This document shows, one piece after another, positions 1-64,000 of a stretch of 64,000 nt of DNA. Position numbers and translations under genes: made by a program. Numbering within the stretch: position 1 is the first letter of the stretch; each line of letters starts with the position of its first letter. The notes under the pieces are model-generated. The model saw only the letters and a list, made by a program, of their open reading frames with translations, was not told the origin of the DNA and searched no databases. The DNA comes from Acidimicrobiaceae bacterium (GTDB taxonomy: Bacteria > Actinomycetota > Acidimicrobiia > Acidimicrobiales > JACDCH01), in the NCBI GenBank assembly GCA_041166385.1, contig JBEEFW010000021.1, positions 32,185-96,184 on the forward strand. Reading direction: 5' to 3'.

Positions 1-468
1 GATCCGGTCGAGCGCTTCTGGAAGTGGATCGAGCCGGGAGACCTCACGGACGACGACGTCTCCGGGATGGTCAGCATGGTCAACCATCTGCGCACGTTCT
101 GGGAGCAGCGCGACGACGACAACGTCGCGCTGTTCCACTACGCCGACATGAAGGCAGATCTCGATGGCGAGATGCGGCGGCTCGCGTCCGTGCTCGACGT
201 CGCCGTCGACGAGAGCACATGGGCCGGGCTCGTGAGTGCTGCGACCTTCGACCGCATGCGGGACCGCGCGGAGGAACTGGCGCCGCAGGTCACGCACGGC
301 TTCTGGAACGAGACCAGCCGATTCTTCAACAAGGGATCGAGCGGCCAGTGGCAGTCGTACTTCGGTCCCGGCGACGTCGCGCGCTACGAAGCGCGCCTCC
401 ATGAATTGGCCACCCCTGACCTCGCGGCATGGATGCACGGGGGCTGGAAGGGTGTCGGGAAGGCGTAG
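1..468 (+). CDS. sulfotransferase-family protein, C-terminal part (5' end outside window)
   Basis: The frame is open from base 1 to TAG 466-468. The translation ...RFFNKGSSGQWQSYF... resembles the conserved C-terminal region of PAPS-dependent sulfotransferases. Confidence 0.55.
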   Translation, partial: DPVERFWKWIEPGDLTDDDVSGMVSMVNHLRTFWEQRDDDNVALFHYADMKADLDGEMRRLASVLDVAVDESTWAGLVSAATFDRMRDRAEELAPQVTHGFWNETSRFFNKGSSGQWQSYFGPGDVARYEARLHELATPDLAAWMHGGWKGVGKA

Positions 469-489
469 ATCGTCGGGCAGGATGGTCGC

Positions 490-1389
490 ATGACGACCAC
501 CAGCCGCCATGAAGATCTCGCGGCTGGCGCCAAGGCGATGGTGTTCGGCGTCGCGGTGTTCTCGATGCACGACATGGTCGGCAAGCTCGTCGTCGAGCAC
601 TACCCCGTGCTGCAGATGCTGGCGCTGCGCTCGGGTTGCGCGCTGCTCATCCTGCTGGTGATCACGCTGGCGCGGGGCGGGATACCGCCGTTGCCGAGGG
701 CGGCCATCCCCGCGCACCTGGTGCGACTCGCGTCGATGCTCGGTGCGATCTTCCTGTTCTTCACCGCCCTCGAAGAGCTGCCGTTGGCCGACGCCACGGC
801 GATCGCGTTCGGCGCACCGTTCGTGATGCTGGCGCTGTCGGGCCCACTGCTGGGTGAGCGGGTGCCGCGTTCGGCGTGGGCCGCCGTTGCGGTCGGCTTC
901 GTCGGCGTGGTCATCATCGTGAAGCCCGGTGCCGACGTGCGCCCGGCTGCGCTCCTCGCGGTCGGCGCCAGCCTGTTGTACGCGCTCGGCATGTTGACCA
1001 CGCGCCGGCTGGGCCGGACCGAGTCAGTGCTCAGCCTGCTCTTCTGGATGATCGCCGGGCAGTTCGCGCTCGGGCTGATCGCGCTTCCGTTCGTGTGGCA
1101 CCCGGTCGAGGCGCGCCACTGGCCATTGATCGTCGGCCTCGCCGTGCTGAACCTGCTGGGTCAGCTCGGGCTCGTGCGGGCGTTTGCGATGGCGCCGCCG
1201 TCGGTGGTCGCGCCATTCGAGTACACGGCGTTGCTGTGGGCGGCCGCCCTCGGTTTCCTCGTGTTCGGCGATGTGCCGTCGGCGCGGCTGTGGGTCGGGG
1301 CGGCGATCATCATCGGCGCCGGGCTGTACGTGATGTTCCGCGGCCAGCGGGACCCCGATCCGGTGCCGGTGCCCGGCCAATCCGAGTGA
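490..1389 (+). CDS. DMT (EamA-type) family transporter
   Basis: 299 aa and almost entirely hydrophobic helices arranged in two similar halves. This is the typical EamA/DMT look. Confidence 0.8.
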   Translation: MTTTSRHEDLAAGAKAMVFGVAVFSMHDMVGKLVVEHYPVLQMLALRSGCALLILLVITLARGGIPPLPRAAIPAHLVRLASMLGAIFLFFTALEELPLADATAIAFGAPFVMLALSGPLLGERVPRSAWAAVAVGFVGVVIIVKPGADVRPAALLAVGASLLYALGMLTTRRLGRTESVLSLLFWMIAGQFALGLIALPFVWHPVEARHWPLIVGLAVLNLLGQLGLVRAFAMAPPSVVAPFEYTALLWAAALGFLVFGDVPSARLWVGAAIIIGAGLYVMFRGQRDPDPVPVPGQSE

Positions 1390-1393
1390 TGCG

Positions 1394-1795
1394 TCAGATG
1401 GCGGCGAGGCGCGGCGCTTGCCGCAGCGCGGCGGCCAACACAGTCGCGGTGATGGCGCCGGCCATCGCGAGGAACACCCCACTCTGCGGCTGAGCGGCCG
1501 CCTGCAGCACACGCGTGAAGTCGTAGAGCGCGACCCCGGCCGCCGCCGCGCAGACCACGACGCTCGCTGTCATCAACCCAGCGCGGGCGCCGCCCTCGAG
1601 CCGCCAACGAGCGAGCAGCGCGCCGGCGATGCCGCCGAGGAGGAGCGTGAGGTTCCCGTTGCCGTCTGTTCCGTTGACGCTGCCGAGCACCATCTGGGCC
1701 CACGGCAGGAACGACCCGAGCACGATCGCGCCGACGGCGATCGACATCGCCAACGAGAGATCGTTCGTGCGGACATCCGTCATTCCGGACACCAT
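1394..1795 (-). CDS. hypothetical membrane protein
   Basis: 133-aa ORF with 3-4 hydrophobic segments, convergent with the DMT gene. No recognisable family. Confidence 0.45.
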   Translation of the reverse strand: MVSGMTDVRTNDLSLAMSIAVGAIVLGSFLPWAQMVLGSVNGTDGNGNLTLLLGGIAGALLARWRLEGGARAGLMTASVVVCAAAAGVALYDFTRVLQAAAQPQSGVFLAMAGAITATVLAAALRQAPRLAAI

Positions 1796-1911
1796 CGCCT
1801 ATTTGCCACCAATTCGGAAGAATCATTCGAAAAACGACCCGATATGACTAGCCCTCGATCGGGCGGTCAGGATGACTCGCACGCCGACGGGCGAACGATC
1901 AGGGGGCTTCC

Positions 1912-3048
1912 ATGGCAGAGATCCAGGGCACGGTCGAACCGGGATTCGAGGGCGTGCGCGATGCGTTGGCCGCCAACCTCGACTCCGGAGCCGACGTCGG
2001 AGCCAGCGTCGCGGTGATGGTCGACGGCCGCAGCGTCGTCGACATCTGGGGTGGCCACACCGACGAGGCGAAGACGCAGCCGTGGCAGTCCGACACGATC
2101 ATCAACGTCTGGTCGACCACCAAGACGATGACGGCCCTGTGCGCGCTGATGCTCGCGGACCGCGGCGAGCTCGACCTGCACGCGCCCGTGGCGCGCTACT
2201 GGCCCGAGTTCAAGGAAGGCGGCAAGGAGGGCGTCGAGGTTGCCCACCTGATGAGCCACACGGCGGGCTTGTCCGGGTGGCAGGAGCCGATGCGGCCCGA
2301 AGATCTCTACGACTGGGAGAAGGCCACGTCGCTGCTCGCCGCGCAGGAGCCGTGGTGGGAGCCCGGAACCGCGTCGGGGTACCACGCGATCACGCAGGGC
2401 TATCTCGTCGGCGAGGTCATCCGGCGCATCACGGGCTCCAGCGTCGGCGCGTTCTTCGCTGACGAGGTCGCCGGCCAGCTCGGCGCCGACTTCCACATCG
2501 GTACCGGACCGGAGCACGACGCGCGAGTGGCGAAGGTGATCCCACCGCCGCCGCTCCCGCTCGAGGGCCTCGACCCCACGAGCATCGCGGTGCGCACGCT
2601 CGCGAACCCGCCGCTGTCCGCGGAGCAGTCGTGGGAGATCGACTGGCGGCGGGCCGAGATCCCCGCGGCCGGAGGTCACGGCAATGCTCGCTCCGTCGCG
2701 GCGATCCAAGGTGCGCTCGCGTTCGGCGGCGAGATCAACGGCGTCCGCCTGCTGTCGGAGGCCGGCTGCCAGGCGGCGCTCGAGGAGATGTCGTACACGC
2801 CCGACCTCGTGCTCGCTCTCCCGATTCGCTTCGGGATGGGCTACGGACTCAACTCGCCGGACACGCCGCTCGGACCGAACCCTCGGACGATCTTCTGGGG
2901 AGGTTGGGGCGGATCGCTTGTCATCATCGACATGGACGCGCGCGTCGTCATCACCTATGTGATGAACAAGATGGGCGAGGGCACCGTCGGCGACTTCCGC
3001 GGCGCAGCAATCGCGATGACCGCCTTCGCAGGACTCGCCAACCAGTAG
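1912..3048 (+). CDS. serine hydrolase (beta-lactamase-related / esterase family)
   Basis: 378 aa with an SxxK nucleophile motif (WSTTKTM). The overall layout is that of class-C-related beta-lactamase-fold hydrolases. Confidence 0.85.
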   Translation: MAEIQGTVEPGFEGVRDALAANLDSGADVGASVAVMVDGRSVVDIWGGHTDEAKTQPWQSDTIINVWSTTKTMTALCALMLADRGELDLHAPVARYWPEFKEGGKEGVEVAHLMSHTAGLSGWQEPMRPEDLYDWEKATSLLAAQEPWWEPGTASGYHAITQGYLVGEVIRRITGSSVGAFFADEVAGQLGADFHIGTGPEHDARVAKVIPPPPLPLEGLDPTSIAVRTLANPPLSAEQSWEIDWRRAEIPAAGGHGNARSVAAIQGALAFGGEINGVRLLSEAGCQAALEEMSYTPDLVLALPIRFGMGYGLNSPDTPLGPNPRTIFWGGWGGSLVIIDMDARVVITYVMNKMGEGTVGDFRGAAIAMTAFAGLANQ

Positions 3049-3062
3049 TCGCCAAAACGAAT

Positions 3063-3104
3063 TCCCATTCATACGTACACAAAACTGTGTACGTATGAAT
3101 GGGA
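3063..3104. repeat. palindromic intergenic element, copy 1 (18-bp arms, 6-nt loop)
   Basis: Sequence is TCCCATTCATACGTACAC-AAAACT-GTGTACGTATGAATGGGA. It lies between the convergent stops at 3048 (+) and 3114 (-). The adjacent tail TTTGGTGAG (3105-3113) is the reverse complement of the tail of copy 3. Confidence 0.85.
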
Positions 3105-3113
3105 TTTGGTGAG

Positions 3114-4028
3114 TTAGGGGGTGAGCTCGCCTCGTTCGAGGAGCTCGACGGGGTCCTGCATGCGCACCATCCCGAGGTAGCCGCCGCCCCGCGGAATGCT
3201 GTCGTGCACCGAGTAGCCGATCAGCTCCTGCGCCTGGCGGGGCAGCTTGGCCGCCATCGAGGGCGGGATCGACAGGTAGTTGTTCTCCTCGGTGCGCAGC
3301 CAGCCGAGGCAGTAGCTGAGGTGCGCGCCTCGTCGCGGGATGTCGGTGGTGTTCGACCCGCCGGCGTGGATGGTGCCGCCGAGGTATACGACGGCGGAGC
3401 CGGCCGGCATCTCGGCGTACGCGATCTGCTCGGGCGCCGGCTGTGGACCCGTTACCTGTTCCGCCGGCGTCAGCGCGCGATCGGGCCACAGATGGGAGCC
3501 CGGTACAACGCGGGTTGCGCCGTTCTCCCGCGTGAAGTCGACGAACGCGATCACGGTGGCGAGTTGCAGCTCCGGGCCAGGGCGGGGCATGTCACTCCAC
3601 ACCGCTTCGTCGCGGTGGAGCCATTGCTCGTCGGAGCCGGGACCGCGCTGCAACAAGTGGCCGAGGTTGAGCTGATACCGCGCGCACGACGGCAGCAGGA
3701 TGCGGTCTGCGAGCGCGAGCAACAGCGGATGGCACATCACGTCGACGGCGAACGTGGGGGAGAGTCCGGGGGCACCACTCACCTGGCGCGTGTGCGGGCC
3801 ATGGAACGCCTGCATCACGGGATTGAACATCGCGTCCTCGGGATCGGCCTGGTCGAGCGCGGCGCCCACCTCGTTGTTGACCCGCGCGACGACATCGGGC
3901 GAGAGCAGACCCTCGATGATCACGGCGCCGTCGCGCAGGATCGCCTCGTGGATCGTGTCCGGATCGGCGTCTGCATCGAACCGCTCGAGCGTCGCGCTGG
4001 TGGTCGTCGGTGTCGCCATGGCCGTCAT
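3114..4028 (-). CDS. phytanoyl-CoA dioxygenase (PhyH) family Fe(II)/2-oxoglutarate oxygenase
   Basis: The start is taken at the internal ATG (MTAMATPTTTSATLERFDAD...). This gives an ATGA overlap with the upstream stop at 4025-4028. PhyH-like sequence throughout (...HRDEAVW..., ...GTIHAGGSN...). Confidence 0.8.
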   Translation of the reverse strand: MTAMATPTTTSATLERFDADADPDTIHEAILRDGAVIIEGLLSPDVVARVNNEVGAALDQADPEDAMFNPVMQAFHGPHTRQVSGAPGLSPTFAVDVMCHPLLLALADRILLPSCARYQLNLGHLLQRGPGSDEQWLHRDEAVWSDMPRPGPELQLATVIAFVDFTRENGATRVVPGSHLWPDRALTPAEQVTGPQPAPEQIAYAEMPAGSAVVYLGGTIHAGGSNTTDIPRRGAHLSYCLGWLRTEENNYLSIPPSMAAKLPRQAQELIGYSVHDSIPRGGGYLGMVRMQDPVELLERGELTP

Positions 4029-5146
4029 CCTCCCAGGGCGGCGGCGATGGTGGCCACCGCGTCTCGCCCGTAGCTCATCGATTCCTCGTAGCCCTCGGTG
4101 AACGGCGACGGCAGGTAGCCATGCCACTCGGGCGCGAGGCCGGCGAGCAGCACATGGGCGTCGCCCTCGCGGGTCTCGATCGACCGCCCGAGCTCGTGAA
4201 ACGCCTCCCCGGGGACCGACACGAGCCGCACCGGGCCGATCGACCACTCGATGAGCTCGATCTGCAGGCGCTTGCCCTCGCGCCCTCCGGTGAGGACCGT
4301 CGAACCGAGCTCGATGTCGATCATGCGGTGCCGTTCCACCGTCGCGCCGCTCGCTTCCACCGGCTCGGCGTCGCGAAGTACGGCGTCGACGCCCTCGGCG
4401 ACGTCGCGTCCGAGTTGTTCGGCCTCCGCGAAACCGTCGTGCGTGCAGTCGTTGTGCTGCCGGTGCACGTGATGCGGATTGACGTCACCCAGCGCGCCCG
4501 ACAGCAGCACTGCTGTGCCGCCGGCCCGTTGCTGCAGTGCGTCGCGGAACGGGCCCACCCAGTCGCTCGACACCGCGAGGCATTCGGGGCCGAGTGCGAC
4601 GGGGTGAATGGCGATGTTGGCGAGCGTGCCGACGCGTGTGCCGTCGGGTGCGATCGCGTCGAGCACCGCGAACGTCGGGTGATACGGCAGCCCGCGCCGA
4701 TTGATGGAGAGTCCGTCGGGCAGGGGCCAGCGACCGGCGCGCAACGACGCTGGCGTCGCCGCCGCGGCCGCGGCGCGAGCGGCGGCCAGGCAGCGCTCGA
4801 TCAGCAGCTCGCGATAGCCCTCGGGCGTGACCCAACCGAGAGGATCGCTGCCTTCGATCGTGCTCGGTCCCGCATGCGTGTGCACGCACGAGGTGAGCAC
4901 CGCGCCCATTTCGAGGCCGAGCGCCTCCGCCACGGCCGCACGCACGGGTGTCGCGAACCCCCGCGACATCCCGAGCAGGTCGCACACGAGGAGGCACACC
5001 GCACCAGGCGAGCCGCGCAGGAACATGGCGCGCACTTCGAGGTCGTCGTGCACCTCGGTCGCCGGTTGATTCTCGATGAAGCCGGCGAGCTGCACCGGTG
5101 TTGGCGGCGTGATGACGGCCGAACCGAACCCCACCTCCAGCGTCAC
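4025..5146 (-). CDS. neutral/alkaline ceramidase N-terminal-domain-like hydrolase
   Basis: GTG start at 5146 (VTLEVGFGSAVITPP...), overlapping the upstream stop by 4 nt (GTGA). The motifs GxxxxxITPP and CVHTHAGP resemble the ceramidase N-terminal zinc-site region. At 373 aa it lacks the ceramidase C-terminal domain. Confidence 0.65.
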   Translation of the reverse strand: MTLEVGFGSAVITPPTPVQLAGFIENQPATEVHDDLEVRAMFLRGSPGAVCLLVCDLLGMSRGFATPVRAAVAEALGLEMGAVLTSCVHTHAGPSTIEGSDPLGWVTPEGYRELLIERCLAAARAAAAAATPASLRAGRWPLPDGLSINRRGLPYHPTFAVLDAIAPDGTRVGTLANIAIHPVALGPECLAVSSDWVGPFRDALQQRAGGTAVLLSGALGDVNPHHVHRQHNDCTHDGFAEAEQLGRDVAEGVDAVLRDAEPVEASGATVERHRMIDIELGSTVLTGGREGKRLQIELIEWSIGPVRLVSVPGEAFHELGRSIETREGDAHVLLAGLAPEWHGYLPSPFTEGYEESMSYGRDAVATIAAALGG

Positions 5147-6120
5147 CGCGGCGACACCACCCGGCCGTCGGCCGCCGATTGGTACGCGGCTTCCACGACG
5201 GCCACTGCGGCGCGCCCGTCGTGGGCAGTGACCGTTGGTGCGCGCTCGCCGCGCACGGCGGCGAGGAACTCGTCCAGTGGCGAGCTCGTCGCCTCCGGCA
5301 AAGCGACGCGCTCGCGGTCGCCGGCAACGGGTTGCAGGGTCAATGCGGTGCGGCCGTCGAGATGCAGCGTGCCCGTCGTCCCGAAGACGGTGAGCTGATG
5401 GTCCGGGCCCGGGCGAGCCGACCAGCTCGCGTGCACAGTGCCGATCGCCCCCCGGCCGAACCGGACGGCGAGCTGCGCGTCCATCTCGACGCCGCCGGGC
5501 TCGCCGTTCAGGAATGCGCCCACCTCGACGATGTCGTCCGCGGTGACGTACCGCGCGAGATCGATCACGTGCACGCCGAGGTCGATGAGGCAGCCGCCTC
5601 CGGCGAGCTCCTTGTCGAAGAACCATGTGGCGTTCGGCGCCCATGCTTGCGGGCCGGCGTGTCCGAAGGCGGCGCGCACGCCTGTGACCTCGCCGACGCG
5701 TCCTTCGGCGACGGCGTCGTGGGCCGCGACGAACGGGGCCATGAAGCGCGTGTTCTGGAATGGGACGAGCACGATTCCGTACTTGTCGGCCGCGGTGATC
5801 ATCTCGTCGGCTTCGGCCGTCGTGCGGGCCATCGGCTTGTCGACGAGCACGTGCTTACCCGCAGCCGCGGCCGCGATGGCGACGGTGTGATGCTGCGCGT
5901 TCGGGGTAGCGATCACCACGGCATCGATGTCGTCGCGCGTAACGACGTCCTCCCAACGATCGACAACCGTTCCGTTGCCCCACCCGTCGCGGGCGGCCTC
6001 CGCCGACGACCTCGATCGACTCGCGAACGCGGCGACGTCGACGCCCGCGGCGCGCAACAGCGGCAGGTGGATGTGCACCGCCGCGGTTCCGCAGCCGACC
6101 AGTGCGAAGCGCTCGTTCAC
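5143..6120 (-). CDS. Gfo/Idh/MocA family NAD(P)-dependent oxidoreductase
   Basis: GTG start at 6120 (VNERFALVGCGTAAVHIHLP...), with a GTGA overlap onto the DegT stop. Rossmann GxGxxA N-terminus and typical Gfo/Idh/MocA length (325 aa). Confidence 0.85.
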   Translation of the reverse strand: MNERFALVGCGTAAVHIHLPLLRAAGVDVAAFASRSRSSAEAARDGWGNGTVVDRWEDVVTRDDIDAVVIATPNAQHHTVAIAAAAAGKHVLVDKPMARTTAEADEMITAADKYGIVLVPFQNTRFMAPFVAAHDAVAEGRVGEVTGVRAAFGHAGPQAWAPNATWFFDKELAGGGCLIDLGVHVIDLARYVTADDIVEVGAFLNGEPGGVEMDAQLAVRFGRGAIGTVHASWSARPGPDHQLTVFGTTGTLHLDGRTALTLQPVAGDRERVALPEATSSPLDEFLAAVRGERAPTVTAHDGRAAVAVVEAAYQSAADGRVVSPR

Positions 6121-7337
6121 TGGCCGAGCAATTCGCCCGCCACCTTTCGCACCACCGTGGCCACCTCCTCGCAGTCCTGCTCCGTGTAGCCGACGCCGAT
6201 CGGGACGATCACCGAACGAGCGACCAGCGCTTCGGTGCGCGGGCACAGGCCCTCGCCGTAGGTGCGGTCGGTCGGGTGCTCCGCACACGCCCACGGACCG
6301 CCCTTGCCGGATGCGGTGCGCAGCGCGATCACCGACGGGCTCAGGTACACAGGCCGGCCTCGGTACATCTGCGCGCACGGCACGCCCTGCGCGCGGAGCG
6401 CGGACGCGAACTGCTTCGCCGTCGTCGCGTCGGGCAGGAACCACGTGATGCTCGAGGAACCGTCGCCTGCCGGATCGGGACGGCGGCGGCGCACGAGACC
6501 GGGCACGTCGCCGATCTCGTCGATGATCCGAGCCTTGTTCGCGCGCAGCGCCTCGAGGATCGAGGCCAACCGCGCGAGCTGTACACCGGCGACCGCGCCC
6601 GCGAGCTCGCCCATGCGCAGGTTCTCGCCGGCGAACGGCTGACTGAGCTCTTCACCGCGCGAGCTGGCATAACTCGTGACGAACTGACCGCCTTGATCCT
6701 GATACCGGGCGGCGCGCAGGTAGAGCGTCTCGTCGTTCGTGACGACGAGCCCGCCCTCGCCGGCGGTGATGTTCTTCTCCTGTTGCAACGAGAACGTCCC
6801 GAGCGCGCCGAACGTGCCGAGGGCGCGAGCGCGATACGTCGCGCCGAACGCCTGCGCCGTGTCCTCGATCACGGGAATGCCGTGACGGTCGGCGACGGCC
6901 AACAGCGCGTCGAGATCGCAGGCGACGTTCTCGAGGTGCACGGCGATGATGGCCGTGGTCTTGTCGGTGATCTGCGCCTCGAGGTCCGATGGGTCGAGCC
7001 CGAGGGTGTCGTCGACCTCGGCGAACACCGGAACCGCACCCGCGGCAACGACGGCGTTCACGGTGGCGATGAAGGTGAACGCGGGCATGATCACCTCGTC
7101 GCCGCACCCCACGCCGAGGGCGGCGAGCGCGCACCGCAACGCCGCCGTTCCGTTGGCCACCGCGACGGCATACGTGCAGCCGAGCACCTCGCATGCCGCT
7201 CGCTCGAAGTCGGCGACCGTTCCACCCTCGAGTTCGCCGCGGTAGCGGAACAACGACCGGCTGGCGAGCACCTTCGCGACCGCGTCGGCTTCCTCGGCTC
7301 CGAGCAACGCGGCGCCTTTGGAGAAGTCGAGCGGCAC
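6117..7337 (-). CDS. DegT/DnrJ/EryC1/StrS family PLP-dependent aminotransferase
   Basis: 406 aa with family-typical blocks ...AVANGTAALRCAL..., ...DEVIMPAFTFIATVNAV..., ...FSLQQEKNITAGEGG... Confidence 0.9.
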   Translation of the reverse strand: MPLDFSKGAALLGAEEADAVAKVLASRSLFRYRGELEGGTVADFERAACEVLGCTYAVAVANGTAALRCALAALGVGCGDEVIMPAFTFIATVNAVVAAGAVPVFAEVDDTLGLDPSDLEAQITDKTTAIIAVHLENVACDLDALLAVADRHGIPVIEDTAQAFGATYRARALGTFGALGTFSLQQEKNITAGEGGLVVTNDETLYLRAARYQDQGGQFVTSYASSRGEELSQPFAGENLRMGELAGAVAGVQLARLASILEALRANKARIIDEIGDVPGLVRRRRPDPAGDGSSSITWFLPDATTAKQFASALRAQGVPCAQMYRGRPVYLSPSVIALRTASGKGGPWACAEHPTDRTYGEGLCPRTEALVARSVIVPIGVGYTEQDCEEVATVVRKVAGELLGQ

Positions 7338-7422
7338 CGCCGGATCCTACGGCGCTCCAACTTGGGGTCGTTACGCCTGCCCTGACGAGCACAACGACCC
7401 CAAGTTGGAGAGGCGACGGGGG

Positions 7423-7986
7423 TCAGCTGCCGAAGCGCTTCACCAAGGCGTGGACCCGTTTGGTGAACGCGTCCTCGTAGCGGCCGTGGAACTCGTCCCA
7501 CGTGCAGAGCGTGCGCGTGTCGGTCACGCGGTCGATGAACAGCGTGCCGTGCAAGTGGTCGGTCTCGTGCTGGAACGTTCCGGCCGAGAGCCCGCGCACG
7601 ACGGTGTCGATCGGGTCGCCATTGCGGTTGAGCGCCTGCACCCGTACCTCCACGGCGCGGTCGACGATGCCGCGCAACCCGGGCACCGACAGGCAGCCCT
7701 CGTAGTTGGCGAACGTCTCGTCGGTGAGCACCTCGACCGTCGGATTGATCAGCACCGTCAACGGGATCTCGGGCTTGTACGGGTAGCGCGGGTTGCCGGG
7801 TCGCACCTCGATCACGCACACCTGCACCGGTTCGCCGATCTGGTTGGCCGCGAGTCCCGCGCCATTCGCAGCGCGCATGGTGTCGATCAAGTCGTCGACG
7901 AGGCGCTGCACGTCGGCCGGCGCGACCGGTTGCGCACCCTCACGCAACAACGGGTGTCCGATCTGGATGATCTCGCGCACGGTCAT
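7423..7986 (-). CDS. def: peptide deformylase family protein (all three catalytic motifs intact)
   Basis: 187 aa from the internal ATG (MTVREIIQIGHPLL...). Motifs GAGLAANQIG, EGCLSVPG and QHETDHLHG are present. ATGA overlap with the hutI stop (7983-7986). Confidence 0.9.
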   Translation of the reverse strand: MTVREIIQIGHPLLREGAQPVAPADVQRLVDDLIDTMRAANGAGLAANQIGEPVQVCVIEVRPGNPRYPYKPEIPLTVLINPTVEVLTDETFANYEGCLSVPGLRGIVDRAVEVRVQALNRNGDPIDTVVRGLSAGTFQHETDHLHGTLFIDRVTDTRTLCTWDEFHGRYEDAFTKRVHALVKRFGS

Positions 7987-9104
7987 CGCGGCACGCCCTT
8001 CCGGATGACCGTGTGCGCGTGATCCGTGCCGATCCAGTAGATGAGCTCGACCGGAGTCTTCACATCCCAGATCACGAGGTCCGCTTGGTCGGGCGGCAGC
8101 CCCAGCGCGCGGGCGGCATTGGTTGTCATACCGGCGATGGCCTCGTTGACGGTGAGGCCGAAGCGAGTGCACGCGAGGTGCATCGCGACGAACGGTGAGA
8201 GCAGCGGCGACGTCCCGGGATTGCAGTCGGTGGCGATGGCGATCGGGATCCCCGCAGCCCGTAGTGCATCGATCGGGGGCGTGGCCTCCTCTCGCAGCAC
8301 ATACGCCGCACCGGGAAGCAGCACGGCGACTGTTCCTGCGGCAGCCATCGCGGCGATGCCGTCGGGGGACACGTGCTCGAGATGATCGGCCGACAGGGCG
8401 TGGTGCTTCGCGGCGAGCGCGGCACCACCGCCATCCGAGAGCTGGTCGGCGTGCAGTTTCACGCGAAGTCCGAGCGCGGACGCGGTCGTGAAGACACGAT
8501 TGATCTGATCGCCGGTGAACGCGATCGATTCGCAGAACCCGTCCACCGCGTCGGCGAGACCTTCCTCGGCGACCCGGGGCAGCACCTCTCCGCACACAAG
8601 ATCGATGTAGCCGTCGGGGTCGCCTTCGAACTCGGGCGGGATCGTGTGCGCACCGAGATAGGTGGTGACCACGTCGATCGGCATGATCTCGGGCAATCGT
8701 CGGGCGACCCGCAGCATTCGCAGCTCGGTCTCGAGGTCGAGGCCGTACCCGGACTTGATCTCTACCGTCGTGACGCCCTTGAGCATCAACTGCGTCGCGC
8801 GCGCGGCTGCGCTCGTCAGCAGCTCGTCCTCGGTGGCAGCTCGCGTTGCCGCCACGGTTGATCGAATACCGCCGCCGGCGCGCGCGATCTCTTCGTACGA
8901 CCCTCCCGCCAGGCGTTGTTCCCACTCGTGTGATCGATCACCGGCGAAGACGAGGTGCGTGTGACAGTCGACGAGCCCGCGGGTGACGAGTCCTCCCTCG
9001 GCATCGAGCACCTTTCTCGCCGTTTCGTCTGGCGGAACGATCCGCCCATCGGCGATGCCGATGTCGACGCCGTCGGTGGTGTTCGTGATCAGGAGGTCGA
9101 GCAT
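7983..9104 (-). CDS. hutI: imidazolonepropionase
   Basis: 373 aa from the internal ATG ([10 protein letters not shown]...). Amidohydrolase HxH (DCHTHLVF), ...KLHADQL..., ...ATDCNPGTSP... The start overlaps the hutF stop by 1 nt (TGATG). Confidence 0.9.
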   Translation of the reverse strand: MLDLLITNTTDGVDIGIADGRIVPPDETARKVLDAEGGLVTRGLVDCHTHLVFAGDRSHEWEQRLAGGSYEEIARAGGGIRSTVAATRAATEDELLTSAAARATQLMLKGVTTVEIKSGYGLDLETELRMLRVARRLPEIMPIDVVTTYLGAHTIPPEFEGDPDGYIDLVCGEVLPRVAEEGLADAVDGFCESIAFTGDQINRVFTTASALGLRVKLHADQLSDGGGAALAAKHHALSADHLEHVSPDGIAAMAAAGTVAVLLPGAAYVLREEATPPIDALRAAGIPIAIATDCNPGTSPLLSPFVAMHLACTRFGLTVNEAIAGMTTNAARALGLPPDQADLVIWDVKTPVELIYWIGTDHAHTVIRKGVPR

Positions 9105-10216
9105 CAGCGCAACGCCGCGATCGACGCTCGCAACTCGGCGGCGACGTCGATCGAGACGTGCTGCCGGTCGCGAACGACCGTTCGACCCCCGACCTCGACC
9201 TCGACCACGTCGGCCGCGGTAGCCGCCGCGACGATCATGGGCACCGGGTCGTCTGGATCGAAGCCCGCGAGCCGCACGCTGTCGAGATCGATCGCGCACC
9301 GGTCGACGGTGCCCGTCGCGGTGGCCAGGAGGTCGTGTGGCTGGTGCAGGCCCCGCCGCCCGGTCACGAGTCGCTCGTCGAGCTCGATGGCGCGCGCCTC
9401 CTCGAACAGATCGACGACCGCATGCGAGTCCGTGCCGACGCGCAGCACGCAACCGGCGTCCGCCAATGCCGCCGCCGGTCCCACACCGTCGCCCAAGTCG
9501 CGCTCGGTCGTCGGGCACAAGCACACCGATGTGCCAGTCGTCCCCAACAAGGTGATGTCGTCTGCCGTGACGTGCGTGCAGTGCACCGCCGTCGTCGATT
9601 GCCCGAGCACGCCACACTCGTACGCAAGTTGCGTGGGCGTACGACCGGTGGCGGCCACGCATGCCTCGTTCTCGGCCGGCTGCTCGGAGAGATGGATGTG
9701 CAGCGGCACGCCTCGCCGCTGTGCCCATGTCGCGACGAACGCCATCGACGCGGCGTCGACGGCACGCACACTGTGGATGGCCGCACCGACGACGACGTCG
9801 GGGTTGGCGGCCGCCACCTTCTCGGCGCGCGCCGCCCAACGTTCAGCGTCGCCGTCCGAGAATCGCTGCTGCACAGGATCGAGGTCAGCGCCGTCGAACC
9901 CTGCCCGCAAGTAGCACGTGTCGAGCAGCACGAGCCGGATGCCCGCGCGTCGAGCGGCCTCGCAGATGGCGTCGTCCATCCCATCGGGCTGATGGAGGTA
10001 GTGGAACTCGTGCACGGTCGTGATGCCGGTGACCACCAACTCGGCGAACGAGGCCGTCGCCAGCGCGAGCAGCGAATCCGGATCGAGCCGCTCGACCAAC
10101 GAGTACATGCCGGTGCGCCACGCCCAGAAGTCGTCACCGGCGGCGCGGCCGCGCAGCGCTCGGTGAAAGGCGTGCGAATGGGTGTCGACGAGTCCCGGCA
10201 ACCAATGTGGATTCAT
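9104..10216 (-). CDS. hutF: formimidoylglutamate deiminase-like amidohydrolase (short N-terminus)
   Basis: 370 aa. It begins directly at the metal-binding segment [18 protein letters not shown] and continues collinear with HutF as I remember it (FWAWR..., HEFHYLH, HIHLSEQ, GTDSH). ATGA overlap with the hutU stop. Confidence 0.75.
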
Positions 10217-11868
10217 TGCTGCATGGGCAGGTGCATGCCGGTGTCGCGGGCGACGCGCAAGGCCTCCGGGTATCCCGCGTCCGCGTGGCGGGCCACGCCG
10301 CTGCCCGGATCGTTCGTGAGCACCCGCTCCAGCTTCTGCGCGGACAGCTCGGTGCCGTCGGCGACGACCACCATCCCGGCGTGGATGGAGCGACCGATGC
10401 CGACACCTCCGCCGTGATGGATCGACACCCAGCTCGCACCGCTCGACGTGCTCAGCAGTGCGTTGAGCAGCGGCCAGTCGGCGATGGCATCGGAGCCGTC
10501 GCGCATCGCTTCCGTCTCGCGGTATGGCGAGGCAACGGATCCGGAGTCGAGATGGTCGCGGCCAATGACGATCGGTGCCTGTACACGTCCGCTGGCGACG
10601 AGCTCGTTGAACCGCAGCCCCATCCGTTCGCGTTCGCCGTAGCCGAGCCAGCAGATGCGCGCCGGAAGTCCCTGAAACGCGACTCGGTCCGACGCGAGAC
10701 GGATCCAGCGGGCCAGCGGCTCGTTGTCGGGGAACTCCTCGAGCACGGCTTTGTCGGTGGCGCCGATGTCGGCCGGATCACCGGACAGCGCGGCCCACCG
10801 GAACGGTCCCTTGCCTTCGCAGAACAACGGGCGGATGTACGCGGGCAGGAACCCGGGATAGTCGAAGGCCCGCTCGAAGCCGCCGAGCTTGGCCTCGGGG
10901 CGCAGGCTGTTGCCGTAGTCGAAGACCTCGACGCCGCGATCGAGGAACGCCACCATGGCCTCGCAGTGCCGCGCCATCGACTCGCGCGCACGAGTGATGT
11001 ACGTGGCCGGGTCGCTCGTTCGCAGCGCCGCGGCCTCTTCCAAGGACAGCCCCGCCGGGACGTAGCTCAGGGGATCATGCGCCGAGGTCTGGTCGGTGAC
11101 GATGTCGATCGGCGCGTCGCGCGCGACGAGCGCGGGCAACACCTCCGCGGCGTTGCCGAGCAAACCGATCGACAGGGGGTGTCGGTCAGCGCGGGCTGCT
11201 TCGGCGCGGGCCAGCGCATCGTCGATGTCGTCGGCCACGACGTCGAGGTAGCGCGTCTCGACGCGGCGTTCGATCCGGTGCGGATCGACCTCCACCACGA
11301 TGGCGACACCGCCGTTCATCGTCACCGCCAGCGGCTGCGCGCCGCCCATGCCGCCGAGTCCGGCCGTGACGGTGACCGTGCCGGCCAGCGTTCCGCCGAA
11401 GCGCTTCTCGGCGATCGCCGCGAAACATTCGTACGTCCCCTGCAGGATTCCCTGTGACCCGATGTAGATCCACGACCCGGCGGTCATCTGGCCGTACATC
11501 GTGAGCCCGAGCGCTTCGAGCCGGCGGAACTCCTCCCAGTTCGCCCACTCGGGAACGAGGTTCGAGTTGGCGATGAGCACGCGTGGCGCCCACTCGTGGG
11601 TGCGGAACACGGCGACGGGTTTGCCGGATTGCACGAGCAGGGTCTCGTCGTCCTCCAAACCCCGCAGCGTCGCCACGATCGCGTCGAACGCCTCCCAGCT
11701 GCGCGCCGCTCGACCGGTCCCGCCGTAGACGACGAGGTCGTCGGGACGCTCGGCCACCTCAGGGTCGAGGTTGTTCATCAGCATGCGCAGCGCGGCCTCT
11801 TGCGCCCAGCCCTTGCAGGTGAGTTGCGACCCTCTTGGAGCCCGCACGACTCGCGCGCCGTCAGCCAA
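10213..11868 (-). CDS. hutU: urocanate hydratase
   Basis: ...[32 protein letters not shown]... and the rest are typical HutU. The start is uncertain: TTG at 11868 (8-nt overlap with the hutH stop) or GTG at 11847. Confidence 0.9.
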
Positions 11869-13318
11869 GTGCGCCGACCTCCTGCTCGACCGCGGCGAGG
11901 AGCGTGCCCGCGGCGACGAGCTGCGCCGCCGTTTCGAGCTCAGGCGACAGCATGCGGTCGGGCCCCGGACCGGGCACACCCCCGCTGCGCAGTGCCGCTA
12001 TGGCCATGCCGGTGCCCGCGGCGGGTTGCAGTGGCGCCCGCAGATCCACCCCTCGGGCCGCGGTGACGAGTTCGATGGCCAGCACCTTCGTGAGATGGTC
12101 CAGCGCGACGCGCAGCTTGCGCGCGGCCGCCCACCCCATCGACACGTGGTCTTCTTGCATCGCGGAGGTCGGGATGCTGTCCACGCTCGCGGGCGCAGCG
12201 ATGCGCTTGCACTTCGCCACCAGCGCGGCGGCGGTGTACTGGCCGATCATCAATCCGCTGTCGACGCCCGGCTCGTGCGCCAGGAATGGGGGCAGCCCTT
12301 GACTGCGCGACGCGTCGAGGAAGCGATCGATGCGGCGCTCGCTCATCGAGGCGACATCAGCGACGACGATCGCCAGCAAGTCGCAGGCATGCGCCAGTGG
12401 GGCACCGTGGAAGTTGCCGACCGACTCCACCCGTCCGTCGGGGAGCACAACGGGATTGTCGATCGCGGACGCCAGCTCGCGATCGGCGCAGGCCTCGGCG
12501 AACGCGAGGGCATCCCGCGCCGCGCCATGGACCTGCGGCGCGCAGCGCAACGAGTACGCGTCCTGCACCCGCGTGTCGCCGGTGCGGTGCGACGCGACGA
12601 TCGGTGATCCTTCGAGCAGCTTCCGCAGGTTCGCGGCCGATACCTGTTGACCCGGGTGCGGACGCAGCACGATGAGGTCAGCCGCAAAGGCGCGGTCGGT
12701 GCCGAGTAGCCCTTCCACGCTCATGGCCGCGGCGACGTCGGCGGTGCGTAGGAGCCTCGAGAGGTCGACGCATGCGAGCACCAACATGCCGAGCATGCCG
12801 TCGGTGCCGTTGATGAGCGCGAGCCCCTCCTTGGCCTCGAGCGGCAGATCGAGCGCGGCGGCCACGTGCGCCAGCGGCGCGAGATCGCCACTGCAACCGA
12901 GCGAGCCGAACTCCGGGACGTTGGGCAGCCGCTCGTCGTCGAGCAGTGACAGCAATGCCTTCGCCAGGTCGGGCCGCGCCCCGGTGACGCCGGTGGCCAT
13001 CGTGCGCGCCCGCAGCAGGATCATCGCGCGCACGACCTCCGGCTCGACCGGAGGGCCAAGACCGGCGGCGTGCGACGCGATCAGCGACTGCTGCAGTCGG
13101 GCGCGTTGTTCCGCGGGAATGTGGGTGGTGGCGAGCCCGCCGAAGCCGGTCGAGATGCCGTAAACGGGTTCGTCCGACGCCGCCATCGCGTCGACGTGGG
13201 CGCGTGTTGCGGAAATGGTGGCGATGGCTTCGTCGGACAGCACCACGTCGGCACCGTCACGCGCCACCGCCACCACGTCGTCCCGGGTCAACCCCTGAGG
13301 ACGCAGCACGACCGACAC
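11861..13318 (-). CDS. hutH: histidine ammonia-lyase
   Basis: 485 aa with a GTG start. The MIO-region motif reads [14 protein letters not shown], i.e. Cys-Ser-Gly instead of the textbook Ala-Ser-Gly. Confidence 0.9.
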
Positions 13319-13354
13319 GGTGGCGACCGTAGCCAGTCGTTGACCTCGATGTCG

Positions 13355-13648
13355 CTAGGTCTCGTCGCGCAGGACGTCGAGGTTGCGGAACAGCGGAGGC
13401 CCGTCGCAGATCTTCTGTAGCGAAGCGGCGAACTCGGCGGTCTCGGGCCGACTCGAGTTCTCCATCGCGGCCTCGTACGACGGGAACTCGACGATCTGGA
13501 GGTACGTGTTGGCGTTGTCCCGGTCTCGAGTCTGCATGCCGCGCGTGGTGGTGCGGGAGCCCTCGGTGCTCTTCAGGAATTCGTCGAGCGTCTTGTTGAA
13601 CCCGTCGATGTCCTGCGTCTTGAACTCGATGATCTGCACGAATTTCAT
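13355..13648 (-). CDS. small conserved protein, dimeric alpha/beta-barrel (ABM)-like
   Basis: 97 aa from MKFVQIIEFKT... A strong SD (GGAGGAG) lies 6 nt upstream of ATG 13648. Ends 36 nt before the hutH start. Confidence 0.7.
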   Translation of the reverse strand: MKFVQIIEFKTQDIDGFNKTLDEFLKSTEGSRTTTRGMQTRDRDNANTYLQIVEFPSYEAAMENSSRPETAEFAASLQKICDGPPLFRNLDVLRDET

Positions 13649-13688
13649 GGCCGCTCCTCCGTTGTCCACCGTTCTGGCCGCGGCCACC

Positions 13689-14387
13689 CTAGGACGATGT
13701 CGGCGTGGCTGACGGCGGGCGGAACGTCACCCCGCAGATCGTCACCTCGTGCTCGAAGTCGGTGAGCTCGACGACGGCGATGCCTTCATCGCTGGAATCG
13801 TCTGCCGGCTCGAAGCGGATGCCGTGCTCGTCGAGCGACGCGTCGAGGATGCCGGCCCACGCCCGAGCCGCGGCGTCGACGTCGACGACCCGAACGACGA
13901 GCCCGGCGAGCCGCGGCGTCGGGTGAAGGCCGGCGGGCGCGCCCTCGATCCATCGGGGTCCGGCCCAGCGCCATGACGCCGGGATGGCGGGCGTGTCGAA
14001 GGAGACGATCGCCCCGCGCACGTCGGCCGGATGCAGGTGGGTCCCCGAGATGTCCGGCAGGTCGGCCTGCCACACGACGCGCAGGCCCATTGCCGCGGCG
14101 CGTCGCCGCGTCCGCTCCGTGTCCGCGACCTGGAAGATCGCCATGTACCCGGCATCGCCGCCGCGCCGTTGGAGGTAGCGGCCGGCGGTGGTGCCGTCGA
14201 CCGCGGGCGACACCACTTCGAGGAACGTGTCGCCGATCTCGTAGACCGCGTTCGTCAGGCCGAACTCGGCGACGCCTGGGTCCACGAACGGATCGTGCAG
14301 GCCGAGCTCGTCCTCGATCCGCGCGCAGGCCGCCTCGAGATCGGCCGCCACCAGCGCGACCTGACGCAACCGCGGAAGCGCCATCAT
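13689..14387 (-). CDS. VOC (glyoxalase/bleomycin-resistance/dioxygenase) family protein
   Basis: 232 aa from MMALPRLRQVALVAADLEAA... Two-module VOC-like layout. The start overlaps the upstream lyase stop (ATGATG/TGA). Confidence 0.7.
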   Translation of the reverse strand: MMALPRLRQVALVAADLEAACARIEDELGLHDPFVDPGVAEFGLTNAVYEIGDTFLEVVSPAVDGTTAGRYLQRRGGDAGYMAIFQVADTERTRRRAAAMGLRVVWQADLPDISGTHLHPADVRGAIVSFDTPAIPASWRWAGPRWIEGAPAGLHPTPRLAGLVVRVVDVDAAARAWAGILDASLDEHGIRFEPADDSSDEGIAVVELTDFEHEVTICGVTFRPPSATPTSS

Positions 14388-15757
14388 GAGAGCGGCTCGA
14401 AGCGGGCGGTGAAGTGACGCAACGCCTTCGGTTGGTCGACGATGCGATAGCCGGGAAGGTCCTTGGCTCGCGCCGCCACGTCGATGCACACCTCGATCAC
14501 GTAGTCGATGTGGCTCTGCGTGTACGTGCGACGCGGGATGGCGAGCCGCACGAGATCGAGGTTCGCGGGGTGCTCGGTGCCATCGGGATGCAGGCCGAAC
14601 ATCACCGTCCCGATCTCGCACGCTCGAATGCCGCCGGCCTCGTACAACGCAACGGCGAGTGCTTGGCCGGGATAGTGCAGCGGCGGGATGTGCGGGAGCA
14701 GGGACCGAGCGTCGATGTACACCGCATGTCCGCCGATGGGCCGCACCACCGGTACACCCGCGGCGACGAGCGCGTCGCCGAGGTAGCCCGTCGAGCGGAT
14801 GCGATACCGCAGGTAGTCGTGGTCGACCACCTCGCGCAGACCCTGCGCGATCGCTTCGAGATCGCGGCCCGCGAGCCCGCCGTACGTCGGGAAGCCTTCA
14901 GTGAGGATGAGCAGGTTGCGGCAGCGCTCGGCGATGTCGTCGTCGTCCAGTGCGAGCCAGCCACCGATGTTCGCCAAGCCATCCTTCTTGGCACTCATCG
15001 TCATGCCGTCGGCCAGCGCCGCCATCTCTTGCACGATCTCGCGGACGCTGCGGTCGGCGTGGCCGGGCTCGCGCTCCTTGATGAACCACGCGTTCTCGGC
15101 GAACCGGCAGGCGTCGAGGAACAGCGGGATGTGGAACCGATCGCACAACGCACGCACGCCCCGCAGGTTTTCGAGCGAGACGGGCTGGCCGCCGCCGGAG
15201 TTGTTCGTGACCGTGACGAACACCACCGGGATGTCGGTGCTCCGAGCTGACAGCAACGCCTCGAGCGCGGACAGGTCCATGTTGCCCTTGAAGGGATGCA
15301 GCGCCGCAGGGTCGAGGCCCTCGGCGATCACCAGGTCGACGGCTTCGGCGCCCGTGGCTTCGACGTTCGCCCGCGTCGTGTCGAAGTGCGTGTTGTTCGG
15401 AACGATCTTCCCTGGCCCGCCGATCACGCCGAACAGGATCTTCTCGGCCGCACGACCCTGGTGTGTCGGGATCACGTGCCGGAACGGAAACAGCTCCTGC
15501 ACGCTGGCGAGGAAGCGGAACCACGACGGCGACCCGGCGTAGCTCTCGTCGCCGCGCTGGATGCCGGCCCACTGGTCGCGCGACATCGCTCCGGTGCCCG
15601 AGTCGGTGAGGAGATCGATCAGCACATCGTCCGAGTGGATGCTGAAGAGGTTGAAGCCGGCCTCGCGCAACGCGCGCTGCCGGTCCTCGATCGTCGTGAG
15701 CTTCAGCGGCTCCACGGAGTGGATCCGGAACGGCTCGATGATCGTGCGAAAGGCCAT
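14384..15757 (-). CDS. beta-eliminating lyase (tryptophanase / tyrosine phenol-lyase family)
   Basis: 457 aa from MAFRTIIEPFRIHSVEP... The PLP-lysine motif is MSAKKDGLANIGG. Collinear with the TnaA/TPL family. I cannot decide Trp versus Tyr specificity by eye. Confidence 0.9.
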   Translation of the reverse strand: MAFRTIIEPFRIHSVEPLKLTTIEDRQRALREAGFNLFSIHSDDVLIDLLTDSGTGAMSRDQWAGIQRGDESYAGSPSWFRFLASVQELFPFRHVIPTHQGRAAEKILFGVIGGPGKIVPNNTHFDTTRANVEATGAEAVDLVIAEGLDPAALHPFKGNMDLSALEALLSARSTDIPVVFVTVTNNSGGGQPVSLENLRGVRALCDRFHIPLFLDACRFAENAWFIKEREPGHADRSVREIVQEMAALADGMTMSAKKDGLANIGGWLALDDDDIAERCRNLLILTEGFPTYGGLAGRDLEAIAQGLREVVDHDYLRYRIRSTGYLGDALVAAGVPVVRPIGGHAVYIDARSLLPHIPPLHYPGQALAVALYEAGGIRACEIGTVMFGLHPDGTEHPANLDLVRLAIPRRTYTQSHIDYVIEVCIDVAARAKDLPGYRIVDQPKALRHFTARFEPLS

Positions 15758-15759
15758 CG

Positions 15760-16311
15760 CTAGCCGGGCGCGGCGGAGTTCGAGTCTTCGAACTGCTTGA
15801 GCACGCGCGCCATGTCGTACGGCTCCTCGGTCAACGTCGCCGGGTTCCACTGGCTGCGGGGTTGTTGCACGAAGTCGCCGCCGTACACGTGGAGCGCGCC
15901 GGTGTAGGAACGCAGGGGGTTCGTCACGGAGTGGATCGCGTCGTCGCCGAGCATGAGCACGTCGCGTTCACGTAGCTCCTTGCCGCCCGACTCCGCCACT
16001 GTTCCGCCGTCACGCCGGAAGAAGGCGTTGTCCTCCTGCCCGGCGTAGATCCCGATGGCCGCCCACATCCGGTGATCGTGAGGCTGGAGGCGCATGCCTG
16101 GGCCCCACACGACGTTGAGGACCGTGAGCTCGTCGGTGTTGTGGACCAGCGTGATGCCGGCGTGGTGGTGGTCGAGCGCATCAGCCACACTCGCGGCGTC
16201 CGCCACCGCTCTCGTCAGCACCTCCCGGATCGCTCGACGGGGCTCCGACTCAGTCAGCGCCTGCTGGCACTCGGTGACGAACTCTTCGACGACGAACACG
16301 GCGCCCATCAT
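15760..16311 (-). CDS. cupin-fold metalloprotein, cysteine-dioxygenase-like (COG5553-type)
   Basis: 183 aa. Motif VVWGPGMRLQPHDHRMWAAIGIYAGQEDN fits the cupin His motif of CDO-like proteins. The stop lies 2 nt before the lyase start. Confidence 0.65.
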   Translation of the reverse strand: MMGAVFVVEEFVTECQQALTESEPRRAIREVLTRAVADAASVADALDHHHAGITLVHNTDELTVLNVVWGPGMRLQPHDHRMWAAIGIYAGQEDNAFFRRDGGTVAESGGKELRERDVLMLGDDAIHSVTNPLRSYTGALHVYGGDFVQQPRSQWNPATLTEEPYDMARVLKQFEDSNSAAPG

Positions 16312-16356
16312 CGCGTCGAATGCCGGGCGCTCGCCTCCAGCCGACCGGACCAGTGG

Positions 16357-16941
16357 TCATCGGTGCTCCGCTACATGGCGCTCGAGGGCCGTGAGGTACC
16401 CCGCAATCGCGCGGCGTTGGAACTGGGTCACGACAGGAGCAGCGAGGCGCATCAGCAGGTTGCCCGGGCCCGCTTGCACGGTGATGGTCGCTCTCACCTC
16501 GCCATCTGGCCTGAGCTCGATGACGAAGCCCTCCTCGCCGCGCTCGGGATGGCCCGGCAGCGTGCCGTAGGCGAACCCGAAACGGTCACGCTCGTCCAGG
16601 ATCTGCACGACGCGATCCGGTGCGATCATCGTGAAGGGCCCGATCGGCAGTACGACCAGCACGGTGGCGCCCTGCTCGAGCGCGGCGTCAGACGGGTGGA
16701 TCTGCGCACCGATGCCACGTTGTGGCGCCCAGACGCGTAGCCCGGCAACAGCATGGGCGAAGTCCGCGTCGCCGTCGCCGACGCGTCGGTGCGCCGCCCA
16801 ACCCACGCCGCGCAATGTGATGCCGACATCGTCGTAGTTCACGGCCGCCTCGCGAGCAGCCAACAACGTGCGGTCGAGTTCGTCGCGCGAAGGACGGCCG
16901 ATCGAGACACCGAACGTCGTCAGGCGCAGCCATCCGCTCAC
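16357..16941 (-). CDS. DUF1990 domain protein
   Basis: ...FGFAYGTLPGHPERGEEGFVIE... is the characteristic DUF1990 core. The start is uncertain: GTG 16941, GTG 16908 or ATG 16968. Confidence 0.65.
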   Translation of the reverse strand: MSGWLRLTTFGVSIGRPSRDELDRTLLAAREAAVNYDDVGITLRGVGWAAHRRVGDGDADFAHAVAGLRVWAPQRGIGAQIHPSDAALEQGATVLVVLPIGPFTMIAPDRVVQILDERDRFGFAYGTLPGHPERGEEGFVIELRPDGEVRATITVQAGPGNLLMRLAAPVVTQFQRRAIAGYLTALERHVAEHR

Positions 16942-16943
16942 GA

Positions 16944-16983
16944 TTGATACGCTAACATTTGGTCTCATATTAGTCACTATGAC
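16944..16983 (+). promoter_or_regulatory. AT-rich divergent promoter/operator candidate (MerR gene / DUF1990 gene)
   Basis: This is the only AT-rich block in the neighbourhood. It contains TTGATA (16944-16949), then 16-18 nt, then CATATT/TATTAG. A small palindrome GTCA-CTA-TGAC lies at 16973-16983. Confidence 0.3.
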
Positions 16984-17023
16984 ATTCGCTACGGTGTCGC
17001 CGATGGACGAGGGCTCCACGGGT

Positions 17024-17743
17024 ATGCGCCTGGACGATCTCGCCCAGCGCTCCGGTGTGGCGTCCACGACCATTCGCCTCTACCAGACCCGCGGCTTGCT
17101 CCCGGGCCCAGCGCTCGTCGGGCGCACGGGCTACTACGACGACGGTCACCTCGTCCGGTTGCGCCTCATCAGTCGGCTGCAGGAGGACGGCTTCTCGCTG
17201 TCAGGGATCGCGCGGCTGCTCGAGAGCTGGGAGCAAGGGCTCGACCTGGCGGACGTCGTCGGCGTCGAGGAGCAACTCGACGCGTTGCTCAGGCGCCGCC
17301 ACGAAGTCGTGTTGACACCCGCCGAACTGGCCGCCCGCTTGCCGGCCGACGCAGTGAGCCCTGACATGCTGCAGCGCGCGAGCGCGCTCGGCGTGATTGC
17401 GCCGACCGACGACGGCCGCTTTCGGATTCCCGATCAGCGCTTCCTCGACATTGGCTCAGCGCTCGCCGACCTCGGCATTCCTTCCGATGTGATCCTCGAC
17501 GAGTGGGACGCGCTCGTGGCCACGACCGATGGCATCGCCGATCGCTTCATCGGGCTCTTCGAGCAGTACCTGTTGCCGTCGGACTGGCGTCGCGAACTCG
17601 ACGCCGATCGCGCCCGCGAGCTGGCCCGCACGTTGGCACGGCTGCATCAACTCGCGGCACAGGTGCTCACAACGGCACTCGACTCCTCGATCTCGAAGCT
17701 CGGTAGCCAGCGCATCGGCGAGTTGTTTCCCGAGCACGACTGA
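17024..17743 (+). CDS. MerR family transcriptional regulator
   Basis: MRLDDLAQRSGVASTTIRLYQTRGLLPGP...YYDDGHLVRLRLISRLQEDGFSLSGI is a classic MerR HTH. Alternative upstream ATGs at 16979 and 17003. Confidence 0.8.
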   Translation: MRLDDLAQRSGVASTTIRLYQTRGLLPGPALVGRTGYYDDGHLVRLRLISRLQEDGFSLSGIARLLESWEQGLDLADVVGVEEQLDALLRRRHEVVLTPAELAARLPADAVSPDMLQRASALGVIAPTDDGRFRIPDQRFLDIGSALADLGIPSDVILDEWDALVATTDGIADRFIGLFEQYLLPSDWRRELDADRARELARTLARLHQLAAQVLTTALDSSISKLGSQRIGELFPEHD

Positions 17744-18315
17744 TGCCGCAGCGCAACAGGGTCACGCCGTACGGGGACATCGTCGCGTCGCCGCTGAAGT
17801 GCGCGTGGATGGGCAACCGGGGCTGCCTTCACGAAGGCCACGACATCATGCGGCCGTGGAACGGGAAGCGTTGGATCACCTGCGCGCTCGAGTACAAGGG
17901 CTGGGTCGCGCCGAAGTGGGAGCCCGGGCGGTGGACGGCCCTGTTCTTCTACGACGAGGCCGTCGCGCTCGCCGCCGGACACCGACCGTGTGCGCTGTGC
18001 CGGCGGGCCGACTACGTGCGCTACGGCGCGGCGCTCGGGATGCGCGGCGCTGACGCCATCGACGCGCGGCTGCACGCCGATCGGCTCGACGGACGAGTCA
18101 AGCGGCTGCACAGGATGCCGTGGCGCGACCTCCCGGACGGTGCCTTCGTTGTCCAAGGCAACGCGCCCGCACTGGTGACGGCCGGCGGATTGCGACTCTG
18201 GTCCGCGGACCACGGCTACACCACGACGATCGAGCGCCCAGCCCGCGGTCACGCGGCGGTGATCACCCCGGCGACCAACGTCGCGGCGTTGCAGGCGGGT
18301 TACGTCGTCTCGTGA
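17743..18315 (+). CDS. conserved hypothetical Cys-containing protein
   Basis: 190 aa (MPQRNRVTPYGDIVA...GNRGCLH...AAGHRPCALCRR...). The ATG overlaps the MerR stop (TGATG), and its own stop overlaps the next gene's start. Confidence 0.6.
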   Translation: MPQRNRVTPYGDIVASPLKCAWMGNRGCLHEGHDIMRPWNGKRWITCALEYKGWVAPKWEPGRWTALFFYDEAVALAAGHRPCALCRRADYVRYGAALGMRGADAIDARLHADRLDGRVKRLHRMPWRDLPDGAFVVQGNAPALVTAGGLRLWSADHGYTTTIERPARGHAAVITPATNVAALQAGYVVS

Positions 18316-19145
18316 AGCGCGTGCGGGGTTGCATCCTGGCGACGTTGGCACTGACCTCGTGCAGCGGCGGACACCGGGGGGCCGCGGCCGCACCGACGGT
18401 CCCGACGTCGACGACAACCACCACGACGACCACGAGCACGACGACAACGACGTCCCCGGTCACGAGCACCACGCCCACGCCATCAGTCGCCGGCAAGGTC
18501 GTGGTGCTCGATCCCGGACACAACGAGAACAACTCGCGTCACGCATCGGACATCAATGAGTCGGTCGACATCGGGAACGGCAGCAAAGCCTGCGACACCA
18601 CCGGCACCGCGACAGACGGTGGCTACAGCGAGGCGTCGTTCACCACCGACGTGGCCAGCCGAGTTGCGGCCATCCTGCGCGACGCGGGCGTGACCGTTGT
18701 CCTCACCCGCGACGCGTCGACGCCGTGGGGTCCGTGCATCACGGAACGAGCGGCGATCGGGAACCAGGCTCACGCCGACGCGGCGATCTCGATCCACGCC
18801 GACGGGGGCCCGACCGGCGGCCGCGGGTTCCACGTCATCGAGCCCCTCTTGGTCGCGGGACACAACGACGCGAGCATCGAGCCGAGTCAGCGGCTGGCGC
18901 TCGACGTGCGCGACGAGTACCGCGCCGCGACCGGCCTCCCTTATTCCTCGTACGCCGGGCACAACGGGATCGATGCCCGCGATGACCTCGGCGGTTTGAA
19001 CCTGTCCACGGTTCCAAAGGTCTTCATCGAAACCGGCAACATGCGCAATGCCGCCGACGTCTCGCTGCTCGAAGCCCCCGACTTCCGTCAGCAGATCGCG
19101 GTCGGCATCGCCAACGGTGTCATGCGATTCGTGACCGGAGGGTAG
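18312..19145 (+). CDS. N-acetylmuramoyl-L-alanine amidase, probable lipoprotein
   Basis: GTG start with a GTGA overlap. Lipobox LALTSC, a Thr-rich linker, then Amidase_3-like motifs VVLDPGHNENN and ISIHADG. Confidence 0.85.
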   Translation: MKRVRGCILATLALTSCSGGHRGAAAAPTVPTSTTTTTTTTSTTTTTSPVTSTTPTPSVAGKVVVLDPGHNENNSRHASDINESVDIGNGSKACDTTGTATDGGYSEASFTTDVASRVAAILRDAGVTVVLTRDASTPWGPCITERAAIGNQAHADAAISIHADGGPTGGRGFHVIEPLLVAGHNDASIEPSQRLALDVRDEYRAATGLPYSSYAGHNGIDARDDLGGLNLSTVPKVFIETGNMRNAADVSLLEAPDFRQQIAVGIANGVMRFVTGG

Positions 19146-19746
19146 CGACGCCGTCGCCCTCGAGATCGTCGAGCGCGACGGCGCGTCCCGACATCGCCAT
19201 GATCAACGCCTCGGCCGGACCCCGCACGAGTTGGCCGTCACCGTGCGACCAGTCGACGTCGGTCGCTTCAAAGCGCAGCCCGGCGATTCGCTTCTTGTTC
19301 ACGTACCCCTTTGGGGCGCGGGCGAGGAAGTCGAGTACAGCGGTGGCGCGCTCCTTTGGCACGGGCACCGTTTGCCCCAGCGGCCTCCGAATGTCGGACG
19401 CGTGGACGACCAGATCGGTGAGCGGCGCTTGCGGTCCTAGGAACGGTGGCTTGAATCTGTGCTCGGCGTTGTCGCGCAGCGAGGCCGCGAGTTCCTTCGG
19501 TGTCAGCTTGGCGGCCCGCGCTTGCGACAGCTTTGTGTTGGCCTTGTCGAGGTTGAACCCGTTGGCGACGACCGCGGCCATCGCCTTCGGTCCGGGTGTG
19601 GTGAACGGCATCGACAGGTGGCCCGCCACATCCCGCACGGTCCATTGGCTGCACAGGCTCTGCGTCTGCCAAGCCTTCTCGTCGAGGGTGTCGAGATAGT
19701 CCGCGAGCTCCCGGCGTGCCGATGCGATCTCCTCGTACACGTCCAT
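19120..19746 (-). CDS. DinB/mycothiol-dependent maleylpyruvate-isomerase-N-terminal family protein
   Basis: 208 aa. The N-terminus ...ARRELADYLDTLDEKAWQTQSLCSQWTVRDVAGHL is typical of the TIGR03083-like family. Confidence 0.7.
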   Translation of the reverse strand: MDVYEEIASARRELADYLDTLDEKAWQTQSLCSQWTVRDVAGHLSMPFTTPGPKAMAAVVANGFNLDKANTKLSQARAAKLTPKELAASLRDNAEHRFKPPFLGPQAPLTDLVVHASDIRRPLGQTVPVPKERATAVLDFLARAPKGYVNKKRIAGLRFEATDVDWSHGDGQLVRGPAEALIMAMSGRAVALDDLEGDGVATLRSRIA

Positions 19747-19755
19747 CGTTCGACC

Positions 19756-20784
19756 CTAGAGTGCAGCCGCTCGGCGGGCGACGTCGCCGAACCGTTCGAA
19801 CGTACCGTCGTCCGTCTGCGCGCTCATGCCCGCGAGATACAGGACCGGCTGCACGTCGTGCACCGCGAGGGGCTTGCAGCGATCGGCGATGCGTTGCGGC
19901 AACTCGTCCCATGTGCCCTCGACCACGAAGTGGGCGAGCAGATCGTCGGAGATCACGGCGGTCATACTCGCCATGTCACCGGCCTTCTGTGCCGCCCGCA
20001 GCTTGTCGGTCGTCCCTTCGAAGCCGAGCTGATCGAAGATGAACGCGTAGTTGGGTGTCGAGCCGTAGAACCCGACCATCGAACGGCTGGCCTCGCGCCA
20101 CTTGGACTGCTCCTCGTCGGTGTCGCCGACCGCGGTGAACAGCGGCACGAACACTGCGAACGACGAGAGGTCGCGGCCCGGCGACGCGAGGTTCGGCAGC
20201 AACGTCTCGCGGTAGTACGTCGGCGTGTTCAGCGGATGTACGTGCACGCCGTCGGCGTGTTCGCCCGTCATGCGCAACATCCACGGATTCACCGCGGCGA
20301 CGTCGATCGGCGGATCCGGACAGCGCAGCTTGCCGGGCGACCACATCGCCGGCAGCAACGAGAACTTGTAGTACTTCCCATCGAACGCGAGTGGCTCCTC
20401 GCCGCGGAACGCTCGATAGATCGCCCGCAATGCCAGCACGTACTCGCGCATCCGCGGTCCCGGCGGATCGAAGTCGGTCGAGTAGCGCCGCTCGACGTGG
20501 GCTCGCACCTGCGGTCCGATGCCGAGCCGGAATCGACCACCGGTGGCGTCGGCCAGCTCCCACGCGACCGAGGCCGTGACCATCGGGCTGCGAGGAAAGG
20601 CGACGGCCACGCCTGTCGCGATGTCGAGGTCCGCGCCCGACAGCGCCGCCGCGGTGGACGCCAAGTAGGCGGTACGCCCGCTCTCGGTGATGACGAGACC
20701 CGCGAATCCGGCGTCCGCGCTGCGTCGGGAGAACTCCTGGAACTCCGGTAGCCGCGTCCCGCCGGTCATCACGTGAACCTTCAT
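19756..20784 (-). CDS. luciferase-like (LLM class) probable F420-dependent oxidoreductase
   Basis: 342 aa from MKVHVMTGG... LLM-type TIM-barrel sequence. ATGA overlap with the upstream kinase stop. Confidence 0.75.
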   Translation of the reverse strand: MKVHVMTGGTRLPEFQEFSRRSADAGFAGLVITESGRTAYLASTAAALSGADLDIATGVAVAFPRSPMVTASVAWELADATGGRFRLGIGPQVRAHVERRYSTDFDPPGPRMREYVLALRAIYRAFRGEEPLAFDGKYYKFSLLPAMWSPGKLRCPDPPIDVAAVNPWMLRMTGEHADGVHVHPLNTPTYYRETLLPNLASPGRDLSSFAVFVPLFTAVGDTDEEQSKWREASRSMVGFYGSTPNYAFIFDQLGFEGTTDKLRAAQKAGDMASMTAVISDDLLAHFVVEGTWDELPQRIADRCKPLAVHDVQPVLYLAGMSAQTDDGTFERFGDVARRAAAL

Positions 20785-21815
20785 CCGAGCAACTCTTGCA
20801 GCAGCCCGATCGAGTCGCAGTCCTCGACCGCCCGGGTGGCGCGCTCCATCGCCGCGATGGCCTTCTCCGACGGCTGCCATCGGCTGCCCACCGCCGCCGT
20901 CGACGTGAACGACACCCACGAGAAGACGGTGAACAAGCGGTACTGCTGGGCCGCGTGCGCCGGGTCGAGCGTGATGCCGTGGCCGGCGAGCGTGTGGCGA
21001 TAGTGCGACAACAACTCGCCTTCGATCTCGCGGCGCTGGTCGGTCGTGACGGAGTTCGTGAGGTGATACGCCACGTCGCGCATGCCCGGCGAGTGGCTGA
21101 ACATGGCCCAGTCGTAGAAGCCCGTGCGTCCGCAGTCACTGAACAAGTTGCCGCGATGCGGATCGCCGTGGATCAGCGTGCGTTCGCCTTCGTCCCACAG
21201 GTCGAGGATCTCGGCGGTGCGAGTGGCGTACAGCTCGCCGATTGCGCGGAAGACGGGCGGCATCTCGTGCGCGAACTGATCGAGGGCGCGGTGGATGAAG
21301 TGCCCCGCGGCCGCGGCCGCCTCGGGACCCTTGCCTCCCCCTTCACCGAATCCGGCGCGCTCCGGAACCCAGGCGAGATCGTCGTCGAAGCGGGGACTCT
21401 CCCAGTACGCCGCGTGCAGATGCGCGAGCTCCTCGATCGTCGAGCGCGGGTCGGAGTCGTAGGTGCAGCCCGATGCGTTCAGGTCCTCGAGCACCATCAC
21501 ATAGGCATGACCGTCGGTCGATGCGTACCAACAGCGCGGAAGCCGGACGGGCACCTCGGCGCCGAGCTCGGCATAGAACCGAGCTTCCATCACGCCGATG
21601 CCGGTGAAGTCGAGGAACACGCGCTGCTTCGGATCGAACGGCGCCAGCTTGCAGAACAACGTGTCGGGCACGTCGTCGGTCGACTCGAGTCGCACCTTGG
21701 CTCGGCCGGTCGTGCCTGAGTGCGAGTCGATCACTTCGACTCCGGTCACGTCGGCCCCGAGCACGTCGCTGAACCACGCCGGCGTCAGGTCGTCGACCTC
21801 GATCGGGATCGTCAC
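20781..21815 (-). CDS. phosphotransferase (APH/choline-kinase-like) family protein
   Basis: 344 aa. Catalytic loop LIHGDPHRGNLF followed by FYDWAM. Confidence 0.8.
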   Translation of the reverse strand: MTIPIEVDDLTPAWFSDVLGADVTGVEVIDSHSGTTGRAKVRLESTDDVPDTLFCKLAPFDPKQRVFLDFTGIGVMEARFYAELGAEVPVRLPRCWYASTDGHAYVMVLEDLNASGCTYDSDPRSTIEELAHLHAAYWESPRFDDDLAWVPERAGFGEGGGKGPEAAAAAGHFIHRALDQFAHEMPPVFRAIGELYATRTAEILDLWDEGERTLIHGDPHRGNLFSDCGRTGFYDWAMFSHSPGMRDVAYHLTNSVTTDQRREIEGELLSHYRHTLAGHGITLDPAHAAQQYRLFTVFSWVSFTSTAAVGSRWQPSEKAIAAMERATRAVEDCDSIGLLQELLG

Positions 21816-21824
21816 TCCCGCACC

Positions 21825-23795
21825 CTAGGTTTGGGCCGCGACCACCCGCTCGGCTCGCGAGATGAACCACTCCGGGAGACGGTCGACCGGCATCGGTCGG
21901 GCCATCAGGAAACCTTGTGCAATGTCGCACCCGGTGTGCCGCAGCATCGTGAGCGTCTCCTCGGTCTCGACGCCCTCGCCGACCACACTCAACGAGAGGT
22001 TGTGTCCGAGGTCGACGATCGAGCGCACGATCGCGGCGTGCGCGGCGTTGACGAGCATGTCGGTCACGAAGCTCTTGTCGATCTTCAGCTCATGGATCGG
22101 CAGCGCCGAGAGGTAACCGAGCGACGTCTGGCCGCTGCCGAAGTCGTCGAGGCTGATCCTCACGCCGAAATCGCTGAGCGTGGCGAGCGTGGTGGCGGCG
22201 CGGTCGGGATCGGCGAGCAACGACGTCTCCGTGATCTCGATGATGAGGCGGTCGGCGGCCATGTCGAGGCGGCGCAACGTTCGGATGACGACATCCGCGA
22301 AGTCAGGGCTCGAGAGGTTGCGGGCTGACACGTTGACCGCAACCGCAAGGGGGTCATCGTCCACCCGCAAGTGGTGTGTCTCGACCAGTGCCCGAGCGAG
22401 GACCCAGTCAGTGAGCTTGTCGATCAGGTCCGTCTGCTCGGCGAGGGGCAGGAAGCTGTCGGGGTAGAGGAGTCCGTGCGTCGGGTGTTGCCAACGAACG
22501 AGCGCCTCGATCGCCTCCACGCGCCCGTCGACCAGCGACTCCTTCGGCTGGTAGTGCAGCTCGAGCTGTCCGTCGTCGATCGCATGCCGGAGTTGCGCGA
22601 CGAGTTCGAGCTTCGACGCGTCGTAGTGATCGTGTTCGGAGTCGTAGCGCAGGATCCCGAGGTGCTTCGCCTTGGCCATGTACATGGCGACGTCGGCGTG
22701 CTGGAGCAACTCGTCGACCTCGACGCCGTCGAATGGCGCGACGACGTACCCGATGCTCGCTTCGAGGGACAGCGGCAGCCCGCTCACCTCGACCTCACGA
22801 TCGATCACGGCTCGCAGCGCGGCCAGCTCACGACTCGGGTCGCGCAGGTCGCGCAGGATCACACCGAACTCGTCGCCTCCCAAGCGGGCGATGGTGTCGC
22901 AACCGCGGGCCTCGGCGCCGAGCCGGCGGGCGAGCTCCGCCAGCACGTGGTCGCCGTTGTGGTGCCCGAGCGTGTCGTTGACCTCCTTGAACCGATCGAG
23001 GTCGATGATGGCGATCGTGACCGGCTCGCGGTTCAGCTCGGCGTCGCGCAACGCGGCTTCGGCGCGCCGGAGGAACAGCGTGCGGTTCGGGAGATCGGTC
23101 AATGTGTCGTGCTCGGCCATGAACCCATTGATCGCGACTTGGCGGCGCAGGCCGCGACTCACCGAGATCGAGATCACGAACAAGGCGACGTACAGCGCGG
23201 CCAACCCGAGCACGAGGTTGCGGTACAGGTTCGAGAGTGCGGCGTTGACGTCGTCGTTGATCGGTCCGTAGGGGAGGTACGACTCGAGCACGCCGATGAG
23301 CGCGCCGTCCGAGTTCTTGAGTGGGACGTACACCTCGATGGCCTGGACGCCCTTCGGGCCGGCATCGTCGGTGTCCGTGTTGATACGGGTGAGCAACGCG
23401 ACCGTCTCACCTTTCGCCGCGTCCATCGCCTCGTCGTCCGGTTCGCCCGAGAACCCGGAGCCATCGTCGGAGAACACGACCCTGCCGTCGAGGTCGCGCA
23501 AGCGCAGGCGTAGGACTTGGCCGTCCTTCGACGTGAGGTTCACGAGCTTGTGGAGGTTGGTGTCCTCTGTCGAGGTCAGCGGCTCGTCCAACGGCCGGCC
23601 GTCGAGCAGCGGCTCGATGCCCGCCTCGGCCAGCAGCAGCGCCTTCGAGCGGCCTTGGGCGAGGCCGCGATCCTGGGCCTCGGAGCGGTAGGTGAACGCC
23701 AGGGCCACCCCCAGCAGGATCACCGGCAGTAAGCACACGGCCGCGTGCACCGCGAACAGTCGCAACACGGACCGCGATGCCCGGGCACCCCTCAC
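21825..23795 (-). CDS. membrane sensor diguanylate cyclase/phosphodiesterase (GGDEF + EAL)
   Basis: Two N-terminal TM segments flank a ~190-aa extracytoplasmic region. RGCD I-site plus GGDEF (ARLGGDEFGVIL). EAL motifs EALVRW, DDFGSGQTSL, ELKIDKSF and GEGVET. Confidence 0.9.
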   Translation of the reverse strand: MRGARASRSVLRLFAVHAAVCLLPVILLGVALAFTYRSEAQDRGLAQGRSKALLLAEAGIEPLLDGRPLDEPLTSTEDTNLHKLVNLTSKDGQVLRLRLRDLDGRVVFSDDGSGFSGEPDDEAMDAAKGETVALLTRINTDTDDAGPKGVQAIEVYVPLKNSDGALIGVLESYLPYGPINDDVNAALSNLYRNLVLGLAALYVALFVISISVSRGLRRQVAINGFMAEHDTLTDLPNRTLFLRRAEAALRDAELNREPVTIAIIDLDRFKEVNDTLGHHNGDHVLAELARRLGAEARGCDTIARLGGDEFGVILRDLRDPSRELAALRAVIDREVEVSGLPLSLEASIGYVVAPFDGVEVDELLQHADVAMYMAKAKHLGILRYDSEHDHYDASKLELVAQLRHAIDDGQLELHYQPKESLVDGRVEAIEALVRWQHPTHGLLYPDSFLPLAEQTDLIDKLTDWVLARALVETHHLRVDDDPLAVAVNVSARNLSSPDFADVVIRTLRRLDMAADRLIIEITETSLLADPDRAATTLATLSDFGVRISLDDFGSGQTSLGYLSALPIHELKIDKSFVTDMLVNAAHAAIVRSIVDLGHNLSLSVVGEGVETEETLTMLRHTGCDIAQGFLMARPMPVDRLPEWFISRAERVVAAQT

Positions 23796-23970
23796 CCCCG
23801 AGTAATCGGCCGCCTCACCTCTGGACTACAGAAGTCGGCCCGAATTGCAACAATGGGAAGCTGACACCCGCCCCCACAGCCTCCGGCCGCTGTGGCTACG
23901 GTGCTGGTGGAAGCGGGTAGAGCCTCGCCGTCTCGCCTTTTTGGGGCGTGAGTTTCTAAGGTAGGTCCCT

Positions 23971-24249
23971 ATGGGTGCGCAGCGAACGACGTTTGACAAG
24001 CTCCAGCGCGACCGCGCCAAGAAGGCGAAGCAAGCCGCCAAGCGCGAACGCCGGCAGGAGAAATCCGCCGAAAACGGTGAAGAGACCGATGCCGACATCT
24101 CGCTCCCCGCGGGTGAAGGCGCACTCACCGCCGCCGAGCTCATGCAGCAGGTAGAGGCCATCACTCGACGCCTCGAGGCGGGCACGATCTCGCTCGAGGA
24201 CTTCGAGGACGCCAAAGCCGACCTGATGGAGCGTCTGCCCATCGACTGA
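23971..24249 (+). CDS. small charged protein with SHOCT-like C-terminus
   Basis: 92 aa. Lys/Arg-rich N-terminus. The C-terminal RRLEAGTISLEDFEDAKADLMERL resembles the SHOCT motif. The AAGGTAGG-type SD upstream is weak. Confidence 0.5.
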   Translation: MGAQRTTFDKLQRDRAKKAKQAAKRERRQEKSAENGEETDADISLPAGEGALTAAELMQQVEAITRRLEAGTISLEDFEDAKADLMERLPID

Positions 24250-24270
24250 CGCGCTGTTTCGGATGACCGC

Positions 24271-24304
24271 TTGACAACAGCTGAAAATGCATGAGAATGC
24301 ATGA
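24271..24304 (+). promoter_or_regulatory. sigma70-like promoter overlapped by a tandem palindrome-containing repeat
   Basis: Perfect TTGACA (24271-24276), 16 nt, then GAGAAT (24293-24298). AATGCATGA occurs twice with a 10-bp period (24286-24294 and 24296-24304), and each copy contains the palindrome ATGCAT. Confidence 0.35.
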
Positions 24305-24331
24305 AACACTCAGTTGGGGAAAGGTTGTCTC

Positions 24332-24610
24332 ATGGCAATGCGCGTACTCGCCGACCCGGTGGCCAAGGAACGGATCCTGCAGTTCCGCACCGTGCTCGAC
24401 AGCGGCTTCATCGAGTCGATCCAGCAACTGCTGACGGGAGGCGACGATCTCTCACAGCCGTGTTTCTGGGACGGCCCGAAGGCCAAGGAGTTCCAAGGGA
24501 TCTGGCCGGGCCTGCGCCAGTCACTGCTCGACGCCCACGCCGACCTGGCGGTGCTGGCGGGATCGATCGACTCGATCACCACCCAGATCATGACCGCCGG
24601 CGGCGGCTAG
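24332..24610 (+). CDS. WXG100 (ESAT-6-like) family small protein, candidate
   Basis: 92 aa from ATG 24332, with SD GGGGAAAGG 7 nt upstream. Central W-x-G (FWDGPKAKEFQGIW) between two helix-like halves. Confidence 0.55.
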   Translation: MAMRVLADPVAKERILQFRTVLDSGFIESIQQLLTGGDDLSQPCFWDGPKAKEFQGIWPGLRQSLLDAHADLAVLAGSIDSITTQIMTAGGG

Positions 24611-24617
24611 ATCGTTT

Positions 24618-24659
24618 TCCCACTCAGACGTACACATTTCTGTGTACGTCTGAGTGGGA
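24618..24659. repeat. palindromic intergenic element, copy 2
   Basis: Sequence is TCCCACTCAGACGTACAC-ATTTCT-GTGTACGTCTGAGTGGGA. It lies between the convergent stops at 24610 (+) and 24665 (-). Confidence 0.85.
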
Positions 24660-24664
24660 TTTCG

Positions 24665-25198
24665 TCATTCGCCGAAGTTCTCCATGAGGTTGAGCAGGTC
24701 GTCGGCGTGCTCCTCCTCGACGGCGAGGATCGTCTCGAGCATGCGCCGGGTGGTCACGTCGTTGTCGCCGAGCCAGCGGATGACTTCGCTGTAGGACTCG
24801 ATCGCGATGCGCTCGGCGACGAGGTCTTCCTTGAGCATCTCGGGGATCGTGTTGCTGGCGTCGTATTGCGCATGGCTGCGGGTCGTGAGGCCGTCGGGAT
24901 CGAAGTTCGGCTCGCCTTGGAGTTGGGTGATGCGGAGCGCGATCTGATCAGCGTGACCCTGTTCTTCGGTCGCGTGCTGCAGGAATTCGGCTGCGACGGC
25001 CTGTGAATGAATGCCACGCGCTGTGAAGTAGTGGCGCTTGTACCGCAGCACGCAGACGATCTCGGTCGCCAAGGCCTCGTTCAACACCTCGATCACTCGT
25101 TCGCGGTCGGCACCGTAGGCCGACGTGATCGGACCTTCCTCGATCTTCTGTCGCGCGCGGTCTCGGAGGGTCTGGATGTCTGTCAGGAATTCGGCCAC
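24665..25198 (-). CDS. bacterioferritin-like (ferritin-like di-iron) protein
   Basis: 177 aa with two ExxH motifs ([15 protein letters not shown]) plus matching Glu residues in a four-helix pattern. Confidence 0.8.
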
Positions 25199-25253
25199 GG
25201 GCGGAACCTACCCCTCTTCGGGGTTGTCACACCTCGGCGGTAGGGTGCCGTCG

Positions 25254-25814
25254 ATGGCCGACCAGGCGAAGTTTGCGGAGGAAGCAACGCCGTTCATGGA
25301 CTCGCTCTACGCCGCGGCCATGCGCATGACCCGCAACCCGTCCGATGCGGAAGACCTCGTACAGGAGACGTATCTCAAGGCCTATCGCGGCTTCGGGGGC
25401 TACGAGGAAGGCACGAACCTCAAGGCGTGGTTGTACCGGATCCTCACCAACACGTTCATCAACACGTACCGGGCGAAGAAGCGGCGGCCGATGGAGTCAG
25501 ACCTCGACGAAGTCGAAGACCTCTATCTGTACCGGCGATTGGGCGGGCTCGAGGCGGCGGCGGCCGGTCGTAGCGCCGAGGACGAGCTGCTCGACATCTA
25601 CACCGACGACGAGGTCAAGCGGGCCCTCGAAGAGCTCCCGGAGCAGTTCCGCATGGCCGTGATGCTGGCCGACGTCGAGGGTTTCAGCTACAAGGAGATC
25701 GCCGAGATCCTCGACATCCCGATCGGAACGGTGATGAGCAGATTGCACCGGGGAAGAAAAGGACTGCAGAAGAAGTTGTGGGAGTACGCCGTAGCTCGCG
25801 GCCTTGTGGCATAA
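25254..25814 (+). CDS. sigH: ECF sigma factor, SigH/SigR type
   Basis: 186 aa from MADQAKF... Long identical stretches to mycobacterial SigH as I remember it ([57 protein letters not shown]). Followed by a ZAS anti-sigma gene. Confidence 0.9.
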
Positions 25815-25823
25815 CGGTGATCG

Positions 25824-26075
25824 ATGGCTGACGGAAACTGCGACGACGCTCTGCACGAGTTGTACGGCTACCTCGATGGTGAGCTGACGGTCGAGCGGCG
25901 CATCACGATCCAGCACCACCTCGACGACTGCCCTCCCTGTTACGAGGCGTTCGACTTCGAGGCCGAGCTGCGGGTCGTGATCGCCCGGAAGTGCACCGAG
26001 ACGGTCCCCGAGTCGCTGAAAGAGCGCATCGCCGAGGCCATCCGTCAGGAAGCCACGCCCGAATCCTCCAGCTGA
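25824..26075 (+). CDS. rshA: zinc-associated anti-sigma factor (RsrA/RshA type)
   Basis: 83 aa with the HxxxCxxC motif (HHLDDCPPC) plus an N-terminal Cys. Lies immediately downstream of sigH. Confidence 0.85.
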   Translation: MADGNCDDALHELYGYLDGELTVERRITIQHHLDDCPPCYEAFDFEAELRVVIARKCTETVPESLKERIAEAIRQEATPESSS

Positions 26076-26115
26076 TTTCGCGTCACGCCGTCGGCTCCCT
26101 CTACGATCCCGGCCG

Positions 26116-26244
26116 ATGCATCTCGCCGTCATCTGGCATTTCTGGATCGGGCTCGTGTTCTTCGTGCTCTCGCTGGTCGTCGTGGCCGCGGTGATCGTCG
26201 GGTACCTCGTGCGAGTGCAGTCGCTGAAGTACCCCAAGCGGTAG
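26116..26244 (+). CDS. candidate 42-aa single-pass membrane micro-protein (below the ORF-track cutoff)
   Basis: ATG 26116 to TAG 26242-26244 encodes MHLAVIWHFWIGLVFFVLSLVVVAAVIVGYLVRVQSLKYPKR. 39 of 42 codons end in G or C, as in real genes here. No clear SD. Confidence 0.35.
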   Translation: MHLAVIWHFWIGLVFFVLSLVVVAAVIVGYLVRVQSLKYPKR

Positions 26245-26260
26245 CGATAGCTTCAGGGCC

Positions 26261-27334
26261 ATGCCAGCGCCCGTCGATTGGGATCTCGCCGAGCGGATCG
26301 CGGTGCGAGTCGGGGGACGGGAGCCTTTCGCCGAGTCGTACCACTATGCCTCGCTGCTGCCCGACTTCGAGGAGCTGACGGCCGAGGCCGAGGAGCTCGT
26401 CTTTGCTGCGACCGGCCTGCGATCACTGTCAGGACCGGCCCGCGCTCGGGTCACGGATCGCGCTGGATGGGTGCGGGCCAACATCGCGTCGTTCTCGCGA
26501 TTGCTCCGGCCCCTCACCGACAAGCTCGGTGAGCGCATGGGCGACGGCAAGCTCACGCCGGTCGCGCGCCGAGCCACCGGCGCGGAGCTCGGCTTGCTGC
26601 TCGGATGGATGAGCACGCGGGTCCTTGGTCAGTACGACTTGCTGATCGTCGAAGACGAGAACCCGGAAGACCAGGACATCGTCTACTACGTGGGTCCGAA
26701 CGTCATTGCGCTCGAGAAGCGCTTCGCATTCCCCCCGCGCGAGTTCCGGTTGTGGCTGGCCCTGCACGAGGTCACGCACCGGGCGCAGTTCACTGGCGTG
26801 CCCTGGTTGCGCGGCCACTTCCTGTCGCTGGTCGAGCGCAGCCTCGACACCGTCGAGCCGGATCCCAAACGCTTCATGGTCGCCTTGCGCCGAGTGATCG
26901 AGAGCTCGCGCGAAGGTCGCAGTGCCCTGGAGGACGGCGGGCTCGTCGCGTTGCTCGCCACACCGGAACAGGGTGAATTGCTCCAGCAGATCGGCGGGAT
27001 GATGAGCCTGCTGGAAGGGCATGGCGACGTCACCATGGATCGCGCCGGCGCCGGGCTCATCCCGAGCGCCGAGCGCTTCAGCCGAGTGCTGCGGCAACGC
27101 CGGCAACAAGGCAGCGCCATGGCGAAGATCGTGCAGCGGCTGCTCGGCTTCGAGGCGAAGCTCAATCAGTACGAGCAGGGCGAGAAGTTCATCGCGGCAG
27201 TGGAGGCCGTAGGCGGGCCCGAGCTGCTCAACCGCGCGTTTGCCGCTCCGGAGTTGCTCCCGAGCCTGGCTGAGATCCGGGATCCGCAGTCGTGGATCGG
27301 GCGGGTCGCTGTCGCGCGCGCGGCCGCGGTATAG
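26261..27334 (+). CDS. zinc-dependent metalloprotease, DUF2342 family
   Basis: 357 aa with an HExxH motif (LHEVTHRAQF). Occupies the conserved actinobacterial position upstream of tilS. Confidence 0.85.
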   Translation: MPAPVDWDLAERIAVRVGGREPFAESYHYASLLPDFEELTAEAEELVFAATGLRSLSGPARARVTDRAGWVRANIASFSRLLRPLTDKLGERMGDGKLTPVARRATGAELGLLLGWMSTRVLGQYDLLIVEDENPEDQDIVYYVGPNVIALEKRFAFPPREFRLWLALHEVTHRAQFTGVPWLRGHFLSLVERSLDTVEPDPKRFMVALRRVIESSREGRSALEDGGLVALLATPEQGELLQQIGGMMSLLEGHGDVTMDRAGAGLIPSAERFSRVLRQRRQQGSAMAKIVQRLLGFEAKLNQYEQGEKFIAAVEAVGGPELLNRAFAAPELLPSLAEIRDPQSWIGRVAVARAAAV

Positions 27335-27343
27335 GCCCGGCGC

Positions 27344-28099
27344 ATGGCCACGATCCTGATCGTCGACGACGAGCCGGATATCCGGCTGCTCACCAAGCTC
27401 AATCTCGAGCGCGACGGTCACCGCATCGTCACTGCGAGCAACGGGGCCGAGGCGCTGGCCGCGGTACAAGAGGCGCCGCCCGACCTGATCCTGCTCGACG
27501 TGATGATGCCGGAAGTCGACGGCTGGGCCGTGCTCGACCAGCTGAAGGCGCACCTCGGCAAGCCGATCAGCGACATCCCGGTGATCCTGCTCACCGCGCT
27601 CGGCAGCCCCCTCGATCGGGTCAAGGGCGGTATCGAGGGCGCGGTCCGCTACATGACGAAGCCCATCGACCTCGACGAGCTCCGCAACGCGGTGACCGAG
27701 GCGTTGAACGCGCCGGAGAACACGCAGCGCCGGAAGGCGCAAGGCAAGGCTCTCGAGATGCTGGCCCGCATCGAGAGCAACGTGTCGCCGACCGCGGCCG
27801 ACACCGCGCCGCGCCCGCGACTCAGCGGGCTCGAGCGCGGCCCGGAGCCGCCGCGGCCGAGCGCGCCGACCGCTGGACAGCAAGCGGCCGCCAACCTCGA
27901 TCAACTCACCGTGAAGCAACGCGAGCTGCTCGAGGCGGTGTGGCGGGCGCCAACGGTGATGGAAGCGGCGGCATCGCTGCACATGAGCCGCTCCAACGTC
28001 TACTCGAGCCTGCGCCGTATCAGTCGCAAGCTCGGCACGAAGTCGGTGCGCGAGTTGCTGCACCTCGTGCGCCACGGCGACCTGTTCCCGAAGGAATGA
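27344..28099 (+). CDS. response regulator (receiver domain + LuxR/GerE-like HTH)
   Basis: DDEPD..., phospho-acceptor LILLDVMMP and YMTKP form the REC domain. A Pro/Ala linker follows. The C-terminal LTVKQRELLEAV...SLHMSRSNVYSSLRRISRKLG is HTH-like. Confidence 0.85.
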   Translation: MATILIVDDEPDIRLLTKLNLERDGHRIVTASNGAEALAAVQEAPPDLILLDVMMPEVDGWAVLDQLKAHLGKPISDIPVILLTALGSPLDRVKGGIEGAVRYMTKPIDLDELRNAVTEALNAPENTQRRKAQGKALEMLARIESNVSPTAADTAPRPRLSGLERGPEPPRPSAPTAGQQAAANLDQLTVKQRELLEAVWRAPTVMEAAASLHMSRSNVYSSLRRISRKLGTKSVRELLHLVRHGDLFPKE

Positions 28100-28971
28100 C
28101 CGACGCGGCGGTCGATTCGCTGCTCGCCCGCTGCCGGTTTCCCGCACCTGAGTCGGCGGCGGCCTGCGCGGTGTCGGGCGGCGCGGACTCGCTCGCGCTG
28201 CTCGTGCTCGCGTGCGCGGCAGGCTGTGCCGTGACTGCTGTGCACGTCGACCATGGTCTGCGCGATGGCTCCGATCGTGAGGCGGATGTGGTCGCGGCGG
28301 CGGCGCAACGATTCGGAGCGAGGTTCGAGGCGTGCACGGTCGAGGTCGCCGCCGGGCCGAACGTGGAGGCGCGGGCGCGCGCCGCTCGCTATCGCGTGCT
28401 GCCGCCCGACGTGCTCACCGGCCACACGGCCGACGATCAAGCGGAGACGGTGTTGCTCAACCTGATGCGAGGCGCCGCGCTCGACGGCCTGCGCGGTATG
28501 CCCGCCGAGCGGCGTCCGTTGATTGGGATTCGCAGGGCCGACACGCATGCGTTGTGCGCGGCGCTCGGGCTCGAACCGGTGAACGATCTGAGCAACGACG
28601 ATCGATCGCTGCGCCGCAATCGAGTGCGGCACGAGCTGTTGCCACTGCTCGACTCGATCGCGGCGCGAGATGTGGCCCCGGTGATCGGCCGTCAGGCTGA
28701 GCTGCTCGGCGACGACGCCGCGCTGCTCGACGCGTTGAGCGAGACGATCGAGCCCACCGACGTGAAGTCGTTGCAGGCGGCGCCTCCACCCCTCGCGCGT
28801 CGGGCTGTGCGGGCGTGGCTGCGCGGCGGCTCCGATGCCGAACACCATCCGCCTGACGCCGCGACGGTCGAGCGGGTGCTGGCGGTCGCGCGCGGCGAGT
28901 CGAAGGCTTCGGACATCGGCGGCGGACGACGTGTCGTGCGCTCGCACGGACGGCTTACGATCACGCCGTGA
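28096..28971 (+). CDS. tilS: tRNA(Ile)-lysidine synthase (short form)
   Basis: ATGA overlap with the response-regulator stop. PP-loop SGGADS. 291 aa. Confidence 0.85.
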
Positions 28972-28978
28972 TCGATTC

Positions 28979-29497
28979 ATGACGGTTGGCGATGTCGTTG
29001 TCGGCGAGGACGAGCTCAAGGGACGCATCGCTGAGCTGGGCAAGGAGATCACGGCCGACTACGACGGACGGGCCCCCCTGCTCGTCGGTGTCCTCAAGGG
29101 CGCCTTCGTCTTCATGAGCGACCTCGCTCGCCAGATCGATCTGCCGCTCGAGGTCGACTTCATGGCCGTCTCGTCGTACGGGAGCTCGACCAAGACCAGC
29201 GGGATCGTGCGGATCGTCAAGGATCTCGATCTCGACCTCGTCGATCGACACGTGATCATCGTCGAGGACATCGTGGACTCGGGGCTGACGCTGCGGTGGT
29301 TGCGCCGGAACCTCGCTTCGCGCAACCCGACCAGCGTCGAGGTCTGCGCCCTGCTCGTGAAGGACGGCCTGCAGCGCGACGACCCCGACCTCAAGTACGT
29401 CGGCTTCCACATCCCGCCCGATTTCGTGGTCGGCTACGGACTCGATGTGAACCAGCGCCATCGCAATCTCCCGTCGATTCGCCGCTGGGTCGAGTGA
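28979..29497 (+). CDS. hpt: hypoxanthine phosphoribosyltransferase
   Basis: 172 aa from [17 protein letters not shown]... PRPP motif [13 protein letters not shown]. Confidence 0.9.
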
Positions 29498-29549
29498 CCT
29501 TCGAGCGGAAAGGAAACCCGGCGCGGACGGCCGGTAGCCTCTCGGGGCC

Positions 29550-31517
29550 GTGAAGAAGCGCCTTTCCCGCCCGCTCGTCCTGTATCTCGCCATTGCCGTG
29601 CTGGCATTGGTCGTCGGCACGACATGGCTGCGCAGCGGCGACGGGCCGAAGAAGCTCTCGCTCGACGAGTTCGAAACCCAGCTGGCCGACGGCGGTGTGG
29701 CTGACGCCACCGTCAAGGACCAGGACCATCGCGTCACGGGCAAGCTGCGCGACGGCACCTCGTACACCGTGTCGTACCCGGAGCAGTACGCCGATGAGCT
29801 CACGACCGAGATCACCGGTGCCCACGTCAAGATCGATGTCGACCAGCAGAAGGAGTCCTTGTGGCTCTCGCTGTTGTTCACGATCCTGCCGATCCTGCTC
29901 CTGGTCGGGTTCTTCTTCCTGATCATGAATTCGATGCAGGGCGGCGGTCGCGTGCTGCAGTTCGGCAAAGCGCGGGCGAAACAGCACGGCGACGCCAACG
30001 TGCAGGTCACCTTCGCCGACGTCGCCGGGTGCGACGAAGCCGTGGAGGAGCTGCAAGAGATCAAGGAGTTCCTCGAGAACCCGGCCCGGTTCCAGGCGAT
30101 GGGCGCCAAGATCCCGAAGGGCGTGCTGCTGTACGGGCCGCCGGGGACGGGCAAGACGTTGCTCGCCCGCGCGGTCGCCGGTGAAGCCGGCGTGCCGTTC
30201 TTCTCCATCTCCGGCTCCGACTTCGTCGAGATGTTCGTCGGCGTCGGTGCCAGCCGTGTGCGCGACCTCTTCGACCAAGCCAAGCAAACGGCTCCGGCGA
30301 TCGTGTTCGTCGACGAGATCGACGCCGTCGGCCGCCACCGCGGGGCCGGGCTCGGCGGTGGTCACGACGAGCGGGAGCAGACGCTCAACCAGTTGCTCGT
30401 CGAGATGGATGGTTTCGACCCGCGAGCGGGGGTCATCCTCATCGCGGCCACGAACCGTCCCGACATCCTCGACCCCGCGCTGCTGCGCCCCGGTCGCTTC
30501 GACCGCCAGATCGTCGTCGACAAACCCGACATCGTGGGGCGCACCGACATCCTCGAGGTGCACGCCAAGGGCAAGCCGTTGGCCGAGGGTGTGAACCTCC
30601 TGACGCTCGCCAAGCGCACGCCCGGTTTCACGGGCGCCGATCTCGCGAATCTCCTGAACGAAGCCGCGCTGCTGTCGGCCCGTCGCGAGCTCTCGCAGAT
30701 CGGCATGATGCAGCTCGAGGAAGCCATCGACCGCGTACTCGCCGGACCCGAGCGCCGGTCCCGCGTGATGAGCGAGGCGGAGAAGCGCGTCATCGCGTAC
30801 CACGAGGCCGGCCATGCGCTCGTCGCGCACGTCATGCCCGAGGGCGACAACGTGCACAAGGTGTCGATCGTGTCGCGCGGTCGGGCGCTCGGTCTCACGT
30901 GGTTCCTGCCCGAGGATCGCTACACCCACAGCCGGGCGCAACTACGCGCCCAGATGGCGTCCGCGCTCGGCGGTCGCTCGGCTGAGGAGCTGGTGTTCGG
31001 TGAGATCACCACCGGCGCGGCCAACGACATCGAGAAGTGCACCGAGATCGCCAAGGCGATGGTCACGCAGTACGGCATGAGTGCGGTACTCGGGCCGCGC
31101 AAGTTCGGTCAGCCCGATGGCGAGGTGTTCATGGGGCGCGATCAGGGCAACCAGCGCGACTATTCCGACGATGTGGCCAGCCAGATCGACACCGAAGTCA
31201 ACATGCTCATCGAGCAGGCGCACGACGAAGCGCACGCGATCCTCATTGCGCACCGGGCCACGCTCGACGCGCTGGCCGGTGCGCTCATCGAGCGCGAGAC
31301 GGTCGACGATGCTGAGCTTGCAGAGCTGTTCAAAGACATGGAGAAGTGGGAAGGTCCGCCGTCGGCGGCGCCGGCGCCATCACCTCCGCCCGCTCCTCCG
31401 GAGACCGTGATCCCGGTGCCCGTGGCCGAGCCCGTGCCCGCGCAGGTTGTTCCCGTGTCCGCGCTGCAGCGCATCGGCCGCGCATGGCGTCGAGCACCGC
31501 GACCGAGTGCGCCGTGA
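29550..31517 (+). CDS. ftsH: ATP-dependent zinc metalloprotease FtsH
   Basis: GTG start. Two N-terminal TM segments, Walker A GPPGTGKT, and the zinc site HEAGHAL. Confidence 0.95.
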
Positions 31518-32122
31518 GCGAAGCGGAACGCGTCTCGCGGTTGCCCTTGCCGGCGGCGGTCGACAAGCCCCGCATTGAGCGCGCCGTACGCGAGATCCTC
31601 GAAGCGATCGGTGAGGACCCAGAGCGCGAAGGTCTGATCGACACGCCCGCGCGTGTTGCGCGCATGTACGAAGAGATCTTCGAAGGCATGCGCGTCGATC
31701 CTTCGGAGTACCTGCAGACGCAGTTCGAAACCGATCACGACGAGATGGTGATGGTTCGCGACATCCCGATGTACTCGGCCTGTGAGCATCATCTGCTGCC
31801 GTGGATCGGCAAGGCGCACGTGGCCTACATCCCGAGCGACGACGGCCGAGTCACCGGGCTGTCGAAGCTGGCCCGCCTGGTCGATGCCTACGCCAAACGT
31901 CCGCAAGTGCAGGAACGGCTCACCTCACAGATCGCCGACGAGCTCGATCGCAGCCTGCAACCCAAGGGCGTGATGGTCGTGATCGAGGCCGAGCACCTGT
32001 GCATGACCATGCGCGGCATCCGCAAGCCGGGCGCCAGCACGGTGACGTCGGCCGTGCGCGGTCTCTTCCGCCAGAACGTGGCGACGCGAGAAGAAGCGAT
32101 GCGCTTCATCCAAGGCCGGTAG
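31514..32122 (+). CDS. folE: GTP cyclohydrolase I
   Basis: CEHHLLP motif. The preferred start is GTG 31514 (GTGA overlap with the ftsH stop). The alternative is ATG 31484. Confidence 0.9.
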
Positions 32123-32143
32123 GTCGATCTGACGGTTCCGCTT

Positions 32144-32923
32144 GTGATGGGGGTCATCAACGTGACCCCGGATTCGTTCTCCGACGGTGGGCTCTTCCTC
32201 GATCACGAGGCGGCCATCGTGCGCGGCCATGCGTTGATCGCCGAGGGGGCCGACGTGATCGACATCGGCGGAGAGTCGACCCGTCCCGGCGCCGAAGGCG
32301 TGCCCGTCGGCGTGGAGCTCGAGCGGGTGCTTCCCGTGGTCGAGGCGCTCGCGCCGCACGTGCGGGTGTCGATCGACACGCGCAAGGCGAAGGTGGCCGA
32401 GGCGGCGATCGCCGCGGGCGCCACGTTGCTCAACGACGTGTCCGCGTCGCTGCACGAGGTCGCGGCCGCGGCCGGACCGTCCGTCGGCTTCGTCGCCATG
32501 CACATGCTCGGGGACCCGCGCACGATGCAGGCGAACCCCACCTACGACGACGTCGTCGCGGAGGTCTGCGAGTTCCTCGTGGCGAGGGCCGAGGCGGCCG
32601 TTGCCGCGGGCGTCGAAGAGGTGTGGATCGACCCAGGGATCGGATTTGGGAAGACGGCGGCGCACAACCTCTCGCTGCTGCACCGTCTCGATGTCCTGGT
32701 TTCGACCGGATTTCCGGTGGCCATCGGTACGAGCCGCAAGCGATTTCTGGGAGCGCTCCTGGCCGAGGCCGATCGCCCAAAACCGTTGGAACCAGTGGCA
32801 CCGGAGGATCGTGTTGAGGGCTCCGTGGCCACCGCCGTGTGGGCGATGGTCCAAGGCGTTCGCATGGTTCGGGTGCATGATGTCCGGGCCACGGTCCACG
32901 CCGCACGGGTGGTAGCCGGGTGA
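32144..32923 (+). CDS. folP: dihydropteroate synthase
   Basis: MGVINVTPDSFSDGG N-terminus, ...DIGGESTRPG... Confidence 0.9.
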   Translation: MMGVINVTPDSFSDGGLFLDHEAAIVRGHALIAEGADVIDIGGESTRPGAEGVPVGVELERVLPVVEALAPHVRVSIDTRKAKVAEAAIAAGATLLNDVSASLHEVAAAAGPSVGFVAMHMLGDPRTMQANPTYDDVVAEVCEFLVARAEAAVAAGVEEVWIDPGIGFGKTAAHNLSLLHRLDVLVSTGFPVAIGTSRKRFLGALLAEADRPKPLEPVAPEDRVEGSVATAVWAMVQGVRMVRVHDVRATVHAARVVAG

Positions 32924-32948
32924 ACGTCACTGAGCAGGGAGCGCAGTT

Positions 32949-33464
32949 GTGCCGGGCATGAAGGGCAAATGGGCCCAGGGCATCCAGCCGAGAAACTTCT
33001 CGTGGGTGGTCAAAGACAAGTTGGCGGTCTGTGAGCGGCCCGGCGGGTACGGGGCCAACCACCGACGCGTCCGGCGTCAGGAAGAGATCATCTGGATCCG
33101 CGAGCAGGGCTTCGCCTGCGTTGTGTCGCTCATCCCGTCACCGCACAACCTGCACAACTACGACGAGCTCGGCGTCACGTGGCGGCACCGTCCGTTCACG
33201 CAGGGCGACGACGCGCAGCGCTTTGTGGCCACGTTCTTCCCCGAGTTGCGCACGATGCTCTCCGAAGGACAGAAGGTGCTGGTCCACCAGGACGAGTTGG
33301 GCGACCGAGTGTCCGGGTTGATGGCCGGGTTCCTGTTGTGGTCGGGCATGGTCGAATCGGGTCCGCAGGCCATCTCGATCACGGAGCAGCTCGTGCATCG
33401 CCAACTCGGCCCGATGGCACGCGGGTTGGTGACGATCGCCGCGGAGCTTCCGCCGCCCGTCTGA
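32949..33464 (+). CDS. dual-specificity-phosphatase-like protein with Gln in place of the catalytic Cys
   Basis: 171 aa with a DSP-like layout. The P-loop reads KVLVHQDELGDRVSGLMAGFLLW, against the canonical VHCxxGxxRS/T. The Gln114 codon is CAG at 33288-33290. Confidence 0.6.
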   Translation: MPGMKGKWAQGIQPRNFSWVVKDKLAVCERPGGYGANHRRVRRQEEIIWIREQGFACVVSLIPSPHNLHNYDELGVTWRHRPFTQGDDAQRFVATFFPELRTMLSEGQKVLVHQDELGDRVSGLMAGFLLWSGMVESGPQAISITEQLVHRQLGPMARGLVTIAAELPPPV

Positions 33465-33469
33465 GTCGT

Positions 33470-33826
33470 ATGGACGAGATACAACTTCGTGGGCTCGTGG
33501 CATCGGGCTACTGCGGCGCGCTGCCAGAAGAGCAGGAGCGGATGCAGCCGCTCGAAGTCGATCTCGACGTTGGTCTCGATCTCCGCCCCGCTGGCGAGTC
33601 CGACGCGCTGGACGACACCGTCGACTACGGCGTGTTGTGCGCGATGGTCGAGCGGATCATCACGACAGAGCGGTTCACGCTGCTCGAGCGGCTGGCCGTC
33701 CGCATCGCCGAGGTCGCGCTGGCCGACGAGCGCGTCGAATCCGTGACGGTTGCCGTGCGCAAGCTCAGGCCTCCTGTGCCGCAACAACTCACCACGTCAG
33801 GTGTGCGCATCACGAGGACGCGCTGA
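33470..33826 (+). CDS. folB: dihydroneopterin aldolase
   Basis: 118 aa: MDEIQLRGLVASGYCGALPEEQERMQPLEVDLDV...DTVDYG... Confidence 0.85.
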   Translation: MDEIQLRGLVASGYCGALPEEQERMQPLEVDLDVGLDLRPAGESDALDDTVDYGVLCAMVERIITTERFTLLERLAVRIAEVALADERVESVTVAVRKLRPPVPQQLTTSGVRITRTR

Positions 33827-34281
33827 TGTCCCGCCGGGTGTTGCTCGGTCTCGGGTCGAACCTCGGCGATCGGCGGCGCCTGCTGCGAGACGCGATCGAT
33901 TCGCTGCCGGGAGTGACGAAGGTGTCGGGTCTGTACGAGACCGATCCGATCGGCGGTCCCGCGGAGCAGCAGAAGTACTTGAACCTCGTCGCGGCGATCG
34001 ACTCCGTCGCGACCCCGCGTCAGCTGTTGGGCATGTGCCATCGCCTCGAGTCGGCTGCGGGGCGAGTCCGCGGTGAGCGTTGGGGACCGCGCCAGCTCGA
34101 CATCGACATCCTCTGGATCGACGGCGAGACGGTCGAGGAGGAAGATCTGCAGGTGCCGCACCCGCGGATGTGGGATCGCCGATTCGTGCTCGTACCGCTC
34201 GCTGACGTTGCGCCCGAGCTCCTCCCGGACGGCTGGGAGGACCGCGTCGACGGCTGGGTGACTCCGGTCGAGCCACTGTGA
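33826..34281 (+). CDS. folK: 2-amino-4-hydroxy-6-hydroxymethyldihydropteridine diphosphokinase
   Basis: 151 aa: LGLGSNLGDR..., RWGPRQLDIDIL, PHPRMWDRRFVLVPL. 1-nt overlap with the folB stop. Confidence 0.9.
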   Translation: MSRRVLLGLGSNLGDRRRLLRDAIDSLPGVTKVSGLYETDPIGGPAEQQKYLNLVAAIDSVATPRQLLGMCHRLESAAGRVRGERWGPRQLDIDILWIDGETVEEEDLQVPHPRMWDRRFVLVPLADVAPELLPDGWEDRVDGWVTPVEPL

Positions 34282-34994
34282 CGTCGACGATTCGCGTCAT
34301 CGGGCGGGGGCGTGCGGGACGTTCGCTCTCGATCGCTCTTGGGCGCGCGGGATGGGGTCTCGGTGGGGTGCTCGGGCGCGAGGACGACGTGTCCGAAGCG
34401 GCGCAGGGCGTCGATCTGCTCGTGATCGCCGTGCCGGACGACTCGGTGGCATCGGTGGCCGCGTCGGTCACTCCGGTGCCGACCACGGTGATCGCTCACC
34501 TGGCGGGCTCGCTCGGCCTCGACGTGCTCGAGCCGCACGTGCGCCGGGGCGCGTTGCACCCGTTGGCGTCGTTGCCGTCCCCGGAAGTCGGCGCCGAGCG
34601 GTTACGGGGCGCGTGGTTCGCGATCGCGGGCGATCCGCTCGTGGCAGCGGTGGTGGCAGCCCTCGAGGGCCGCTCGTTCGAGGTGTCCGACAAGCGGCGA
34701 GCGGCGTACCACGCGGCCGCGGCGATCGCGTCGAACCACCTGGTGGCGCTGCTCGCACAAGTCGAGCGAGTCGCCGAAGGCGCTGCCGTTCCGTTCGACG
34801 CGTACCTCGACCTCGTGCGCGCCACCGTCGAGAACGTCGCGGCGCTTGGCCCGGTCGAAGCCCTCACCGGTCCGGCCGCACGAGGCGACGAGGCCACGAT
34901 CGCTCGGCACCTCGCCGCTTTGCCCGACGGCGAACGCGAGTTGTACGAGGTGCTGGCCGAAGCGTGCCGGAAGTTGGCCGCGTGCAAGTCCTGA
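34278..34994 (+). CDS. Rossmann-like DUF2520 protein (possible PanG-type ketopantoate reductase)
   Basis: GTG start with a GTGA overlap onto folK. N-terminal IGRGRAG dinucleotide-binding motif. Sits directly upstream of panC, as in other actinobacteria. Confidence 0.65.
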   Translation: MTSTIRVIGRGRAGRSLSIALGRAGWGLGGVLGREDDVSEAAQGVDLLVIAVPDDSVASVAASVTPVPTTVIAHLAGSLGLDVLEPHVRRGALHPLASLPSPEVGAERLRGAWFAIAGDPLVAAVVAALEGRSFEVSDKRRAAYHAAAAIASNHLVALLAQVERVAEGAAVPFDAYLDLVRATVENVAALGPVEALTGPAARGDEATIARHLAALPDGERELYEVLAEACRKLAACKS

Positions 34995-35845
34995 CGACGA
35001 TCGCCGAGACGCGATCGTTGCTCGACAAGGCGCGCGCTGCCGGCCGTAGCGTCGGCCTGGTCCCCACGATGGGCTACCTGCACGCCGGCCATCGCACGCT
35101 GATGGATCGATCGGTGGCGTCGCGGGACGTCACGCTGGCCACCGTTTTCGTGAACCCGCTGCAGTTCGGCGCGAGCGAGGATCTGTCGACCTACCCGCGT
35201 GACTTCGACCGCGACGCGGCGATGTGTGAAGCCGCGGGCGTGGATGTCGTGCTGCATCCGAGTGTGGAGGAGATGTATCCGCTGGGCACGCCCACGCTCA
35301 CCTCGGTGTCGGTGGCGGAGATCTCGGCACGGATGGAGGGGGCGTCGCGCCCGACGCACTTCGCCGGTGTGGCCACGGTGGTGTCGAAGCTGTTCAACAT
35401 CGCCGGGCCGTGTCACGCGTACTTCGGCGAGAAGGACTGGCAGCAGTTGGCGGTGATTCGCCGCATGGCCGCCGACCTGTCGTTTCCTGTGGACGTGGTG
35501 GGCTGCCCAACGGTGCGCGAGGCGGATGGTCTCGCGCTGTCGAGTCGCAACGCCTATCTCACCGTCGAGGAGCGGGTGGCCGCCCCAGTGCTGCACTGGG
35601 CGCTGGTCGCGGGAGCCGCGGCGATTGCGGCAGGGGAGCGCGACCCGGCCCGGGTGCGTGCGCTGGTGGCGGAGCTGATTCGTGCTGAGCCGCTGGCCCA
35701 CCTCGACTACGCCGACGTGGTCGACGCGGAGACCTTGCAGGAGGTCGACCCCTTGGCGGGGAAATTGCGTCTACTTGCGGCAGCCAGGTTCGGCCGTGCC
35801 AGACTTCTAGACAACGAGGGGGCGACCGCAGCGGCGCCCACCTGA
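34982..35845 (+). CDS. panC: pantoate--beta-alanine ligase
   Basis: GTG 34982 (VQVLTTIAE...). PTMGYLHAGH motif. 13-nt overlap with the upstream gene. Confidence 0.9.
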   Translation: MQVLTTIAETRSLLDKARAAGRSVGLVPTMGYLHAGHRTLMDRSVASRDVTLATVFVNPLQFGASEDLSTYPRDFDRDAAMCEAAGVDVVLHPSVEEMYPLGTPTLTSVSVAEISARMEGASRPTHFAGVATVVSKLFNIAGPCHAYFGEKDWQQLAVIRRMAADLSFPVDVVGCPTVREADGLALSSRNAYLTVEERVAAPVLHWALVAGAAAIAAGERDPARVRALVAELIRAEPLAHLDYADVVDAETLQEVDPLAGKLRLLAAARFGRARLLDNEGATAAAPT

Positions 35846-35857
35846 GGAGGAATCCCG

Positions 35858-36274
35858 ATGCGACGTCGCATGATGAAGTCGAAGATCCATCGCGCCACCG
35901 TCACCGACGCCAACCTCCACTACGTGGGCTCGATCACCGTCGATCGAGAGCTGATGCAGCAAGCGGACCTCTACGAGTACGAGCAGGTCGCCGTGGTCGA
36001 CATCGACAACGGGGCCCGCCTCGAGACGTACGTGATCGAAGGCGAGCCAGGGTCGGGGGCGATCTGCCTCAACGGCGCCGCCGCCCACCTGATCCACCCG
36101 GGCGACAAGGTGATCATCATCAGCTACGCCGAGTACGACGACGCCGAACTGCAGGCCGGCGGCGGCCACACTCCGACAATCGTCCACGTCGACACGGCCA
36201 ACCGCCCGATCCCCGAAGACCTCGCCCGCCAACTCGTCGGCGACCGCATCTACACCGAGGTCTCCGCCAACTAA
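35858..36274 (+). CDS. panD: aspartate 1-decarboxylase
   Basis: [24 protein letters not shown] (processing site G-S). Confidence 0.9.
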
Positions 36275-36289
36275 TCGCGCTCGCTCACC

Positions 36290-36337
36290 AAATCCCACTC
36301 AGGCGTACACGCTTTTGTGTACGCCTGAGTGGGATTT
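36290..36337. repeat. palindromic intergenic element, copy 3 (21-bp arms including an A3/T3 extension)
   Basis: Sequence is AAATCCCACTCAGGCGTACAC-GCTTTT-GTGTACGCCTGAGTGGGATTT. Preceded by CTCACC (36284-36289). Lies between the panD stop (36274) and the nadB start (36356). Confidence 0.85.
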
Positions 36338-36355
36338 CGGAAATAGCGTGCCGGG

Positions 36356-37870
36356 GTGGACCTCGACTTGCTCGTGCTGGGGTCCGGCGTCGCGGGACTG
36401 TCGGCCGCGGTGCGGGCATCCGAGCAGCACGGCATGCGGGTCGGCGTGCTCACGAAGGCCGAGCTGCACCAGGCCACGACGCGCTGGGCGCAGGGCGGTG
36501 TCGCCGCCGTGCTGGGTCGCGACGATCCCGACTCGACCGATCTCCACTTGGCCGACACGCTGGCGGCCGGCGCGGGGCTGTGCGACCCCGACGCCGTGCG
36601 CGTGCTCGTCGACGAAGGGCCCGGGCGCGTCAACGAGCTGATCGCGCTCGGCGCGATCTTCGATGTCGACGACCAGGGCCGCCTCGAGCTGGCGCGTGAA
36701 GGTGGCCACAGTCACGCGCGCGTCGTCCACGCCGGTGGCGCGGCGACCGGCGCAGAGATCGAGCGCGCCCTCGTCGAAGCGGTGAGGGCCACTGCGGCCG
36801 CAATTCACGAGACCTGGTTCGCGCTCGACTTCATCGTCGAGGGCGACGAGTGCCGCGGGGTCGTCGCGCTCGACGAGCACGGCGTCCGCACCGAAGTGCG
36901 GGCCGCCAACGTGCTGGTCGCAACCGGCGGCGCCGGCCAGCTCTATGCCGTCACCACCAACCCGGCGGAATCGACCGGCGACGGCGTCGCGATGGCGCTG
37001 CGAGCGGGAGTCGCGGTTGCCGACGTCGAGTTCGTGCAGTTCCATCCAACGGCGCTGCATCACCCGGCGATGCCGCGTCCGCTGCTGTCGGAAGCGCTAC
37101 GAGGTCACGGAGCCTTGCTGCGTGACGCCAAGGGGGAGCAGTTCGTCGACGAGCTGTTGCCCCGCGACCGAGTGTCGAAGGCGATGACGGCCCGAATGCT
37201 CGAGCAAGGCATCGACCACCTGTGGCTCGACGCGACGAACCTGGCCGACTTCGACGCTCGTTTCCCGACGATCGCCGCCGCGCTGCATTCCGTCGGTCTC
37301 AACCCCACGACCGACTGGCTGCCGATCGCACCCGCGGCGCACTACTTCTGCGGCGGAATCGTTGCCGACCTCGACGGCGCATCGTCACTCCCCGGGCTGT
37401 GGGCCGCAGGGGAGGCGGCGTGCAACGGCGTGCACGGCGCCAACCGCCTCGCATCGAACTCGCTGCTCGACGGCATGGTGTTCGCACCGCGTGTCGTCGA
37501 GGCGATCGAACGCGGGAAGCGCAAGCCCGAGCCCACCGGGGCGATGCGCGCGGTGTTGGGCGGCGACGGCATCGGTGGACGCCGCATCGAGCTCGACCTC
37601 GAGTGGACGGACGGCGAGCCCGCGTCGCGCGACGAGCTGCAGGCGGCGATGACGCGGTTGGCGGGCGTCCTGCGGTCGGCGGAGTCGCTCGCCGGTGCGC
37701 GCGAGGTCGTGCAACGCGCACACCACGGCGACGCCGAGCTCCACAACCTCGCGACCGTCGCGCAGGCGGTGATCGCCGCCGCGCTCGCTCGGGAGGAAAG
37801 TCGCGGGTCACACACCCGCATCGACTTCCGGGAGACCCGCGAGGACCTGCGCCTCCGATTCGTGTTCTAG
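36356..37870 (+). CDS. nadB: L-aspartate oxidase
   Basis: GTG start. FAD motif VLGSGVAGLSAA. Collinear with the NadB/succinate dehydrogenase flavoprotein family. 504 aa. Confidence 0.9.
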   Translation: MDLDLLVLGSGVAGLSAAVRASEQHGMRVGVLTKAELHQATTRWAQGGVAAVLGRDDPDSTDLHLADTLAAGAGLCDPDAVRVLVDEGPGRVNELIALGAIFDVDDQGRLELAREGGHSHARVVHAGGAATGAEIERALVEAVRATAAAIHETWFALDFIVEGDECRGVVALDEHGVRTEVRAANVLVATGGAGQLYAVTTNPAESTGDGVAMALRAGVAVADVEFVQFHPTALHHPAMPRPLLSEALRGHGALLRDAKGEQFVDELLPRDRVSKAMTARMLEQGIDHLWLDATNLADFDARFPTIAAALHSVGLNPTTDWLPIAPAAHYFCGGIVADLDGASSLPGLWAAGEAACNGVHGANRLASNSLLDGMVFAPRVVEAIERGKRKPEPTGAMRAVLGGDGIGGRRIELDLEWTDGEPASRDELQAAMTRLAGVLRSAESLAGAREVVQRAHHGDAELHNLATVAQAVIAAALAREESRGSHTRIDFRETREDLRLRFVF

Positions 37871-37899
37871 GGTCACGCTGAATCGAGTCGGATGAGATC

Positions 37900-38745
37900 G
37901 TGGAGGGTGCACCAGTGAGCGACAGCGGTACGACTGCACCCGACTGGTATCCCGATCCGTACGGTCGCCATGAGCTGCGCTACCACGACGGCGGCCAATG
38001 GACGGAGCACGTGTCGAGCCACGGGAAGCAGTCGGTGGATCAGCCGGGCGGTACGAGCCACGTACCGGTCGTCGAGCGCAAGACGGAGAAGGTGCAGCGC
38101 GACATGGCGAAGGTCGGCGTCCAGCCGGGCACCATGCAAGGCGGCGGCACGATCTTCACGGAGCCCGTGCTCGTCGTGAACCAGAAGGCCAAGCTGATCG
38201 AGATCAACAACGAGTACGCCATCTACGACCAGAACGGCACGCAGATCGGCGCGGTGCGCCAGGTCGGTCAGAGCAAGGCCAAGAAGCTCATCCGGCTCGT
38301 GTCAGACGTCGACCAGTTCCTGACGCACAAGTTCCAGATCGTCGACATGCAGGGCAACGTGCAGCTCGCGATCACTCGCCCGGCGAAGCTGATGAAGTCG
38401 AAGGTGCTCGTGCAGGACGGCACCGGCAAAGAGCTCGGCTCGATCGTGCAACAGAACATGATCGGCAAGATCCATTTCGGACTGGAGTCCGGCGGCAACA
38501 CCTACGGGTCGATCAACGCCGAGAACTGGCGGGCGTGGAACTTCAACATCCAGGACCACGCCGGCAACGAAGTCGCCCGCATCACCAAGACGTGGGAAGG
38601 CCTGGCGAAGACGATGTTCACGACCGCCGACAACTACGTCGTGCAGATCCACCGTCCGCTCGAGGAGCCGCTGCGCAGTCTCGTGGTCGCGGCCGGACTC
38701 GCCGTCGACACCGCGCTCAAACAGGATTCGCGCGGGCTCAACTAG
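37900..38745 (+). CDS. DUF2510 + scramblase/LOR (tubby-like) family protein
   Basis: The N-terminal PDWYPDPYGRHELRYHDGGQWTEHV is a DUF2510-type motif. The remainder resembles the phospholipid-scramblase-related family. Start is GTG 37900 or GTG 37915. Confidence 0.65.
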   Translation: MEGAPVSDSGTTAPDWYPDPYGRHELRYHDGGQWTEHVSSHGKQSVDQPGGTSHVPVVERKTEKVQRDMAKVGVQPGTMQGGGTIFTEPVLVVNQKAKLIEINNEYAIYDQNGTQIGAVRQVGQSKAKKLIRLVSDVDQFLTHKFQIVDMQGNVQLAITRPAKLMKSKVLVQDGTGKELGSIVQQNMIGKIHFGLESGGNTYGSINAENWRAWNFNIQDHAGNEVARITKTWEGLAKTMFTTADNYVVQIHRPLEEPLRSLVVAAGLAVDTALKQDSRGLN

Positions 38746-39166
38746 CGCTGCGCTGGTCGGGCTCGGCGTACAACAGCGCGTCTGCCTCTTCAACCGGCTC
38801 GAGCGGACGCGTCGCGAGGTCGATGGCCGCCCACACTGCCTTGGCGAACGGGTAGGTGATCACCGGCAGCACGATCGCGGTGGCGAATCCGACGAGGAGC
38901 GCCGGCCCGTAGCTCGCGTCGCCCTCCTGCGCGTTGGCGTAGACGACGTAGACGAACAACTCGAAGACGATCACCACCGCGATGAACGAGTAGTTCACGA
39001 GGTACACCCCCGTGAAGAAGCCCTCCTCGCGCTCGTAGCGATACCCGCACGTCGGGCAGCGTTCCTTCAGTTTGAGCCACGACGAGAAGATGCCTTTGCC
39101 CCCACACCTGGGACACCGTCGCCGGACAGCCCTCCAGAGCAGCGTGCTTGTGGAGACGCGACTCAT
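38738..39166 (-). CDS. DUF983 zinc-ribbon membrane protein
   Basis: 142 aa from MSRVSTSTLLWRAVRRRCPRCGGKGIF...CPTCGY..., followed by two TM helices. Confidence 0.65.
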   Translation of the reverse strand: MSRVSTSTLLWRAVRRRCPRCGGKGIFSSWLKLKERCPTCGYRYEREEGFFTGVYLVNYSFIAVVIVFELFVYVVYANAQEGDASYGPALLVGFATAIVLPVITYPFAKAVWAAIDLATRPLEPVEEADALLYAEPDQRSAS

Positions 39167-39184
39167 CTCTGGCAGGCTGACCCA

Positions 39185-40045
39185 ATGCGCGCAAGCGTGC
39201 AACCCCCGATTGGCGCCGTTCGAACGGCGGTCGCGCGCGCCCTCGAGGAAGATCTGACCCCGCTGGGCGACATCACGTCGGGGCTCCTACCCGCAGGGAT
39301 CATCGGCAATGCGGATTTCGTGGTGCGGACGCCTGGCGTGATCGCGGGAGTGGCCTGCGCGACCGAGACCTTCGCCCAGATCGACCCGACGGTCGTGGTC
39401 GATTGGGCGGTCGACGATGGCGAGGACGTCGACGCCAAGCAGGCCATCGGCCATGTCACCGGTCCATTGGCGTCCATCCTCACTGCGGAGCGCACGGCGT
39501 TGAACTTCCTCGGACATCTGTCTGGTATCGCCACGCTCACCCACGAGCTCGTCGCCGCGACCGGGGGCGGCGCCCGCATCTGGGACACCCGCAAGACCAC
39601 GCCGGGCCTGCGCGCGCTCGAGAAGGCCGCGGTACGCGCCGGCGGCGGTGCGAACCACCGGGGCAACCTGTCCGACTGGGTCTTGTTGAAGGACAACCAC
39701 CTCACGGTCCTGGGCATCGACGAGGCGGTGCGACTCGCGCGCGAACGCTGGCCGGCGCGGACAGTGCACGTCGAGTGTGACTCGCTCGATCAGGTCGCCC
39801 AGGCTCTGCGCGCCGGCGCCGATGCGTTGCTGCTCGACAACATGACGCCCGATGAGGTGCGCAGCTGCGTCGAGCTGGCGAACGACACAGGAGACCCGCG
39901 CCCGCTGCTCGAGGTGAGCGGCGGCATCACTCGTGAAACGGCAGGGGCCTTCGCTCGCGCCGGCGTCGACTGCATCTCGGTCGGCGCTATCACCAACAGC
40001 GCGCCCGTATTGGACATCGGACTGGACATCGAGGTCGACTCCTAG
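39185..40045 (+). CDS. nadC: nicotinate-nucleotide diphosphorylase (carboxylating)
   Basis: 286 aa. ERTALNFL, TRKTTPGLR and HRGNLSD motifs. Confidence 0.9.
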   Translation: MRASVQPPIGAVRTAVARALEEDLTPLGDITSGLLPAGIIGNADFVVRTPGVIAGVACATETFAQIDPTVVVDWAVDDGEDVDAKQAIGHVTGPLASILTAERTALNFLGHLSGIATLTHELVAATGGGARIWDTRKTTPGLRALEKAAVRAGGGANHRGNLSDWVLLKDNHLTVLGIDEAVRLARERWPARTVHVECDSLDQVAQALRAGADALLLDNMTPDEVRSCVELANDTGDPRPLLEVSGGITRETAGAFARAGVDCISVGAITNSAPVLDIGLDIEVDS

Positions 40046-40848
40046 TGCTACTCGCAATCGACGTTGGCAACACCCAGACCGTCATCGGTCTGTACGGCAA
40101 GGACGATGGCAACGCGACCGGCACGGGCGCCGAGCGCGATCTCATGGACCACTGGCGTATCGCCACGTCAGCCGAGCGCACCTCCGACGAGCTCGCGCTG
40201 CTCGTGCAGGAGTTCCTCGGCTTCCACGGCTTCAGCTTCGATGAGGACGTCGACGGCGTCGCGCTCTGCTCGTCGGTGCCGAGCATCACCGCGGCCGTCC
40301 GCGAGATGACCGACCGCTACTTCGGCTTCCCCGCGATCGTCGTCGAGCCTGGCGTGAAGACCGGGATGCCGATCCTCTACGACAACCCCAAGCAGGTCGG
40401 CCCCGATCGCATCGCCGACGCGCTCGCGGCGTACGACCTCTACGGCGGTCCCACGATCGTGATCGACTTCGGAACGGCCACCACACTCGAGGCCATATCC
40501 GCGAAGGGCGAGTACCTCGGTGGCGCGATCCTGCCGGGCGTCGAGATCAGCATGGACGCGTTGTACGGCCGCGCGGCAGCGTTGTTTCGTGTCGAGATGG
40601 TTGAGCCCCGCAGCGTGATCGGCAAGAACACCACCGAGTCGATGCAGTCCGGCGCGCTGTATGGCTTCGCCGCGCAAGTCGACGGCATCTGCGCGCGGAT
40701 GATGAAGGAGCTCGGCGAGTGCACGGTGGTGGCGACGGGCGGCCTGGCCGCGTTGATCGCGCCGTTCTCCGACGCCATCCAGTACCACGAGCCGTGGCTG
40801 ACGCTCCACGGCCTTCGCCTGATCTTCGAGAAGAACTCGCCCGCTTGA
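40045..40848 (+). CDS. coaX: type III pantothenate kinase
   Basis: GTG start overlapping the nadC stop by 1 nt. [17 protein letters not shown]-terminus. Confidence 0.9.
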
Positions 40849-42251
40849 ATCAGATTCCGTATCGCTTCGACCCCGACGCCACGGCCGCCGAGCTGCAGGC
40901 CGAGTACGCCGCGCTCGAACCCGGATCGGAGACGGATCGGCGCGTGACGGTGGCCGGTCGGCTGATGCTGCGTCGTGTGCAGGGCAAGCTCGCGTTCGGC
41001 ACCCTGCAGGACGGCACCGGTCGCATCCAACTCTTTGCGCCGGTGCAGACCACCCCTCGTTTCGACGAGTTCACGTCGCTGTCGCTGGGGGACTGGATCG
41101 GCGTGTCGGGCGTGATCATGACCACCCGGCGCGGTGAGCTGTCGGTGAAGGTCGACGACTGGACGTTGCTCGCCGAGGCCAAGCGCCAGTTCCCCGACAA
41201 GTGGCACGGCATCAACGATCCCGACACGCGCTATCGCCAGCGGTACGTCGACCTGTGGGTCACCGACGAGGCCCGGCACACGCTGCTGCTGCGCAGCAAG
41301 GTTGTGTCGTTGATCCGGCGGTGGCTCGAGGAACGCGGTTTCATCGAGGTCGAGACGCCGATCTTCCACCCGATCCCTGGTGGCGCGACCGCGAAGCCGT
41401 TCATCACGCACCACAACGCGCTCGACATGGACGTGTACCTACGCATCGCGCCCGAGCTGTATCTCAAGCGCCTGGTCGTCGGTGGGTTCGAGAAGGTCTT
41501 CGAGATCGGTCGTGTGTTTCGCAACGAAGGACTCGGCTATCGCTGGAACCCCGAGTTCACGATGCTCGAGCTCTACCAGGCGTACGCCGATTACACCGAC
41601 ATGATGAAGCTCACCGAGGAACTTGTCGCCCATCTCGCGACTGAACTGTGCGGGACGACATCGCTGCCGTACCTCGGCAAGACCATCGAGCTCGCGCCGC
41701 CATGGCGGCGAGCCACGATGAGCGAGCTGATCGAGGAGCAGATCGGTAGGTACGTCGATCTGCGGACGCCGATCGACGAACTGCACGCGCTGTGCAACGA
41801 GTACGGCGTGCCCTACGACGAGAACGACGGGCCGGGCAAGCTCATCCTCGAGTTGTATGAGAAGACGACGGAAGCGGAACTGTGGGGTCCGGTGTTCGTC
41901 ACCGACTACCCCCAAGAGGTCTCGCCACTCGCGCGGCCGCACCGCGAGAAGGAGGGCTACGTCGAGCGGTTCGAACCGATCATCGCCGGCCGCGAGATCG
42001 GCAACGCGTTCTCGGAGTTGATCGACCCGGAGGTGCAGCGCGCCAACTTCGACGCGCAGGCGGCGCGCAAGGCCGCCGGGGACGAAGAGGCGCAGCCGGT
42101 CGATCACGACTACCTACGAGCGCTCGAATACGGATTGCCCCCCACAGGCGGGCTCGGCATCGGCATCGACCGGTTGGTGATGTTGCTGGCCGACGTGCCC
42201 ACGATCCGCGACGTCATCCTGTTCCCCACCTTGAGGCCCGAACAACTGTGA
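40845..42251 (+). CDS. lysS: lysine--tRNA ligase (class II)
   Basis: TTG 40845 (4-nt overlap with the coaX stop). OB-fold region [30 protein letters not shown] and class II motifs (...FRNEG..., ...[13 protein letters not shown]...). Confidence 0.9.
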
Positions 42252-43213
42252 GAGTGCTGGTCACCGGGATGGGTGCCGAGATCGGCACGCGTGTCACCAA
42301 CCTGCTGGAGGCGGACGAACGGGTCGACGACATCCTCGGCGTCGACATCGACCCGCCGCGGCGTCGTCTGCATCGTGCGGAGTTTCGCCGGGTTGATCCG
42401 CGCGACCGACGCAAGCTCGTGAAGATCGTTCGCGACTTCGACCCCACCGCGGTCGTGCACCTCGGCGTCTACGAGCCCAACGCGCGGTGTGGTCCGGCGC
42501 TCGCCCGCGAACTGACGCATCACATGACGGTGACCGCTCTCGGCGCCGCGGCCGAGAGCGAGAGTCTCGACCGCATCGTCGTTCGCTCTGGCATCGAGGT
42601 CTACGGGCGCGGCCGCGGCGCGGCCACCCGCCCCGACGAATCGATCGCGCCGGCTCCCACCTCACCGTTCGGCCGGTCGATGCTCGAGGTCGAGAACGCC
42701 GCACGCGAGATCGGTCTGGTCGCGAGTGCCGCGGTGACCGCCGTGCGGTGCGCGCCGATCGTCGGACCGCACATGGCCAGCCCACTCGGGCGGTTGTTAC
42801 GACTTCCCATCGTGCCGGTGGGTGCGTTGTCGGACCTGCCGTTCTCGTTGCTGCACGAACGGGATGCCGCGCTTGCGTTCGCCCGCGCGCTCGAGTGCGG
42901 CTTCGACGGTCCGGTGAACGTCGTCGCTCCCGGAGCGGTCACGCCGATGCAGGCGGCGCGCATCGGCGGACGCGGCATCCTTCCTGCGCTCGGGCCCTCG
43001 TGGCTCGCGGCCCGCCTGCTCACCGAATTGCTCGGCGCGCCGTTGCCGGCGCACGTGCGCGAGCTGCTCGTGCGGGGCCGCACCGCTGACGGATCGCTCG
43101 CCGAGAAGGCGATCGGCGTCAAACCAGAGATCACCACGCCAGACGTGATCAAGGACCTGTTCGAGTGGGCCACGGTCACCTACTTGCGGCCGACATCCGA
43201 GGAAGCAGCGTGA
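42248..43213 (+). CDS. NAD-dependent epimerase/dehydratase family protein
   Basis: GTG 42248 (GTGA overlap with the lysS stop). [11 protein letters not shown] Rossmann start. 321 aa. Confidence 0.7.
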
Positions 43214-43845
43214 CGGAAGCATCGTTGCTTCGTCGACGCTTCGACGGCTCGTACACGGTCGACGAGTGGGGTCTCGACACCGACCTCGTGCAGCTCGTGT
43301 CGCCCGCGCTCGCCGTTCGCTGGCAGGTGACCGTCGAAGGCGCCGAGGCGCTGCCCACTAACGGTCCTGCGTTGTTGGTCTTCAACCGTCGGTTCGGTTT
43401 CTCCGAGCCGTTCATCGTGTCGCGCGGCATCCGTCAGGCCACGAGTCGCTACCTGCGCGTGACCGGTGCGCCCGACATCGCGCCGGTCGGACCCGCGCTG
43501 CGGCGCCTCGGCGCGGTGCTCGCCCGACCTGATGAGGTTGCCGGGTTGCTGCGCGCCGATCACCTCGTGGCGGTGGCGCTCGCGACTTCCGCCCGCCACC
43601 AGCAGCTCGCCGGTACCGCGCCGGCCGAATTGCTGGCGCCCGCGCTCGCGACCGGTGCACAGGTCTTCCCGGTCGCGGTCACCGGCCGCGAACTCGGGCG
43701 CCGCTGGCGCCTGGTGATCGGCCCGGCGGTCGAGCACCCGACCAGCCGTGGCCCGCTCGCGGCCGAAGAGCTCGGCGATCGGGTGCGGTCCGGCGTGCAA
43801 GCGCTGCTCGACGATGCCTTCCCACCAGGACTGTTCCGGAGCTAG
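43210..43845 (+). CDS. PlsC-like acyltransferase homologue with degenerate HX4D motif
   Basis: GTG 43210 (GTGA overlap). LLVFNRRFGFSEP occupies the position of the NHxSxxD block, with His replaced by Arg. Confidence 0.5.
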   Translation: MTEASLLRRRFDGSYTVDEWGLDTDLVQLVSPALAVRWQVTVEGAEALPTNGPALLVFNRRFGFSEPFIVSRGIRQATSRYLRVTGAPDIAPVGPALRRLGAVLARPDEVAGLLRADHLVAVALATSARHQQLAGTAPAELLAPALATGAQVFPVAVTGRELGRRWRLVIGPAVEHPTSRGPLAAEELGDRVRSGVQALLDDAFPPGLFRS

Positions 43846-43851
43846 ACGACC

Positions 43852-44676
43852 ATGCCCTACGCGCTGTCAGACGACGGCATCCGCCTCCACTACGACACCT
43901 TCGGCCGCCGGAACGGCGAACCGGTGCTGCTCATCCAAGGTCTCGGCGCCGATTCGCGCGGTTGGCTCCTGCAACGTGGCGCGATCGGGCGGCACTATCG
44001 CGGCATCGTCTTCGACAACCGAGGCGTCGGTCGTAGCGACAAGCCCGTTGGCTCCTACGACCTCGAACAGATGGCGGCCGACGCAGTCGCAGTGCTCGAT
44101 GCGGCCGGGGTGGACTCTGCCCACGTCGTCGGCGCATCGATGGGCGGGGTTCTCGCGCAGATCATGGCGGTGCGACATCCCGAGCGCGTGCGGTCGCTCG
44201 TGCTTGCGTGCACGGCGTGCCGCCATCTTGGGTGGCGTCGCGAGTTGCTGGAGGACTGGGCCGCGCTCGCGCAGGCGCAGGGCATGCGGGCGTTCGCCTC
44301 GGAGAACATGCGGTGGTTGGTCGGGCCTCGCGCGCTGCGACGGTTCTGGCCGGCGTTCGGTGCGCTGACCCCGCTGGCGATCAGTGCGCCGGCGCACTCA
44401 TTCGTCTCACAAGTGAACGCGATCCTCGACATGGACGACTCGGTGCGTGAGTTGTTGCACACGGTCACGGCGCCGACGCTCGTGCTCGTCGGGAGCCAGG
44501 ACATCCTCACGCCGCAAGCGGATTCAGAAGAGATCGCCGAGCTCATCCCCGACGCTGAGCTCGCGGTCGTACAAGGCGGCGCCCACGGCTTCATGGTCGA
44601 AGCCTTCGGCGCCTTCAACAAGCTCGTGCTGCAGTTCCTCGAACGTGTGACGGCGGAGCAGGCGACCGCCGCCTGA
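43852..44676 (+). CDS. alpha/beta hydrolase
   Basis: 274 aa. HG-type oxyanion region (LLIQGLGAD), nucleophile elbow GASMGG, and C-terminal GGAHGF. Confidence 0.85.
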   Translation: MPYALSDDGIRLHYDTFGRRNGEPVLLIQGLGADSRGWLLQRGAIGRHYRGIVFDNRGVGRSDKPVGSYDLEQMAADAVAVLDAAGVDSAHVVGASMGGVLAQIMAVRHPERVRSLVLACTACRHLGWRRELLEDWAALAQAQGMRAFASENMRWLVGPRALRRFWPAFGALTPLAISAPAHSFVSQVNAILDMDDSVRELLHTVTAPTLVLVGSQDILTPQADSEEIAELIPDAELAVVQGGAHGFMVEAFGAFNKLVLQFLERVTAEQATAA

Positions 44677-45345
44677 TCACTCCGGGCTGATCGGCGGCTT
44701 CTCGTCCGACAGCAGCAGATAGGCCTGCACACGCACGTTCTGCCGGAACACTTTCACGATGAAGTCACGGTTGCTGTCCGACCACGTGCCCGTGAACAGC
44801 ACCTGGAAGAACCCGATGAACAGAAAAACCGATGCTGCGATGCCGTAGAGCCACAGCACGATGAAGTGCGGGATGGCCAGAATCCATTTGTAGAGCGGGC
44901 CCCAGCGTGTGAGGTGCTGCGCTCGCGGGATCGACAAGCGGGCGGGATCGTCGCCAGGGTCGTACTCGGTGCCGACCAGCGCGTACTTCGGACTGTCGTT
45001 GCGCATGAACTCCGCGTACGTCGTGACGCGCCACGAGTAACGCAGGAACTTGACGATGAACTGATGCGTGCCCTCGCTGATCTGCTCGGTGAACAACACC
45101 TGGAAGAACGCGATGATGAAGTAGACGTACGCCGCGATGCCGTAGATGAACAGCATGAAGAAGTGCGGGATGGCGAGCAGCCACGAGACCAGCGGGCGCC
45201 AGTTCTGGACCTCGAGCGGGCCGTTGAAGCTGACCTCGATCCCGCCCGACGGAGCCGCGTAGGCCGGTGCCGCGTCGCCCTGCGGTGGATACCAGTTGCC
45301 GTCGGAGGCTTGCCACCAGCCGGGACCTTGCGGTTGTGCGCTCAT
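44677..45345 (-). CDS. DUF4389-like membrane protein (internally duplicated)
   Basis: 222 aa. Two homologous halves, each W(R/G)PL..W(L/I)LAIPHF...YGIAA...FFQVLFT. Confidence 0.65.
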   Translation of the reverse strand: MSAQPQGPGWWQASDGNWYPPQGDAAPAYAAPSGGIEVSFNGPLEVQNWRPLVSWLLAIPHFFMLFIYGIAAYVYFIIAFFQVLFTEQISEGTHQFIVKFLRYSWRVTTYAEFMRNDSPKYALVGTEYDPGDDPARLSIPRAQHLTRWGPLYKWILAIPHFIVLWLYGIAASVFLFIGFFQVLFTGTWSDSNRDFIVKVFRQNVRVQAYLLLSDEKPPISPE

Positions 45346-45384
45346 GGTCCGATCCTTTCACGCATCGAACGGGCGCACCCGGGA

Positions 45385-46332
45385 TCACGATGTGGGCGCG
45401 ACAGCCTCCACGCGTGCGAACAACTCGTCGACCGCGCCGCGGAGCCATGAGGCTCCGTCACTGTCTCGGAATGAGTCGAGTGAGCTGATCGCGCCTGCGG
45501 CGTAGTCACGAGCCGTGCCGAGCGCGCCTGCGACCGCGCCATCCGAGCGGACGGCCGACAACGCGGCGTCGAGCTCCGCCCCTTCTATCGGCGCGCCGAG
45601 CCGTTCGCGCAAGCCGTCGCCGCTGGACAGTGCCCGGAGCACGGGCAGTGTGTAGACGCCTTCGACGAGGTCGTGTCCGGCGGGCTTGCCCAACTCGGCC
45701 TCGGTGGCGGTCACGTCGAGCACGTCGTCGACGATCTGGAACGCCATGCCGTACGCCAGCCCGAACTCCGTGAGCGCGTCGATCTGCTCGCGAGGCAATC
45801 CGCCGACGATGGCCCCGATGCGGCAGGCGGTGGCGAACAGGGAGGCCGTCTTGCCTTCGATCGCCGAGAAGTACGCCGCCTCGGTCCGGTCGACGTTGTA
45901 CGCGGTGCGCAGCTCGCCGACCTCGCCTTCGCACAGCCGGCCGATGGTGGCGGCCAGGAGGGCCGCGACCTCGGTGCCCAGCGATGCCGCGATCTCCGAC
46001 GCCCGAGCGAGCAGGAAGTCGCCGGCCAGGATCGCCGTGAGGTTGCCCCACCGGGCGTTGACGCTCTCGACCGTGCGCCGGGTCGGGGCCTCGTCGATGA
46101 CGTCGTCGTGATACAGCGAGCCGAGGTGCACGAGCTCGACGGCCACGCCGCCCCGCACCACATCGTCGCTCACCTCGGCGCCGGCGGCCGAGGCCGCGGC
46201 GATGGCGAACAGCGGCCGAACCCGCTTCCCACCAGCGAGGATGAGATGGCTGGCGATCTCCGTGAGGTACGCGTCCTCGCTGCGTACGGCGTCGCGCAGG
46301 GTGTCTTCGACCCGCGAGCGCCAAGCGTCCAT
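45385..46332 (-). CDS. polyprenyl diphosphate synthase (trans-IPPS)
   Basis: 315 aa from MDAWRSRVED... First DDxxD motif at LYHDDVIDE, second at QIVDDVLD. Confidence 0.9.
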   Translation of the reverse strand: MDAWRSRVEDTLRDAVRSEDAYLTEIASHLILAGGKRVRPLFAIAAASAAGAEVSDDVVRGGVAVELVHLGSLYHDDVIDEAPTRRTVESVNARWGNLTAILAGDFLLARASEIAASLGTEVAALLAATIGRLCEGEVGELRTAYNVDRTEAAYFSAIEGKTASLFATACRIGAIVGGLPREQIDALTEFGLAYGMAFQIVDDVLDVTATEAELGKPAGHDLVEGVYTLPVLRALSSGDGLRERLGAPIEGAELDAALSAVRSDGAVAGALGTARDYAAGAISSLDSFRDSDGASWLRGAVDELFARVEAVAPTS

Positions 46333-46461
46333 GGCAGGCGAGGCTAGACAACGTCCCAGTTGAGCGACCAACCCGGATTTCTTGCCTCAGTTGCCTACAT
46401 GGCAGGCCGATAGGTCACGGGTAGACTCACGCCACTACGAACCCCGCCAGGGGAGGCGATC

Positions 46462-48993
<2,532 letters not shown>

Positions 48994-49005
48994 TCGAGCA
49001 ACAAC

Positions 49006-52000
49006 TCAGCGCACGATGGCGAGCCGTTCGGCCGTCGTCGGTTCCGCCAACGGGACCGTTGGCGTCCGTACGACGCCGAGCCCTTCGAAGAGGGCGGCCG
49101 CCTCATCTGCGAACTCCCCCGCGCGGTCGAGACCGAGCAGGTGGCCGACCGCGCCGAGCGCCTGCAGCGTGAGCGCGGACTCGTAGTCGGCGGCGGCCTC
49201 ACGGCTGCGCACGAGGCTGTAGCCGAGCCGCGACCAACCCGTGAGGGGGTCGCCTGCTTGCGCGTAGGCGTAGCCCAGCACGCGCTCCACGAGCATCGAC
49301 ACATACGGCGACGCGTTCATGCGCTTGGCGCGCGCGTCCACGTCGTTGGCCAGTTCGATCGCCGCCGCCGGATAGCCGGCGAGCACGAACCGTTCGGCGT
49401 CGCGGGCATCTGCTTCGAGCAGCATCCCCTCACCGCCGATCCGTCGGAGCACGGCGCGCGCTTGCGCGTACCACGCTGCCGCGTCCTCGAAGCGGCCCTC
49501 GCGCGCCGCGACGCGTCCGAGGTTGCCGAGCGCCATGCCCGTCATCGCGTGCCCCGACGCCCGCCAGATCGCCAGCGCCTCGTGGAACAGCGCGTCGGCT
49601 TCGATCGTGTGTCCCTGGTCCGAGCTGATCTCGGCGATGTTGTTGAGGATGAGCGCCTCCATCGCCAGTGCGCCCGCGGCGCGGGCCGCCTCGAGGCTGT
49701 CGCGGTACCAACTGGCCGCGTCGTCCCACCGGCCCTCGTAGTACGCGGCGATGCCCATGTTGTTGAGGGCGTTGGTGCGACCGACCTCGTCGCCGAGCTC
49801 GTCGTAGATCGCGAGCGACAGTTCGCTGTACGGCACCTCGGGCTCGAGCCGCAGCTCGATGTGGATCCAGTCGAGTAGGCGATAGGCGTGGGCGAGCACC
49901 GCCCGCACCTCGGCCGGCCGGGCGGCTTCGGCGAGTCGCACCCCTTCCTCGAGGATCGGCCGCGCCTTGAGATGGCGTCCTTGGCGGAGTTGCGCGGCGC
50001 CTTGGCTGACGGTGAGCTCGGCGCGGAGACGTAGGGACTCGTGATTCATCACCGTCGTCGCCAGGGCGGCGGTGCGGTCGAGCTCTGCGAACCCTCGCTT
50101 GTACGACCGGAGCGCATCGGAGAACCGTCCCTCGCGCTCCCACACGATGCCTGCCTTGCGGAACAGGGCGGCCACCGCGTGCGGATCGCCGGCAACGAAG
50201 CGGCGCGCCTGGCGATACGCCGCCATGGCTTCCACGTAGCGGCCGCTCAGCTCGGCGGCGTCCCCGAGCCGCTCGGCGACCGCGGCTCGGGCCGGCGACG
50301 TGATCTCGGGAAGATGGCGGGCGGCCTCGAGGGCGCGGCCGTAGAACGCGGTGGCCTCGACAGGTGCTCCCGCCTGTTGCGACCGTTCGCCCGCGAGACA
50401 CGAGTACTCCCATGCCTTCGTGTAATGGCGGGCCGCGTGGAAGTGGATCGACAGCAGCTCGGCCACCTCGTCGGGGCGGTCACCGGCATCGGCCTCGAGG
50501 ATCTCTCCGGCGCGGCCGTGCAACGTGTGGCGCGCCTTGAACGAAAGTCCCTCGTACGCGACATCGCGCAGGAGCACATGACGGAAGCGGACCATGCCTC
50601 GTGTGCCACCCGCGGCGGTGTTGTCGGGTCCGAGGAAGTGTCCCAGCCGACGCAGGCGAGGGGCGAGGGCCGCGGGCGTGACGTCGAGCATCTGCGCGAG
50701 CACGGGAACAGGGAACCGGCTCCCGAGCACCGCCGCCCGCCGCAAGAGCGATCGCTCGTCGCCTGGCAGCGTGTCGATCGTCGCGGCGATGACCGCCTCG
50801 ACGGTGTCGGGCAGCTCGGTCATCGAGCCATCGGTGGCGGCGCGCACGAGCTCCTGGAGGAACAGCGGGTTGCCACCGCTGCGGCTGGCAAGGTCGGCGA
50901 GCACCTGCGGCTGGAGGCGAGCGCCGTCGCCATCGGCGGTGAGCGACGTCGCCAAGGCGGACGCCGCGGCGTCGCCGAGCGGCTCGAGGGCGATGCGTGT
51001 CGGGTTCGCGCTCTCCGCCAACGACAGTCCGCCGAGTGTCGGGCGGCGGGTGACGATGATCGCCCACGGCCGACGGGCCACGTCGTTCAGCAGTTCGTGT
51101 AGGAGATCGCTCGACGCCGCATCGAGCCAGTGCGCGTCCTCCACGGTGATCAGCGCGGGCCCGGAGAGGACCCCGATCATCAACCGGGCGACCGCGTTCT
51201 GCACGCGAGCCGGGCGAAACGCGGGGTCGAGGCGCGCCATCTCCGGCGTGTCCGCGATCTCCAGCCCGAGCGGCACGCCCAGCAACGGCAGCCAGGGCAG
51301 GAGGTCTGGCGCGACATCCGCAACCGTGCGCCGCAGCGCGGCCTCGACCTCGTCCCTGTCACTGTCGACGCCGACACCGATCGCCTGCCGCAGTGGCCGG
51401 CGGAGCGGGTAGTACGGCGTCGCGAGGCTGTAGCGCCCAGCCTCCATCGAGAACACCGGCAGGCCATGCGGCAACGAGAGCACGGCGGCGAGCAGCTTCG
51501 ATTTGCCGATGCCCGGCTCGCCCACCAGTTCGACCACCACGCCGCTGCCCTCGTGTGCATCGGCGAGTGCCGATCGGACGATCCCGAGCTCGCGGTCGCG
51601 ACCGACGAGCGGGACGTCGCCCTCGTCCGACTCCATCCCCTCGAAGGTGTCTTGGACGTCGCCGATCACCGACGCGTGTACCGGCTGCGACTTGCCCTTC
51701 ACCGCGAACGGCTCGAGCGACGTGCGAGCGAACGACGTGCGTACGCGATCGACGAGCTCGTCGGTGGCGAGCACCTGCCCCCAGTCCGCGCGGCCCATCA
51801 CGCGGGCCGCGAGGTTCACGGCGTCGCCGATCACGGTGAAGGCGCGCCGCTCGCGGCTGCCGAGATCAACGGCAAAGACGCGGCCACGGCTGGCTCCGGC
51901 GCGCAGCGGCAAGCGGCCTCCAGCGTCCACGATCCGCCGCAGTGTGTGCACGAGGCAATCCGCGTCGTCGGGTGAGGCCGCCGGCACGCCCGCCGCGATG

Positions 52001-53013
52001 ATCAGCTTGAGCGCGCCCTTGTCGACATCGGTCGCGAGAAATGTTGTGCCGTGCTCGACACACGCGTCCTGCGCGTGGGAGATCACGTCGTGCAGCGCCT
52101 CGGCCAGCGCGGCCGGACCCGCGCCGGCGAGCAACGTGTCGGTCCCGCCGATCTGCACGAAGCCGATGGCCGCCAAGCGGTGCTCGCCGTCGTCCTCGCT
52201 CGTGCGGAGATGCGTCGCCAACGCGCCAGGCAGGCCGGGCGCGTGATCGTCGACCTCAGGCGCACGCGGCACCTCGACGTCCCCGATGGGTGGCGGGCGT
52301 CGCAACAGACGCCCTTCGCCGACGTCCGCTCCGAACGTGGCCCCGTCGAGCAGCGTCGCAGTGGAACGACCGACAACGACCTGACCGCTCGCCGCGGCGG
52401 CTTCCATCGCGAGAGTCGTGGTGGCCACCGGGCCTGTCACCAACAACTCGAGATGAGATGCCCCCGTGAGGAACAGGTGGCACTCGCCGGAGCACACGCC
52501 GACGGACATCCCGAGCCGGGCGATCCCCGCTTCGGTCTCGAGCCGGCGGTATGGCCTCAGCGCGGCGAGCATCTCCGTGGCGGCGGCACTCGCTCGGACG
52601 GCATGGCCATCGCCGCTGAACAACAGGAGGACGGCGTCGCCGCCGAACTTCAGGCAGTCGCCGCCGCGAGCCCCAGCGATGGCGAGGAGATCACCGAAGA
52701 CCGCGTTGAGGATCTCGGTGAGGTGCTCGGCACCGACCTTGCCAAGTCGCGCGAGCCGCTCGGTCAGCGGCGTGAAGCCGGAGACGTCGGCGAACACGAA
52801 CGTGCCGTCGATGGCGCGCCATGCCGGTGCCGCCCCGTGGCCGAGCCACTCCGCGTGCTGTACGGAGAGGTACGCACCGAGCTGTCGTCCGTCCGCTGTT
52901 GCTGCTCGCGTCATCGCCACTACGTCTTCCGCCCGGCTGGATCCGCCTCCTGTCCAACTGTTGCAGATTCGCCTGACCGAATCGCCCCTTTGTGCCGAGA
53001 TGAGGCTGCCCAT
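49006..53013 (-). CDS. tandem class III cyclase-homology domains + STAND P-loop NTPase + TPR protein
   Basis: CHD1 spans ~aa 68-225 (FVFADVSGFT, KFGGDAV). CHD2 spans ~aa 278-445 (IGDAVNLAARV). Walker A is GEPGIGKS and Walker B ITVEDAHWLD, followed by ~600 aa of TPR-like repeats. No C-terminal HTH seen. Alternative start ATG 52914. Confidence 0.85.
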   Translation of the reverse strand: MGSLISAQRGDSVRRICNSWTGGGSSRAEDVVAMTRAATADGRQLGAYLSVQHAEWLGHGAAPAWRAIDGTFVFADVSGFTPLTERLARLGKVGAEHLTEILNAVFGDLLAIAGARGGDCLKFGGDAVLLLFSGDGHAVRASAAATEMLAALRPYRRLETEAGIARLGMSVGVCSGECHLFLTGASHLELLVTGPVATTTLAMEAAAASGQVVVGRSTATLLDGATFGADVGEGRLLRRPPPIGDVEVPRAPEVDDHAPGLPGALATHLRTSEDDGEHRLAAIGFVQIGGTDTLLAGAGPAALAEALHDVISHAQDACVEHGTTFLATDVDKGALKLIIAAGVPAASPDDADCLVHTLRRIVDAGGRLPLRAGASRGRVFAVDLGSRERRAFTVIGDAVNLAARVMGRADWGQVLATDELVDRVRTSFARTSLEPFAVKGKSQPVHASVIGDVQDTFEGMESDEGDVPLVGRDRELGIVRSALADAHEGSGVVVELVGEPGIGKSKLLAAVLSLPHGLPVFSMEAGRYSLATPYYPLRRPLRQAIGVGVDSDRDEVEAALRRTVADVAPDLLPWLPLLGVPLGLEIADTPEMARLDPAFRPARVQNAVARLMIGVLSGPALITVEDAHWLDAASSDLLHELLNDVARRPWAIIVTRRPTLGGLSLAESANPTRIALEPLGDAAASALATSLTADGDGARLQPQVLADLASRSGGNPLFLQELVRAATDGSMTELPDTVEAVIAATIDTLPGDERSLLRRAAVLGSRFPVPVLAQMLDVTPAALAPRLRRLGHFLGPDNTAAGGTRGMVRFRHVLLRDVAYEGLSFKARHTLHGRAGEILEADAGDRPDEVAELLSIHFHAARHYTKAWEYSCLAGERSQQAGAPVEATAFYGRALEAARHLPEITSPARAAVAERLGDAAELSGRYVEAMAAYRQARRFVAGDPHAVAALFRKAGIVWEREGRFSDALRSYKRGFAELDRTAALATTVMNHESLRLRAELTVSQGAAQLRQGRHLKARPILEEGVRLAEAARPAEVRAVLAHAYRLLDWIHIELRLEPEVPYSELSLAIYDELGDEVGRTNALNNMGIAAYYEGRWDDAASWYRDSLEAARAAGALAMEALILNNIAEISSDQGHTIEADALFHEALAIWRASGHAMTGMALGNLGRVAAREGRFEDAAAWYAQARAVLRRIGGEGMLLEADARDAERFVLAGYPAAAIELANDVDARAKRMNASPYVSMLVERVLGYAYAQAGDPLTGWSRLGYSLVRSREAAADYESALTLQALGAVGHLLGLDRAGEFADEAAALFEGLGVVRTPTVPLAEPTTAERLAIVR

Positions 53014-53054
53014 CCCGCCGAAGCGTCAGGGAAGTCGCACGCTCCGGCGGGACT

Positions 53055-53099
53055 GTGACGCAGTCACGCCTGGGGTTAGGCCTTTGTGACTAGTTAGGC
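53055..53099. promoter_or_regulatory. operator-like motif cluster in the divergent intergenic region
   Basis: Palindrome GTGAC-GCA-GTCAC at 53055-53067. Direct repeat TTAGGC at 53076-53081 and 53094-53099. A third GTGAC at 53086-53090. Confidence 0.25.
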
Positions 53100-53164
53100 A
53101 ACCCCCGTCCTTCGCACACTGGCGAGCAACGGACGAGACCAGGCGAACTGGGCGAGGGCACAAC

Positions 53165-56100
53165 ATGACGAAGAACTGGGTTCGGCGCGGCGTGGCGATG
53201 GCCATCTCGGTGGCCGTGATGGCGGGACTCCTTGCGGTGACGGAATCGACGGCGTCGGCCGCGACGCCACCGGCTGGCTCTGCCGGCGCGCTCGACAGCG
53301 GTTTCGGTACGGGCGGCGTCACGTCGACGTCTGACCCGACGCTGACCCTCACGGCGGCCAGCAAGGTGCTCGTGCAGCCTGACGGCAAGATCGTCGTCGC
53401 CGGCATTCAACCCGGGAGCGCTGGCAACGTCGTCGTCACCCGGTTCACCGCGACCGGAGCGAAGGACACCACGTTCGGCGCGCCCCTCGGGTACACGAAG
53501 CCAGGGCTGGGCAGCGCCTCTTCGCAAGACGGCGTGCAGATCGCGCTGCAGCCCGACGGCAAGATCCTCGTCGCCGGCTCGAAGGTGGTCAGCTCGCAAG
53601 CGAGGATCGCACTCGCCCGCCTGAACTCCAACGGCTCGCTCGACACCACCTTCGCCAGCGGCGGCACTGCGACGCTCGCCTTCGGTTCTTCCATGCCGCA
53701 ACAGCACGGCTCGGGTGTGTTGGTGCTGCCGAGCGGCCAGATCCTGATGAGCATCTGGATCGGACCGGGGCACGACGCGTTCAAAGTCGTCCGGTACTCG
53801 TCCACCGGCGTGTTCGACACCAGCTTCGGCAGCAGCGGCCTCGCGATCTCGCGCCCGATCACCGGTCAACCGGCGCAGGCCGCTGACCTCGCGTTGACAT
53901 CCGACAACAAGATCGTCGTCGTCGGGTCGGTCAACACCACCCACAACAGCATCGCCCAGACCGACACCGCCGTCGTGCGCTTCACCGCGTCCGGACAGCC
54001 GGACACGACGTTTCCCGCGCCGTCCGGCAACTCGCAAGGTGCGGCCATCCTCGACCGGAACAGCTCGAAGAACGATGCCGCCAACGCGGTGCTGATCGAC
54101 GCGTCCGGTCGCATCAACCTCTCTGGCACCATCGCGTCGACGCCGTCAGCGGCCTACGTGATGCGACTCACGTCGACTGGTGTGGCCGACTCGACGTTCG
54201 GTACCGGCGGCGTGCTGCAAGGCACCTTCGGCGGCGCGGCCGCGACGGGCGGCGGCGCGGCCTTCGACGCCAACGGGCGGCTGCTCGTCGCCGGCGGCGA
54301 CGGGGCATCGACCACGAACGCGCTCGGCATCGAGCGTCTGTTGTCGAGCGGCGCGACGCCGTACGACGGCACCTTCGGTCTGACGAGCACGCCGGGACGC
54401 GAGAGCGTCGTGTGCTCACCGGCGAACTCCGGCGCGGGGTACTCGGTCGCGGTGCAGCCCGATCAGCGCATCGTGCTCGCCGGTGTGTGCAACGGAGCCA
54501 TCACCGTCGCGCGCCTGAATGTCGGCAACCTCAGCAACCTCACGATGACGACCTCGACGCCCAACGCGCCGGCGGGTCACGGCACGATCCCGCTGTCGAG
54601 CGTTCCGGGCGGCGCGCTGCTGTCGACCACGAACAGCCTCATGAGCTCACCTGGATTCGGAACGCCCGGCTTTGGCACCCCGGGATTCGGTTCACCCGGA
54701 TTCGGTAGTCCCGGCTTCGGCACCCCCGGTTTCGGCACCCCCGGTTTCGGCACGCCGGGATTCGGCACGCCGGGATTCGGCACGCCGGTCGACCAGTCGC
54801 CGTTGACCGATCCGTTCCTCGGCCCGATTCCGCTGTCGGCGATCGCGATCTCTCCGTCGGCGCTCGATCCAACGGCGCCGTCGACGTGGGACCAGGTGCT
54901 CGCGGGCACGGTGTATGCCGGACTGCCCACGCAGAGCATCACGATCCAACAGCTGTTCGCGCTCAACCCGGTTCCTGCCGCGTTGCACAAGGTGACCATC
55001 GGTCAGCTCGACGTCAGCGCGACGGGTCTGCGGAAGGCCAGCGTCGGCGCGTACCTGCTGGGGCGCACACCCACGTCGGCGCTCCCGGCTCCGGCCGGCG
55101 GCTTCTGCAACTACCTGACGGGCCAACCTGCCAACTGCTCGAACACCAACGTTGCAACCGCGAGCTTGTTGGGTCTCGAGTTGCAGGGTGATTCGTTCCA
55201 GTCGTACTTCTCGTCGACGCCGATCAATCTCGTCGGTCTCGCGCTGACGGGCTCGCCGCTCAGCACGACGCTGCTCAACAACATCGACGTCGCGCAGACC
55301 ACGCTCGGCGCGGTCCGAGCCACTGCGCTCACGACACCGTCGACGTTCCTGAAGTGCACGCCGTCGTCCACCGCCGGCCCGTGCTACACGCTCGCCGACG
55401 CGCTGGCGTCCGGCAACATCCAGACGACAGCGGGTGCAACCCTCGGCGCGTTGCTCGCGAATTCGCCGAGCGCCGTCGGACAGCTCTACCTCTCGAACCT
55501 GCTGCTCGGTCTCATGTCGCGCCAGAGCCTTCCGATCGAGAACCTGGCCGCCACGACCGACATCGTGGCGAACTCGCCCCTGCCCACCAGCGGCGCGGCG
55601 TACACGATCGGTTTCGACATGGGCTGCGGCGCGGCCAGCTCGCTCGTGGTCACGCCCGCACTCCCGGCAGGGTTCCGGCTCATCCCGAGCACGGTGAACA
55701 TGACCGTCGGCAGCAGCTCGGTGAACACGACGGTCGGCGCCGACGGCACGATCAGGCCCTCTGGGTCCTTCTCGTGCTCGCAGACGCAGCACGTGACCGT
55801 GAATCTGCAGGCAGAGCCATCATCGGTTCTCGGGGGTCCCGTCACCGCGGGCACGACGGTCGCGGTGTCGACCGACTCGTTGTCGCTCAGCAACCAGGCA
55901 CCCGTGACGACCGTCGACAACTTCGAGCCCGACGACGTGACCGCCGGCAACCCAGGGAACAGCAAGCCCTTCGGCTCGCTGTACCTCGGTCACATCTCCG
56001 GTCCTGGCGACATCGACTATTTCGTGCTCCAGCCGCCGCCGTCAGGTTCGACGGTGACGGTGACGCTGAGCAACCTCCCGATCGACGCCGACCTCATGAT

Positions 56101-59100
56101 GTACGGCGCGGCCTCGCCGCTGCTTCGAGCCTCACCCGGTTTCGGCACGCCCGGCTTCGGGACTCCTGGGTTCGGGTCGCCTGGCTTCGGGACTCCTGGG
56201 TTCGGGTCGCCTGGCTTCGGGTCGCCCGGCTTCGGTTCACCTGGTTTCGGGACGCCTGGCTTCGGCTCGCCCGGCTTCGGGAGCGACGCGGCCGACAAGG
56301 CCACCCCGCCGCAACTCACTGATGACGTGCCACGGCTCAACCTTCCCGTCCGTGGCTTCTCGGCGCAGCGCAATCTCGTCGGAGAGTCGATCACCACGAA
56401 GGTCACCGACGCCGACACCTCGCCGCTGCTGATCCAAGTGTCCGGGTACAACGGCGCCTCCAGCCCGCAGCCGTACACGCTGCGGATCTCGGCGACGCCC
56501 GCGCCCGGTGCGATCCCGTGTCAGGCGCGATCGTTCCCGACCCGCGGTACTGCCGGCACGCTGCCGTCGACGCCGCTGCCGGGCAACACGCAGACGCTGA
56601 TCCTCACCAACCAGAAGCGCCTCGGTGACGTGTACGGAAACGTCGCATTGCCTGGTGGCTTCAACGGCGACGCGGGCGTGGGCATGACTGCCCGCCTCCA
56701 GTCGCTCGCCGGCCAGTCGTACGTCAACGGCGTCGTGGTGCCTGTCGAAGGCGACGCGGCCGTGGCGAACGCGTATGCCGCGTGGGACGCGTCACCATGC
56801 AACGTCGCGCTTGCGAACGACGTGGTCGCGAAGGTCAATGCCCTCGTCGACCGGCTGCGCTCGGGTCTCAACGACCTGCGCTACATCGTGATCGCCGGCT
56901 CGGACGAGATCATCCCGATGGGCCGCGTGCCGGACAAGACCGCGTTCTACAACGAGGCCGGGTTCTCGGCCGGCATCTTCGGTGGGGCCGACAACGCGCA
57001 GTCGAGCGCGGCCAAGAAGGGCTTCATCCTCTCCGACAACCCGTTCGGTGACTTCGCGCCGACCGCCATGCTCGATACGCAACTGTTCGTGCCGCAGATC
57101 GCGGTCGGTCGACTCGTCGAGACGCCCGCCGAGATGGCCGCGAGCGTCGACGGCTGCGTCACCGCCGGCTGCCGAACGACTCCGAGTGCCTCGTTCGTGA
57201 CCGGATACGCACCGATGGACAAGGGTGCGCAGGAGATCAACTCGATCCTGGCGCAGCGGGGCGTGGCCACAAGCTCACAGATCAACAACACGTGGACCCG
57301 CAACGACGCGAAGAACGGTCTCGCCAGTGCCGCGAACGGCTACGGCGCGATCAACGCGCACTACGACTACTCGCGGGCGCTTCCCGCGCAGGAGTTCACG
57401 AACGGCACCGAGTCGGATCCGCTGTCGACGGCCGATCTTCCGAGCTCGCTCGCGGGGGGCGTGCAATGGACGATCGGATGTCACTCCGGTCTCAACATCC
57501 CCGACATCTACATCGCGTCACCGACCCAAGCCGAGCAGGCGAAGACGCTCGACTGGTCACAGGCGATGCTGCACAACGGTGCTGCCGGCTTCGTCGGACA
57601 GACCGGCTACGGCCTCGGAGACACCGATGCTCTCGCGTACTCCGAGCGTCTGTCGGTCGCGTTCGCGAAGAACCTCGACGGCACGATGACGATCGGACAG
57701 GCGCTTGCCTTCGCGAAGCAACAGTTCCTCGCCACGGGCGCGCCGAGCGTCTACGACGTGAAATCGGTTCAAGAGGCCACGTTCTACGGCTTGCCGATGT
57801 GGAGGATCGGACCGAGTGGTACGAGCGCACAGGCGACGTTGCCTCCGCCTCCGCCGTCACCGCCGTCGACCGTGACGCTCGCGAGCACGTCGAAGCAGTT
57901 CGACTCGGCCGTGACGCCGTTCAGCAACCCGCCCCGCACGTCGAACAACGGACGCGGGCAGTACTACACGGTTGGCAACGAAGCGCCGCAGGTGACGCCG
58001 AACCAGCCGATCGAGCCGCGCACCGAGATCCAGCTGGATCCGCGCAGTGACGGTCTCGTTGCGCACGGAGCAGTCATCGAGACGCTCAGCTCGCAGGACA
58101 CCCCCGGGTTCAACCCCATCTACGCGACTGCGATCGCGGACGTCGGTACGTTCAATCCGGAGCCCAAGGTCAGCACCGCGTACTTCCCGTCGGCGTTGCA
58201 GTCGGTCTCGGGCATCGTCACGCCGAACGGCCGTCGCGACTCCGTCGTGCTCGTGCCGGGCCAGTTCTTCAGCGACGGCAGCGGTACCGGCACCGGAACG
58301 CAACGGCTGTACACGAAGGTCGGCCTCACCGTCCTGTCGTCGAACTCCCTCGACTCCACCGCGCCGCGCATCGCGACGGTGAACGGCGGCATCCAGGGCA
58401 TCACCGCGTCCTTCACGGTCACCACGCCGGCCACCGACGTCCAGCGAGCCGTCTTCCTGGTGCTCGTGAATCCCTCACAGGGCTGGAAGCACGTCGAAGC
58501 GGTCAACGCGGGCGGAGGCAAGTGGGTCGGCACGATGACGGTGCCGTCGGGCACGCCGTCGATCGGTCAGTACTTCGTGCAGCTCGCTGACACGAGCGGC
58601 AACGTCGGCATCGACTCGAACAAGGGCCAGGACTGGTCGGCTGGCGGCATCCCTGGCTTCTCCTTCAGCGCCAACCCCGGAGCGGACCCCAACACCGGCC
58701 TCTACCCGGACGGCACCACGGTCAGCATCACCCCGCCCACCGGTGTCTCATTCACGTACAGCCTCGACGGAGGACCCAACCAGTCCTACACGGGCCCGAT
58801 CACGATCACCGGCGACAAGGGTCACACCCTGACCGCCACTGCATCGAACGGCGTGACTGCATCGCTCGGCATCCCGATCGACGCGCATGATCCGACGGCG
58901 ACGATCACCTCACCGGCCAACGGTGGCAACTACAACCGCGGTCAGGTGGTGACGCCTGCGTACTCGTGCTCGAGCGCGGTCACGATCCGATCGTGCACCG
59001 GTCCGACGACGGTCGACACGTCGTCGCCGGGGTCGAAGACCTACACCGTGACTGCCACCGACGTGTTCGGGCGCACCGGTACCGGGTCGTCGACGTACAA

Positions 59101-59692
59101 CGTCGTCAATCGGGTGCCCGCCATCGTGTTCACGACGAAGCCGTCGAACCCGACGCACCCGGCCGATCCGGCCTACGGGAAGTTCGTGTACGCCTTGTCG
59201 GATCCTGACGACCCGGTGTCGTCGCTGTCGGTCACGTGCAAGCTCGATGGTGCGAGCGTGCCGTGCGGCAACGACCTGGCCACGGTCACGCCGGCGCCAC
59301 GGTCGGCGAGTCACACGTTCGTGGCGACGGTGACGGATCCGTTCGGCGGCACCGGTTCGGCGTCGTACACCTGGAACGTGTACTTCGACACGGTGCTCAC
59401 CGCGAACGGGGTGGTGGCCAGCATCCCGCGCTTCGATGCGGACCTGAAGACGACCGGCGGTGCGTCGGTGGGCGCGGGCAAGACCGTCCACTTCTTCGCC
59501 GGTCAGAACCAGAACCCGAGCGACGGCACGGGCGCACTGTGCTCCGCCGTGACCGATGCAAGTGGCCACGCGACGTGTGGCGACGCGGCGACCACGCTGG
59601 CTGCGCTGGGCGCAGGAGGCATCACGGTCGTGTTCTTCGGCACGGTCGACTACTGGAAGGCCGCCCCGAAGAACGCGGCGGTCGTCGGCTAG
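53165..59692 (+). CDS. giant secreted multidomain protein (propeller repeats, PGFG[ST] arrays, PPC-like, gingipain/C25-like, Ig-like modules)
   Basis: Uninterrupted 2,175-codon ORF. Signal-like N-terminus MTKNWVRRGVAMAISVAVMAGLLAVTESTASA. Domain reading is given in the findings. Confidence 0.85.
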   Translation: MTKNWVRRGVAMAISVAVMAGLLAVTESTASAATPPAGSAGALDSGFGTGGVTSTSDPTLTLTAASKVLVQPDGKIVVAGIQPGSAGNVVVTRFTATGAKDTTFGAPLGYTKPGLGSASSQDGVQIALQPDGKILVAGSKVVSSQARIALARLNSNGSLDTTFASGGTATLAFGSSMPQQHGSGVLVLPSGQILMSIWIGPGHDAFKVVRYSSTGVFDTSFGSSGLAISRPITGQPAQAADLALTSDNKIVVVGSVNTTHNSIAQTDTAVVRFTASGQPDTTFPAPSGNSQGAAILDRNSSKNDAANAVLIDASGRINLSGTIASTPSAAYVMRLTSTGVADSTFGTGGVLQGTFGGAAATGGGAAFDANGRLLVAGGDGASTTNALGIERLLSSGATPYDGTFGLTSTPGRESVVCSPANSGAGYSVAVQPDQRIVLAGVCNGAITVARLNVGNLSNLTMTTSTPNAPAGHGTIPLSSVPGGALLSTTNSLMSSPGFGTPGFGTPGFGSPGFGSPGFGTPGFGTPGFGTPGFGTPGFGTPVDQSPLTDPFLGPIPLSAIAISPSALDPTAPSTWDQVLAGTVYAGLPTQSITIQQLFALNPVPAALHKVTIGQLDVSATGLRKASVGAYLLGRTPTSALPAPAGGFCNYLTGQPANCSNTNVATASLLGLELQGDSFQSYFSSTPINLVGLALTGSPLSTTLLNNIDVAQTTLGAVRATALTTPSTFLKCTPSSTAGPCYTLADALASGNIQTTAGATLGALLANSPSAVGQLYLSNLLLGLMSRQSLPIENLAATTDIVANSPLPTSGAAYTIGFDMGCGAASSLVVTPALPAGFRLIPSTVNMTVGSSSVNTTVGADGTIRPSGSFSCSQTQHVTVNLQAEPSSVLGGPVTAGTTVAVSTDSLSLSNQAPVTTVDNFEPDDVTAGNPGNSKPFGSLYLGHISGPGDIDYFVLQPPPSGSTVTVTLSNLPIDADLMMYGAASPLLRASPGFGTPGFGTPGFGSPGFGTPGFGSPGFGSPGFGSPGFGTPGFGSPGFGSDAADKATPPQLTDDVPRLNLPVRGFSAQRNLVGESITTKVTDADTSPLLIQVSGYNGASSPQPYTLRISATPAPGAIPCQARSFPTRGTAGTLPSTPLPGNTQTLILTNQKRLGDVYGNVALPGGFNGDAGVGMTARLQSLAGQSYVNGVVVPVEGDAAVANAYAAWDASPCNVALANDVVAKVNALVDRLRSGLNDLRYIVIAGSDEIIPMGRVPDKTAFYNEAGFSAGIFGGADNAQSSAAKKGFILSDNPFGDFAPTAMLDTQLFVPQIAVGRLVETPAEMAASVDGCVTAGCRTTPSASFVTGYAPMDKGAQEINSILAQRGVATSSQINNTWTRNDAKNGLASAANGYGAINAHYDYSRALPAQEFTNGTESDPLSTADLPSSLAGGVQWTIGCHSGLNIPDIYIASPTQAEQAKTLDWSQAMLHNGAAGFVGQTGYGLGDTDALAYSERLSVAFAKNLDGTMTIGQALAFAKQQFLATGAPSVYDVKSVQEATFYGLPMWRIGPSGTSAQATLPPPPPSPPSTVTLASTSKQFDSAVTPFSNPPRTSNNGRGQYYTVGNEAPQVTPNQPIEPRTEIQLDPRSDGLVAHGAVIETLSSQDTPGFNPIYATAIADVGTFNPEPKVSTAYFPSALQSVSGIVTPNGRRDSVVLVPGQFFSDGSGTGTGTQRLYTKVGLTVLSSNSLDSTAPRIATVNGGIQGITASFTVTTPATDVQRAVFLVLVNPSQGWKHVEAVNAGGGKWVGTMTVPSGTPSIGQYFVQLADTSGNVGIDSNKGQDWSAGGIPGFSFSANPGADPNTGLYPDGTTVSITPPTGVSFTYSLDGGPNQSYTGPITITGDKGHTLTATASNGVTASLGIPIDAHDPTATITSPANGGNYNRGQVVTPAYSCSSAVTIRSCTGPTTVDTSSPGSKTYTVTATDVFGRTGTGSSTYNVVNRVPAIVFTTKPSNPTHPADPAYGKFVYALSDPDDPVSSLSVTCKLDGASVPCGNDLATVTPAPRSASHTFVATVTDPFGGTGSASYTWNVYFDTVLTANGVVASIPRFDADLKTTGGASVGAGKTVHFFAGQNQNPSDGTGALCSAVTDASGHATCGDAATTLAALGAGGITVVFFGTVDYWKAAPKNAAVVG
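54650..54784 (+). repeat. in-frame 15-bp tandem array 1 (9 units, PGFG[ST])
   Basis: Covers aa 496-540 of the giant ORF. Units 8 and 9 are nucleotide-identical. The others differ mostly at synonymous sites. Confidence 0.95.
56135..56284 (+). repeat. in-frame 15-bp tandem array 2 (10 units, PGFG[ST])
   Basis: Covers aa 991-1040. Contains an exact 30-bp tandem duplication (56153-56182 = 56183-56212). Confidence 0.95.
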
Positions 59693-59696
59693 CGCG

Positions 59697-59724
59697 ATCC
59701 GGGGCGGGTTCACCCGCCCCGGAT
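59697..59724 (+). terminator. GC-rich perfect hairpin after the giant gene
   Basis: Sequence is ATCCGGGGCGGG-TTCA-CCCGCCCCGGAT (12-bp stem), starting 5 nt after the TAG at 59690-59692. No clear T-tract follows. Confidence 0.55.
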
Positions 59725-59746
59725 GTGCGCAGTAGGGTCCGGCGTC

Positions 59747-60121
59747 GTGTACCGGAAGATCCTCGTCGGCACCGATGGATCGACGACCGCGGCCAAGGCC
59801 GTCGATCGTGCCGTCGACGTCGCCAAGGCCGCGGGTGCGACCCTCACGATCTTCACGGCCGCGCCACCGAGCAAGGGCGACAAGATCGTTGCCGCCGAAT
59901 CGCAGCGCCACGCCAACTCCGGGGTCGCCATCGACACCCGTGTTTCCGACGCCGAGCCGGTCGGTGCGCTCATCGACACTGCTCGCTCGGGTGGGTACGA
60001 CCTCGTGGTGATCGGCAACCGCGGCATGACCGGCGTGACCCGCTTCCTGCGGCTCGGGTCGGTGCCGAACAAGGTGAGCCACCATCTGCCGTGCAGCCTG
60101 CTCATCGTCAAGACAACCTGA
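59747..60121 (+). CDS. universal stress protein (UspA family)
   Basis: GTG 59747 (VYRKILVGTDGS...). C-terminal ...VVIGNRGMTGVTRFLRLGSVPNKVSHHLPCSLLIV. Confidence 0.8.
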   Translation: MYRKILVGTDGSTTAAKAVDRAVDVAKAAGATLTIFTAAPPSKGDKIVAAESQRHANSGVAIDTRVSDAEPVGALIDTARSGGYDLVVIGNRGMTGVTRFLRLGSVPNKVSHHLPCSLLIVKTT

Positions 60122-60123
60122 CC

Positions 60124-60918
60124 GTGCGGCGAACGCCGCGTTTCAGGCTCGTCCTTCTCGTCGCGCTTGTCGTGCTCTGCTCCGGAGCGTGCAGAGTGCG
60201 GACCGATATCGGTATCGAGGTGAAGGAGAACGGCAGCGGCACCGTGACCGTCAAGATCGGTCTCGACGACGACGCGATGAAAAAGGCGCCGAACTTCCAG
60301 CAGGCGTTGAAGGTCGACGATCTGACCGCCCACGGTTGGACCGTGACCGGACCGGTCAAGGAGACCGACGGCTTCACGTATTTCTCGACGGCGAAGCCGT
60401 TCGCGAATCCCGACGAAGCGAAGCAGATCTTCGCGGAGATCTCCGGCGAGAAGGGCCCGTTCCGCGACTTCTCGATCGGTCGCACGCGCTCGTTCGCTCA
60501 CACCAAGTTCCACTTCTCGGGCACGGTCGACTTCACCGGCGGGATCGAGTCGTTCAGCGACAGCGAGCTCGCGCAGCAGCTTGACGGCAAGCCGATCGGA
60601 GAGGACGTCAAAGCGATCGAGCAACGCATCGGCGAGTCGCTCGACAACGTGTTCGAGATCCGTATCGCGGTGCGGCTGCCCGGCGATGTCACGTCGAACG
60701 CTCCCGGTCAGGCGGCGAACGGCGCAGTCTGGCAACCCAAGTTGTCCCAGCCGGCGGCGATCACGCTGGAAGCGTCGAGCGAGAGCACGCGGTGGTTCAC
60801 GATCGTGGGGACGGCCGTCGCCATCGCGGCCGGACCGGTTTTGCTTCCGATCGTTGTCACCCTGGCGCTGTTCCGTCGACGGCGACGGCGACTCGCCGCC
60901 CCGAAGCTCCCCGCCTGA
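60124..60918 (+). CDS. LppM/DUF3153-like exported protein with C-terminal TM anchor
   Basis: GTG 60124. Signal with a possible lipobox (LVVLCSGAC), a ~200-aa soluble region, then a hydrophobic helix plus an RRRRRR stop-transfer tail. Confidence 0.55.
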   Translation: MRRTPRFRLVLLVALVVLCSGACRVRTDIGIEVKENGSGTVTVKIGLDDDAMKKAPNFQQALKVDDLTAHGWTVTGPVKETDGFTYFSTAKPFANPDEAKQIFAEISGEKGPFRDFSIGRTRSFAHTKFHFSGTVDFTGGIESFSDSELAQQLDGKPIGEDVKAIEQRIGESLDNVFEIRIAVRLPGDVTSNAPGQAANGAVWQPKLSQPAAITLEASSESTRWFTIVGTAVAIAAGPVLLPIVVTLALFRRRRRRLAAPKLPA

Positions 60919-60947
60919 CTGTCACAGCCCCTTCGTAGGGTTCGCCC

Positions 60948-62303
60948 ATGGCGAAACAGCGGATCGAGTACCGGTGTGACGAGTGCGGGGCGTCTGCGCC
61001 GCAGTGGGCGGGGAAGTGTGCGGCCTGCGGAGCGTGGAACTCCCTCCAAGAGGGGCGGGCGCTGACCGCGTCGCCCGCGCTGGTGGGGGTAGCGCTGCTC
61101 CAGCCGGCGGTGCCGGTGGTCGAGGTCGACATGACCGAGTGGGAAGCGCGCTCGACCGGTATCGGCGAACTCGACCGCGTGCTGGCGGGCGGGCTGGTGC
61201 CCGGGTCGGTCACGCTGGTCGGAGGCGAGCCGGGCGTCGGCAAGTCGACACTGCTCACGCAGGCCGCCGCGGCGATGGCGCACGCCGGTGGACGCGTGCT
61301 CTACGTGACCGCGGAAGAGTCGAGTCAGCAAGTGCGGCTGCGCGCCGAACGCCTCGGCGCGCTCGCGCCGCGCCTGCTGCTGGCCGCCGAGACGAACCTT
61401 TCCAACATCGTGAGCCATCTCGACGCCGTGCGACCAGACGTCGTGATCGTCGACTCGATCCAGACGGTGCACGATCCCGACATCGGTTCCGCGCCGGGTT
61501 CGGTCGTGCAGGTGCGCGAGTGCGCGCACCGTCTCGTCCGCGAAGCCAAGGAGCGCGGCGTCGCGATCGTCCTCGTGGGCCACGTGACCAAAGACGGCGC
61601 ACTCGCCGGCCCTCGCGTGCTCGAGCACGTGGTCGACACCGTGCTGGCGTTCGAGGGTGAGCACCACCACGCATTGCGTCTCGTGCGGGCGGTGAAGCAC
61701 CGCTTCGGATCCACCAATGAGGTCGGCCTCTTCGAGATGAGCGACAGCGGCTTGATCCCGGTGCCCGACGCGAGCGCGCTGTTCCTGGCCGACCGCCGGC
61801 CGGGCGTGCCTGGCTCGGCCGTGGTGCCCGCGCTCGACGGCCACCGCCCGCTCCTCGTCGAGGTGCAAGCGCTCACCATCGACAACAACGCACCGATGGC
61901 GCGGCGCTCGGCGCAAGGTCTCGATGCGGGCCGGCTCGCCTTCCTGCTCGCGGTGCTCGAACGACACGCGGAGCTCGCCATCGTCAAGCACGACGTGTTC
62001 GCGCTGGCAGTCGGCGGTGCTCGCGTCGTCGAGCCCGGCGCCGACCTCGCCATCGCGCTCGCGGTTGCGTCGTCGCACGCGAACCTGCCCCTTGCCGACG
62101 ACGTGGTCGCCTGCGCCGAGCTCGGTCTCGGAGGCGAACTGCGTCAGGTGAGCCAGACGCCGCGCCGCCTGGCCGAGGCCGCGCGGCTCGGATTTCGGCG
62201 CGTGTTCTTGCCACACTCCGCGCCGGAGCCGCCACCGGGGCTGACCGCAGTGCGCGCGGCGACCATCGGCGAAGCGATCACGCTGGCGGGCCTCCGCTCG
62301 TAG
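60948..62303 (+). CDS. radA: DNA repair protein RadA/Sms
   Basis: Zinc finger CDECGASAPQWAGKCAACGAWNS, Walker A GEPGVGKST, KHRFG motif and a Lon-like C-terminus. Confidence 0.95.
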   Translation: MAKQRIEYRCDECGASAPQWAGKCAACGAWNSLQEGRALTASPALVGVALLQPAVPVVEVDMTEWEARSTGIGELDRVLAGGLVPGSVTLVGGEPGVGKSTLLTQAAAAMAHAGGRVLYVTAEESSQQVRLRAERLGALAPRLLLAAETNLSNIVSHLDAVRPDVVIVDSIQTVHDPDIGSAPGSVVQVRECAHRLVREAKERGVAIVLVGHVTKDGALAGPRVLEHVVDTVLAFEGEHHHALRLVRAVKHRFGSTNEVGLFEMSDSGLIPVPDASALFLADRRPGVPGSAVVPALDGHRPLLVEVQALTIDNNAPMARRSAQGLDAGRLAFLLAVLERHAELAIVKHDVFALAVGGARVVEPGADLAIALAVASSHANLPLADDVVACAELGLGGELRQVSQTPRRLAEAARLGFRRVFLPHSAPEPPPGLTAVRAATIGEAITLAGLRS

Positions 62304-62313
62304 ACTGCCGCGG

Positions 62314-63459
62314 ATGACGAAGCCTGGAGGGCCGAAACGGGCGCGTACGCCCGACGTCCTTTCGGCGGTCGGTGGCTACTCCCACAACGTGGGTCCGCGA
62401 CGGAGCATCGCGCTCCTCGATGCGCTGGCCGCCGTCGCTCCCGGGCGTCCACTCCGGGAAGGCCTCGATCGCATTCTGCAAGCGGGGATGGGCGCGCTGA
62501 TCGTCGTGGGTGACGAACCTCGGGTCCTGAACATCTGCTCCGGCGGCTTCCTGTTGGACGCGGCATTCAGTCCGCAGAGACTCTCGGAGCTGGCGAAGAT
62601 GGACGGTGCCATCATTCTCGCCGGCGACGCCAGCCGCATTGCGCGCGCCAACGTGCATCTCGTGCCCGATCCGAATGTGCCGACGTCGGAGACCGGCACG
62701 CGGCACCGCACTGCCGAGCGAGTGGCGCGTTCGATCGATGTGCCCGTGATCTCCGTCTCGGAAGACATGCAGGTGATCGCTGTCTACGTCGATGACGAGA
62801 AGTATCCGCTCGAGCCCATCCCTCGGCTCTTGAACAAGGCCAATCAGGCACTGTCGACGTTGGAGCGGTACAAGAGCCGGCTCGACGGCGTGTCGGGCGC
62901 GCTGTCCGCTCTCGAGGTGGAGGATCTCGTCACGCTGCGCGATGTCGTGACGGTGCTGCAGCGGACCGAGATGGTGCGGCGCATCGCCGAGGAGATCGAG
63001 AGCCACATCGTCGAGCTCGGCGTCGATGGTCGCCTCGTTCGTCTCCAGCTCGAAGAGCTGATGGGCGGGGTCGAGGACGACCGACGGCTCGTGATCCTCG
63101 ACTACTTCCACGAGGAGTCCGACTGGCACGTCGGCGACGCGCTCGAGGCGCTCGCCGATCTCGACACCGACGACCTGCTCGACCTCAAGATCGTGTCCTC
63201 CATGCTGCACCTGTCGGGCTCGATCGACCTCGACGTCAGCCTGCAGCCGCGTGGGTACCGTCTGCTGGCCAAGATCCCGCGGCTCCCCGATGGCGTGATC
63301 GACAAGATCGTCGAGCGCTTCGGCAACTTGCAGAAGATCATGCGCGCGACCATCGACGACCTCGACGACGTCGAAGGCGTCGGTGAAGCGAGGGCCCGCG
63401 CCATCAAGGAAGGACTGTCTCGCCTCGCCGAGTCGAGCATTCTCGATCGCTACAACTGA
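62314..63459 (+). CDS. disA: DNA integrity scanning protein DisA (diadenylate cyclase)
   Basis: DAC-domain motifs ...GALIVVGD..., DGAIIL, TGTRHRTAERV. C-terminal HhH region. Confidence 0.95.
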   Translation: MTKPGGPKRARTPDVLSAVGGYSHNVGPRRSIALLDALAAVAPGRPLREGLDRILQAGMGALIVVGDEPRVLNICSGGFLLDAAFSPQRLSELAKMDGAIILAGDASRIARANVHLVPDPNVPTSETGTRHRTAERVARSIDVPVISVSEDMQVIAVYVDDEKYPLEPIPRLLNKANQALSTLERYKSRLDGVSGALSALEVEDLVTLRDVVTVLQRTEMVRRIAEEIESHIVELGVDGRLVRLQLEELMGGVEDDRRLVILDYFHEESDWHVGDALEALADLDTDDLLDLKIVSSMLHLSGSIDLDVSLQPRGYRLLAKIPRLPDGVIDKIVERFGNLQKIMRATIDDLDDVEGVGEARARAIKEGLSRLAESSILDRYN

Positions 63460-63468
63460 GCCTCTGCC

Positions 63469-64000
63469 GTGACCGTCCCGCTGATGACGGATGGGATGCG
63501 AGCGCGCATCGAAGCCTGTAGCCAGGCGTTCCACACCCGCTGGCTCGAGTTGCTGCGCGATCAACCCGGTAACCCGAGCGGTGTCGAGATCAAGCGGTTC
63601 GGTGACGACGTGATCGGCACCGCGGCGAGCAACTGTGCCGACACGCAATGGATGCAGCACGTCACAGGGCTGGGGCCAGCCGACGCGGCTGTCGTGCCGA
63701 AGGTTGCCGCCTGGTACCACGCGAAGATGCTCCGGCCGCGGTTCGAGATCACGCCCTGTTCGGATTTCGAGCCGTTGGCGGCTGCGCTCGTCGACGTCGG
63801 TGCGCGTCAGACCGGATTCATCGATGTGTTGTGGTCACGGACGACGCCTCAGGACGAGGCACCCGCCGCCGTGTCCGTCCGGGTCATCGACCCGGGGGGT
63901 GACGATGCGCAACGCTTCGCCCGCGTGCTGCTCGGCGGACACGGCGTACCCGACGACGCCTTCACCCAGCATTGGGCGGCCGTGGCGCAGTGTCCGGCCG
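63469..64000 (+). CDS. hypothetical protein, N-terminal part (3' end outside window)
   Basis: GTG 63469. The frame stays open to the window end, with G/C-rich third positions. Not in the ORF track because no stop is reached. No family recognised. Confidence 0.4.
   Translation, partial: MTVPLMTDGMRARIEACSQAFHTRWLELLRDQPGNPSGVEIKRFGDDVIGTAASNCADTQWMQHVTGLGPADAAVVPKVAAWYHAKMLRPRFEITPCSDFEPLAAALVDVGARQTGFIDVLWSRTTPQDEAPAAVSVRVIDPGGDDAQRFARVLLGGHGVPDDAFTQHWAAVAQCPA

What the first reader, a model, noticed from the sequence alone, without database searches (positions are those of the whole stretch)
7423..7986. Intact peptide-deformylase paralogue as the coupled last gene of a hutF-type histidine operon lacking hutG
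hutH, hutU, hutF, hutI and def are chained by 1-8 nt start/stop overlaps. The def ATG overlaps the hutI stop as ATGA.
- The HutF route produces N-formyl-L-glutamate. That product needs an N-formylglutamate deformylase (HutG) to yield glutamate and formate.
- No HutG-type or arginase-type formiminoglutamase gene is present anywhere in the window.
- The def product keeps all three metallo-deformylase motifs (GAGLAANQIG, EGCLSVPG, QHETDHLHG). It is not next to fmt.
Hypothesis: this paralogue has been recruited as the N-formylglutamate deformylase, a non-orthologous replacement for HutG. The alternative is that it is the housekeeping def merely co-transcribed here.
Basis: partly seen in the sequence, partly recalled or inferred. 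Interest (0 to 1): 0.6.

Follow-up and report, generated by a model that had tools for sequence, protein, structure and literature searches.

The report
Deformylase paralogue wired into histidine breakdown
A second, intact copy of the enzyme that normally strips formyl groups from new proteins is the last gene of this bacterium's histidine-degradation operon, and it most likely removes the formyl group from N-formylglutamate, a pathway step with no other recognisable enzyme here.

Summary
On the minus strand, hutH, hutU, hutF, hutI and def (7423-7986) are chained by 1-8 nt overlaps and end in a strong hairpin.

The assembly (an Acidimicrobiaceae MAG, 87% complete) has a second def in a canonical def-fmt-rsmB operon. 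It has no FGase-type HutG and no arginase-type enzyme.

The hut-linked copy belongs to a distinct subfamily ("def2"):
- **Acidimicrobiia:** in 301 sampled genomes, 43 carry def2 and 42 of those have hutF. In 40 of them def2 lies within 3 kb of hutF, in at least seven gene orders.
- **Marine metagenome contigs, probably eukaryotic:** the same domain is fused to HutF in both orders.
- **Sequence features:** catalytic residues are intact, but two hydrophobic Met-pocket residues are replaced (Ala43, Gly136), and Tyr70, Lys71, Arg121 and Thr137 are subfamily-specific.

My best reading (about 0.7) is that def2 is an N-formylglutamate deformylase replacing HutG. No assay exists.

Caveats:
- Close Myxococcota homologues are never hut-linked.
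- About a fifth of HutF-bearing Acidimicrobiia have neither def2 nor HutG.
- An unlinked formiminotransferase-like gene exists in this genome.

No paper reporting this role was found. This scan has already noted the same idea in at least 20 other genomes.

The parts
11861..13318 (-). hutH, histidine ammonia-lyase (485 aa, GTG start)
   Evidence: TIGR01225 583 bits and NF006871 621.5 bits, both above cut-off. Start and stop read.
10213..11868 (-). hutU, urocanate hydratase (551 aa from the TTG start, which overlaps the hutH stop by 8 nt)
   Evidence: TIGR01228 935 bits, with profile positions 2-545 of 545 matched. Junction TTGGCTGA read.
9104..10216 (-). hutF, formimidoylglutamate deiminase. 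It is 370 aa and lacks about 50 N-terminal residues of the family profile.
   Evidence: NF006681 471.9 bits (cut-off 362), matching profile positions 52-447 of 451. ATGA overlap with the hutU stop. No ATG, GTG or TTG lies in the 187 open codons upstream.
7983..9107 (-). hutI, imidazolonepropionase (374 aa; its ATG overlaps the hutF stop by 1 nt, TGATG)
   Evidence: TIGR01224 433 bits (cut-off 298). Junction read.
7423..7986 (-). def2, the hut-linked peptide-deformylase-family gene (187 aa, P0001); candidate N-formyl-L-glutamate deformylase
   Evidence: PF01327 154.6 bits. ATGA overlap with the hutI stop. All metal and catalytic residues are kept. AlphaFold model has pLDDT 96.5, and its best solved match is Leptospira PDF 1sv2 with TM 0.86.
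7355..7410 (-). Long hairpin starting 13 nt after the def2 stop codon; a likely transcript end or stabiliser with no U-tract
   Evidence: RNA fold of 7338-7430 (minus strand): a stem of about 23 bp, MFE -50.8 kcal/mol, z = -5.64, and 0 of 200 shuffles fold as well. The simple terminator scan does not list it because there is no T-run.

Best explanation
The gene at 7423-7986 is a catalytically intact member of a distinct peptide-deformylase subfamily ("def2"). It is translationally coupled as the last cistron of a hutH-hutU-hutF-hutI operon.

Proposed mechanism:
1. HutF deiminates N-formimino-L-glutamate to N-formyl-L-glutamate.
2. def2 hydrolyses the N-formyl group to give formate and L-glutamate. 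It would use the standard deformylase chemistry: a metal held by Cys98, His140 and His144, Glu141 as general base, and Gln49 with the Leu99 backbone stabilising the oxyanion.
3. def2 thereby does the job of HutG (EC 3.5.1.68), which this genome lacks.
4. Protein N-terminal deformylation is left to the other def, in the def-fmt-rsmB operon.

What is shown: operon membership, the second housekeeping copy, no detectable HutG, conserved linkage and co-occurrence with hutF, fusion to HutF elsewhere, and an altered substrate pocket.

What is inferred: the substrate, and the roles of Tyr70, Lys71 and Arg121 in binding its carboxylates.
For: 1. Operon. The five genes have 1-8 nt overlaps, and a strong hairpin follows def2 directly.

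2. Two defs in the genome. C169 carries def (176 aa), fmt and rsmB. The two defs are only 37% identical.

3. No alternative hydrolase. No PF05013 or PF00491 match was found in the assembly.

4. Co-occurrence in 301 Acidimicrobiia genomes.
- def2 (E <= 1e-40) is in 43 genomes and hutF in 55.
- 42 of the 43 def2 genomes have hutF. Fisher p is about 1e-38, overstated because the genomes are related.
- The one exception still has def2 in a hutH-hutU-def-amidohydrolase cluster (L133).
- In 40 of 43 genomes def2 is on the same contig within 3 kb of hutF. In 27 it is directly adjacent.

5. Linkage survives rearrangement. At least seven orders were seen:
- H-U-F-I-def
- H-U-def-F-I
- U-F-def-I
- U-F-I-def-H
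- H-F-I-U-def
- U-def-F
- F-def alone

6. Separation from housekeeping defs. def2 separates from them with SH-aLRT support of 97.

7. Fusions. On TARA Oceans scaffolds the def2 domain is fused to a HutF domain in both orders: P0152 is def-HutF (736 aa, 10 member sequences), and P0172 and P0157 are HutF-def. All keep the subfamily invariants.

8. Pocket changes.
- The Met-binding residues Ile44 and Ile128 of E. coli PDF are Ala43 (97-100%) and Gly136 (91-98%) in def2. In Arabidopsis PDF1B these residues are Ile42 and Ile130, described in PMC3101196 as driving active-site closure through the hydrophobic P1':S1' contact.
- Tyr70, Lys71 and Thr137 are invariant and Arg121 is near-invariant in the bacterial members. 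All four are absent from the nearest true PDF, Leptospira 1sv2.

9. The step is a recognised orphan. The earlier candidate, a COG0624/M20 protein, showed no deformylase activity in Streptomyces avermitilis (PMC3223725).

10. Myxococcota. Even there, where the homologue is unlinked, 14 of 18 genomes with a strong def2-like gene have hutF. The rate among the other 183 genomes is 51.
Against: - No biochemical or genetic test exists for any member.
- In Myxococcota, 66 loci with def2-like genes 56-68% identical to this one have no hut gene within 6 kb. Some of those genomes lack a bona fide hutF: G334 and G335 and 4 of the 18 strong-hit genomes. Several carry FGase-family genes. The subfamily is therefore not strictly a HutG substitute everywhere.
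- No residue cleanly distinguishes hut-linked members from unlinked Myxococcota members. The tree does not resolve them: at least 3 label changes are forced by starred branches, but the AU test does not reject a single Acidimicrobiia clade (p = 0.23).
- 12-13 of the 55 HutF-positive Acidimicrobiia genomes lack def2, and only two of those have an FGase hit. No other candidate was seen next to hutF in them. Another solution must therefore exist.
- Nine def2 genomes also hold an unlinked FGase-family gene.
- This genome has an unlinked formiminotransferase-like gene (FTCD_N, 125-126 bits) on C154, which offers another fate for formiminoglutamate.
- The assembly is 87% complete with 6% contamination.
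- The nearest solved relatives are genuine, active PDFs.
- Free N-formyl amino acids are, to my knowledge, poor substrates of classical PDFs.
Confidence: 0.72

Rival explanations
1. def2 is simply a second conventional peptide deformylase acting on fMet-peptides. It happens to be co-transcribed with hut genes and has no role in the pathway.
For: All PDF motifs and the PDF fold are intact. The closest solved relatives, Leptospira, Burkholderia and Pseudomonas PDFs, are real PDFs. Many bacteria carry two or three defs. Close Myxococcota homologues are stand-alone genes with no conserved neighbourhood.
Against: - A passenger gene would not stay beside hutF through at least seven gene orders in about ten families.
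- It would not be missing from 245 of 246 sampled Acidimicrobiia genomes without a hutF match.
- It would not be fused to HutF in both orders.
- A housekeeping def-fmt-rsmB operon already exists.
- The hydrophobic S1' residues are replaced.
Confidence: 0.08
2. def2 serves the histidine pathway but acts on a different substrate. It might remove the formyl or formimino group from another intermediate or side product, or act broadly on N-formyl amino acids. In that case N-formylglutamate is only one of several substrates, or not the main one.
For: The subfamily occurs in some Myxococcota genomes with no recognisable hutF, which hints at a wider or different substrate range. The enlarged and more polar pocket (Ala43, Asn94, Gly136, Thr137) does not by itself specify glutamate.
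Against: Direct adjacency and fusion are with HutF specifically (27 of 43 genomes directly adjacent; fusions). The only formylated product of the pathway as it is known is N-formylglutamate. Co-occurrence with hutF is near-perfect in Acidimicrobiia.
Confidence: 0.12
3. N-formylglutamate, or formiminoglutamate, is disposed of by another enzyme. Candidates are the unlinked formiminotransferase-like protein on C154 using tetrahydrofolate, or an unrecognised amidohydrolase in the 13% of the genome not assembled. def2 would then have an accessory or regulatory role.
For: An FTCD_N-domain gene (272 aa) is present on C154. The assembly is incomplete. About a fifth of HutF-positive Acidimicrobiia manage without def2 or a recognisable HutG.
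Against: The FT-like gene is not hut-linked; its neighbours are a macro-domain protein and a zf-HC2 protein. Its textbook substrate is formiminoglutamate, upstream of HutF. This rival does not explain why a deformylase is kept beside hutF or fused to it.
Confidence: 0.06

Closest known systems
Peptide deformylase (Def, EC 3.5.1.88; PF01327, TIGR00079), especially Leptospira interrogans LiPDF (PDB 1sv2, 1y6h, 1szz) and the Burkholderia and Pseudomonas 'class I type b' PDFs
   Same: - Same fold: model TM 0.86 and rmsd 1.2 A to 1sv2.
- Same three motifs, metal ligands and catalytic Glu/Gln.
- Same enlarged CD loop with the Arg-Tyr-Pro core, and Arg105-Gly106 as in LiPDF.
   Different: - Not fmt-linked; a separate def-fmt-rsmB copy exists.
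- Embedded in hut operons and fused to HutF elsewhere.
- Ala43 and Gly136 replace the hydrophobic S1' residues.
- Tyr70, Lys71, Arg121 and Thr137 are subfamily-specific, as is a conserved C-terminal helix with Thr162-Trp163.
- The inferred substrate is a free N-formyl amino acid, not a nascent peptide.
HutG, N-formylglutamate amidohydrolase/deformylase (FGase family PF05013, TIGR02017; EC 3.5.1.68) of the five-step Pseudomonas-type Hut pathway
   Same: It occupies the same pathway position, directly after HutF. It shows the same kind of linkage: bona fide HutG is adjacent to hutF in three Myxococcota genomes, just as def2 is adjacent to hutF in Acidimicrobiia. The inferred reaction is the same.
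   Different: The fold and family are unrelated: def2 matches only Pep_deformylase at Pfam E <= 0.001, and no PF05013 match exists in the genome, which includes def2. In Acidimicrobiia, FGase-family hits are not tied to hutF: 17 of 28 are in genomes without hutF.
COG0624/M20 'alternative N-formylglutamate deformylase' of Streptomyces hut clusters (a SEED prediction)
   Same: It was an earlier comparative-genomics candidate for the same orphan step in HutF-type actinobacteria.
   Different: It belongs to a different family, and it was tested and found inactive as a deformylase (PMC3223725, Table 3, case 20). def2 has not been tested.

Membership tests
Peptide deformylase family (PF01327 / TIGR00079) | Profile match above the curated cut-offs | tested here: met
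   PF01327 154.6 bits (cut-off 22.8), NF001159 155.6 bits (cut-off 125) and TIGR00079 116.1 bits (cut-off 103.95).
Peptide deformylase family (PF01327 / TIGR00079) | Three motifs: G-x-G-L-A-A-x-Q, E-G-C-L-S and Q-H-E-x-D-H, with the Cys/His/His metal ligands and the catalytic Glu | tested here: met
   Residues 42-49, 96-100 and 139-144. These are invariant across 40 subfamily members.
Peptide deformylase family (PF01327 / TIGR00079) | PDF fold | tested here: met
   AlphaFold2 model pLDDT 96.5. Foldseek best hit is 1sv2, E 1.8e-20, TM 0.86.
Housekeeping Def (functional role of EC 3.5.1.88) | Hydrophobic S1' pocket for the Met side chain (Ile44 and Ile128 in E. coli PDF; Ile42 and Ile130 in AtPDF1B) | tested here: not met
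   Ala43 and Gly136-Thr137 are found instead, conserved in 91-100% of the subfamily. The role of these residues is described in PMC3101196. Position 136 also varies in real PDFs (Arg in the local housekeeping defs), so this is suggestive only.
Housekeeping Def (functional role of EC 3.5.1.88) | Genomic association with fmt and translation genes; sole or essential copy | tested here: not met
   The other copy, on C169, is in a def-fmt-rsmB operon. def2 sits in the hut operon.
Housekeeping Def (functional role of EC 3.5.1.88) | Deformylates fMet-peptides | not testable with these tools
   This needs an enzyme assay.
HutG, N-formylglutamate amidohydrolase (PF05013 / TIGR02017) | Membership of the FGase sequence family | tested here: not met
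   def2 matches only Pep_deformylase. No PF05013 match exists anywhere in the genome. def2 can only be an analogue of HutG, not a member.
HutG, N-formylglutamate amidohydrolase (PF05013 / TIGR02017) | Encoded with hutF, and present when hutF is present | tested here: met
   42 of 43 def2 genomes have hutF. In 40 of 43, def2 is within 3 kb of hutF.
HutG, N-formylglutamate amidohydrolase (PF05013 / TIGR02017) | Hydrolyses N-formyl-L-glutamate to formate and glutamate | not testable with these tools
   Inferred only, from the chemistry of the fold and the pathway gap.
Arginase-type formiminoglutamase (PF00491) | Membership of the arginase family | tested here: not met
   No PF00491 match in the genome.

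The most novel reading that the evidence does not exclude
The whole def2 subfamily (Acidimicrobiia, many Myxococcota, and HutF-fused forms in marine protist-like contigs) is a dedicated N-formyl-L-glutamate deformylase family. Under this reading it has given up fMet-peptide processing. The CD-loop residues Tyr70 and Lys71, together with Arg121, bind the substrate carboxylates in an enlarged pocket. This would be a second, unrelated enzyme family for EC 3.5.1.68 and the first small-molecule catabolic role for the peptide-deformylase fold.
Probability: 0.5. Interest if true: 0.72.

Novelty: new variant of a known kind. Interest (0 to 1): 0.62.

Why it matters
The five-step HutF route needs an N-formylglutamate deformylase. 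In HutF-type actinobacteria that enzyme has been an acknowledged gap: the earlier M20 candidate failed its assay (PMC3223725).

If def2 fills the gap, several things follow:
- A missing-gene problem in a textbook pathway is solved.
- Hundreds of genes annotated only as "peptide deformylase" need re-annotation.
- The peptide-deformylase fold, an antibiotic target thought to act only on nascent proteins, gains a metabolic function.

It also matters for metabolic reconstruction of abundant uncultured soil and marine Acidimicrobiia.

The idea is directly testable with a recombinant protein and a formate-release assay.

Tried and rejected
- **HutU-def and def-HutF(-HutI) "fusion" proteins from bacterial MAGs** (P0124, P0125, P0137, P0143, P0145). 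I rejected these as Rosetta-stone evidence. The hutU profile stops at positions 389-442 of 545 before the def domain begins. In P0145 the EGCLS motif is scrambled, and in P0143 the conserved C-terminal helix is scrambled. These patterns point to frameshift read-through. Only the TARA fusions (P0152, P0172, P0157) were kept.\n- **Strict HutG/def2 complementarity.** This is not supported in Acidimicrobiia. FGase-family hits are mostly in genomes without hutF, and nine def2 genomes also have one. In Myxococcota the picture is only partly complementary.\n- **Search for another candidate enzyme next to hutF in eleven def2-negative clusters.** Nothing convincing turned up: a methyltransferase with an HTH domain, a Dus enzyme, transporters and unknowns.\n- **Conserved neighbourhood of Myxococcota def2-like genes.** None was found. 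My gene calling was crude and recovered def itself in only 41 of 68 loci. In Enhygromyxa the neighbours are a WD40 protein and a transglutaminase-like protein.\n- **Monophyly of hut-linked def2.** The quick tree interleaves Myxococcota sequences, but the AU test does not reject one Acidimicrobiia clade (p = 0.23). The direction of transfer is unresolved.\n- **The 50%-representative search**. It returned mostly fragments and was not used for the tree.\n- **Sigma-70 promoter and terminator pattern scan.** It found nothing useful.\n- **Literature.** Three full-text searches found no paper linking a peptide deformylase to N-formylglutamate.\n- **Not used:** sequencing-run look-up, read laying and complex prediction.

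Full report
**What is there**

The window is 68% G+C and comes from contig C21 of a 4.35-Mb Acidimicrobiaceae MAG. The MAG has 170 contigs, 87.4% completeness and 6.3% contamination.

Five minus-strand genes are chained:

| Gene | Coordinates |
|---|---|
| hutH | 11861-13318 |
| hutU | 10213-11868 |
| hutF | 9104-10216 |
| hutI | 7983-9107 |
| def2 | 7423-7986 |

All four hut genes score above NCBIfam cut-offs. The junctions are an 8-nt overlap (TTGGCTGA), ATGA, TGATG and ATGA.

The def product (P0001, 187 aa) has all three deformylase motifs. It passes PF01327, NF001159 and TIGR00079.

A hairpin with a stem of about 23 bp starts 13 nt after its stop codon. Its MFE is -50.8 kcal/mol and z is -5.6. 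def2 is therefore the last cistron of the unit.

The genome holds exactly two deformylase genes.
- The other lies on the 30-kb contig C169, which has 67.5% G+C.
- It sits in a def (176 aa) - fmt (Formyl_trans_N plus Formyl_trans_C) - rsmB operon. This is the classical housekeeping arrangement.
- The two Defs are 37% identical.

No FGase-type HutG (PF05013) and no arginase-family protein (PF00491) was found in the assembly. So the hut-linked def is not the only def, and no hutG turned up. The assembly is, however, incomplete.

**Conservation**

Every orthologue in relatives (52-84% identical) lies in a hut cluster, and each of those genomes also has a housekeeping-type def at about 35-40% identity.

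I sampled 301 Acidimicrobiia genomes of at least 85% completeness:
- def2 at E <= 1e-40 is in 43 genomes.
- hutF is in 55 genomes.
- 42 of the 43 def2 genomes have hutF.
- The one exception (G130) still has def2 in a hutH-hutU-def-amidohydrolase cluster (L133).

Comparing coordinates, def2 is on the same contig within 3 kb of hutF in 40 of 43 genomes, and directly adjacent in 27. The remaining cases are one def at a contig end (G225), one truly unlinked copy (G286, L134), and G130, described above.

The gene order varies widely:
- H-U-F-I-def
- H-U-def-F-I
- U-F-def-I
- U-F-I-def-H
- H-F-I-U-def
- U-def-F
- F-def alone

Linkage that survives this much rearrangement across about ten families is strong evidence of a shared function.

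**Fusions**

A search for longer proteins found many apparent fusions.

Those from bacterial MAGs are artefacts. In the HutU-def calls the hutU profile breaks off at about positions 390-440 of 545. P0143 and P0145 have scrambled def motifs or C-termini.

Three protein clusters from TARA Oceans scaffolds look genuine:
- P0152: def-HutF, 736 aa, 10 member sequences.
- P0172: HutF-def, 669 aa, 5 member sequences.
- P0157: HutF-def.

All three have complete domains and the subfamily's invariant residues. Their neighbours have eukaryote-like domain content: an EF-hand Na/Ca exchanger and a 1116-aa WD40 protein. I did not verify a eukaryotic origin. Two fusion orders imply at least two independent fusions with HutF.

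**What kind of deformylase it is**

The AlphaFold2 model (pLDDT 96.5) superposes best on Leptospira interrogans PDF, with TM 0.86 and rmsd 1.2 A. LiPDF is also the best sequence match among solved structures. A tree separates def2 from the housekeeping Defs with support of 97.

Column statistics over 126 sequences and a 40-sequence alignment show:
- **Intact catalytic machinery:** Gln49, Cys98, His140, Glu141 and His144.
- **Subfamily invariants:** Ala43, the loop Arg67-Tyr68-Pro69-Tyr70-Lys71-Pro72, Arg105-Gly106, Arg110, Arg121, Gly136-Thr137 and Trp163.
- **Shared with LiPDF:** Arg67-Tyr68-Pro69 and Arg105.
- **Not shared with LiPDF:** Tyr70, Lys71, Arg121, Gly136 and Thr137.

Ala43 and Gly136 take the places of Ile44 and Ile128 of E. 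coli PDF, which are Ile42 and Ile130 in AtPDF1B. The hydrophobic contact of those residues with the Met side chain is described as the main driver of active-site closure (PMC3101196).

A wider, more polar pocket with extra conserved basic residues on the lid loop fits an acidic substrate such as N-formylglutamate. This is inference: I had no model coordinates, so no distances were measured.

**Complications**

1. *Unlinked Myxococcota homologues.*
   - The genome-collection scan found 453 relatives. Of the best 80, 66 are from Myxococcota, including cultured Enhygromyxa salina SWB005 and SWB007. They are 56-68% identical, and none has a hut gene within 6 kb.
   - They share all the invariants.
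   - The quick tree interleaves them with hut-linked sequences, although a single Acidimicrobiia clade is not rejected (AU p = 0.23).
   - Hut genes are scattered in these genomes.
   - In 201 sampled Myxococcota genomes, 14 of 18 with a strong def2-like gene have hutF, against 51 of the other 183. Four do not.
   - Bona fide HutG (TIGR02017 above cut-off) is rare there and sits beside hutF in three genomes.
2. *HutF without def2.* Twelve or thirteen of the 55 HutF-positive Acidimicrobiia lack def2. Only two of them have an FGase hit, and I found no alternative enzyme next to hutF.
3. *FGase alongside def2.* Nine def2 genomes also have an unlinked FGase-family gene. In this class FGase hits are mostly in genomes without hutF, so they probably do something else.
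4. *A formiminotransferase-like gene.* This genome has an unlinked 272-aa formiminotransferase-like gene on C154.

**Literature and earlier notes**

Three full-text searches found no paper linking a deformylase to N-formylglutamate.

PMC3223725 records that the SEED "alternative N-formylglutamate deformylase" (COG0624) from Streptomyces avermitilis had no deformylase activity. The step is therefore a recognised orphan.

All database copies of def2 are named only "peptide deformylase".

This scan has noted the same idea in at least 20 other genomes. I re-tested the multiple gene orders, the occurrence in a second phylum and the protist-like fusions myself. They hold, with one difference: in my sample the Myxococcota copies are not hut-linked.

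**Verdict**

I put the probability that def2 is the pathway's N-formylglutamate deformylase at about 0.7. It is a new functional variant of a known enzyme family, and it is readily testable.

Noticed in passing
window 9104-10216 (-): HutF is only 370 aa. It starts at position 52 of the 451-position NF006681 profile, right at the first HxH metal motif. No start codon exists in the 187 open codons upstream. The same-genus genome G005 shows the same truncation (profile match from position 38), while other Acidimicrobiia HutFs start at profile positions 3-9.
   Followed up: partly
G000 contig C81:3-3893 (outside the window): A second hutH-hutU-hutF set lies on a 7.5-kb contig that ends inside hutF. 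It is 89%, 94% and 82.5% identical to the window's genes. It is probably strain heterogeneity or contamination in the MAG (6.3% contamination). Whether a def follows cannot be seen.
   Followed up: partly
G000 contig C154:4054-4515 (L148:1165-1983, -): An unlinked glutamate formimidoyltransferase-like gene (272 aa; FTCD_N 125 bits, weak FTCD). It lies next to a macro-domain gene and a zf-HC2 protein. It is a possible alternative fate for formiminoglutamate, or a folate-related enzyme.
   Followed up: partly
L141:4995-6044 and L146:4954-6003: In two HutF-positive Acidimicrobiia that lack def2, a conserved 349-aa protein is inserted between hutI and hutF. It has an Rv2258c-like winged-HTH domain and a SAM-methyltransferase domain.
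   Followed up: no
L046-L114 (Myxococcota loci); L067 and L076 are Enhygromyxa salina SWB005 and SWB007: def2-like genes 56-68% identical to this one are stand-alone genes with no conserved neighbourhood. In four loci a second, housekeeping-type def lies about 5 kb away on the opposite strand. The cultured Enhygromyxa strains offer an experimental handle.
   Followed up: partly
proteins P0126, P0127, P0134, P0136; window 3114-4247 (-): Several 385-447-aa gene calls join a PhyH (phytanoyl-CoA dioxygenase, PF05721) domain to a def2 domain. Per an earlier first-reader note (not checked by me), a PhyH-type gene also sits in the four-gene operon just downstream of def2 in this window. I did not check whether the PhyH-def calls are real fusions or frameshift artefacts.
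   Followed up: no
window 13355-15850 (-): A tryptophanase/tyrosine phenol-lyase family gene (14384-15850; NF009709 671 bits), a glyoxalase-like gene (13689-14621) and a 110-aa ORF with no Pfam match (13355-13687) lie directly upstream of hutH on the same strand. The last ends 36 nt before the hutH start. They may be co-transcribed with the hut genes.
   Followed up: no
proteins P0124, P0125, P0137, P0143, P0145: Apparent HutU-def and def-HutF-HutI fusion proteins in public MAG gene calls look like frameshift read-throughs of adjacent overlapping genes. They should not be cited as natural fusions.
   Followed up: yes

Follow-up and report, generated by a model that had tools for sequence, protein, structure and literature searches.

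Secreted proteases often lose their PPC domains and pro-regions by processing. The substrates of clan CD peptidases usually carry Arg, Lys, Asn or Asp at P1, and clan CD also contains peptide cyclases and transamidases; the plant BURP-domain cyclases provide a precedent for a substrate fused to its enzyme. On the sensing side, STAND NTPases that sense through TPRs are characteristic of bacterial immune and conflict systems (multicellular or filamentous Actinomycetota, Chloroflexota; PMC7159879), and that paper mentions neither the architecture described below nor a C25 peptidase.

The locus analysed here lies in a window of 64,000 nucleotides, the whole stretch of Acidimicrobiaceae DNA under study, whose largest ORF (53165..59692, + strand, stop codon included) starts with ATG and encodes 2,175 aa, as originally predicted. 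It is a genuine gene, and its secreted product carries 19 tandem PGFG(S/T) pentapeptides and a gingipain-like protease domain. Read from the N-terminus, the product begins with a signal peptide and a seven-blade delta-60 propeller, continues with array 1, a solenoid, a beta-sandwich and a PPC-fold sandwich that array 2 splits, and ends with a C25-like domain and ∼600 aa of Ig-like domains. Full-length homologues are 30–88% identical and are all unnamed or annotated as 'uncharacterized delta-60 repeat protein'; in taxonomic spread, homologues were found in 119 species genomes of Actinomycetota and Chloroflexota. A profile of aa 545–930 (solenoid plus the next sandwich) matches 586 representative clusters (50% identity clustering). 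No homologue with a known function was among those found, and PDB sequence searches and literature searches yielded no described relative. The original prediction that the domain combination could not be assigned to a characterised family therefore holds, and we conclude that the combination is absent from every characterised family and that the family is undescribed. The individual domain calls were likewise upheld when tested, with the PPC and C25 assignments being weak at the sequence level. An assembly chimera or repeat collapse, which had been flagged as a concern, was rejected because an 88%-identical orthologue from another sample also has 9 + 10 units.

The predicted signal peptide (aa 1–32, 53165..53260, + strand) comprises an RR n-region, an h-region and ASA|A, and this N-terminus (MTKNWVRRGVAMAISVAVMAGLLAVTESTASA|ATPP), already described as signal-like, is the sole hydrophobic stretch of the protein in a Kyte-Doolittle window analysis. 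Signal-like sequences also begin the homologues. Judged from the sequence, cleavage would fall at ASA|A and export would follow either the Sec or the Tat route. The protein lacks a lipobox, a C-terminal TM segment and an LPXTG sorting motif joined to a C-terminal anchor (LALTG/LALTS occur, but only internally), in agreement with the initial reading. The signal peptide is followed by a seven-blade delta-60 (DUF5122) beta-propeller (aa 44–455, 53294..54529, + strand), where six to seven units had been proposed. TIGR02608 (delta_60_rpt) matches it over 6 stretches (E 2e-56) and PF17164 with E 6e-31, and seven blade starts of the form DxxF[GAP] (aa 44, 101, 160, 218, 280, 342 and 401) are spaced 57–62 aa apart. 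Other family members have this module swapped for different N-terminal domains.

The region of ∼380 aa that had been called of unknown type (aa 541–930) has no Pfam match, even at E≤10, and was modelled confidently by AlphaFold2 (AF2; pLDDT 85–94) as a solenoid followed by a beta-sandwich. The solenoid (aa 541–805, 54785..55579, + strand) is family-specific, consists of ∼12 short bridge-plus-helix units in the AF2 model and has no specific Foldseek match. It contains an invariant motif, T620-x-x-R623-x-x-S626 (nt 55022–55042; T76/R79/S82 in alignment A6). The sandwich (aa 811–917, 55595..55915, + strand) is of the pilin/CnaB-like Ig type by its AF2 strands and by Foldseek, which matched it to EbpB, RrgB and SdrD. 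The PPC-fold sandwich (aa 938–1111, 55976..56497, + strand) is broken by array 2 and ∼20 further disordered residues; PF04151 scores weakly (16 bits against a cut-off of 25.9, E 0.022), and the best PDB match of the model in Foldseek is to the collagen-binding (PPC-fold) domains of ColG (5iku, E 6e-5).

The C25 (gingipain)-like clan CD peptidase domain (aa 1140–1560, 56582..57844, + strand) scores 23.0 bits against PF01364 when isolated, exactly at the cut-off of 23, and PF01364 matches 5 of 7 homologues (best E 2.9e-10). The motifs VGxD..IP, LSDxPYGD, VGRLVET, NAH and GCHxGL are kept, and the AF2 model is alpha/beta with moderate pLDDT. The candidate catalytic residues, His1399 (nt 57359–57361, + strand) and Cys1439 (nt 57479–57481, + strand), are invariant among homologues (H290 and C330 in alignment A4). 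The remaining ∼600 aa (aa 1572–2171, 57878..59677, + strand) have no Pfam match and were modelled as tandem all-beta, Ig-like sandwiches (pLDDT 80–90), as anticipated; Foldseek matches them, at E 1e-7 to 1e-9, to proteins built of successive Ig, cadherin or adhesin domains, the hits being multi-Ig chains, GhpA, SiiE, cadherins and C3 MG domains.

The two arrays noted at the outset were confirmed as PGFG[ST] ×9 (array 1, aa 496–540, nt 54650–54784, + strand) and ×10 (array 2, aa 991–1040, nt 56135–56284, + strand). Both are predicted to be disordered, because their AF2 pLDDT is 23–30 between confident flanking domains. Codons vary from unit to unit while the peptide is kept (pS 0.58, pN 0.064). 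Array 1 has 9 units in 7 of 7 PGFG-type proteins, down to 51% identity, and array 2 sits in a loop of the PPC sandwich after the motif 'DADLMMYG', a position after 'D.DL..YG' that is retained even in a 26%-identical homologue.

These PGFG arrays represent, at this locus, an array found across the family that keeps its position while its sequence varies. The offsets from the C25 domain are constant in both Actinomycetota and Chloroflexota (∼−600 aa, sometimes −460, and −90 to −150 in the PPC loop), and ∼36 genuine, lineage-specific units of 4, 5 or 6 aa were found among 71 loci, including PGFGT, SPFGQ, PFNS, SPLRV, TAMRR, GIPLG, GSIAA, GQLGNV and PFARSG. A single unit runs throughout all arrays of the protein at 37 of 46 loci, and 8 more have at most one mismatch. 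Pooled over 53 loci, pS is 0.47 and pN 0.066, with pS>pN in 52 of the 53. Since units vary mainly at synonymous sites, selection keeps the peptide, as opposed to recent slippage or gene conversion, and we conclude that the unit peptide is under purifying selection. About 9 units per array are also typical of 4- and 6-aa units, and thus the count is kept rather than the length. No residue that would mark a shared cleavage site is conserved in all units.

The big gene was said to be divergently paired with a cyclase-STAND-TPR gene, and this neighbour (49006..53013, − strand, 1,335 aa) does combine class III nucleotide cyclase domain(s) (Guanylate_cyc, E 7e-16), an AAA_16 STAND NTPase (E 8e-18) and a TPR sensor (TPR_12, E 2e-24). 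It has no hydrophobic or TM segment and is, by its sequence, a cytoplasmic protein; its TPR part resembles those of LGN/GPSM2 and kinesin light chain, which bind peptides. A near-full-length homologue of it adjoins the big gene at 57 of 61 informative loci that bear arrays. The two genes are arranged there divergently, convergently or in tandem in either order, the genomic contexts are many, and no third gene family is conserved near the pair among the loci compared. We conclude that the cyclase-STAND-TPR gene is an obligate partner and not a chance neighbour. In comparison with another Acidimicrobiaceae MAG (L012), which differs in its array unit (PFNS) and its gene order, flanking genes are 84–98% identical, the partner 51% and the big protein 44%. 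The two genes thus diverge together and make up a hypervariable island within a chromosomal slot that is itself conserved.

Divergence of the partner's sensor region follows unit divergence (partial Mantel r −0.32, p 2e-4, controlled for the NTPase, cyclase and C25 domains), and that of the NTPase and cyclase domains does not; C25-domain divergence also tracks the unit (partial Mantel r −0.25). The partial Mantel test has a known over-optimistic bias. Across 23 independent closest pairs, the p-value for the sensor was 0.022, confounded with divergence level, and the C25 domain had no effect. The sensor-unit coevolution signal is therefore weak when phylogeny is respected. A scan for an acidic pocket residue covarying with basic units gave only partial, phylogeny-confounded associations.

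The divergent promoter region contains a palindromic CRP-like site (TGTGACGCAG-TCACG, 53054..53068) that occurs once in the window and whose N5 spacer falls one base below the consensus length; its orthologue in L001 reads TGTGA-N6-TCACG and lies at −97. CRP-like sites (≥9/10 positions) occur at −50 to −143 in 7 of 53 loci, against a background of 2 in 1.06 Mb (P ∼2e-15), a ∼260-fold enrichment directly upstream of the big gene. These sites suggest that feedback by cAMP/CRP on the big-gene promoter is possible in part of the family.

Because the family is nearly always found beside the sensor-cyclase, the pair may be a peptide-signalling (pherotype-like) system, and we tentatively favour a two-gene module in which the big protein is a polyprotein-like precursor, its own protease frees the peptides and the TPR domain senses them. 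The big protein would be exported and held and presented at the cell surface by its propeller, solenoid, PPC and Ig-like domains, and the 19 PGFG[ST] copies in the two disordered arrays would be the substrate of its own C25-like cysteine peptidase, acting in cis or between molecules and freeing many copies of a short, lineage-specific oligopeptide. The peptide would re-enter through a general peptide permease and bind the TPR sensor of the cytoplasmic STAND ATPase, turning on the fused class III cyclase and raising cAMP, whose effect would pass through a CRP-type regulator and, for some family members, include feedback on the big-gene promoter. If this is true, the two genes may represent a new type of peptide-signalling system in bacteria; literature searches found no prior description of such a peptide-array protease/sensor-cyclase system. 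In favour of signalling are the fixed position of the arrays across Actinomycetota and Chloroflexota with one unit per protein, the selection on the unit peptide with ∼9 copies kept, the predicted disorder and accessibility of the arrays between confident domains, a peptidase with invariant His and Cys in the same chain, a near-constant partner without TM segments whose TPRs are like peptide-binding ones, and the co-divergence of the pair, with the sensor tracking the unit and CRP-like sites enriched. Against it, PGFG[ST] contains no Arg, Lys, Asn or Asp and so lacks the usual clan CD P1 residue, units share no cleavage-site residue, and the coevolution signal is weak with phylogeny respected. 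In addition, array 2 is embedded in a folded PPC domain, an unusual location for a peptide that is to be released, 2,175 aa are extravagant for a precursor given that the propeptides of known systems have 40–60 aa, the CRP-like site in the window is one base short and such sites occur in 7 of 53 loci only, and no peptide permease is encoded near the pair.

It is possible, though doubtful, that the big protein is instead a secreted or surface protease-adhesin whose arrays are self-processing or regulatory elements and not signals. They might be tethers cleavable at many sites, whose cutting in maturation frees the propeller and opens the PPC domain, or pseudo-substrates that fill the active site of the C25 domain. 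In that case the unit would co-evolve with protease specificity only, and the partner would simply regulate the gene via cAMP/CRP when it responds to a different ligand. The common removal of PPC domains and pro-regions from secreted proteases, the placement of disordered arrays between or inside domains, the invariant His and Cys and the tracking of the unit by the C25 domain all fit this reading, as do the CRP-like sites, which are compatible with plain regulation; in R-type lineages the array unit equals TxxRxxS, the invariant motif of the solenoid and perhaps an ancestral processing site. However, it leaves unexplained the ∼9 identical copies per array at any unit length, the co-divergence of the partner to 51% amid flanks of 84–98%, and the tracking of the unit by the sensor but not by the NTPase or cyclase, and the C25 effect vanishes in independent pairs.

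An unlikely explanation is a kin-recognition or conflict (guard/decoy) module, in which the exposed arrays would serve as a polymorphic determinant on the surface or as bait that proteases of competitors, predators or phage cut, with the fragments or damage signal read by the NLR-like STAND sensor and the cyclase firing as an alarm. STAND-TPR proteins are typical of bacterial immune and conflict systems (PMC7159879), the pair is hypervariable although its slot is conserved, and unit types are numerous. Yet self-processing is simpler given an in-cis peptidase with an invariant dyad, and the module encodes no toxin, nuclease or pore as an effector. Whereas amyloid-signalling NLR pairs share a motif with their STAND partner, the unit motif is absent from the STAND protein here, and purifying selection holds units identical within a protein, with no diversification.

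Less likely still is a ribosomal natural-product precursor whose clan CD domain, on the model of asparaginyl endopeptidase/butelase cyclases, would act as a transpeptidase, excising each unit and closing it head-to-tail into a cyclic tetra-, penta- or hexapeptide that need not signal to the neighbour. The units are contiguous without spacers and mostly Pro- or Gly-rich, which favours cyclisation, and clan CD cyclases and transamidases and the BURP-domain fusion are precedents; but genes for tailoring enzymes, exporters or immunity are not conserved in the neighbourhood, the TAMRR and AIRRT units contain neither Pro nor Gly, and the results do not tell hydrolysis and transpeptidation apart. Finally, although large secreted proteins often carry short tandem repeats and AF2 predicts disorder, the notion that the arrays are neutral low-complexity linkers from replication slippage, or an assembly artefact, with a coincidental cyclase neighbour, is very improbable, contradicted by units identical as peptides and diverged synonymously, array position and copy number kept down to 26–51% identity, one unit shared by separate arrays, adjacency at 57 of 61 loci in all orientations and agreement of independent assemblies.

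The strong hairpin predicted at the end of the big gene was also found: a GC-rich structure (59688..59733, + strand) overlaps and then follows the stop codon, with dG −38.2 kcal/mol and z −7.1 (0 of 200 shuffles fold as well). It was missed by a consensus terminator scan because it has no T-run, and it is probably a terminator without a T-tract.

The big gene (53165..59692, + strand) starts with ATG and encodes 2,175 amino acids, by far the longest open reading frame in this part of the window. Its product contains ∼10–12% each of Gly, Ala, Thr and Ser and 19 Cys, and only its signal-like N-terminus forms a hydrophobic stretch (MTKNWVRRGVAMAISVAVMAGLLAVTESTASA|ATPP; 53165-53260, + strand). We found neither a lipobox, nor a C-terminal transmembrane segment, nor a terminal LPXTG (only internal LALTG and LALTS), so the protein lacks the signature of a lipoprotein (lipobox) and that of a sortase-anchored protein (LPXTG, transmembrane segment and charged tail). 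A twin-arginine pair is kept in the signal peptides of the window's clade (P0002-P0006 and P0121-P0124) and is missing from more distant homologues, raising the possibility that export in this clade could be Tat-dependent.

The domains that the original prediction had read from the translation were supported, the PPC-like and C25-like ones weakly at the level of sequence profiles. A bona fide delta-60 propeller occupies aa 44-455 (TIGR02608, delta_60_rpt, six stretches, E 2e-56, 187.7 bits against a cut-off of 76.5; PF17164, DUF5122, E 6e-31, 106.8 bits against 27), and since seven DxxF[GAP] motifs recur in it at a spacing of 57-62 aa, it likely has seven blades. The Leu/Ser/Thr-rich stretch of unassigned type (aa 541-930) indeed had no Pfam match even at E≤10. 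In an AlphaFold2 (AF2) model of aa 455-1150 built on 15 family sequences, this stretch was modelled with a pLDDT of 85-94. Roughly twelve short units, each a bridge plus a one-turn helix, stack into a solenoid (aa 541-805), and behind it comes a beta-sandwich (aa 811-917) whose Foldseek matches are pilin/CnaB-type Ig domains. The solenoid (∼265 aa) had no relative in Pfam or in a Foldseek fold search of the PDB, and a profile of the solenoid-plus-sandwich region retrieved 586 clusters at 50% identity, 417 of them with E≤1e-10. In P0160, P0164, P0170, P0174, P0223, P0226 and other large proteins, the first half of the solenoid profile (positions 1-175) matches 3 to 11 times, so the solenoid module may be tandemly multiplied in other architectures.

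For the PPC-like sandwich said to be split by array 2, the fold was borne out, whereas the Pfam profile was not: PF04151 (PPC) scored 16.1 bits, below its cut-off of 25.9 (E 0.022, array removed from the query sequence), and the top Foldseek PDB match was the s3a-s3b collagen-binding domains of ColG (5iku, E 6.4e-5, probability 1.00). PPC motifs can be read in the sequence ('GDIDYF...DADLMMYG' and 'IQVSGYNG...YTLRIS'), and in the AF2 model array 2 and ∼20 further residues form a disordered insertion in the PPC loop behind 'DADLMMYG'. The ∼600 aa of Ig-like modules expected at the C-terminus are all-beta (pLDDT 80-90) and match chains of Ig-like, cadherin and adhesin domains. The 3′ end carries the anticipated strong hairpin (59688-59733), which is GC-rich and overlaps the stop codon (dG −38.2 kcal/mol, z −7.1); a scan of 52900-59900 for consensus promoters and terminators returned nothing, the hairpin going unlisted because it has no T-tract.

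As had been proposed, this combination of domains is absent from characterised families, the homologues all being unnamed or annotated 'uncharacterized delta-60 repeat protein'. A literature search for these repeats, for this set of domains and for the two genes together found no relevant description, and the paper of Kaur et al. (2020; PMC7159879) on STAND-based conflict systems of multicellular bacteria mentions neither a C25 peptidase nor such an architecture. The ORF is no assembly artefact, because the nearest orthologue (protein P0002 at locus L001), 88% identical and from an independent metagenome, agrees with it in architecture, neighbours and unit counts (9 + 10).

The gingipain/C25-like region (aa 1140-1560) is a probable C25-family peptidase domain, borderline by profile but with the residues of a catalytic dyad. 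PF01364 scored 23.0 bits on the isolated domain, exactly at the curated cut-off of 23, and 22.4 and 17.2 bits on longer pieces of the protein. It matched five of seven homologues (best E 2.9e-10) and has precomputed matches in P0010, P0130 and P0131; the match spans profile positions 66-350 of 374. His1399 ('GAINAH1399') and Cys1439 ('VQWTIGC1439HSG') are invariant in all 24 aligned family members and in a separate alignment of the C25-like domain (A4), and each stands at the end of a hydrophobic strand, His first, as in the clan CD enzymes of family C25 (RgpB/Kgp, PorU). The conserved motifs 'VIAGSDEIIP', 'LSDNPFGD...VPQIAVGRLVET', 'AINAH' and 'TIGCHSGLN' include a counterpart of the gingipain signature 'SDxPYGD ... 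VGRLVET', and the gingipains, too, are secreted and have Ig-like sandwiches behind the catalytic domain. In the AF2 model of this region strands and helices alternate with a pLDDT of only 45-90, the Foldseek matches of a 1,066-aa model (aa 1110-2175) were dominated by the Ig-like tail rather than the C25-like domain, and PDB sequence and profile searches with the domain gave no useful match.

Unlike the gingipains, the big protein has 'NAH' in place of the usual His-Gly, lacks a T9SS C-terminal domain, occurs in Actinomycetota and Chloroflexota instead of Bacteroidota, and embeds its C25-like domain among a propeller, a solenoid, a PPC domain and peptide arrays. A further difference concerns the repeated peptide itself. 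At P1, clan CD enzymes as a rule require one of Arg, Lys, Asn and Asp, and C25 enzymes are strictly specific for Arg or Lys, with an acidic S1 pocket; the PGFG[ST] unit contains none of these four residues. We also considered and rejected a single acidic S1-pocket residue that covaries with basic units: in a covariation scan, several acidic columns were associated with Arg/Lys-containing units (best p 1e-7), none of them cleanly and all confounded by phylogeny.

Both predicted PGFG[ST] arrays are present, with nine units at aa 496-540 (array 1) and ten at aa 991-1040 (array 2), and both are predicted to be disordered (AF2 pLDDT 23-30) between well-folded domains. Among the window's 19 units, nearly every third codon position differs while the peptide stays PGFG[ST]. 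Nei-Gojobori counts between units within one array gave a pS of 0.58 and a pN of 0.064 for the window, and 0.47 and 0.066 for 53 loci pooled, pS exceeding pN in 52 of the 53. Such synonymous-site divergence with a constant peptide shows that the repeats are neither young slippage products nor homogenised by gene conversion, and every unit is individually held to the same peptide by selection. The number of units is similarly constrained: array 1 has nine units in all seven PGFG-type proteins, including some at 51-53% identity with a different N-terminal domain, and ∼9 units are also typical of arrays with 4-aa and 6-aa units, so it is the count that is conserved and not the array length.

Searching one genome per species with a profile of the C25 domain yielded 119 relatives, for which 80 loci, almost all from MAGs, were fetched. 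In this survey relatives were confined to two phyla, Actinomycetota (Acidimicrobiales, Microthrixaceae, Sporichthyaceae, Mycobacteriales, Solirubrobacterales, Gaiellaceae, Marmoricola and the isolate Nocardioides sp. Root240) and Chloroflexota (Anaerolineae, Caldilineales, Thermoflexales and Ardenticatenaceae). Full-length homologues carry tandem arrays at both positions seen in the window, and the unit varies from protein to protein while being common to both arrays within one. Across the fetched loci, the distance of the arrays from the C25 domain is conserved, at ∼−600 aa, in some cases −460, and at −90 to −150. Examples are PGFNT (P0004), GPFGH (P0005), SPFGQ (P0006), GSFGG (P0007), SPLRV (P0010), SPVRS (P0012), IPIRG (P0016), IPLRS (P0017), TAMRR (P0018), TAIRR (P0019), SPLRG/SMLRG (P0126), VPLRS (P0127) and, at 26% identity and in the PPC loop only, SAPFV (P0129). 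Besides 5-aa units there are units of 4 aa (PFHS, PFNS, PFHG, PFKG) and of 6 aa (GQLGNV, GQISNI, AQLSNI, PFARSG, MARSGP, SIGAAG), making ∼36 genuine units among 71 loci. Where a locus had at least two in-frame arrays (46 loci), the consensus unit was identical in 37 and within one mismatch in 8, the single exception being a frameshifted nanopore MAG. The array is fixed in position, variable in sequence and under selection. Nine Chloroflexota loci (L045, L049, L051, L053, L055, L060, L065, L067 and L070) encode shorter versions (∼1,200-1,400 aa) whose PPC loop holds a pair of neighbouring arrays, at ∼−145 and −107 aa, built from 6-aa units such as GQLGNV and GQISNI; these units all contain Asn, which is the P1 residue of clan CD legumains.

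Most units share a core of a small residue, Pro (or Ala, Ser or Gln) and a hydrophobic residue, followed by one to three variable residues, which suggests that they share common descent. The solenoid contains an invariant motif, T-x-x-R-x-x-S (in the window T620-G-L-R623-K-A-S626, nt 55022-55042, TGLRKAS), and in Arg-type lineages (TAMRR, TAIRR, SPVRS) this motif is identical to the array unit, as in 'NSTAMRRTS' of the TAMRR protein and 'STPVRSSS' of the SPVRS protein. This identity hints that the arrays arose as copies of the solenoid site; Arg-containing units may then be ancestral, perhaps as copies of an Arg-specific processing site, and FG-type units such as PGFG[ST] derived. Two homologues are frameshifted metagenomic assemblies (P0125 from array 2 onwards, P0003 beyond aa ∼1450), and the off-frame PGFG array of P0125 reads 'WLRVT/WLRHA', similar to LR-type units in more distant proteins of the family. 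For a frameshift origin of FG-type versus LR-type units, DNA profile similarity was only 0.55 off-frame against 0.39 in-frame.

The big gene belongs to a two-gene module, widespread and so far undescribed, that is marked by the short-peptide array. The second member is the divergent upstream gene (49006..53013, − strand), whose 1,335-aa product, in agreement with the original prediction, combines a nucleotide cyclase with AAA_16 (STAND) and TPR domains. The check on co-occurrence that had been suggested was positive: a near-full-length homologue adjoins the big gene in 57 of the 61 array-bearing loci for which sufficient flanking sequence was available. A cyclase-AAA_16-TPR gene of ∼1,270-1,335 aa is the direct neighbour in each of the seven loci inspected first, in three arrangements and several genomic contexts. 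The neighbour is mostly missing beside the most distant homologues from Chloroflexota, which carry Pro/Thr linkers instead of arrays (few loci being informative). By this distribution the cyclase-STAND-TPR gene is an obligate partner of the big gene. Its product has no hydrophobic segment and is predicted to be cytoplasmic, and its TPR region (aa ∼800-1335) is most similar to the peptide-binding TPRs of LGN/GPSM2 and kinesin light chain.

In the window the pair is flanked farther out by ClpC on one side and by Usp, RadA and DisA on the other. We compared window positions 45388-63459 with L012, L007, L006 and L001 by amino-acid identity. In L012, from the MAG Acidimicrobiaceae bacterium BP_82, the flanks are highly conserved (polyprenyl synthase 89%, ClpC 98%, Usp 84%, RadA 89%, DisA 95%), placing the window in a close relative of that organism, whereas the pair itself differs in gene order and is only 51% (cyclase-STAND-TPR) and 44% (big protein) identical, with the unit PFNS. 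L007, whose contig lacks RadA and DisA, shows the same pattern (polyprenyl synthase 77%, ClpC 96%, Usp 78%; cyclase-STAND-TPR 51%, big protein 52%; unit SPFGQ). At L001, flanks (polyprenyl synthase 92%, ClpC 99%, Usp 89%, RadA 96%, DisA 98%) and pair (cyclase-STAND-TPR 89%, big protein 88%) are both conserved, and the unit is PGFG[ST] as in the window. The two-gene module is a hypervariable island in a conserved core slot, as judged by divergence between MAGs with 96-98% identical ClpC. Elsewhere in the window, G+C dips to 0.626 at 24001-26000, compared with 0.66-0.72 in the remainder.

The upstream region of the big gene contains candidate regulatory sites. CRP/GlxR-type palindromes (TGTGA-N6-TCAC[AG]) with at least 9 of 10 positions of TGTGA-N6-TCACA lie upstream of the big gene, at 50-143 bp from its predicted start, in 7 of 53 loci; all other sequence, 1.06 Mb, has only 2, a ∼260-fold enrichment (Poisson P ∼2e-15). 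They lie at ∼7892-7907 in L001 and in L004, L006, L012, L016, L034 and L048. The window has a palindrome orthologous to the L001 site, with a spacer one base short, at 53054-53068, and the 150-bp region upstream of the big gene is ∼90% identical between the two. On the strength of these sites, output of the cyclase could feed back on expression of the precursor. At 53013-53052, where the cyclase gene begins and the intergenic region adjoins it, there is a 14-nt inverted repeat (TCCCGCCGAAGCGT / ACGCTCCGGCGGGA, 93% complementary, 12-nt gap).

One explanation for these features is that the arrays are precursors of a diffusible oligopeptide sensed by the partner. We favour this reading tentatively, because it covers the selected and exposed peptides, the peptidase in the same chain, the lineage-specific unit, the adjacent sensor-cyclase and the joint divergence of the two genes. 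The big protein would be exported with many exposed copies of one short peptide, which the C25-like domain would excise following export; uptake would bring the peptide to the TPR sensor of the STAND protein, recognition there would switch on cAMP synthesis by this protein, and cAMP-CRP would feed back on the promoter of the precursor gene. We infer every step after export, and a weak point is that array 2 sits within a folded domain. With slightly greater reserve, we suggest that the module might represent an unrecognised class of communication, in which a 'polyprotein pheromone' of ∼10-20 copies carries its own clan CD peptidase, an NLR-like STAND-TPR-cyclase serves as reader, cAMP-CRP provides autoinduction and co-diversification generates pherotypes.

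The CRP-like sites fit the precursor reading, and so does a link between sensor and unit divergence in partial Mantel tests. Across 49 loci, pairwise identity of the sensor (the TPR region of the partner) falls as unit distance rises (r −0.32, p 2e-4), with the identities of NTPase, cyclase and C25 and the squares of these identities as controls; neither the NTPase nor the cyclase domain showed a link to unit distance. When closest pairs that are independent in the phylogeny are compared, a small sensor effect is left (p 0.022), and it is confounded with divergence. Sensor divergence therefore seems to track the unit, weakly so in independent pairs. The C25 domain follows the same trend with unit distance (partial Mantel r −0.25), as might be expected if the arrays were maturation or pseudo-substrate sites of the protease and the neighbour merely a regulator; however, this effect is gone in independent closest pairs. 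We consider that explanation somewhat less likely than the precursor reading.

Alternatively, the pair could be a guard/decoy or kin-recognition system, for which the STAND architecture might be suited. We consider this unlikely, since the unit motif is absent from the partner protein, unlike the motif shared in amyloid-signalling NLR pairs, a model we rejected on this ground, and no conserved effector gene lies nearby. Less probable still is the biosynthesis of cyclic peptides by transpeptidation of the repeated units, because no third gene (permease, exporter, regulator or effector) is conserved near the pair: the best cluster was present at 8 of ∼85 loci, reflecting clade-specific synteny. 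Neutral linkers or an artefact are effectively excluded by the excess of pS over pN and by the independent orthologue with the same repeat counts.

The precursor reading invites comparison with known peptide systems. RRNPP systems (Rap-Phr, NprR-NprX, PlcR-PapR and phage AimR-AimP) use cytoplasmic TPR receptors and Sec-exported precursors that give peptides of 5-7 aa. Like them, the module places a gene for a predicted cytoplasmic TPR protein beside one for an exported candidate precursor (release and sensing being only proposed here), at a locus without an importer, with lineage-specific peptides ('pherotypes') and co-diverging receptor and peptide genes. In contrast, the putative receptor joins a STAND ATPase to a nucleotide cyclase, where RRNPP receptors are HTH proteins or phosphatases. 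The candidate precursor has 2,175 aa, 19 peptide copies in tandem and a protease of its own, compared with propeptides of 40-60 aa, and the hosts are Actinomycetota and Chloroflexota, whereas RRNPP belongs to Bacillota or their phages. There is no homology beyond generic TPRs. Lacking a small propeptide with an HTH or phosphatase receptor, and with a cyclase output, the module is not a member of RRNPP and at most an analogue.

Multi-copy precursors include yeast alpha-factor, the Kex2-processed ustiloxin and phomopsin precursors of fungi, the core-peptide repeats of plant BURP proteins and cyanobactin PatE. They likewise contain tandem copies of short peptides in one secreted polypeptide, kept identical by selection, and in BURP-domain proteins the processing enzyme is also fused to its own substrate repeats. 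However, they are eukaryotic save for the cyanobactins, their repeats are spaced (for example by KR dipeptides) and not contiguous as here, their enzymes are Kex2 or subtilisin or the copper-dependent BURP domain, and they are not known to be paired with a sensor-cyclase. Pherotype loci such as Bacillus comQXP and staphylococcal agr also form a hypervariable island of signal plus receptor between conserved flanks, although their components are unrelated and the divergence seen here is between MAGs. The pentapeptide-repeat proteins (Rfr, A(D/N)LXX) resemble the arrays in their 5-residue period, with a hydrophobic residue at the centre of the unit and a small one two positions earlier (S-P-L-R-V, T-A-M-R-R, P-G-F-G-T), but our units are near-identical and not degenerate; we rejected an Rfr fold, since PF00805 was unmatched, the period ranges from 4 to 6 aa across lineages and AF2 predicts disorder rather than a beta-helix.

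The partner protein has the domain order (cyclase, AAA_16, TPR/MalT-like) of mycobacterial and actinobacterial class III cyclases (Rv0386-type) and MalT/LAL-type STAND regulators, and would share their ligand-gated STAND logic; no LuxR-type HTH was detected in it. To our knowledge, no ligand of the mycobacterial cyclase-ATPase-TPR proteins has been described, nor has such a cyclase been reported to be coupled to a repeat-bearing secreted protein. If the precursor reading is true, it would supply a ligand class for this large orphan cyclase-STAND-TPR family, with its mycobacterial relatives, and the big protein would become the first example from bacteria of a precursor with tandem peptide copies that is fused to the protease processing it.

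Peptide signalling via cytoplasmic receptors is, as far as we know, so far essentially confined to Bacillota and their phages, and Actinomycetota are thought to use mainly small lipophilic autoinducers. Soil and activated sludge harbour abundant Chloroflexota and Acidimicrobiia, most of them uncultured, and we are aware of almost nothing on their signalling. Were the peptides signals, these phyla would gain a peptide language with readable 'words', since the unit is legible directly in the genome. Even if signalling proves wrong, the arrays represent an unusual mode of protein evolution, in which position and copy number are kept, sequence and unit length shift between lineages, and purifying selection acts within each protein.

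The module can be put to a direct test, since one carrier is in culture. Nocardioides sp. Root240 (L068, NZ_LMIT01000016.1), the only cultured isolate among the 80 loci, could serve as a practical model organism. Its unit is MARSGP, and its big gene is an open frame of 2,571 codons with the partner directly upstream on the same strand.

Follow-up and report, generated by a model that had tools for sequence, protein, structure and literature searches.

The largest ORF in the window (the whole stretch of DNA analysed, 64,000 nucleotides) encodes a 2175-aa protein, P0001, which most probably is secreted and works as a cysteine protease of the C25 (gingipain) type, because its putative catalytic residues, His1399 and Cys1439, are located at the clan CD positions of a structural model and have been retained by 164 of 171 relatives. 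In the wider reading, to which we assign a probability of about 0.6, P0001 would be a large secreted C25 protease carrying binding and spacing modules, and the product of the adjoining gene, P0002, would be its dedicated intracellular sensor and regulator. The features of the locus are as follows (positions in the window, strand in brackets):

49006..53013 (-): partner gene P0002, class III nucleotide cyclase + STAND AAA_16 NTPase + MalT-like TPR (Pfam, PDB cyclase alignment)
53014..53164 (no strand): shared divergent intergenic region
53165..59692 (+): P0001 CDS, predicted secreted multidomain protein (ORF and translation)
53165..53260 (+): predicted Sec-type signal peptide, aa 1-~32
53282..54529 (+): delta-60 repeat beta-propeller, aa ~40-455
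54650..54784 (+): PGFG[ST] array 1, Gly/Pro-rich linker, aa 496-540 (motif count, TRF)
54800..55954 (+): L/S/T-rich region, fold unassigned, aa 546-930
55952..56464 (+): possible PPC-like domain, aa ~930-1100, split by array 2
56135..56284 (+): PGFG[ST] array 2, aa 991-1040 (motif count, TRF, alignment with relatives)
56612..57754 (+): C25/clan CD caspase-fold cysteine peptidase domain, aa ~1150-1530
57359..57361 (+): putative catalytic His1399 codon, NAH[YF]D motif
57479..57481 (+): putative catalytic Cys1439 codon, GCH[SA]G motif
57842..59692 (+): bacterial Ig-like/PKD-like beta-sandwich array, aa ~1560-2175
59692..59731 (+): GC-rich hairpin, probable terminator

The gingipain-like peptidase domain

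Gingipains RgpB and Kgp are proteins of Porphyromonas gingivalis, one of the gum-disease bacteria, and belong to MEROPS family C25, clan CD. The AF2 model of aa 1150-1560 is of low confidence (mean pLDDT 47), and its top match in VIA is RgpB (4ief_D, Z 14.4 over 252 residues, rmsd 3.8). A second RgpB structure (1cvr) reaches Z 14.0 and Kgp comes next with Z 12.4; for this low-pLDDT model, the gingipain match stands well above unrelated rows. Foldseek agrees with the gingipain/clan CD match, and the top Atlas match of the region is a Peptidase_C25 cluster. The Pfam C25 score of P0001 itself is under the cut-off, whereas the relative P0084 is above GA and has the same motifs aligned to this region. 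The C25-like region had been proposed in the initial annotation, and the case for it is now stronger than was claimed there.

In clan CD, the catalytic pair lies at the C-terminal ends of the third and fourth central strands (PMC4357240). The model of P0001 has this layout, with H1399 after one predicted beta-strand and C1439 after the next, and both residues are invariant in a 14-sequence alignment. By analogy with RgpB and the caspases, the substrate would be attacked by His1399 and Cys1439 from the C-terminal ends of two adjacent strands.

P0001 resembles RgpB and Kgp in its modelled caspase-like fold, in having His and Cys each at the end of one of two successive central beta-strands, in its predicted secretion, and in the Ig-like domains that follow the catalytic domain. 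The differences are also considerable. Gingipains use a T9SS C-terminal domain, whereas P0001 has an N-terminal Sec signal (Actinobacteria/Chloroflexi) and adds the delta-60 propeller, PPC-like domain, PGFG linkers, and L/S/T region. Hemagglutinin/adhesin domains were not found in P0001 with Pfam, and no conserved equivalent of the S1-pocket Asp163 of RgpB was found. His1399 is flanked by A/Y within NAH[YF]D, where the His-Gly motif of clan CD has Gly (Gly-His-Gly in gingipains). Finally, P0001 is encoded beside a cyclase-STAND-TPR gene, its partner. Other clan CD peptidases (caspases, separase, CHAT/TPR-CHAT of Craspase, and the MALT1 paracaspase) share the caspase-like alpha/beta fold and the His/Cys pair, but they match the model less well than gingipains do (Z 7-10) and are intracellular, while P0001 is multidomain and predicted to be secreted.

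Architecture and export

The initial annotation had read from the translation a 2,175-aa ORF as the largest in the window, a signal-like N-terminus (RR, hydrophobic core, ASA) with no LPXTG, lipobox, or C-terminal TM, delta-60-type propeller repeats, two PGFG[ST] arrays, about 380 aa of Leu/Ser/Thr-rich sequence of unknown type, a PPC-like sandwich split by the second array, and about 600 aa of Ig-like modules. All of this stands except for the PPC identity, which is weak. The ORF was found exactly at 53165-59692 on the + strand, with an ATG start and a GAGGG ribosome-binding-like site. The N-terminus has the features of a Sec-type signal peptide: a basic n-region (K3, R7, R8), a hydrophobic core at about aa 9-25 (aa 6-30 in its wider extent), and ASA-AT near aa 29-33. 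Signal peptides are retained in relatives, with RR conserved in some, not all. LPXTG, a lipobox, and a C-terminal transmembrane anchor were not found in P0001; a hydrophobic stretch near the C-terminus (2141-2161) is too short and Gly-rich for an anchor. We infer from these sequence features that P0001 is exported by Sec and secreted in vivo; since it is without an anchor, it would then be released.

The propeller passes TIGR02608 (E 2e-56, six repeat stretches within aa ~40-455), as in delta-60 repeat proteins, and also matches DUF5122/PF17164 (E 6e-31). The PGFG[ST] arrays consist of 9 units (array 1) and 10 units (array 2). In DNA, these units are degenerate (78-82% match in TRF), and therefore reflect neither a recent expansion nor an obvious assembly collapse. 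The L/S/T-rich region between them gives no Pfam match even at E values as high as 10, is conserved among relatives, contains the Cys pairs 648/658 and 731/740, and has DUF11 as a weak Atlas-features lead.

Compared with the PPC-like domain of the relative P0066, array 2 is inserted sequence. The domain itself may be PPC-like: in five relatives (including P0066, P0016, P0020, and P0084), PF04151 (PPC) matches the corresponding position with scores under the curated cut-off, and the Atlas-features lead for P0001 is CARDB/PPC. The C-terminal array is better defined. The AlphaFold model of aa 1535-2175 is all beta (pLDDT 84), its nearest solved structures in Foldseek are tandem Ig/cadherin arrays, and its nearest predicted structures in Atlas are Big_7/Big_13/PKD clusters. 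Further Cys pairs are present here at 1935/1944, 2025/2034, and 2126/2138. The short-spaced Cys pairs of P0001 suit an oxidising extracellular environment.

The catalytic domain would be flanked by the propeller, PPC-like sandwich, and PGFG linkers on the N-terminal side and by the Ig-like/PKD array on the C-terminal side. These modules, with their disulfide-like Cys pairs, probably serve to bind substrates, surfaces, or polymers and to hold the catalytic domain at a distance from the cell. It is possible, if rather unlikely, that the C25 domain acts mainly in cis, in autoproteolytic maturation of P0001 into propeller, central, and Ig-array fragments, and not as a trans-acting degradative protease; such maturation could be likened to RgpA/Kgp polyprotein processing or to the MARTX cysteine protease domain (CPD). 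Autoprocessing is frequent among clan CD domains (PMC4357240), and a huge, multimodular protein with flexible PGFG linkers and a conserved catalytic pair (164/171) would be consistent with this. However, specific self-cleavage sites are not seen in the P0001 sequence, and cis processing and trans activity are not exclusive.

The partner gene and the locus

AfsR and MalT are STAND transcription regulators. P0002 is similar to both in having an AAA_16 STAND NTPase (aa 468-651) followed by a MalT-like TPR (aa ~1080-1206), but an N-terminal class III cyclase (aa 71-227; all Pfam) replaces the SARP/OmpR or LuxR DNA-binding domain. The Walker A motif of the NTPase is intact (GEPGIGKS), and TM and DNA-binding domains were not found in P0002, a predicted cytoplasmic protein. 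The canonical transition-state Asn/Arg of the cyclase are absent throughout the partner family, which makes a simple cAMP-regulator model weaker without disproving it; cyclic nucleotide synthesis may be absent.

Of the 55 loci with both flanks open to inspection, 53 have the partner next to the protease gene, and a paralog within the same genome is likewise paired. This suggests that the two genes work together. All four gene orientations are seen, which hints at a link of function, probably a regulatory one. Tandem pairs are 8 bp apart. In the window the pair is divergent, as noted initially, with a 151-bp intergenic region containing a segment conserved in the relative locus L001 (palindrome TGTGACGCAG(T)TCACG and GTTAGGC direct repeats). 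In both the window and L001, the pair lies between clpC and radA, a core chromosomal context. The strong hairpin reported at the gene end is also present: a 30-bp palindrome (MFE -43 kcal/mol, z -5.3) directly after the stop codon, single-copy within the window.

Because the two genes often lie in a single operon or are read from a shared divergent promoter, the pair may be a co-regulated module. As the sensor and regulator of the protease, P0002 would act by TPR-mediated ligand sensing and NTPase-driven oligomerisation, with the cyclase making or binding a cyclic nucleotide.

A different role for the pair, which we consider improbable, is that of a two-gene conflict or defence system, where an NLR-like STAND-TPR-cyclase sensor would act with a secreted caspase-like effector that targets phages or competitors at the cell surface. 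NTPase conflict systems, found mainly in actinobacteria, cyanobacteria, and chloroflexi, combine a STAND/AP-ATPase-type NTPase and TPR with a cNMP cyclase and a genetically linked caspase-like peptidase (Kaur et al. 2020, eLife, PMC7159879). Such systems use either caspase-like peptidases or cNMP cyclases as effectors; both kinds occur in those of actinobacteria and cyanobacteria, where many of the cyclases are inactive (PMC7159879). The STAND NTPase with its intact Walker A, the TPR, and the cyclase lacking Asn/Arg would fit this pattern, and PADLOC gives weak PycC-like matches for the cyclase. However, cyclase and peptidase are here encoded in two genes, and a protease exported by its signal peptide cannot be an intracellular effector. 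Moreover, vWA/MoxR/VMAP or other components were not found among the scanned neighbours, PADLOC is null for P0001, and the pairing also occurs in the clpC-radA context.

Family, spread, and assembly

P0001 is no lone oddity. Its C25 module is carried by about 3,216 clusters at 50% identity, from Actinomycetota, Chloroflexota, and some Planctomycetota; the P0001 family is found in soil Actinobacteria and Chloroflexi. The claim that the domain combination belongs to no characterised family is true in a narrow sense only: the family has no characterised member, but it is large and database-defined, with automatic annotations such as 'uncharacterized delta-60 repeat protein' or 'C25 family cysteine peptidase'.

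A pseudo-protease role, in which the C25-like domain lacks catalytic activity and is just a scaffold for adhesion or binding, is very unlikely. About 70% of effector-position caspase domains in NTPase conflict systems are inactive (PMC7159879), and P0001 falls below the Pfam C25 cut-off. Nevertheless, 164 of 171 relatives, across about 3,200 clusters, retain both His and Cys, which is difficult to account for in a non-catalytic domain.

An assembly chimera or artefact, for which the very long ORF and its repeat arrays might speak, can be dismissed: an independent protein from another metagenome (P0003) is 88% identical to P0001 end to end, the architecture recurs in hundreds of relatives, the gene is covered with no differences by contigs of the probable source run, and the PGFG repeat units differ in DNA. 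Two further soil runs contain a strain that is 1-3% divergent in this gene.

Many relatives of P0001 have other N-terminal modules (such as Vgb-like propellers, pentapeptide repeats, or lectins) together with the C25-Ig core. The delta-60 propeller of P0001 is a modular add-on.

The C25-like region of P0001

The 2175-aa ORF is the largest in the window, exactly as the initial annotation described it. Its product, P0001, is a predicted secreted protein with the following parts (nucleotide positions in the window, aa positions in the protein).

53165-59692 (+): P0001 gene
aa ~40-455: delta-60 beta-propeller, six repeats (TIGR02608 2e-56; PF17164 6e-31)
aa 496-540: PGFG[ST] array 1, nine units
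aa 546-930: conserved L/S/T-rich region with conserved Cys pairs
aa ~930-1100: PPC-like domain, interrupted by PGFG array 2
aa 991-1040: PGFG array 2
aa ~1150-1530: predicted C25-type clan CD cysteine peptidase domain
aa ~1560-2175: bacterial Ig-like/PKD array, all beta
aa 417/442, 648/658, 731/740, 1331/1336, 1935/1944, 2025/2034, 2126/2138: short-spaced Cys pairs
59692-59731: hairpin directly 3' of the stop codon, a 30-bp near-perfect GC-rich palindrome (MFE -43 kcal/mol, z -5.3)

A gingipain/C25-like region had been proposed from the translation, and this is borne out by a structural match to RgpB and Kgp, the gingipains of Porphyromonas gingivalis, and by a conserved His/Cys pair. Pfam PF01364 (Peptidase_C25) scores 17.2 bits in P0001 (E 0.0031), under the cut-off of 23. 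It reaches 30.2 bits, above the cut-off, in the homologous region of P0084, a relative of 30% identity named 'C25 family cysteine peptidase'. Sequence searches of the PDB, with phmmer and with an HMM profile of a 14-sequence alignment of the C25 region (A2), found no gingipain, and for this reason the assignment rests on structure and on Pfam matches in relatives.

A structure of P0001 1150-1560 was modelled on alignment A2. The model is of low confidence (pLDDT 47), with elements in the order beta-alpha-beta-alpha-beta-His-...-beta-Cys. VIA-align, run on candidates from Foldseek, placed RgpB at the top for this low-confidence model (4ief_D, Z 14.4, 252 aligned, rmsd 3.8; 1cvr, Z 14.0), followed by Kgp (Z 12.4 and 11.8), with separase, CHAT/Craspase, MALT1 and caspases at Z 7-10 and flavodoxin-like folds at ~6.7. 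The top match of an Atlas shape search with the model was a Peptidase_C25 cluster. Clan CD peptidases carry their catalytic His at the C-terminal end of the third central strand and their catalytic Cys at that of the fourth (His211 and Cys244 in RgpB; PMC4357240). In the model, one strand leads to H1399 (NAH[YF]D) and the next to C1439 (GCH[SA]G), both of which are invariant in A2; no conserved counterpart of the RgpB S1 residue Asp163 was seen. The domain is taken to be a C25-like cysteine peptidase of the caspase fold, very probably an active one.

P0001 differs from the gingipains proper (RgpA, RgpB and Kgp, from Bacteroidota). Whereas these have a T9SS C-terminal domain and hemagglutinin/adhesin domains, P0001 has neither, the Pfam domains for T9SS C-terminal secretion and for hemagglutinin/adhesin (cleaved adhesin) giving no match at E up to 1. 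Instead, it has a predicted Sec-type N-terminal signal, no C-terminal sorting domain and an actinobacterial host.

There is good support for reading P0001 as a secreted C25/gingipain-type cysteine protease of large size. The catalytic domain would be flanked by binding and spacing modules, namely the propeller, the PPC-like domain, the Ig/PKD array and the PGFG linkers. The C25 domain might also act in cis, autoprocessing the P0001 precursor; this is compatible with the main protease model, and is unlikely.

The cyclase-STAND-TPR partner

The P0001 gene had been described as divergently paired with a cyclase-STAND-TPR gene, here P0002, and it was proposed that their co-occurrence be checked. 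The pairing holds in the window and, as adjacency, in nearly all comparable loci. The genes concerned are listed below, together with a second pair on contig C68 of the same genome (locus L090).

46462-48993 (+): clpC, encoding the ClpC AAA+ chaperone
49006-53013 (-): P0002, divergent from the P0001 gene
52333-52803 (-): cyclase domain of P0002
60948-62303 (+): radA (DNA repair)
L090:2114-6427 (-): paralog of the protease gene that lacks its 5' end, with 48% identity to P0001 aa 813-2072
L090:1-2109 (-): cyclase-AAA partner of this paralog, in tandem, 4 bp downstream

Both flanks of the protease gene reach at least 4.5 kb in 55 loci, and in 53 of these the partner is adjacent; at two loci with long flanks, L017 and L020, an adjoining cyclase-STAND-TPR partner is absent. 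By placement, the partner is upstream and divergent (29 loci), downstream in tandem (23), downstream and convergent (12) or upstream in tandem (6). Since adjacency is conserved despite this rearrangement, there is strong comparative evidence that the protease and partner genes act together. Tandem pairs are often separated by 8 bp, which suggests that they form operons. Both in the window and in L001, the locus of a relative, the pair sits between clpC and radA in a core chromosomal region, with disA downstream in L001. Other loci of the protease family have different gene contexts.

The cyclase domain of P0002 (Guanylate_cyc 7e-16) belongs to class III and aligns to CyaB and soluble adenylyl cyclase. 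The protein also has a STAND NTPase (AAA_16 7.7e-18) with an intact Walker A motif, GEPGIGKS, and TPR_12/MalT-like TPR repeats; neither a transmembrane segment nor a DNA-binding domain was found in it. The metal-binding residues D76 and D126 are invariant in 66 partner sequences. By alignment, the sites of the CyaB transition-state Asn/Arg are T/S and vary across the same 66. Because these sites are not conserved, the domain may be a non-canonical cyclase, or else a pseudo-cyclase that binds nucleotides; cyclases of this kind are described from actinobacterial conflict systems (PMC7159879). The best NCBIfam match of P0002 is TIGR03903, 'TOMM system kinase/cyclase fusion', at 167.5 bits against a cut-off of 705.75. 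With the score so far under the cut-off and no TOMM genes nearby, a role in TOMM biosynthesis was rejected.

Genomic context alone suggests that P0002 probably controls the production of P0001, which would be accomplished by a cyclic nucleotide or a nucleotide-binding switch. The two genes might even constitute a dedicated sensor-protease loop, in which cytoplasmic P0002 senses a signal, possibly re-imported peptides from C25 proteolysis, and signals via its (pseudo)cyclase to control protease production. Such a loop, with peptides taken up again and sensed much as TPR-type peptide receptors do, is unlikely. If it exists, it would join extracellular proteolysis to intracellular NLR-like sensing in a way not described before. 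What is unusual is that the protease gene is paired almost universally with that of a cytoplasmic cyclase-STAND-TPR protein. This ties a secreted protease to an NLR-like intracellular sensor architecture of the sort usually found in defence and regulatory systems. As far as could be found, no earlier work describes a secreted gingipain-like protease paired in this way with an intracellular cyclase-STAND-TPR protein. The pairing offers a testable genetic handle.

That the pair is a two-gene conflict or defence system is quite unlikely, given that the protease is secreted and that no other conflict-system components were found in the eight neighbouring ORFs scanned (ClpC, RadA, a polyprenyl synthetase, an alpha/beta hydrolase and unassigned ORFs). 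The vWA-MoxR / VMAP conflict systems of Kaur et al. 2020 encode vWA and MoxR AAA+ components, whereas these eight ORFs around P0001 contain neither.

The divergent intergenic segment is conserved between the window (53050-53160) and L001 (L001:9860-9975). In both, it contains GTTAGGC direct repeats and a palindrome, TGTGACGCAG(T)TCACG, which in L001 is TGTGA-N6-TCACG, a CRP-like arrangement of half-sites; the spacer in the window is 5 bp. The segment is possibly a common regulator-binding site.

Family and distribution

The domain combination had at first seemed unassignable to any characterised family. This stands in that no characterised member was found, but P0001 is not an isolated oddity: it has a C25-like domain and belongs to a large family, and both the catalytic domain and the family are of known kinds, though uncharacterised. 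Searches gave 386 full-length-class homologues, including several relatives of ~50% identity, and the C25-region profile (E up to 1e-3) matched 3,216 50%-identity clusters. A homologue search restricted to shorter proteins returned fragments only. Relatives are named automatically as 'uncharacterized delta-60 repeat protein' or 'C25 family cysteine peptidase', and nothing relevant was found in the literature on the delta-60 repeat, DUF5122 or the PxKF domain.

In GTDB contigs (one genome per species), 477 relatives were found, mostly in Actinomycetota (Acidimicrobiia/Microthrixaceae, Thermoleophilia, Gaiellales, Solirubrobacterales, Mycobacteriales, Nocardioides and Phycicoccus), with some in Chloroflexota (Dehalococcoidia, Chloroflexia and Limnocylindrales) and one in Pirellulales. 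The closest are from Acidimicrobiales/Microthrixaceae. The N-terminal module differs among relatives, being a delta-60 propeller, a Vgb-like propeller, pentapeptide repeats, a lectin or PKD domains, and relatives without a propeller occur. Some relatives (P0017, P0045, P0162 and P0193) carry at their C-terminus the 'PxKF' domain (NCBIfam NF038114), which is absent from P0001.

H1399 and C1439 are both kept in 164 of 171 BLAST-aligned relatives. With the catalytic pair so conserved, it is very unlikely that the C25 domain is a dead pseudo-protease, and this reading was rejected. The chance that the ORF is an assembly artefact is negligible: P0003, a JGI metagenome protein 88% identical to P0001 over its full length and in the same clpC-radA-disA context, the hundreds of relatives, and contigs from the source runs, which tile the gene with no differences, rule out a chimera, and the ORF is genuine. 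These runs come from soil metagenomes, and a strain variant of the gene, 1-3% divergent, is present in two further ones. The host is probably a member of Acidimicrobiaceae, as a MAG of that family falls in the same 90%-identity cluster by its ClpC. The genome assembly is 4.35 Mb in 170 contigs and 87% complete.

If the protease reading is true, soil and aquatic Actinomycetota and Chloroflexota have a family of secreted gingipain-like cysteine proteases that is large (~3,200 50%-identity clusters), widespread and entirely uncharacterised. The C25 family would then extend well past Bacteroidota, in which most knowledge of it comes from the periodontal pathogen P. gingivalis. In soils and sediments, such proteases may matter for the breakdown of protein and organic matter.

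Non-catalytic modules and gene ends

Most of the remaining architecture read from the translation also holds. The GK(I/L)(V/L)VAG-type units are those of a delta-60 propeller, TIGR02608 matching in six stretches at 187.7 bits, above the NCBIfam trusted cut-off of 76.5. Both PGFG[ST] arrays are present, the second splitting the PPC-like region. The units of array 1 are only 78-82% alike in DNA, so that it is not a recent expansion, and array 2 is an insertion relative to P0066, another relative. For the L/S/T-rich region, in which no Pfam domain was found, the sole lead is a sub-threshold DUF11-like language-model match (Atlas features).

The proposed PPC-like beta-sandwich is weakly supported. 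PF04151 has no match above the Pfam gathering threshold in P0001. P0001 911-1159 aligns with P0066 1150-1359, where PPC matches at 1186-1292 (E 3.4e-5, just under the threshold), and sub-threshold matches occur at the equivalent position in P0084, P0020 and P0016. The ~600 aa of Ig-like modules are confirmed by an AlphaFold model (pLDDT 84, all beta), by Foldseek matches to tandem Ig/cadherin arrays (titin, GhpA, RTX adhesin and SiiE) and by Atlas Big_7/Big_13/PKD clusters. No Pfam family scores above its cut-off there, and the identity of this region was settled by structure searches because an Atlas feature search gave no usable match.

The N-terminus of P0001, noted earlier as signal-like, has a basic n-region, a 17-residue hydrophobic core and a small-residue cleavage region, and is by sequence a Sec-type signal peptide. 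Relatives keep the signal peptide, the RR pair not always. A sequence check agrees with the annotation that P0001 has no LPXTG, lipobox or C-terminal transmembrane anchor. The short-spaced Cys pairs look like extracellular disulfides.

The ORF has an ATG start with a GAGGG-like motif 10 nt upstream. A scan for sigma-70 promoters and terminators gave no consensus sites in window 52800-60000, and none are expected in a high-GC actinobacterium (window GC ~68%). The strong hairpin reported at the end of the gene is confirmed; it occurs once in the window, and is likely to be a terminator without a T-tail.
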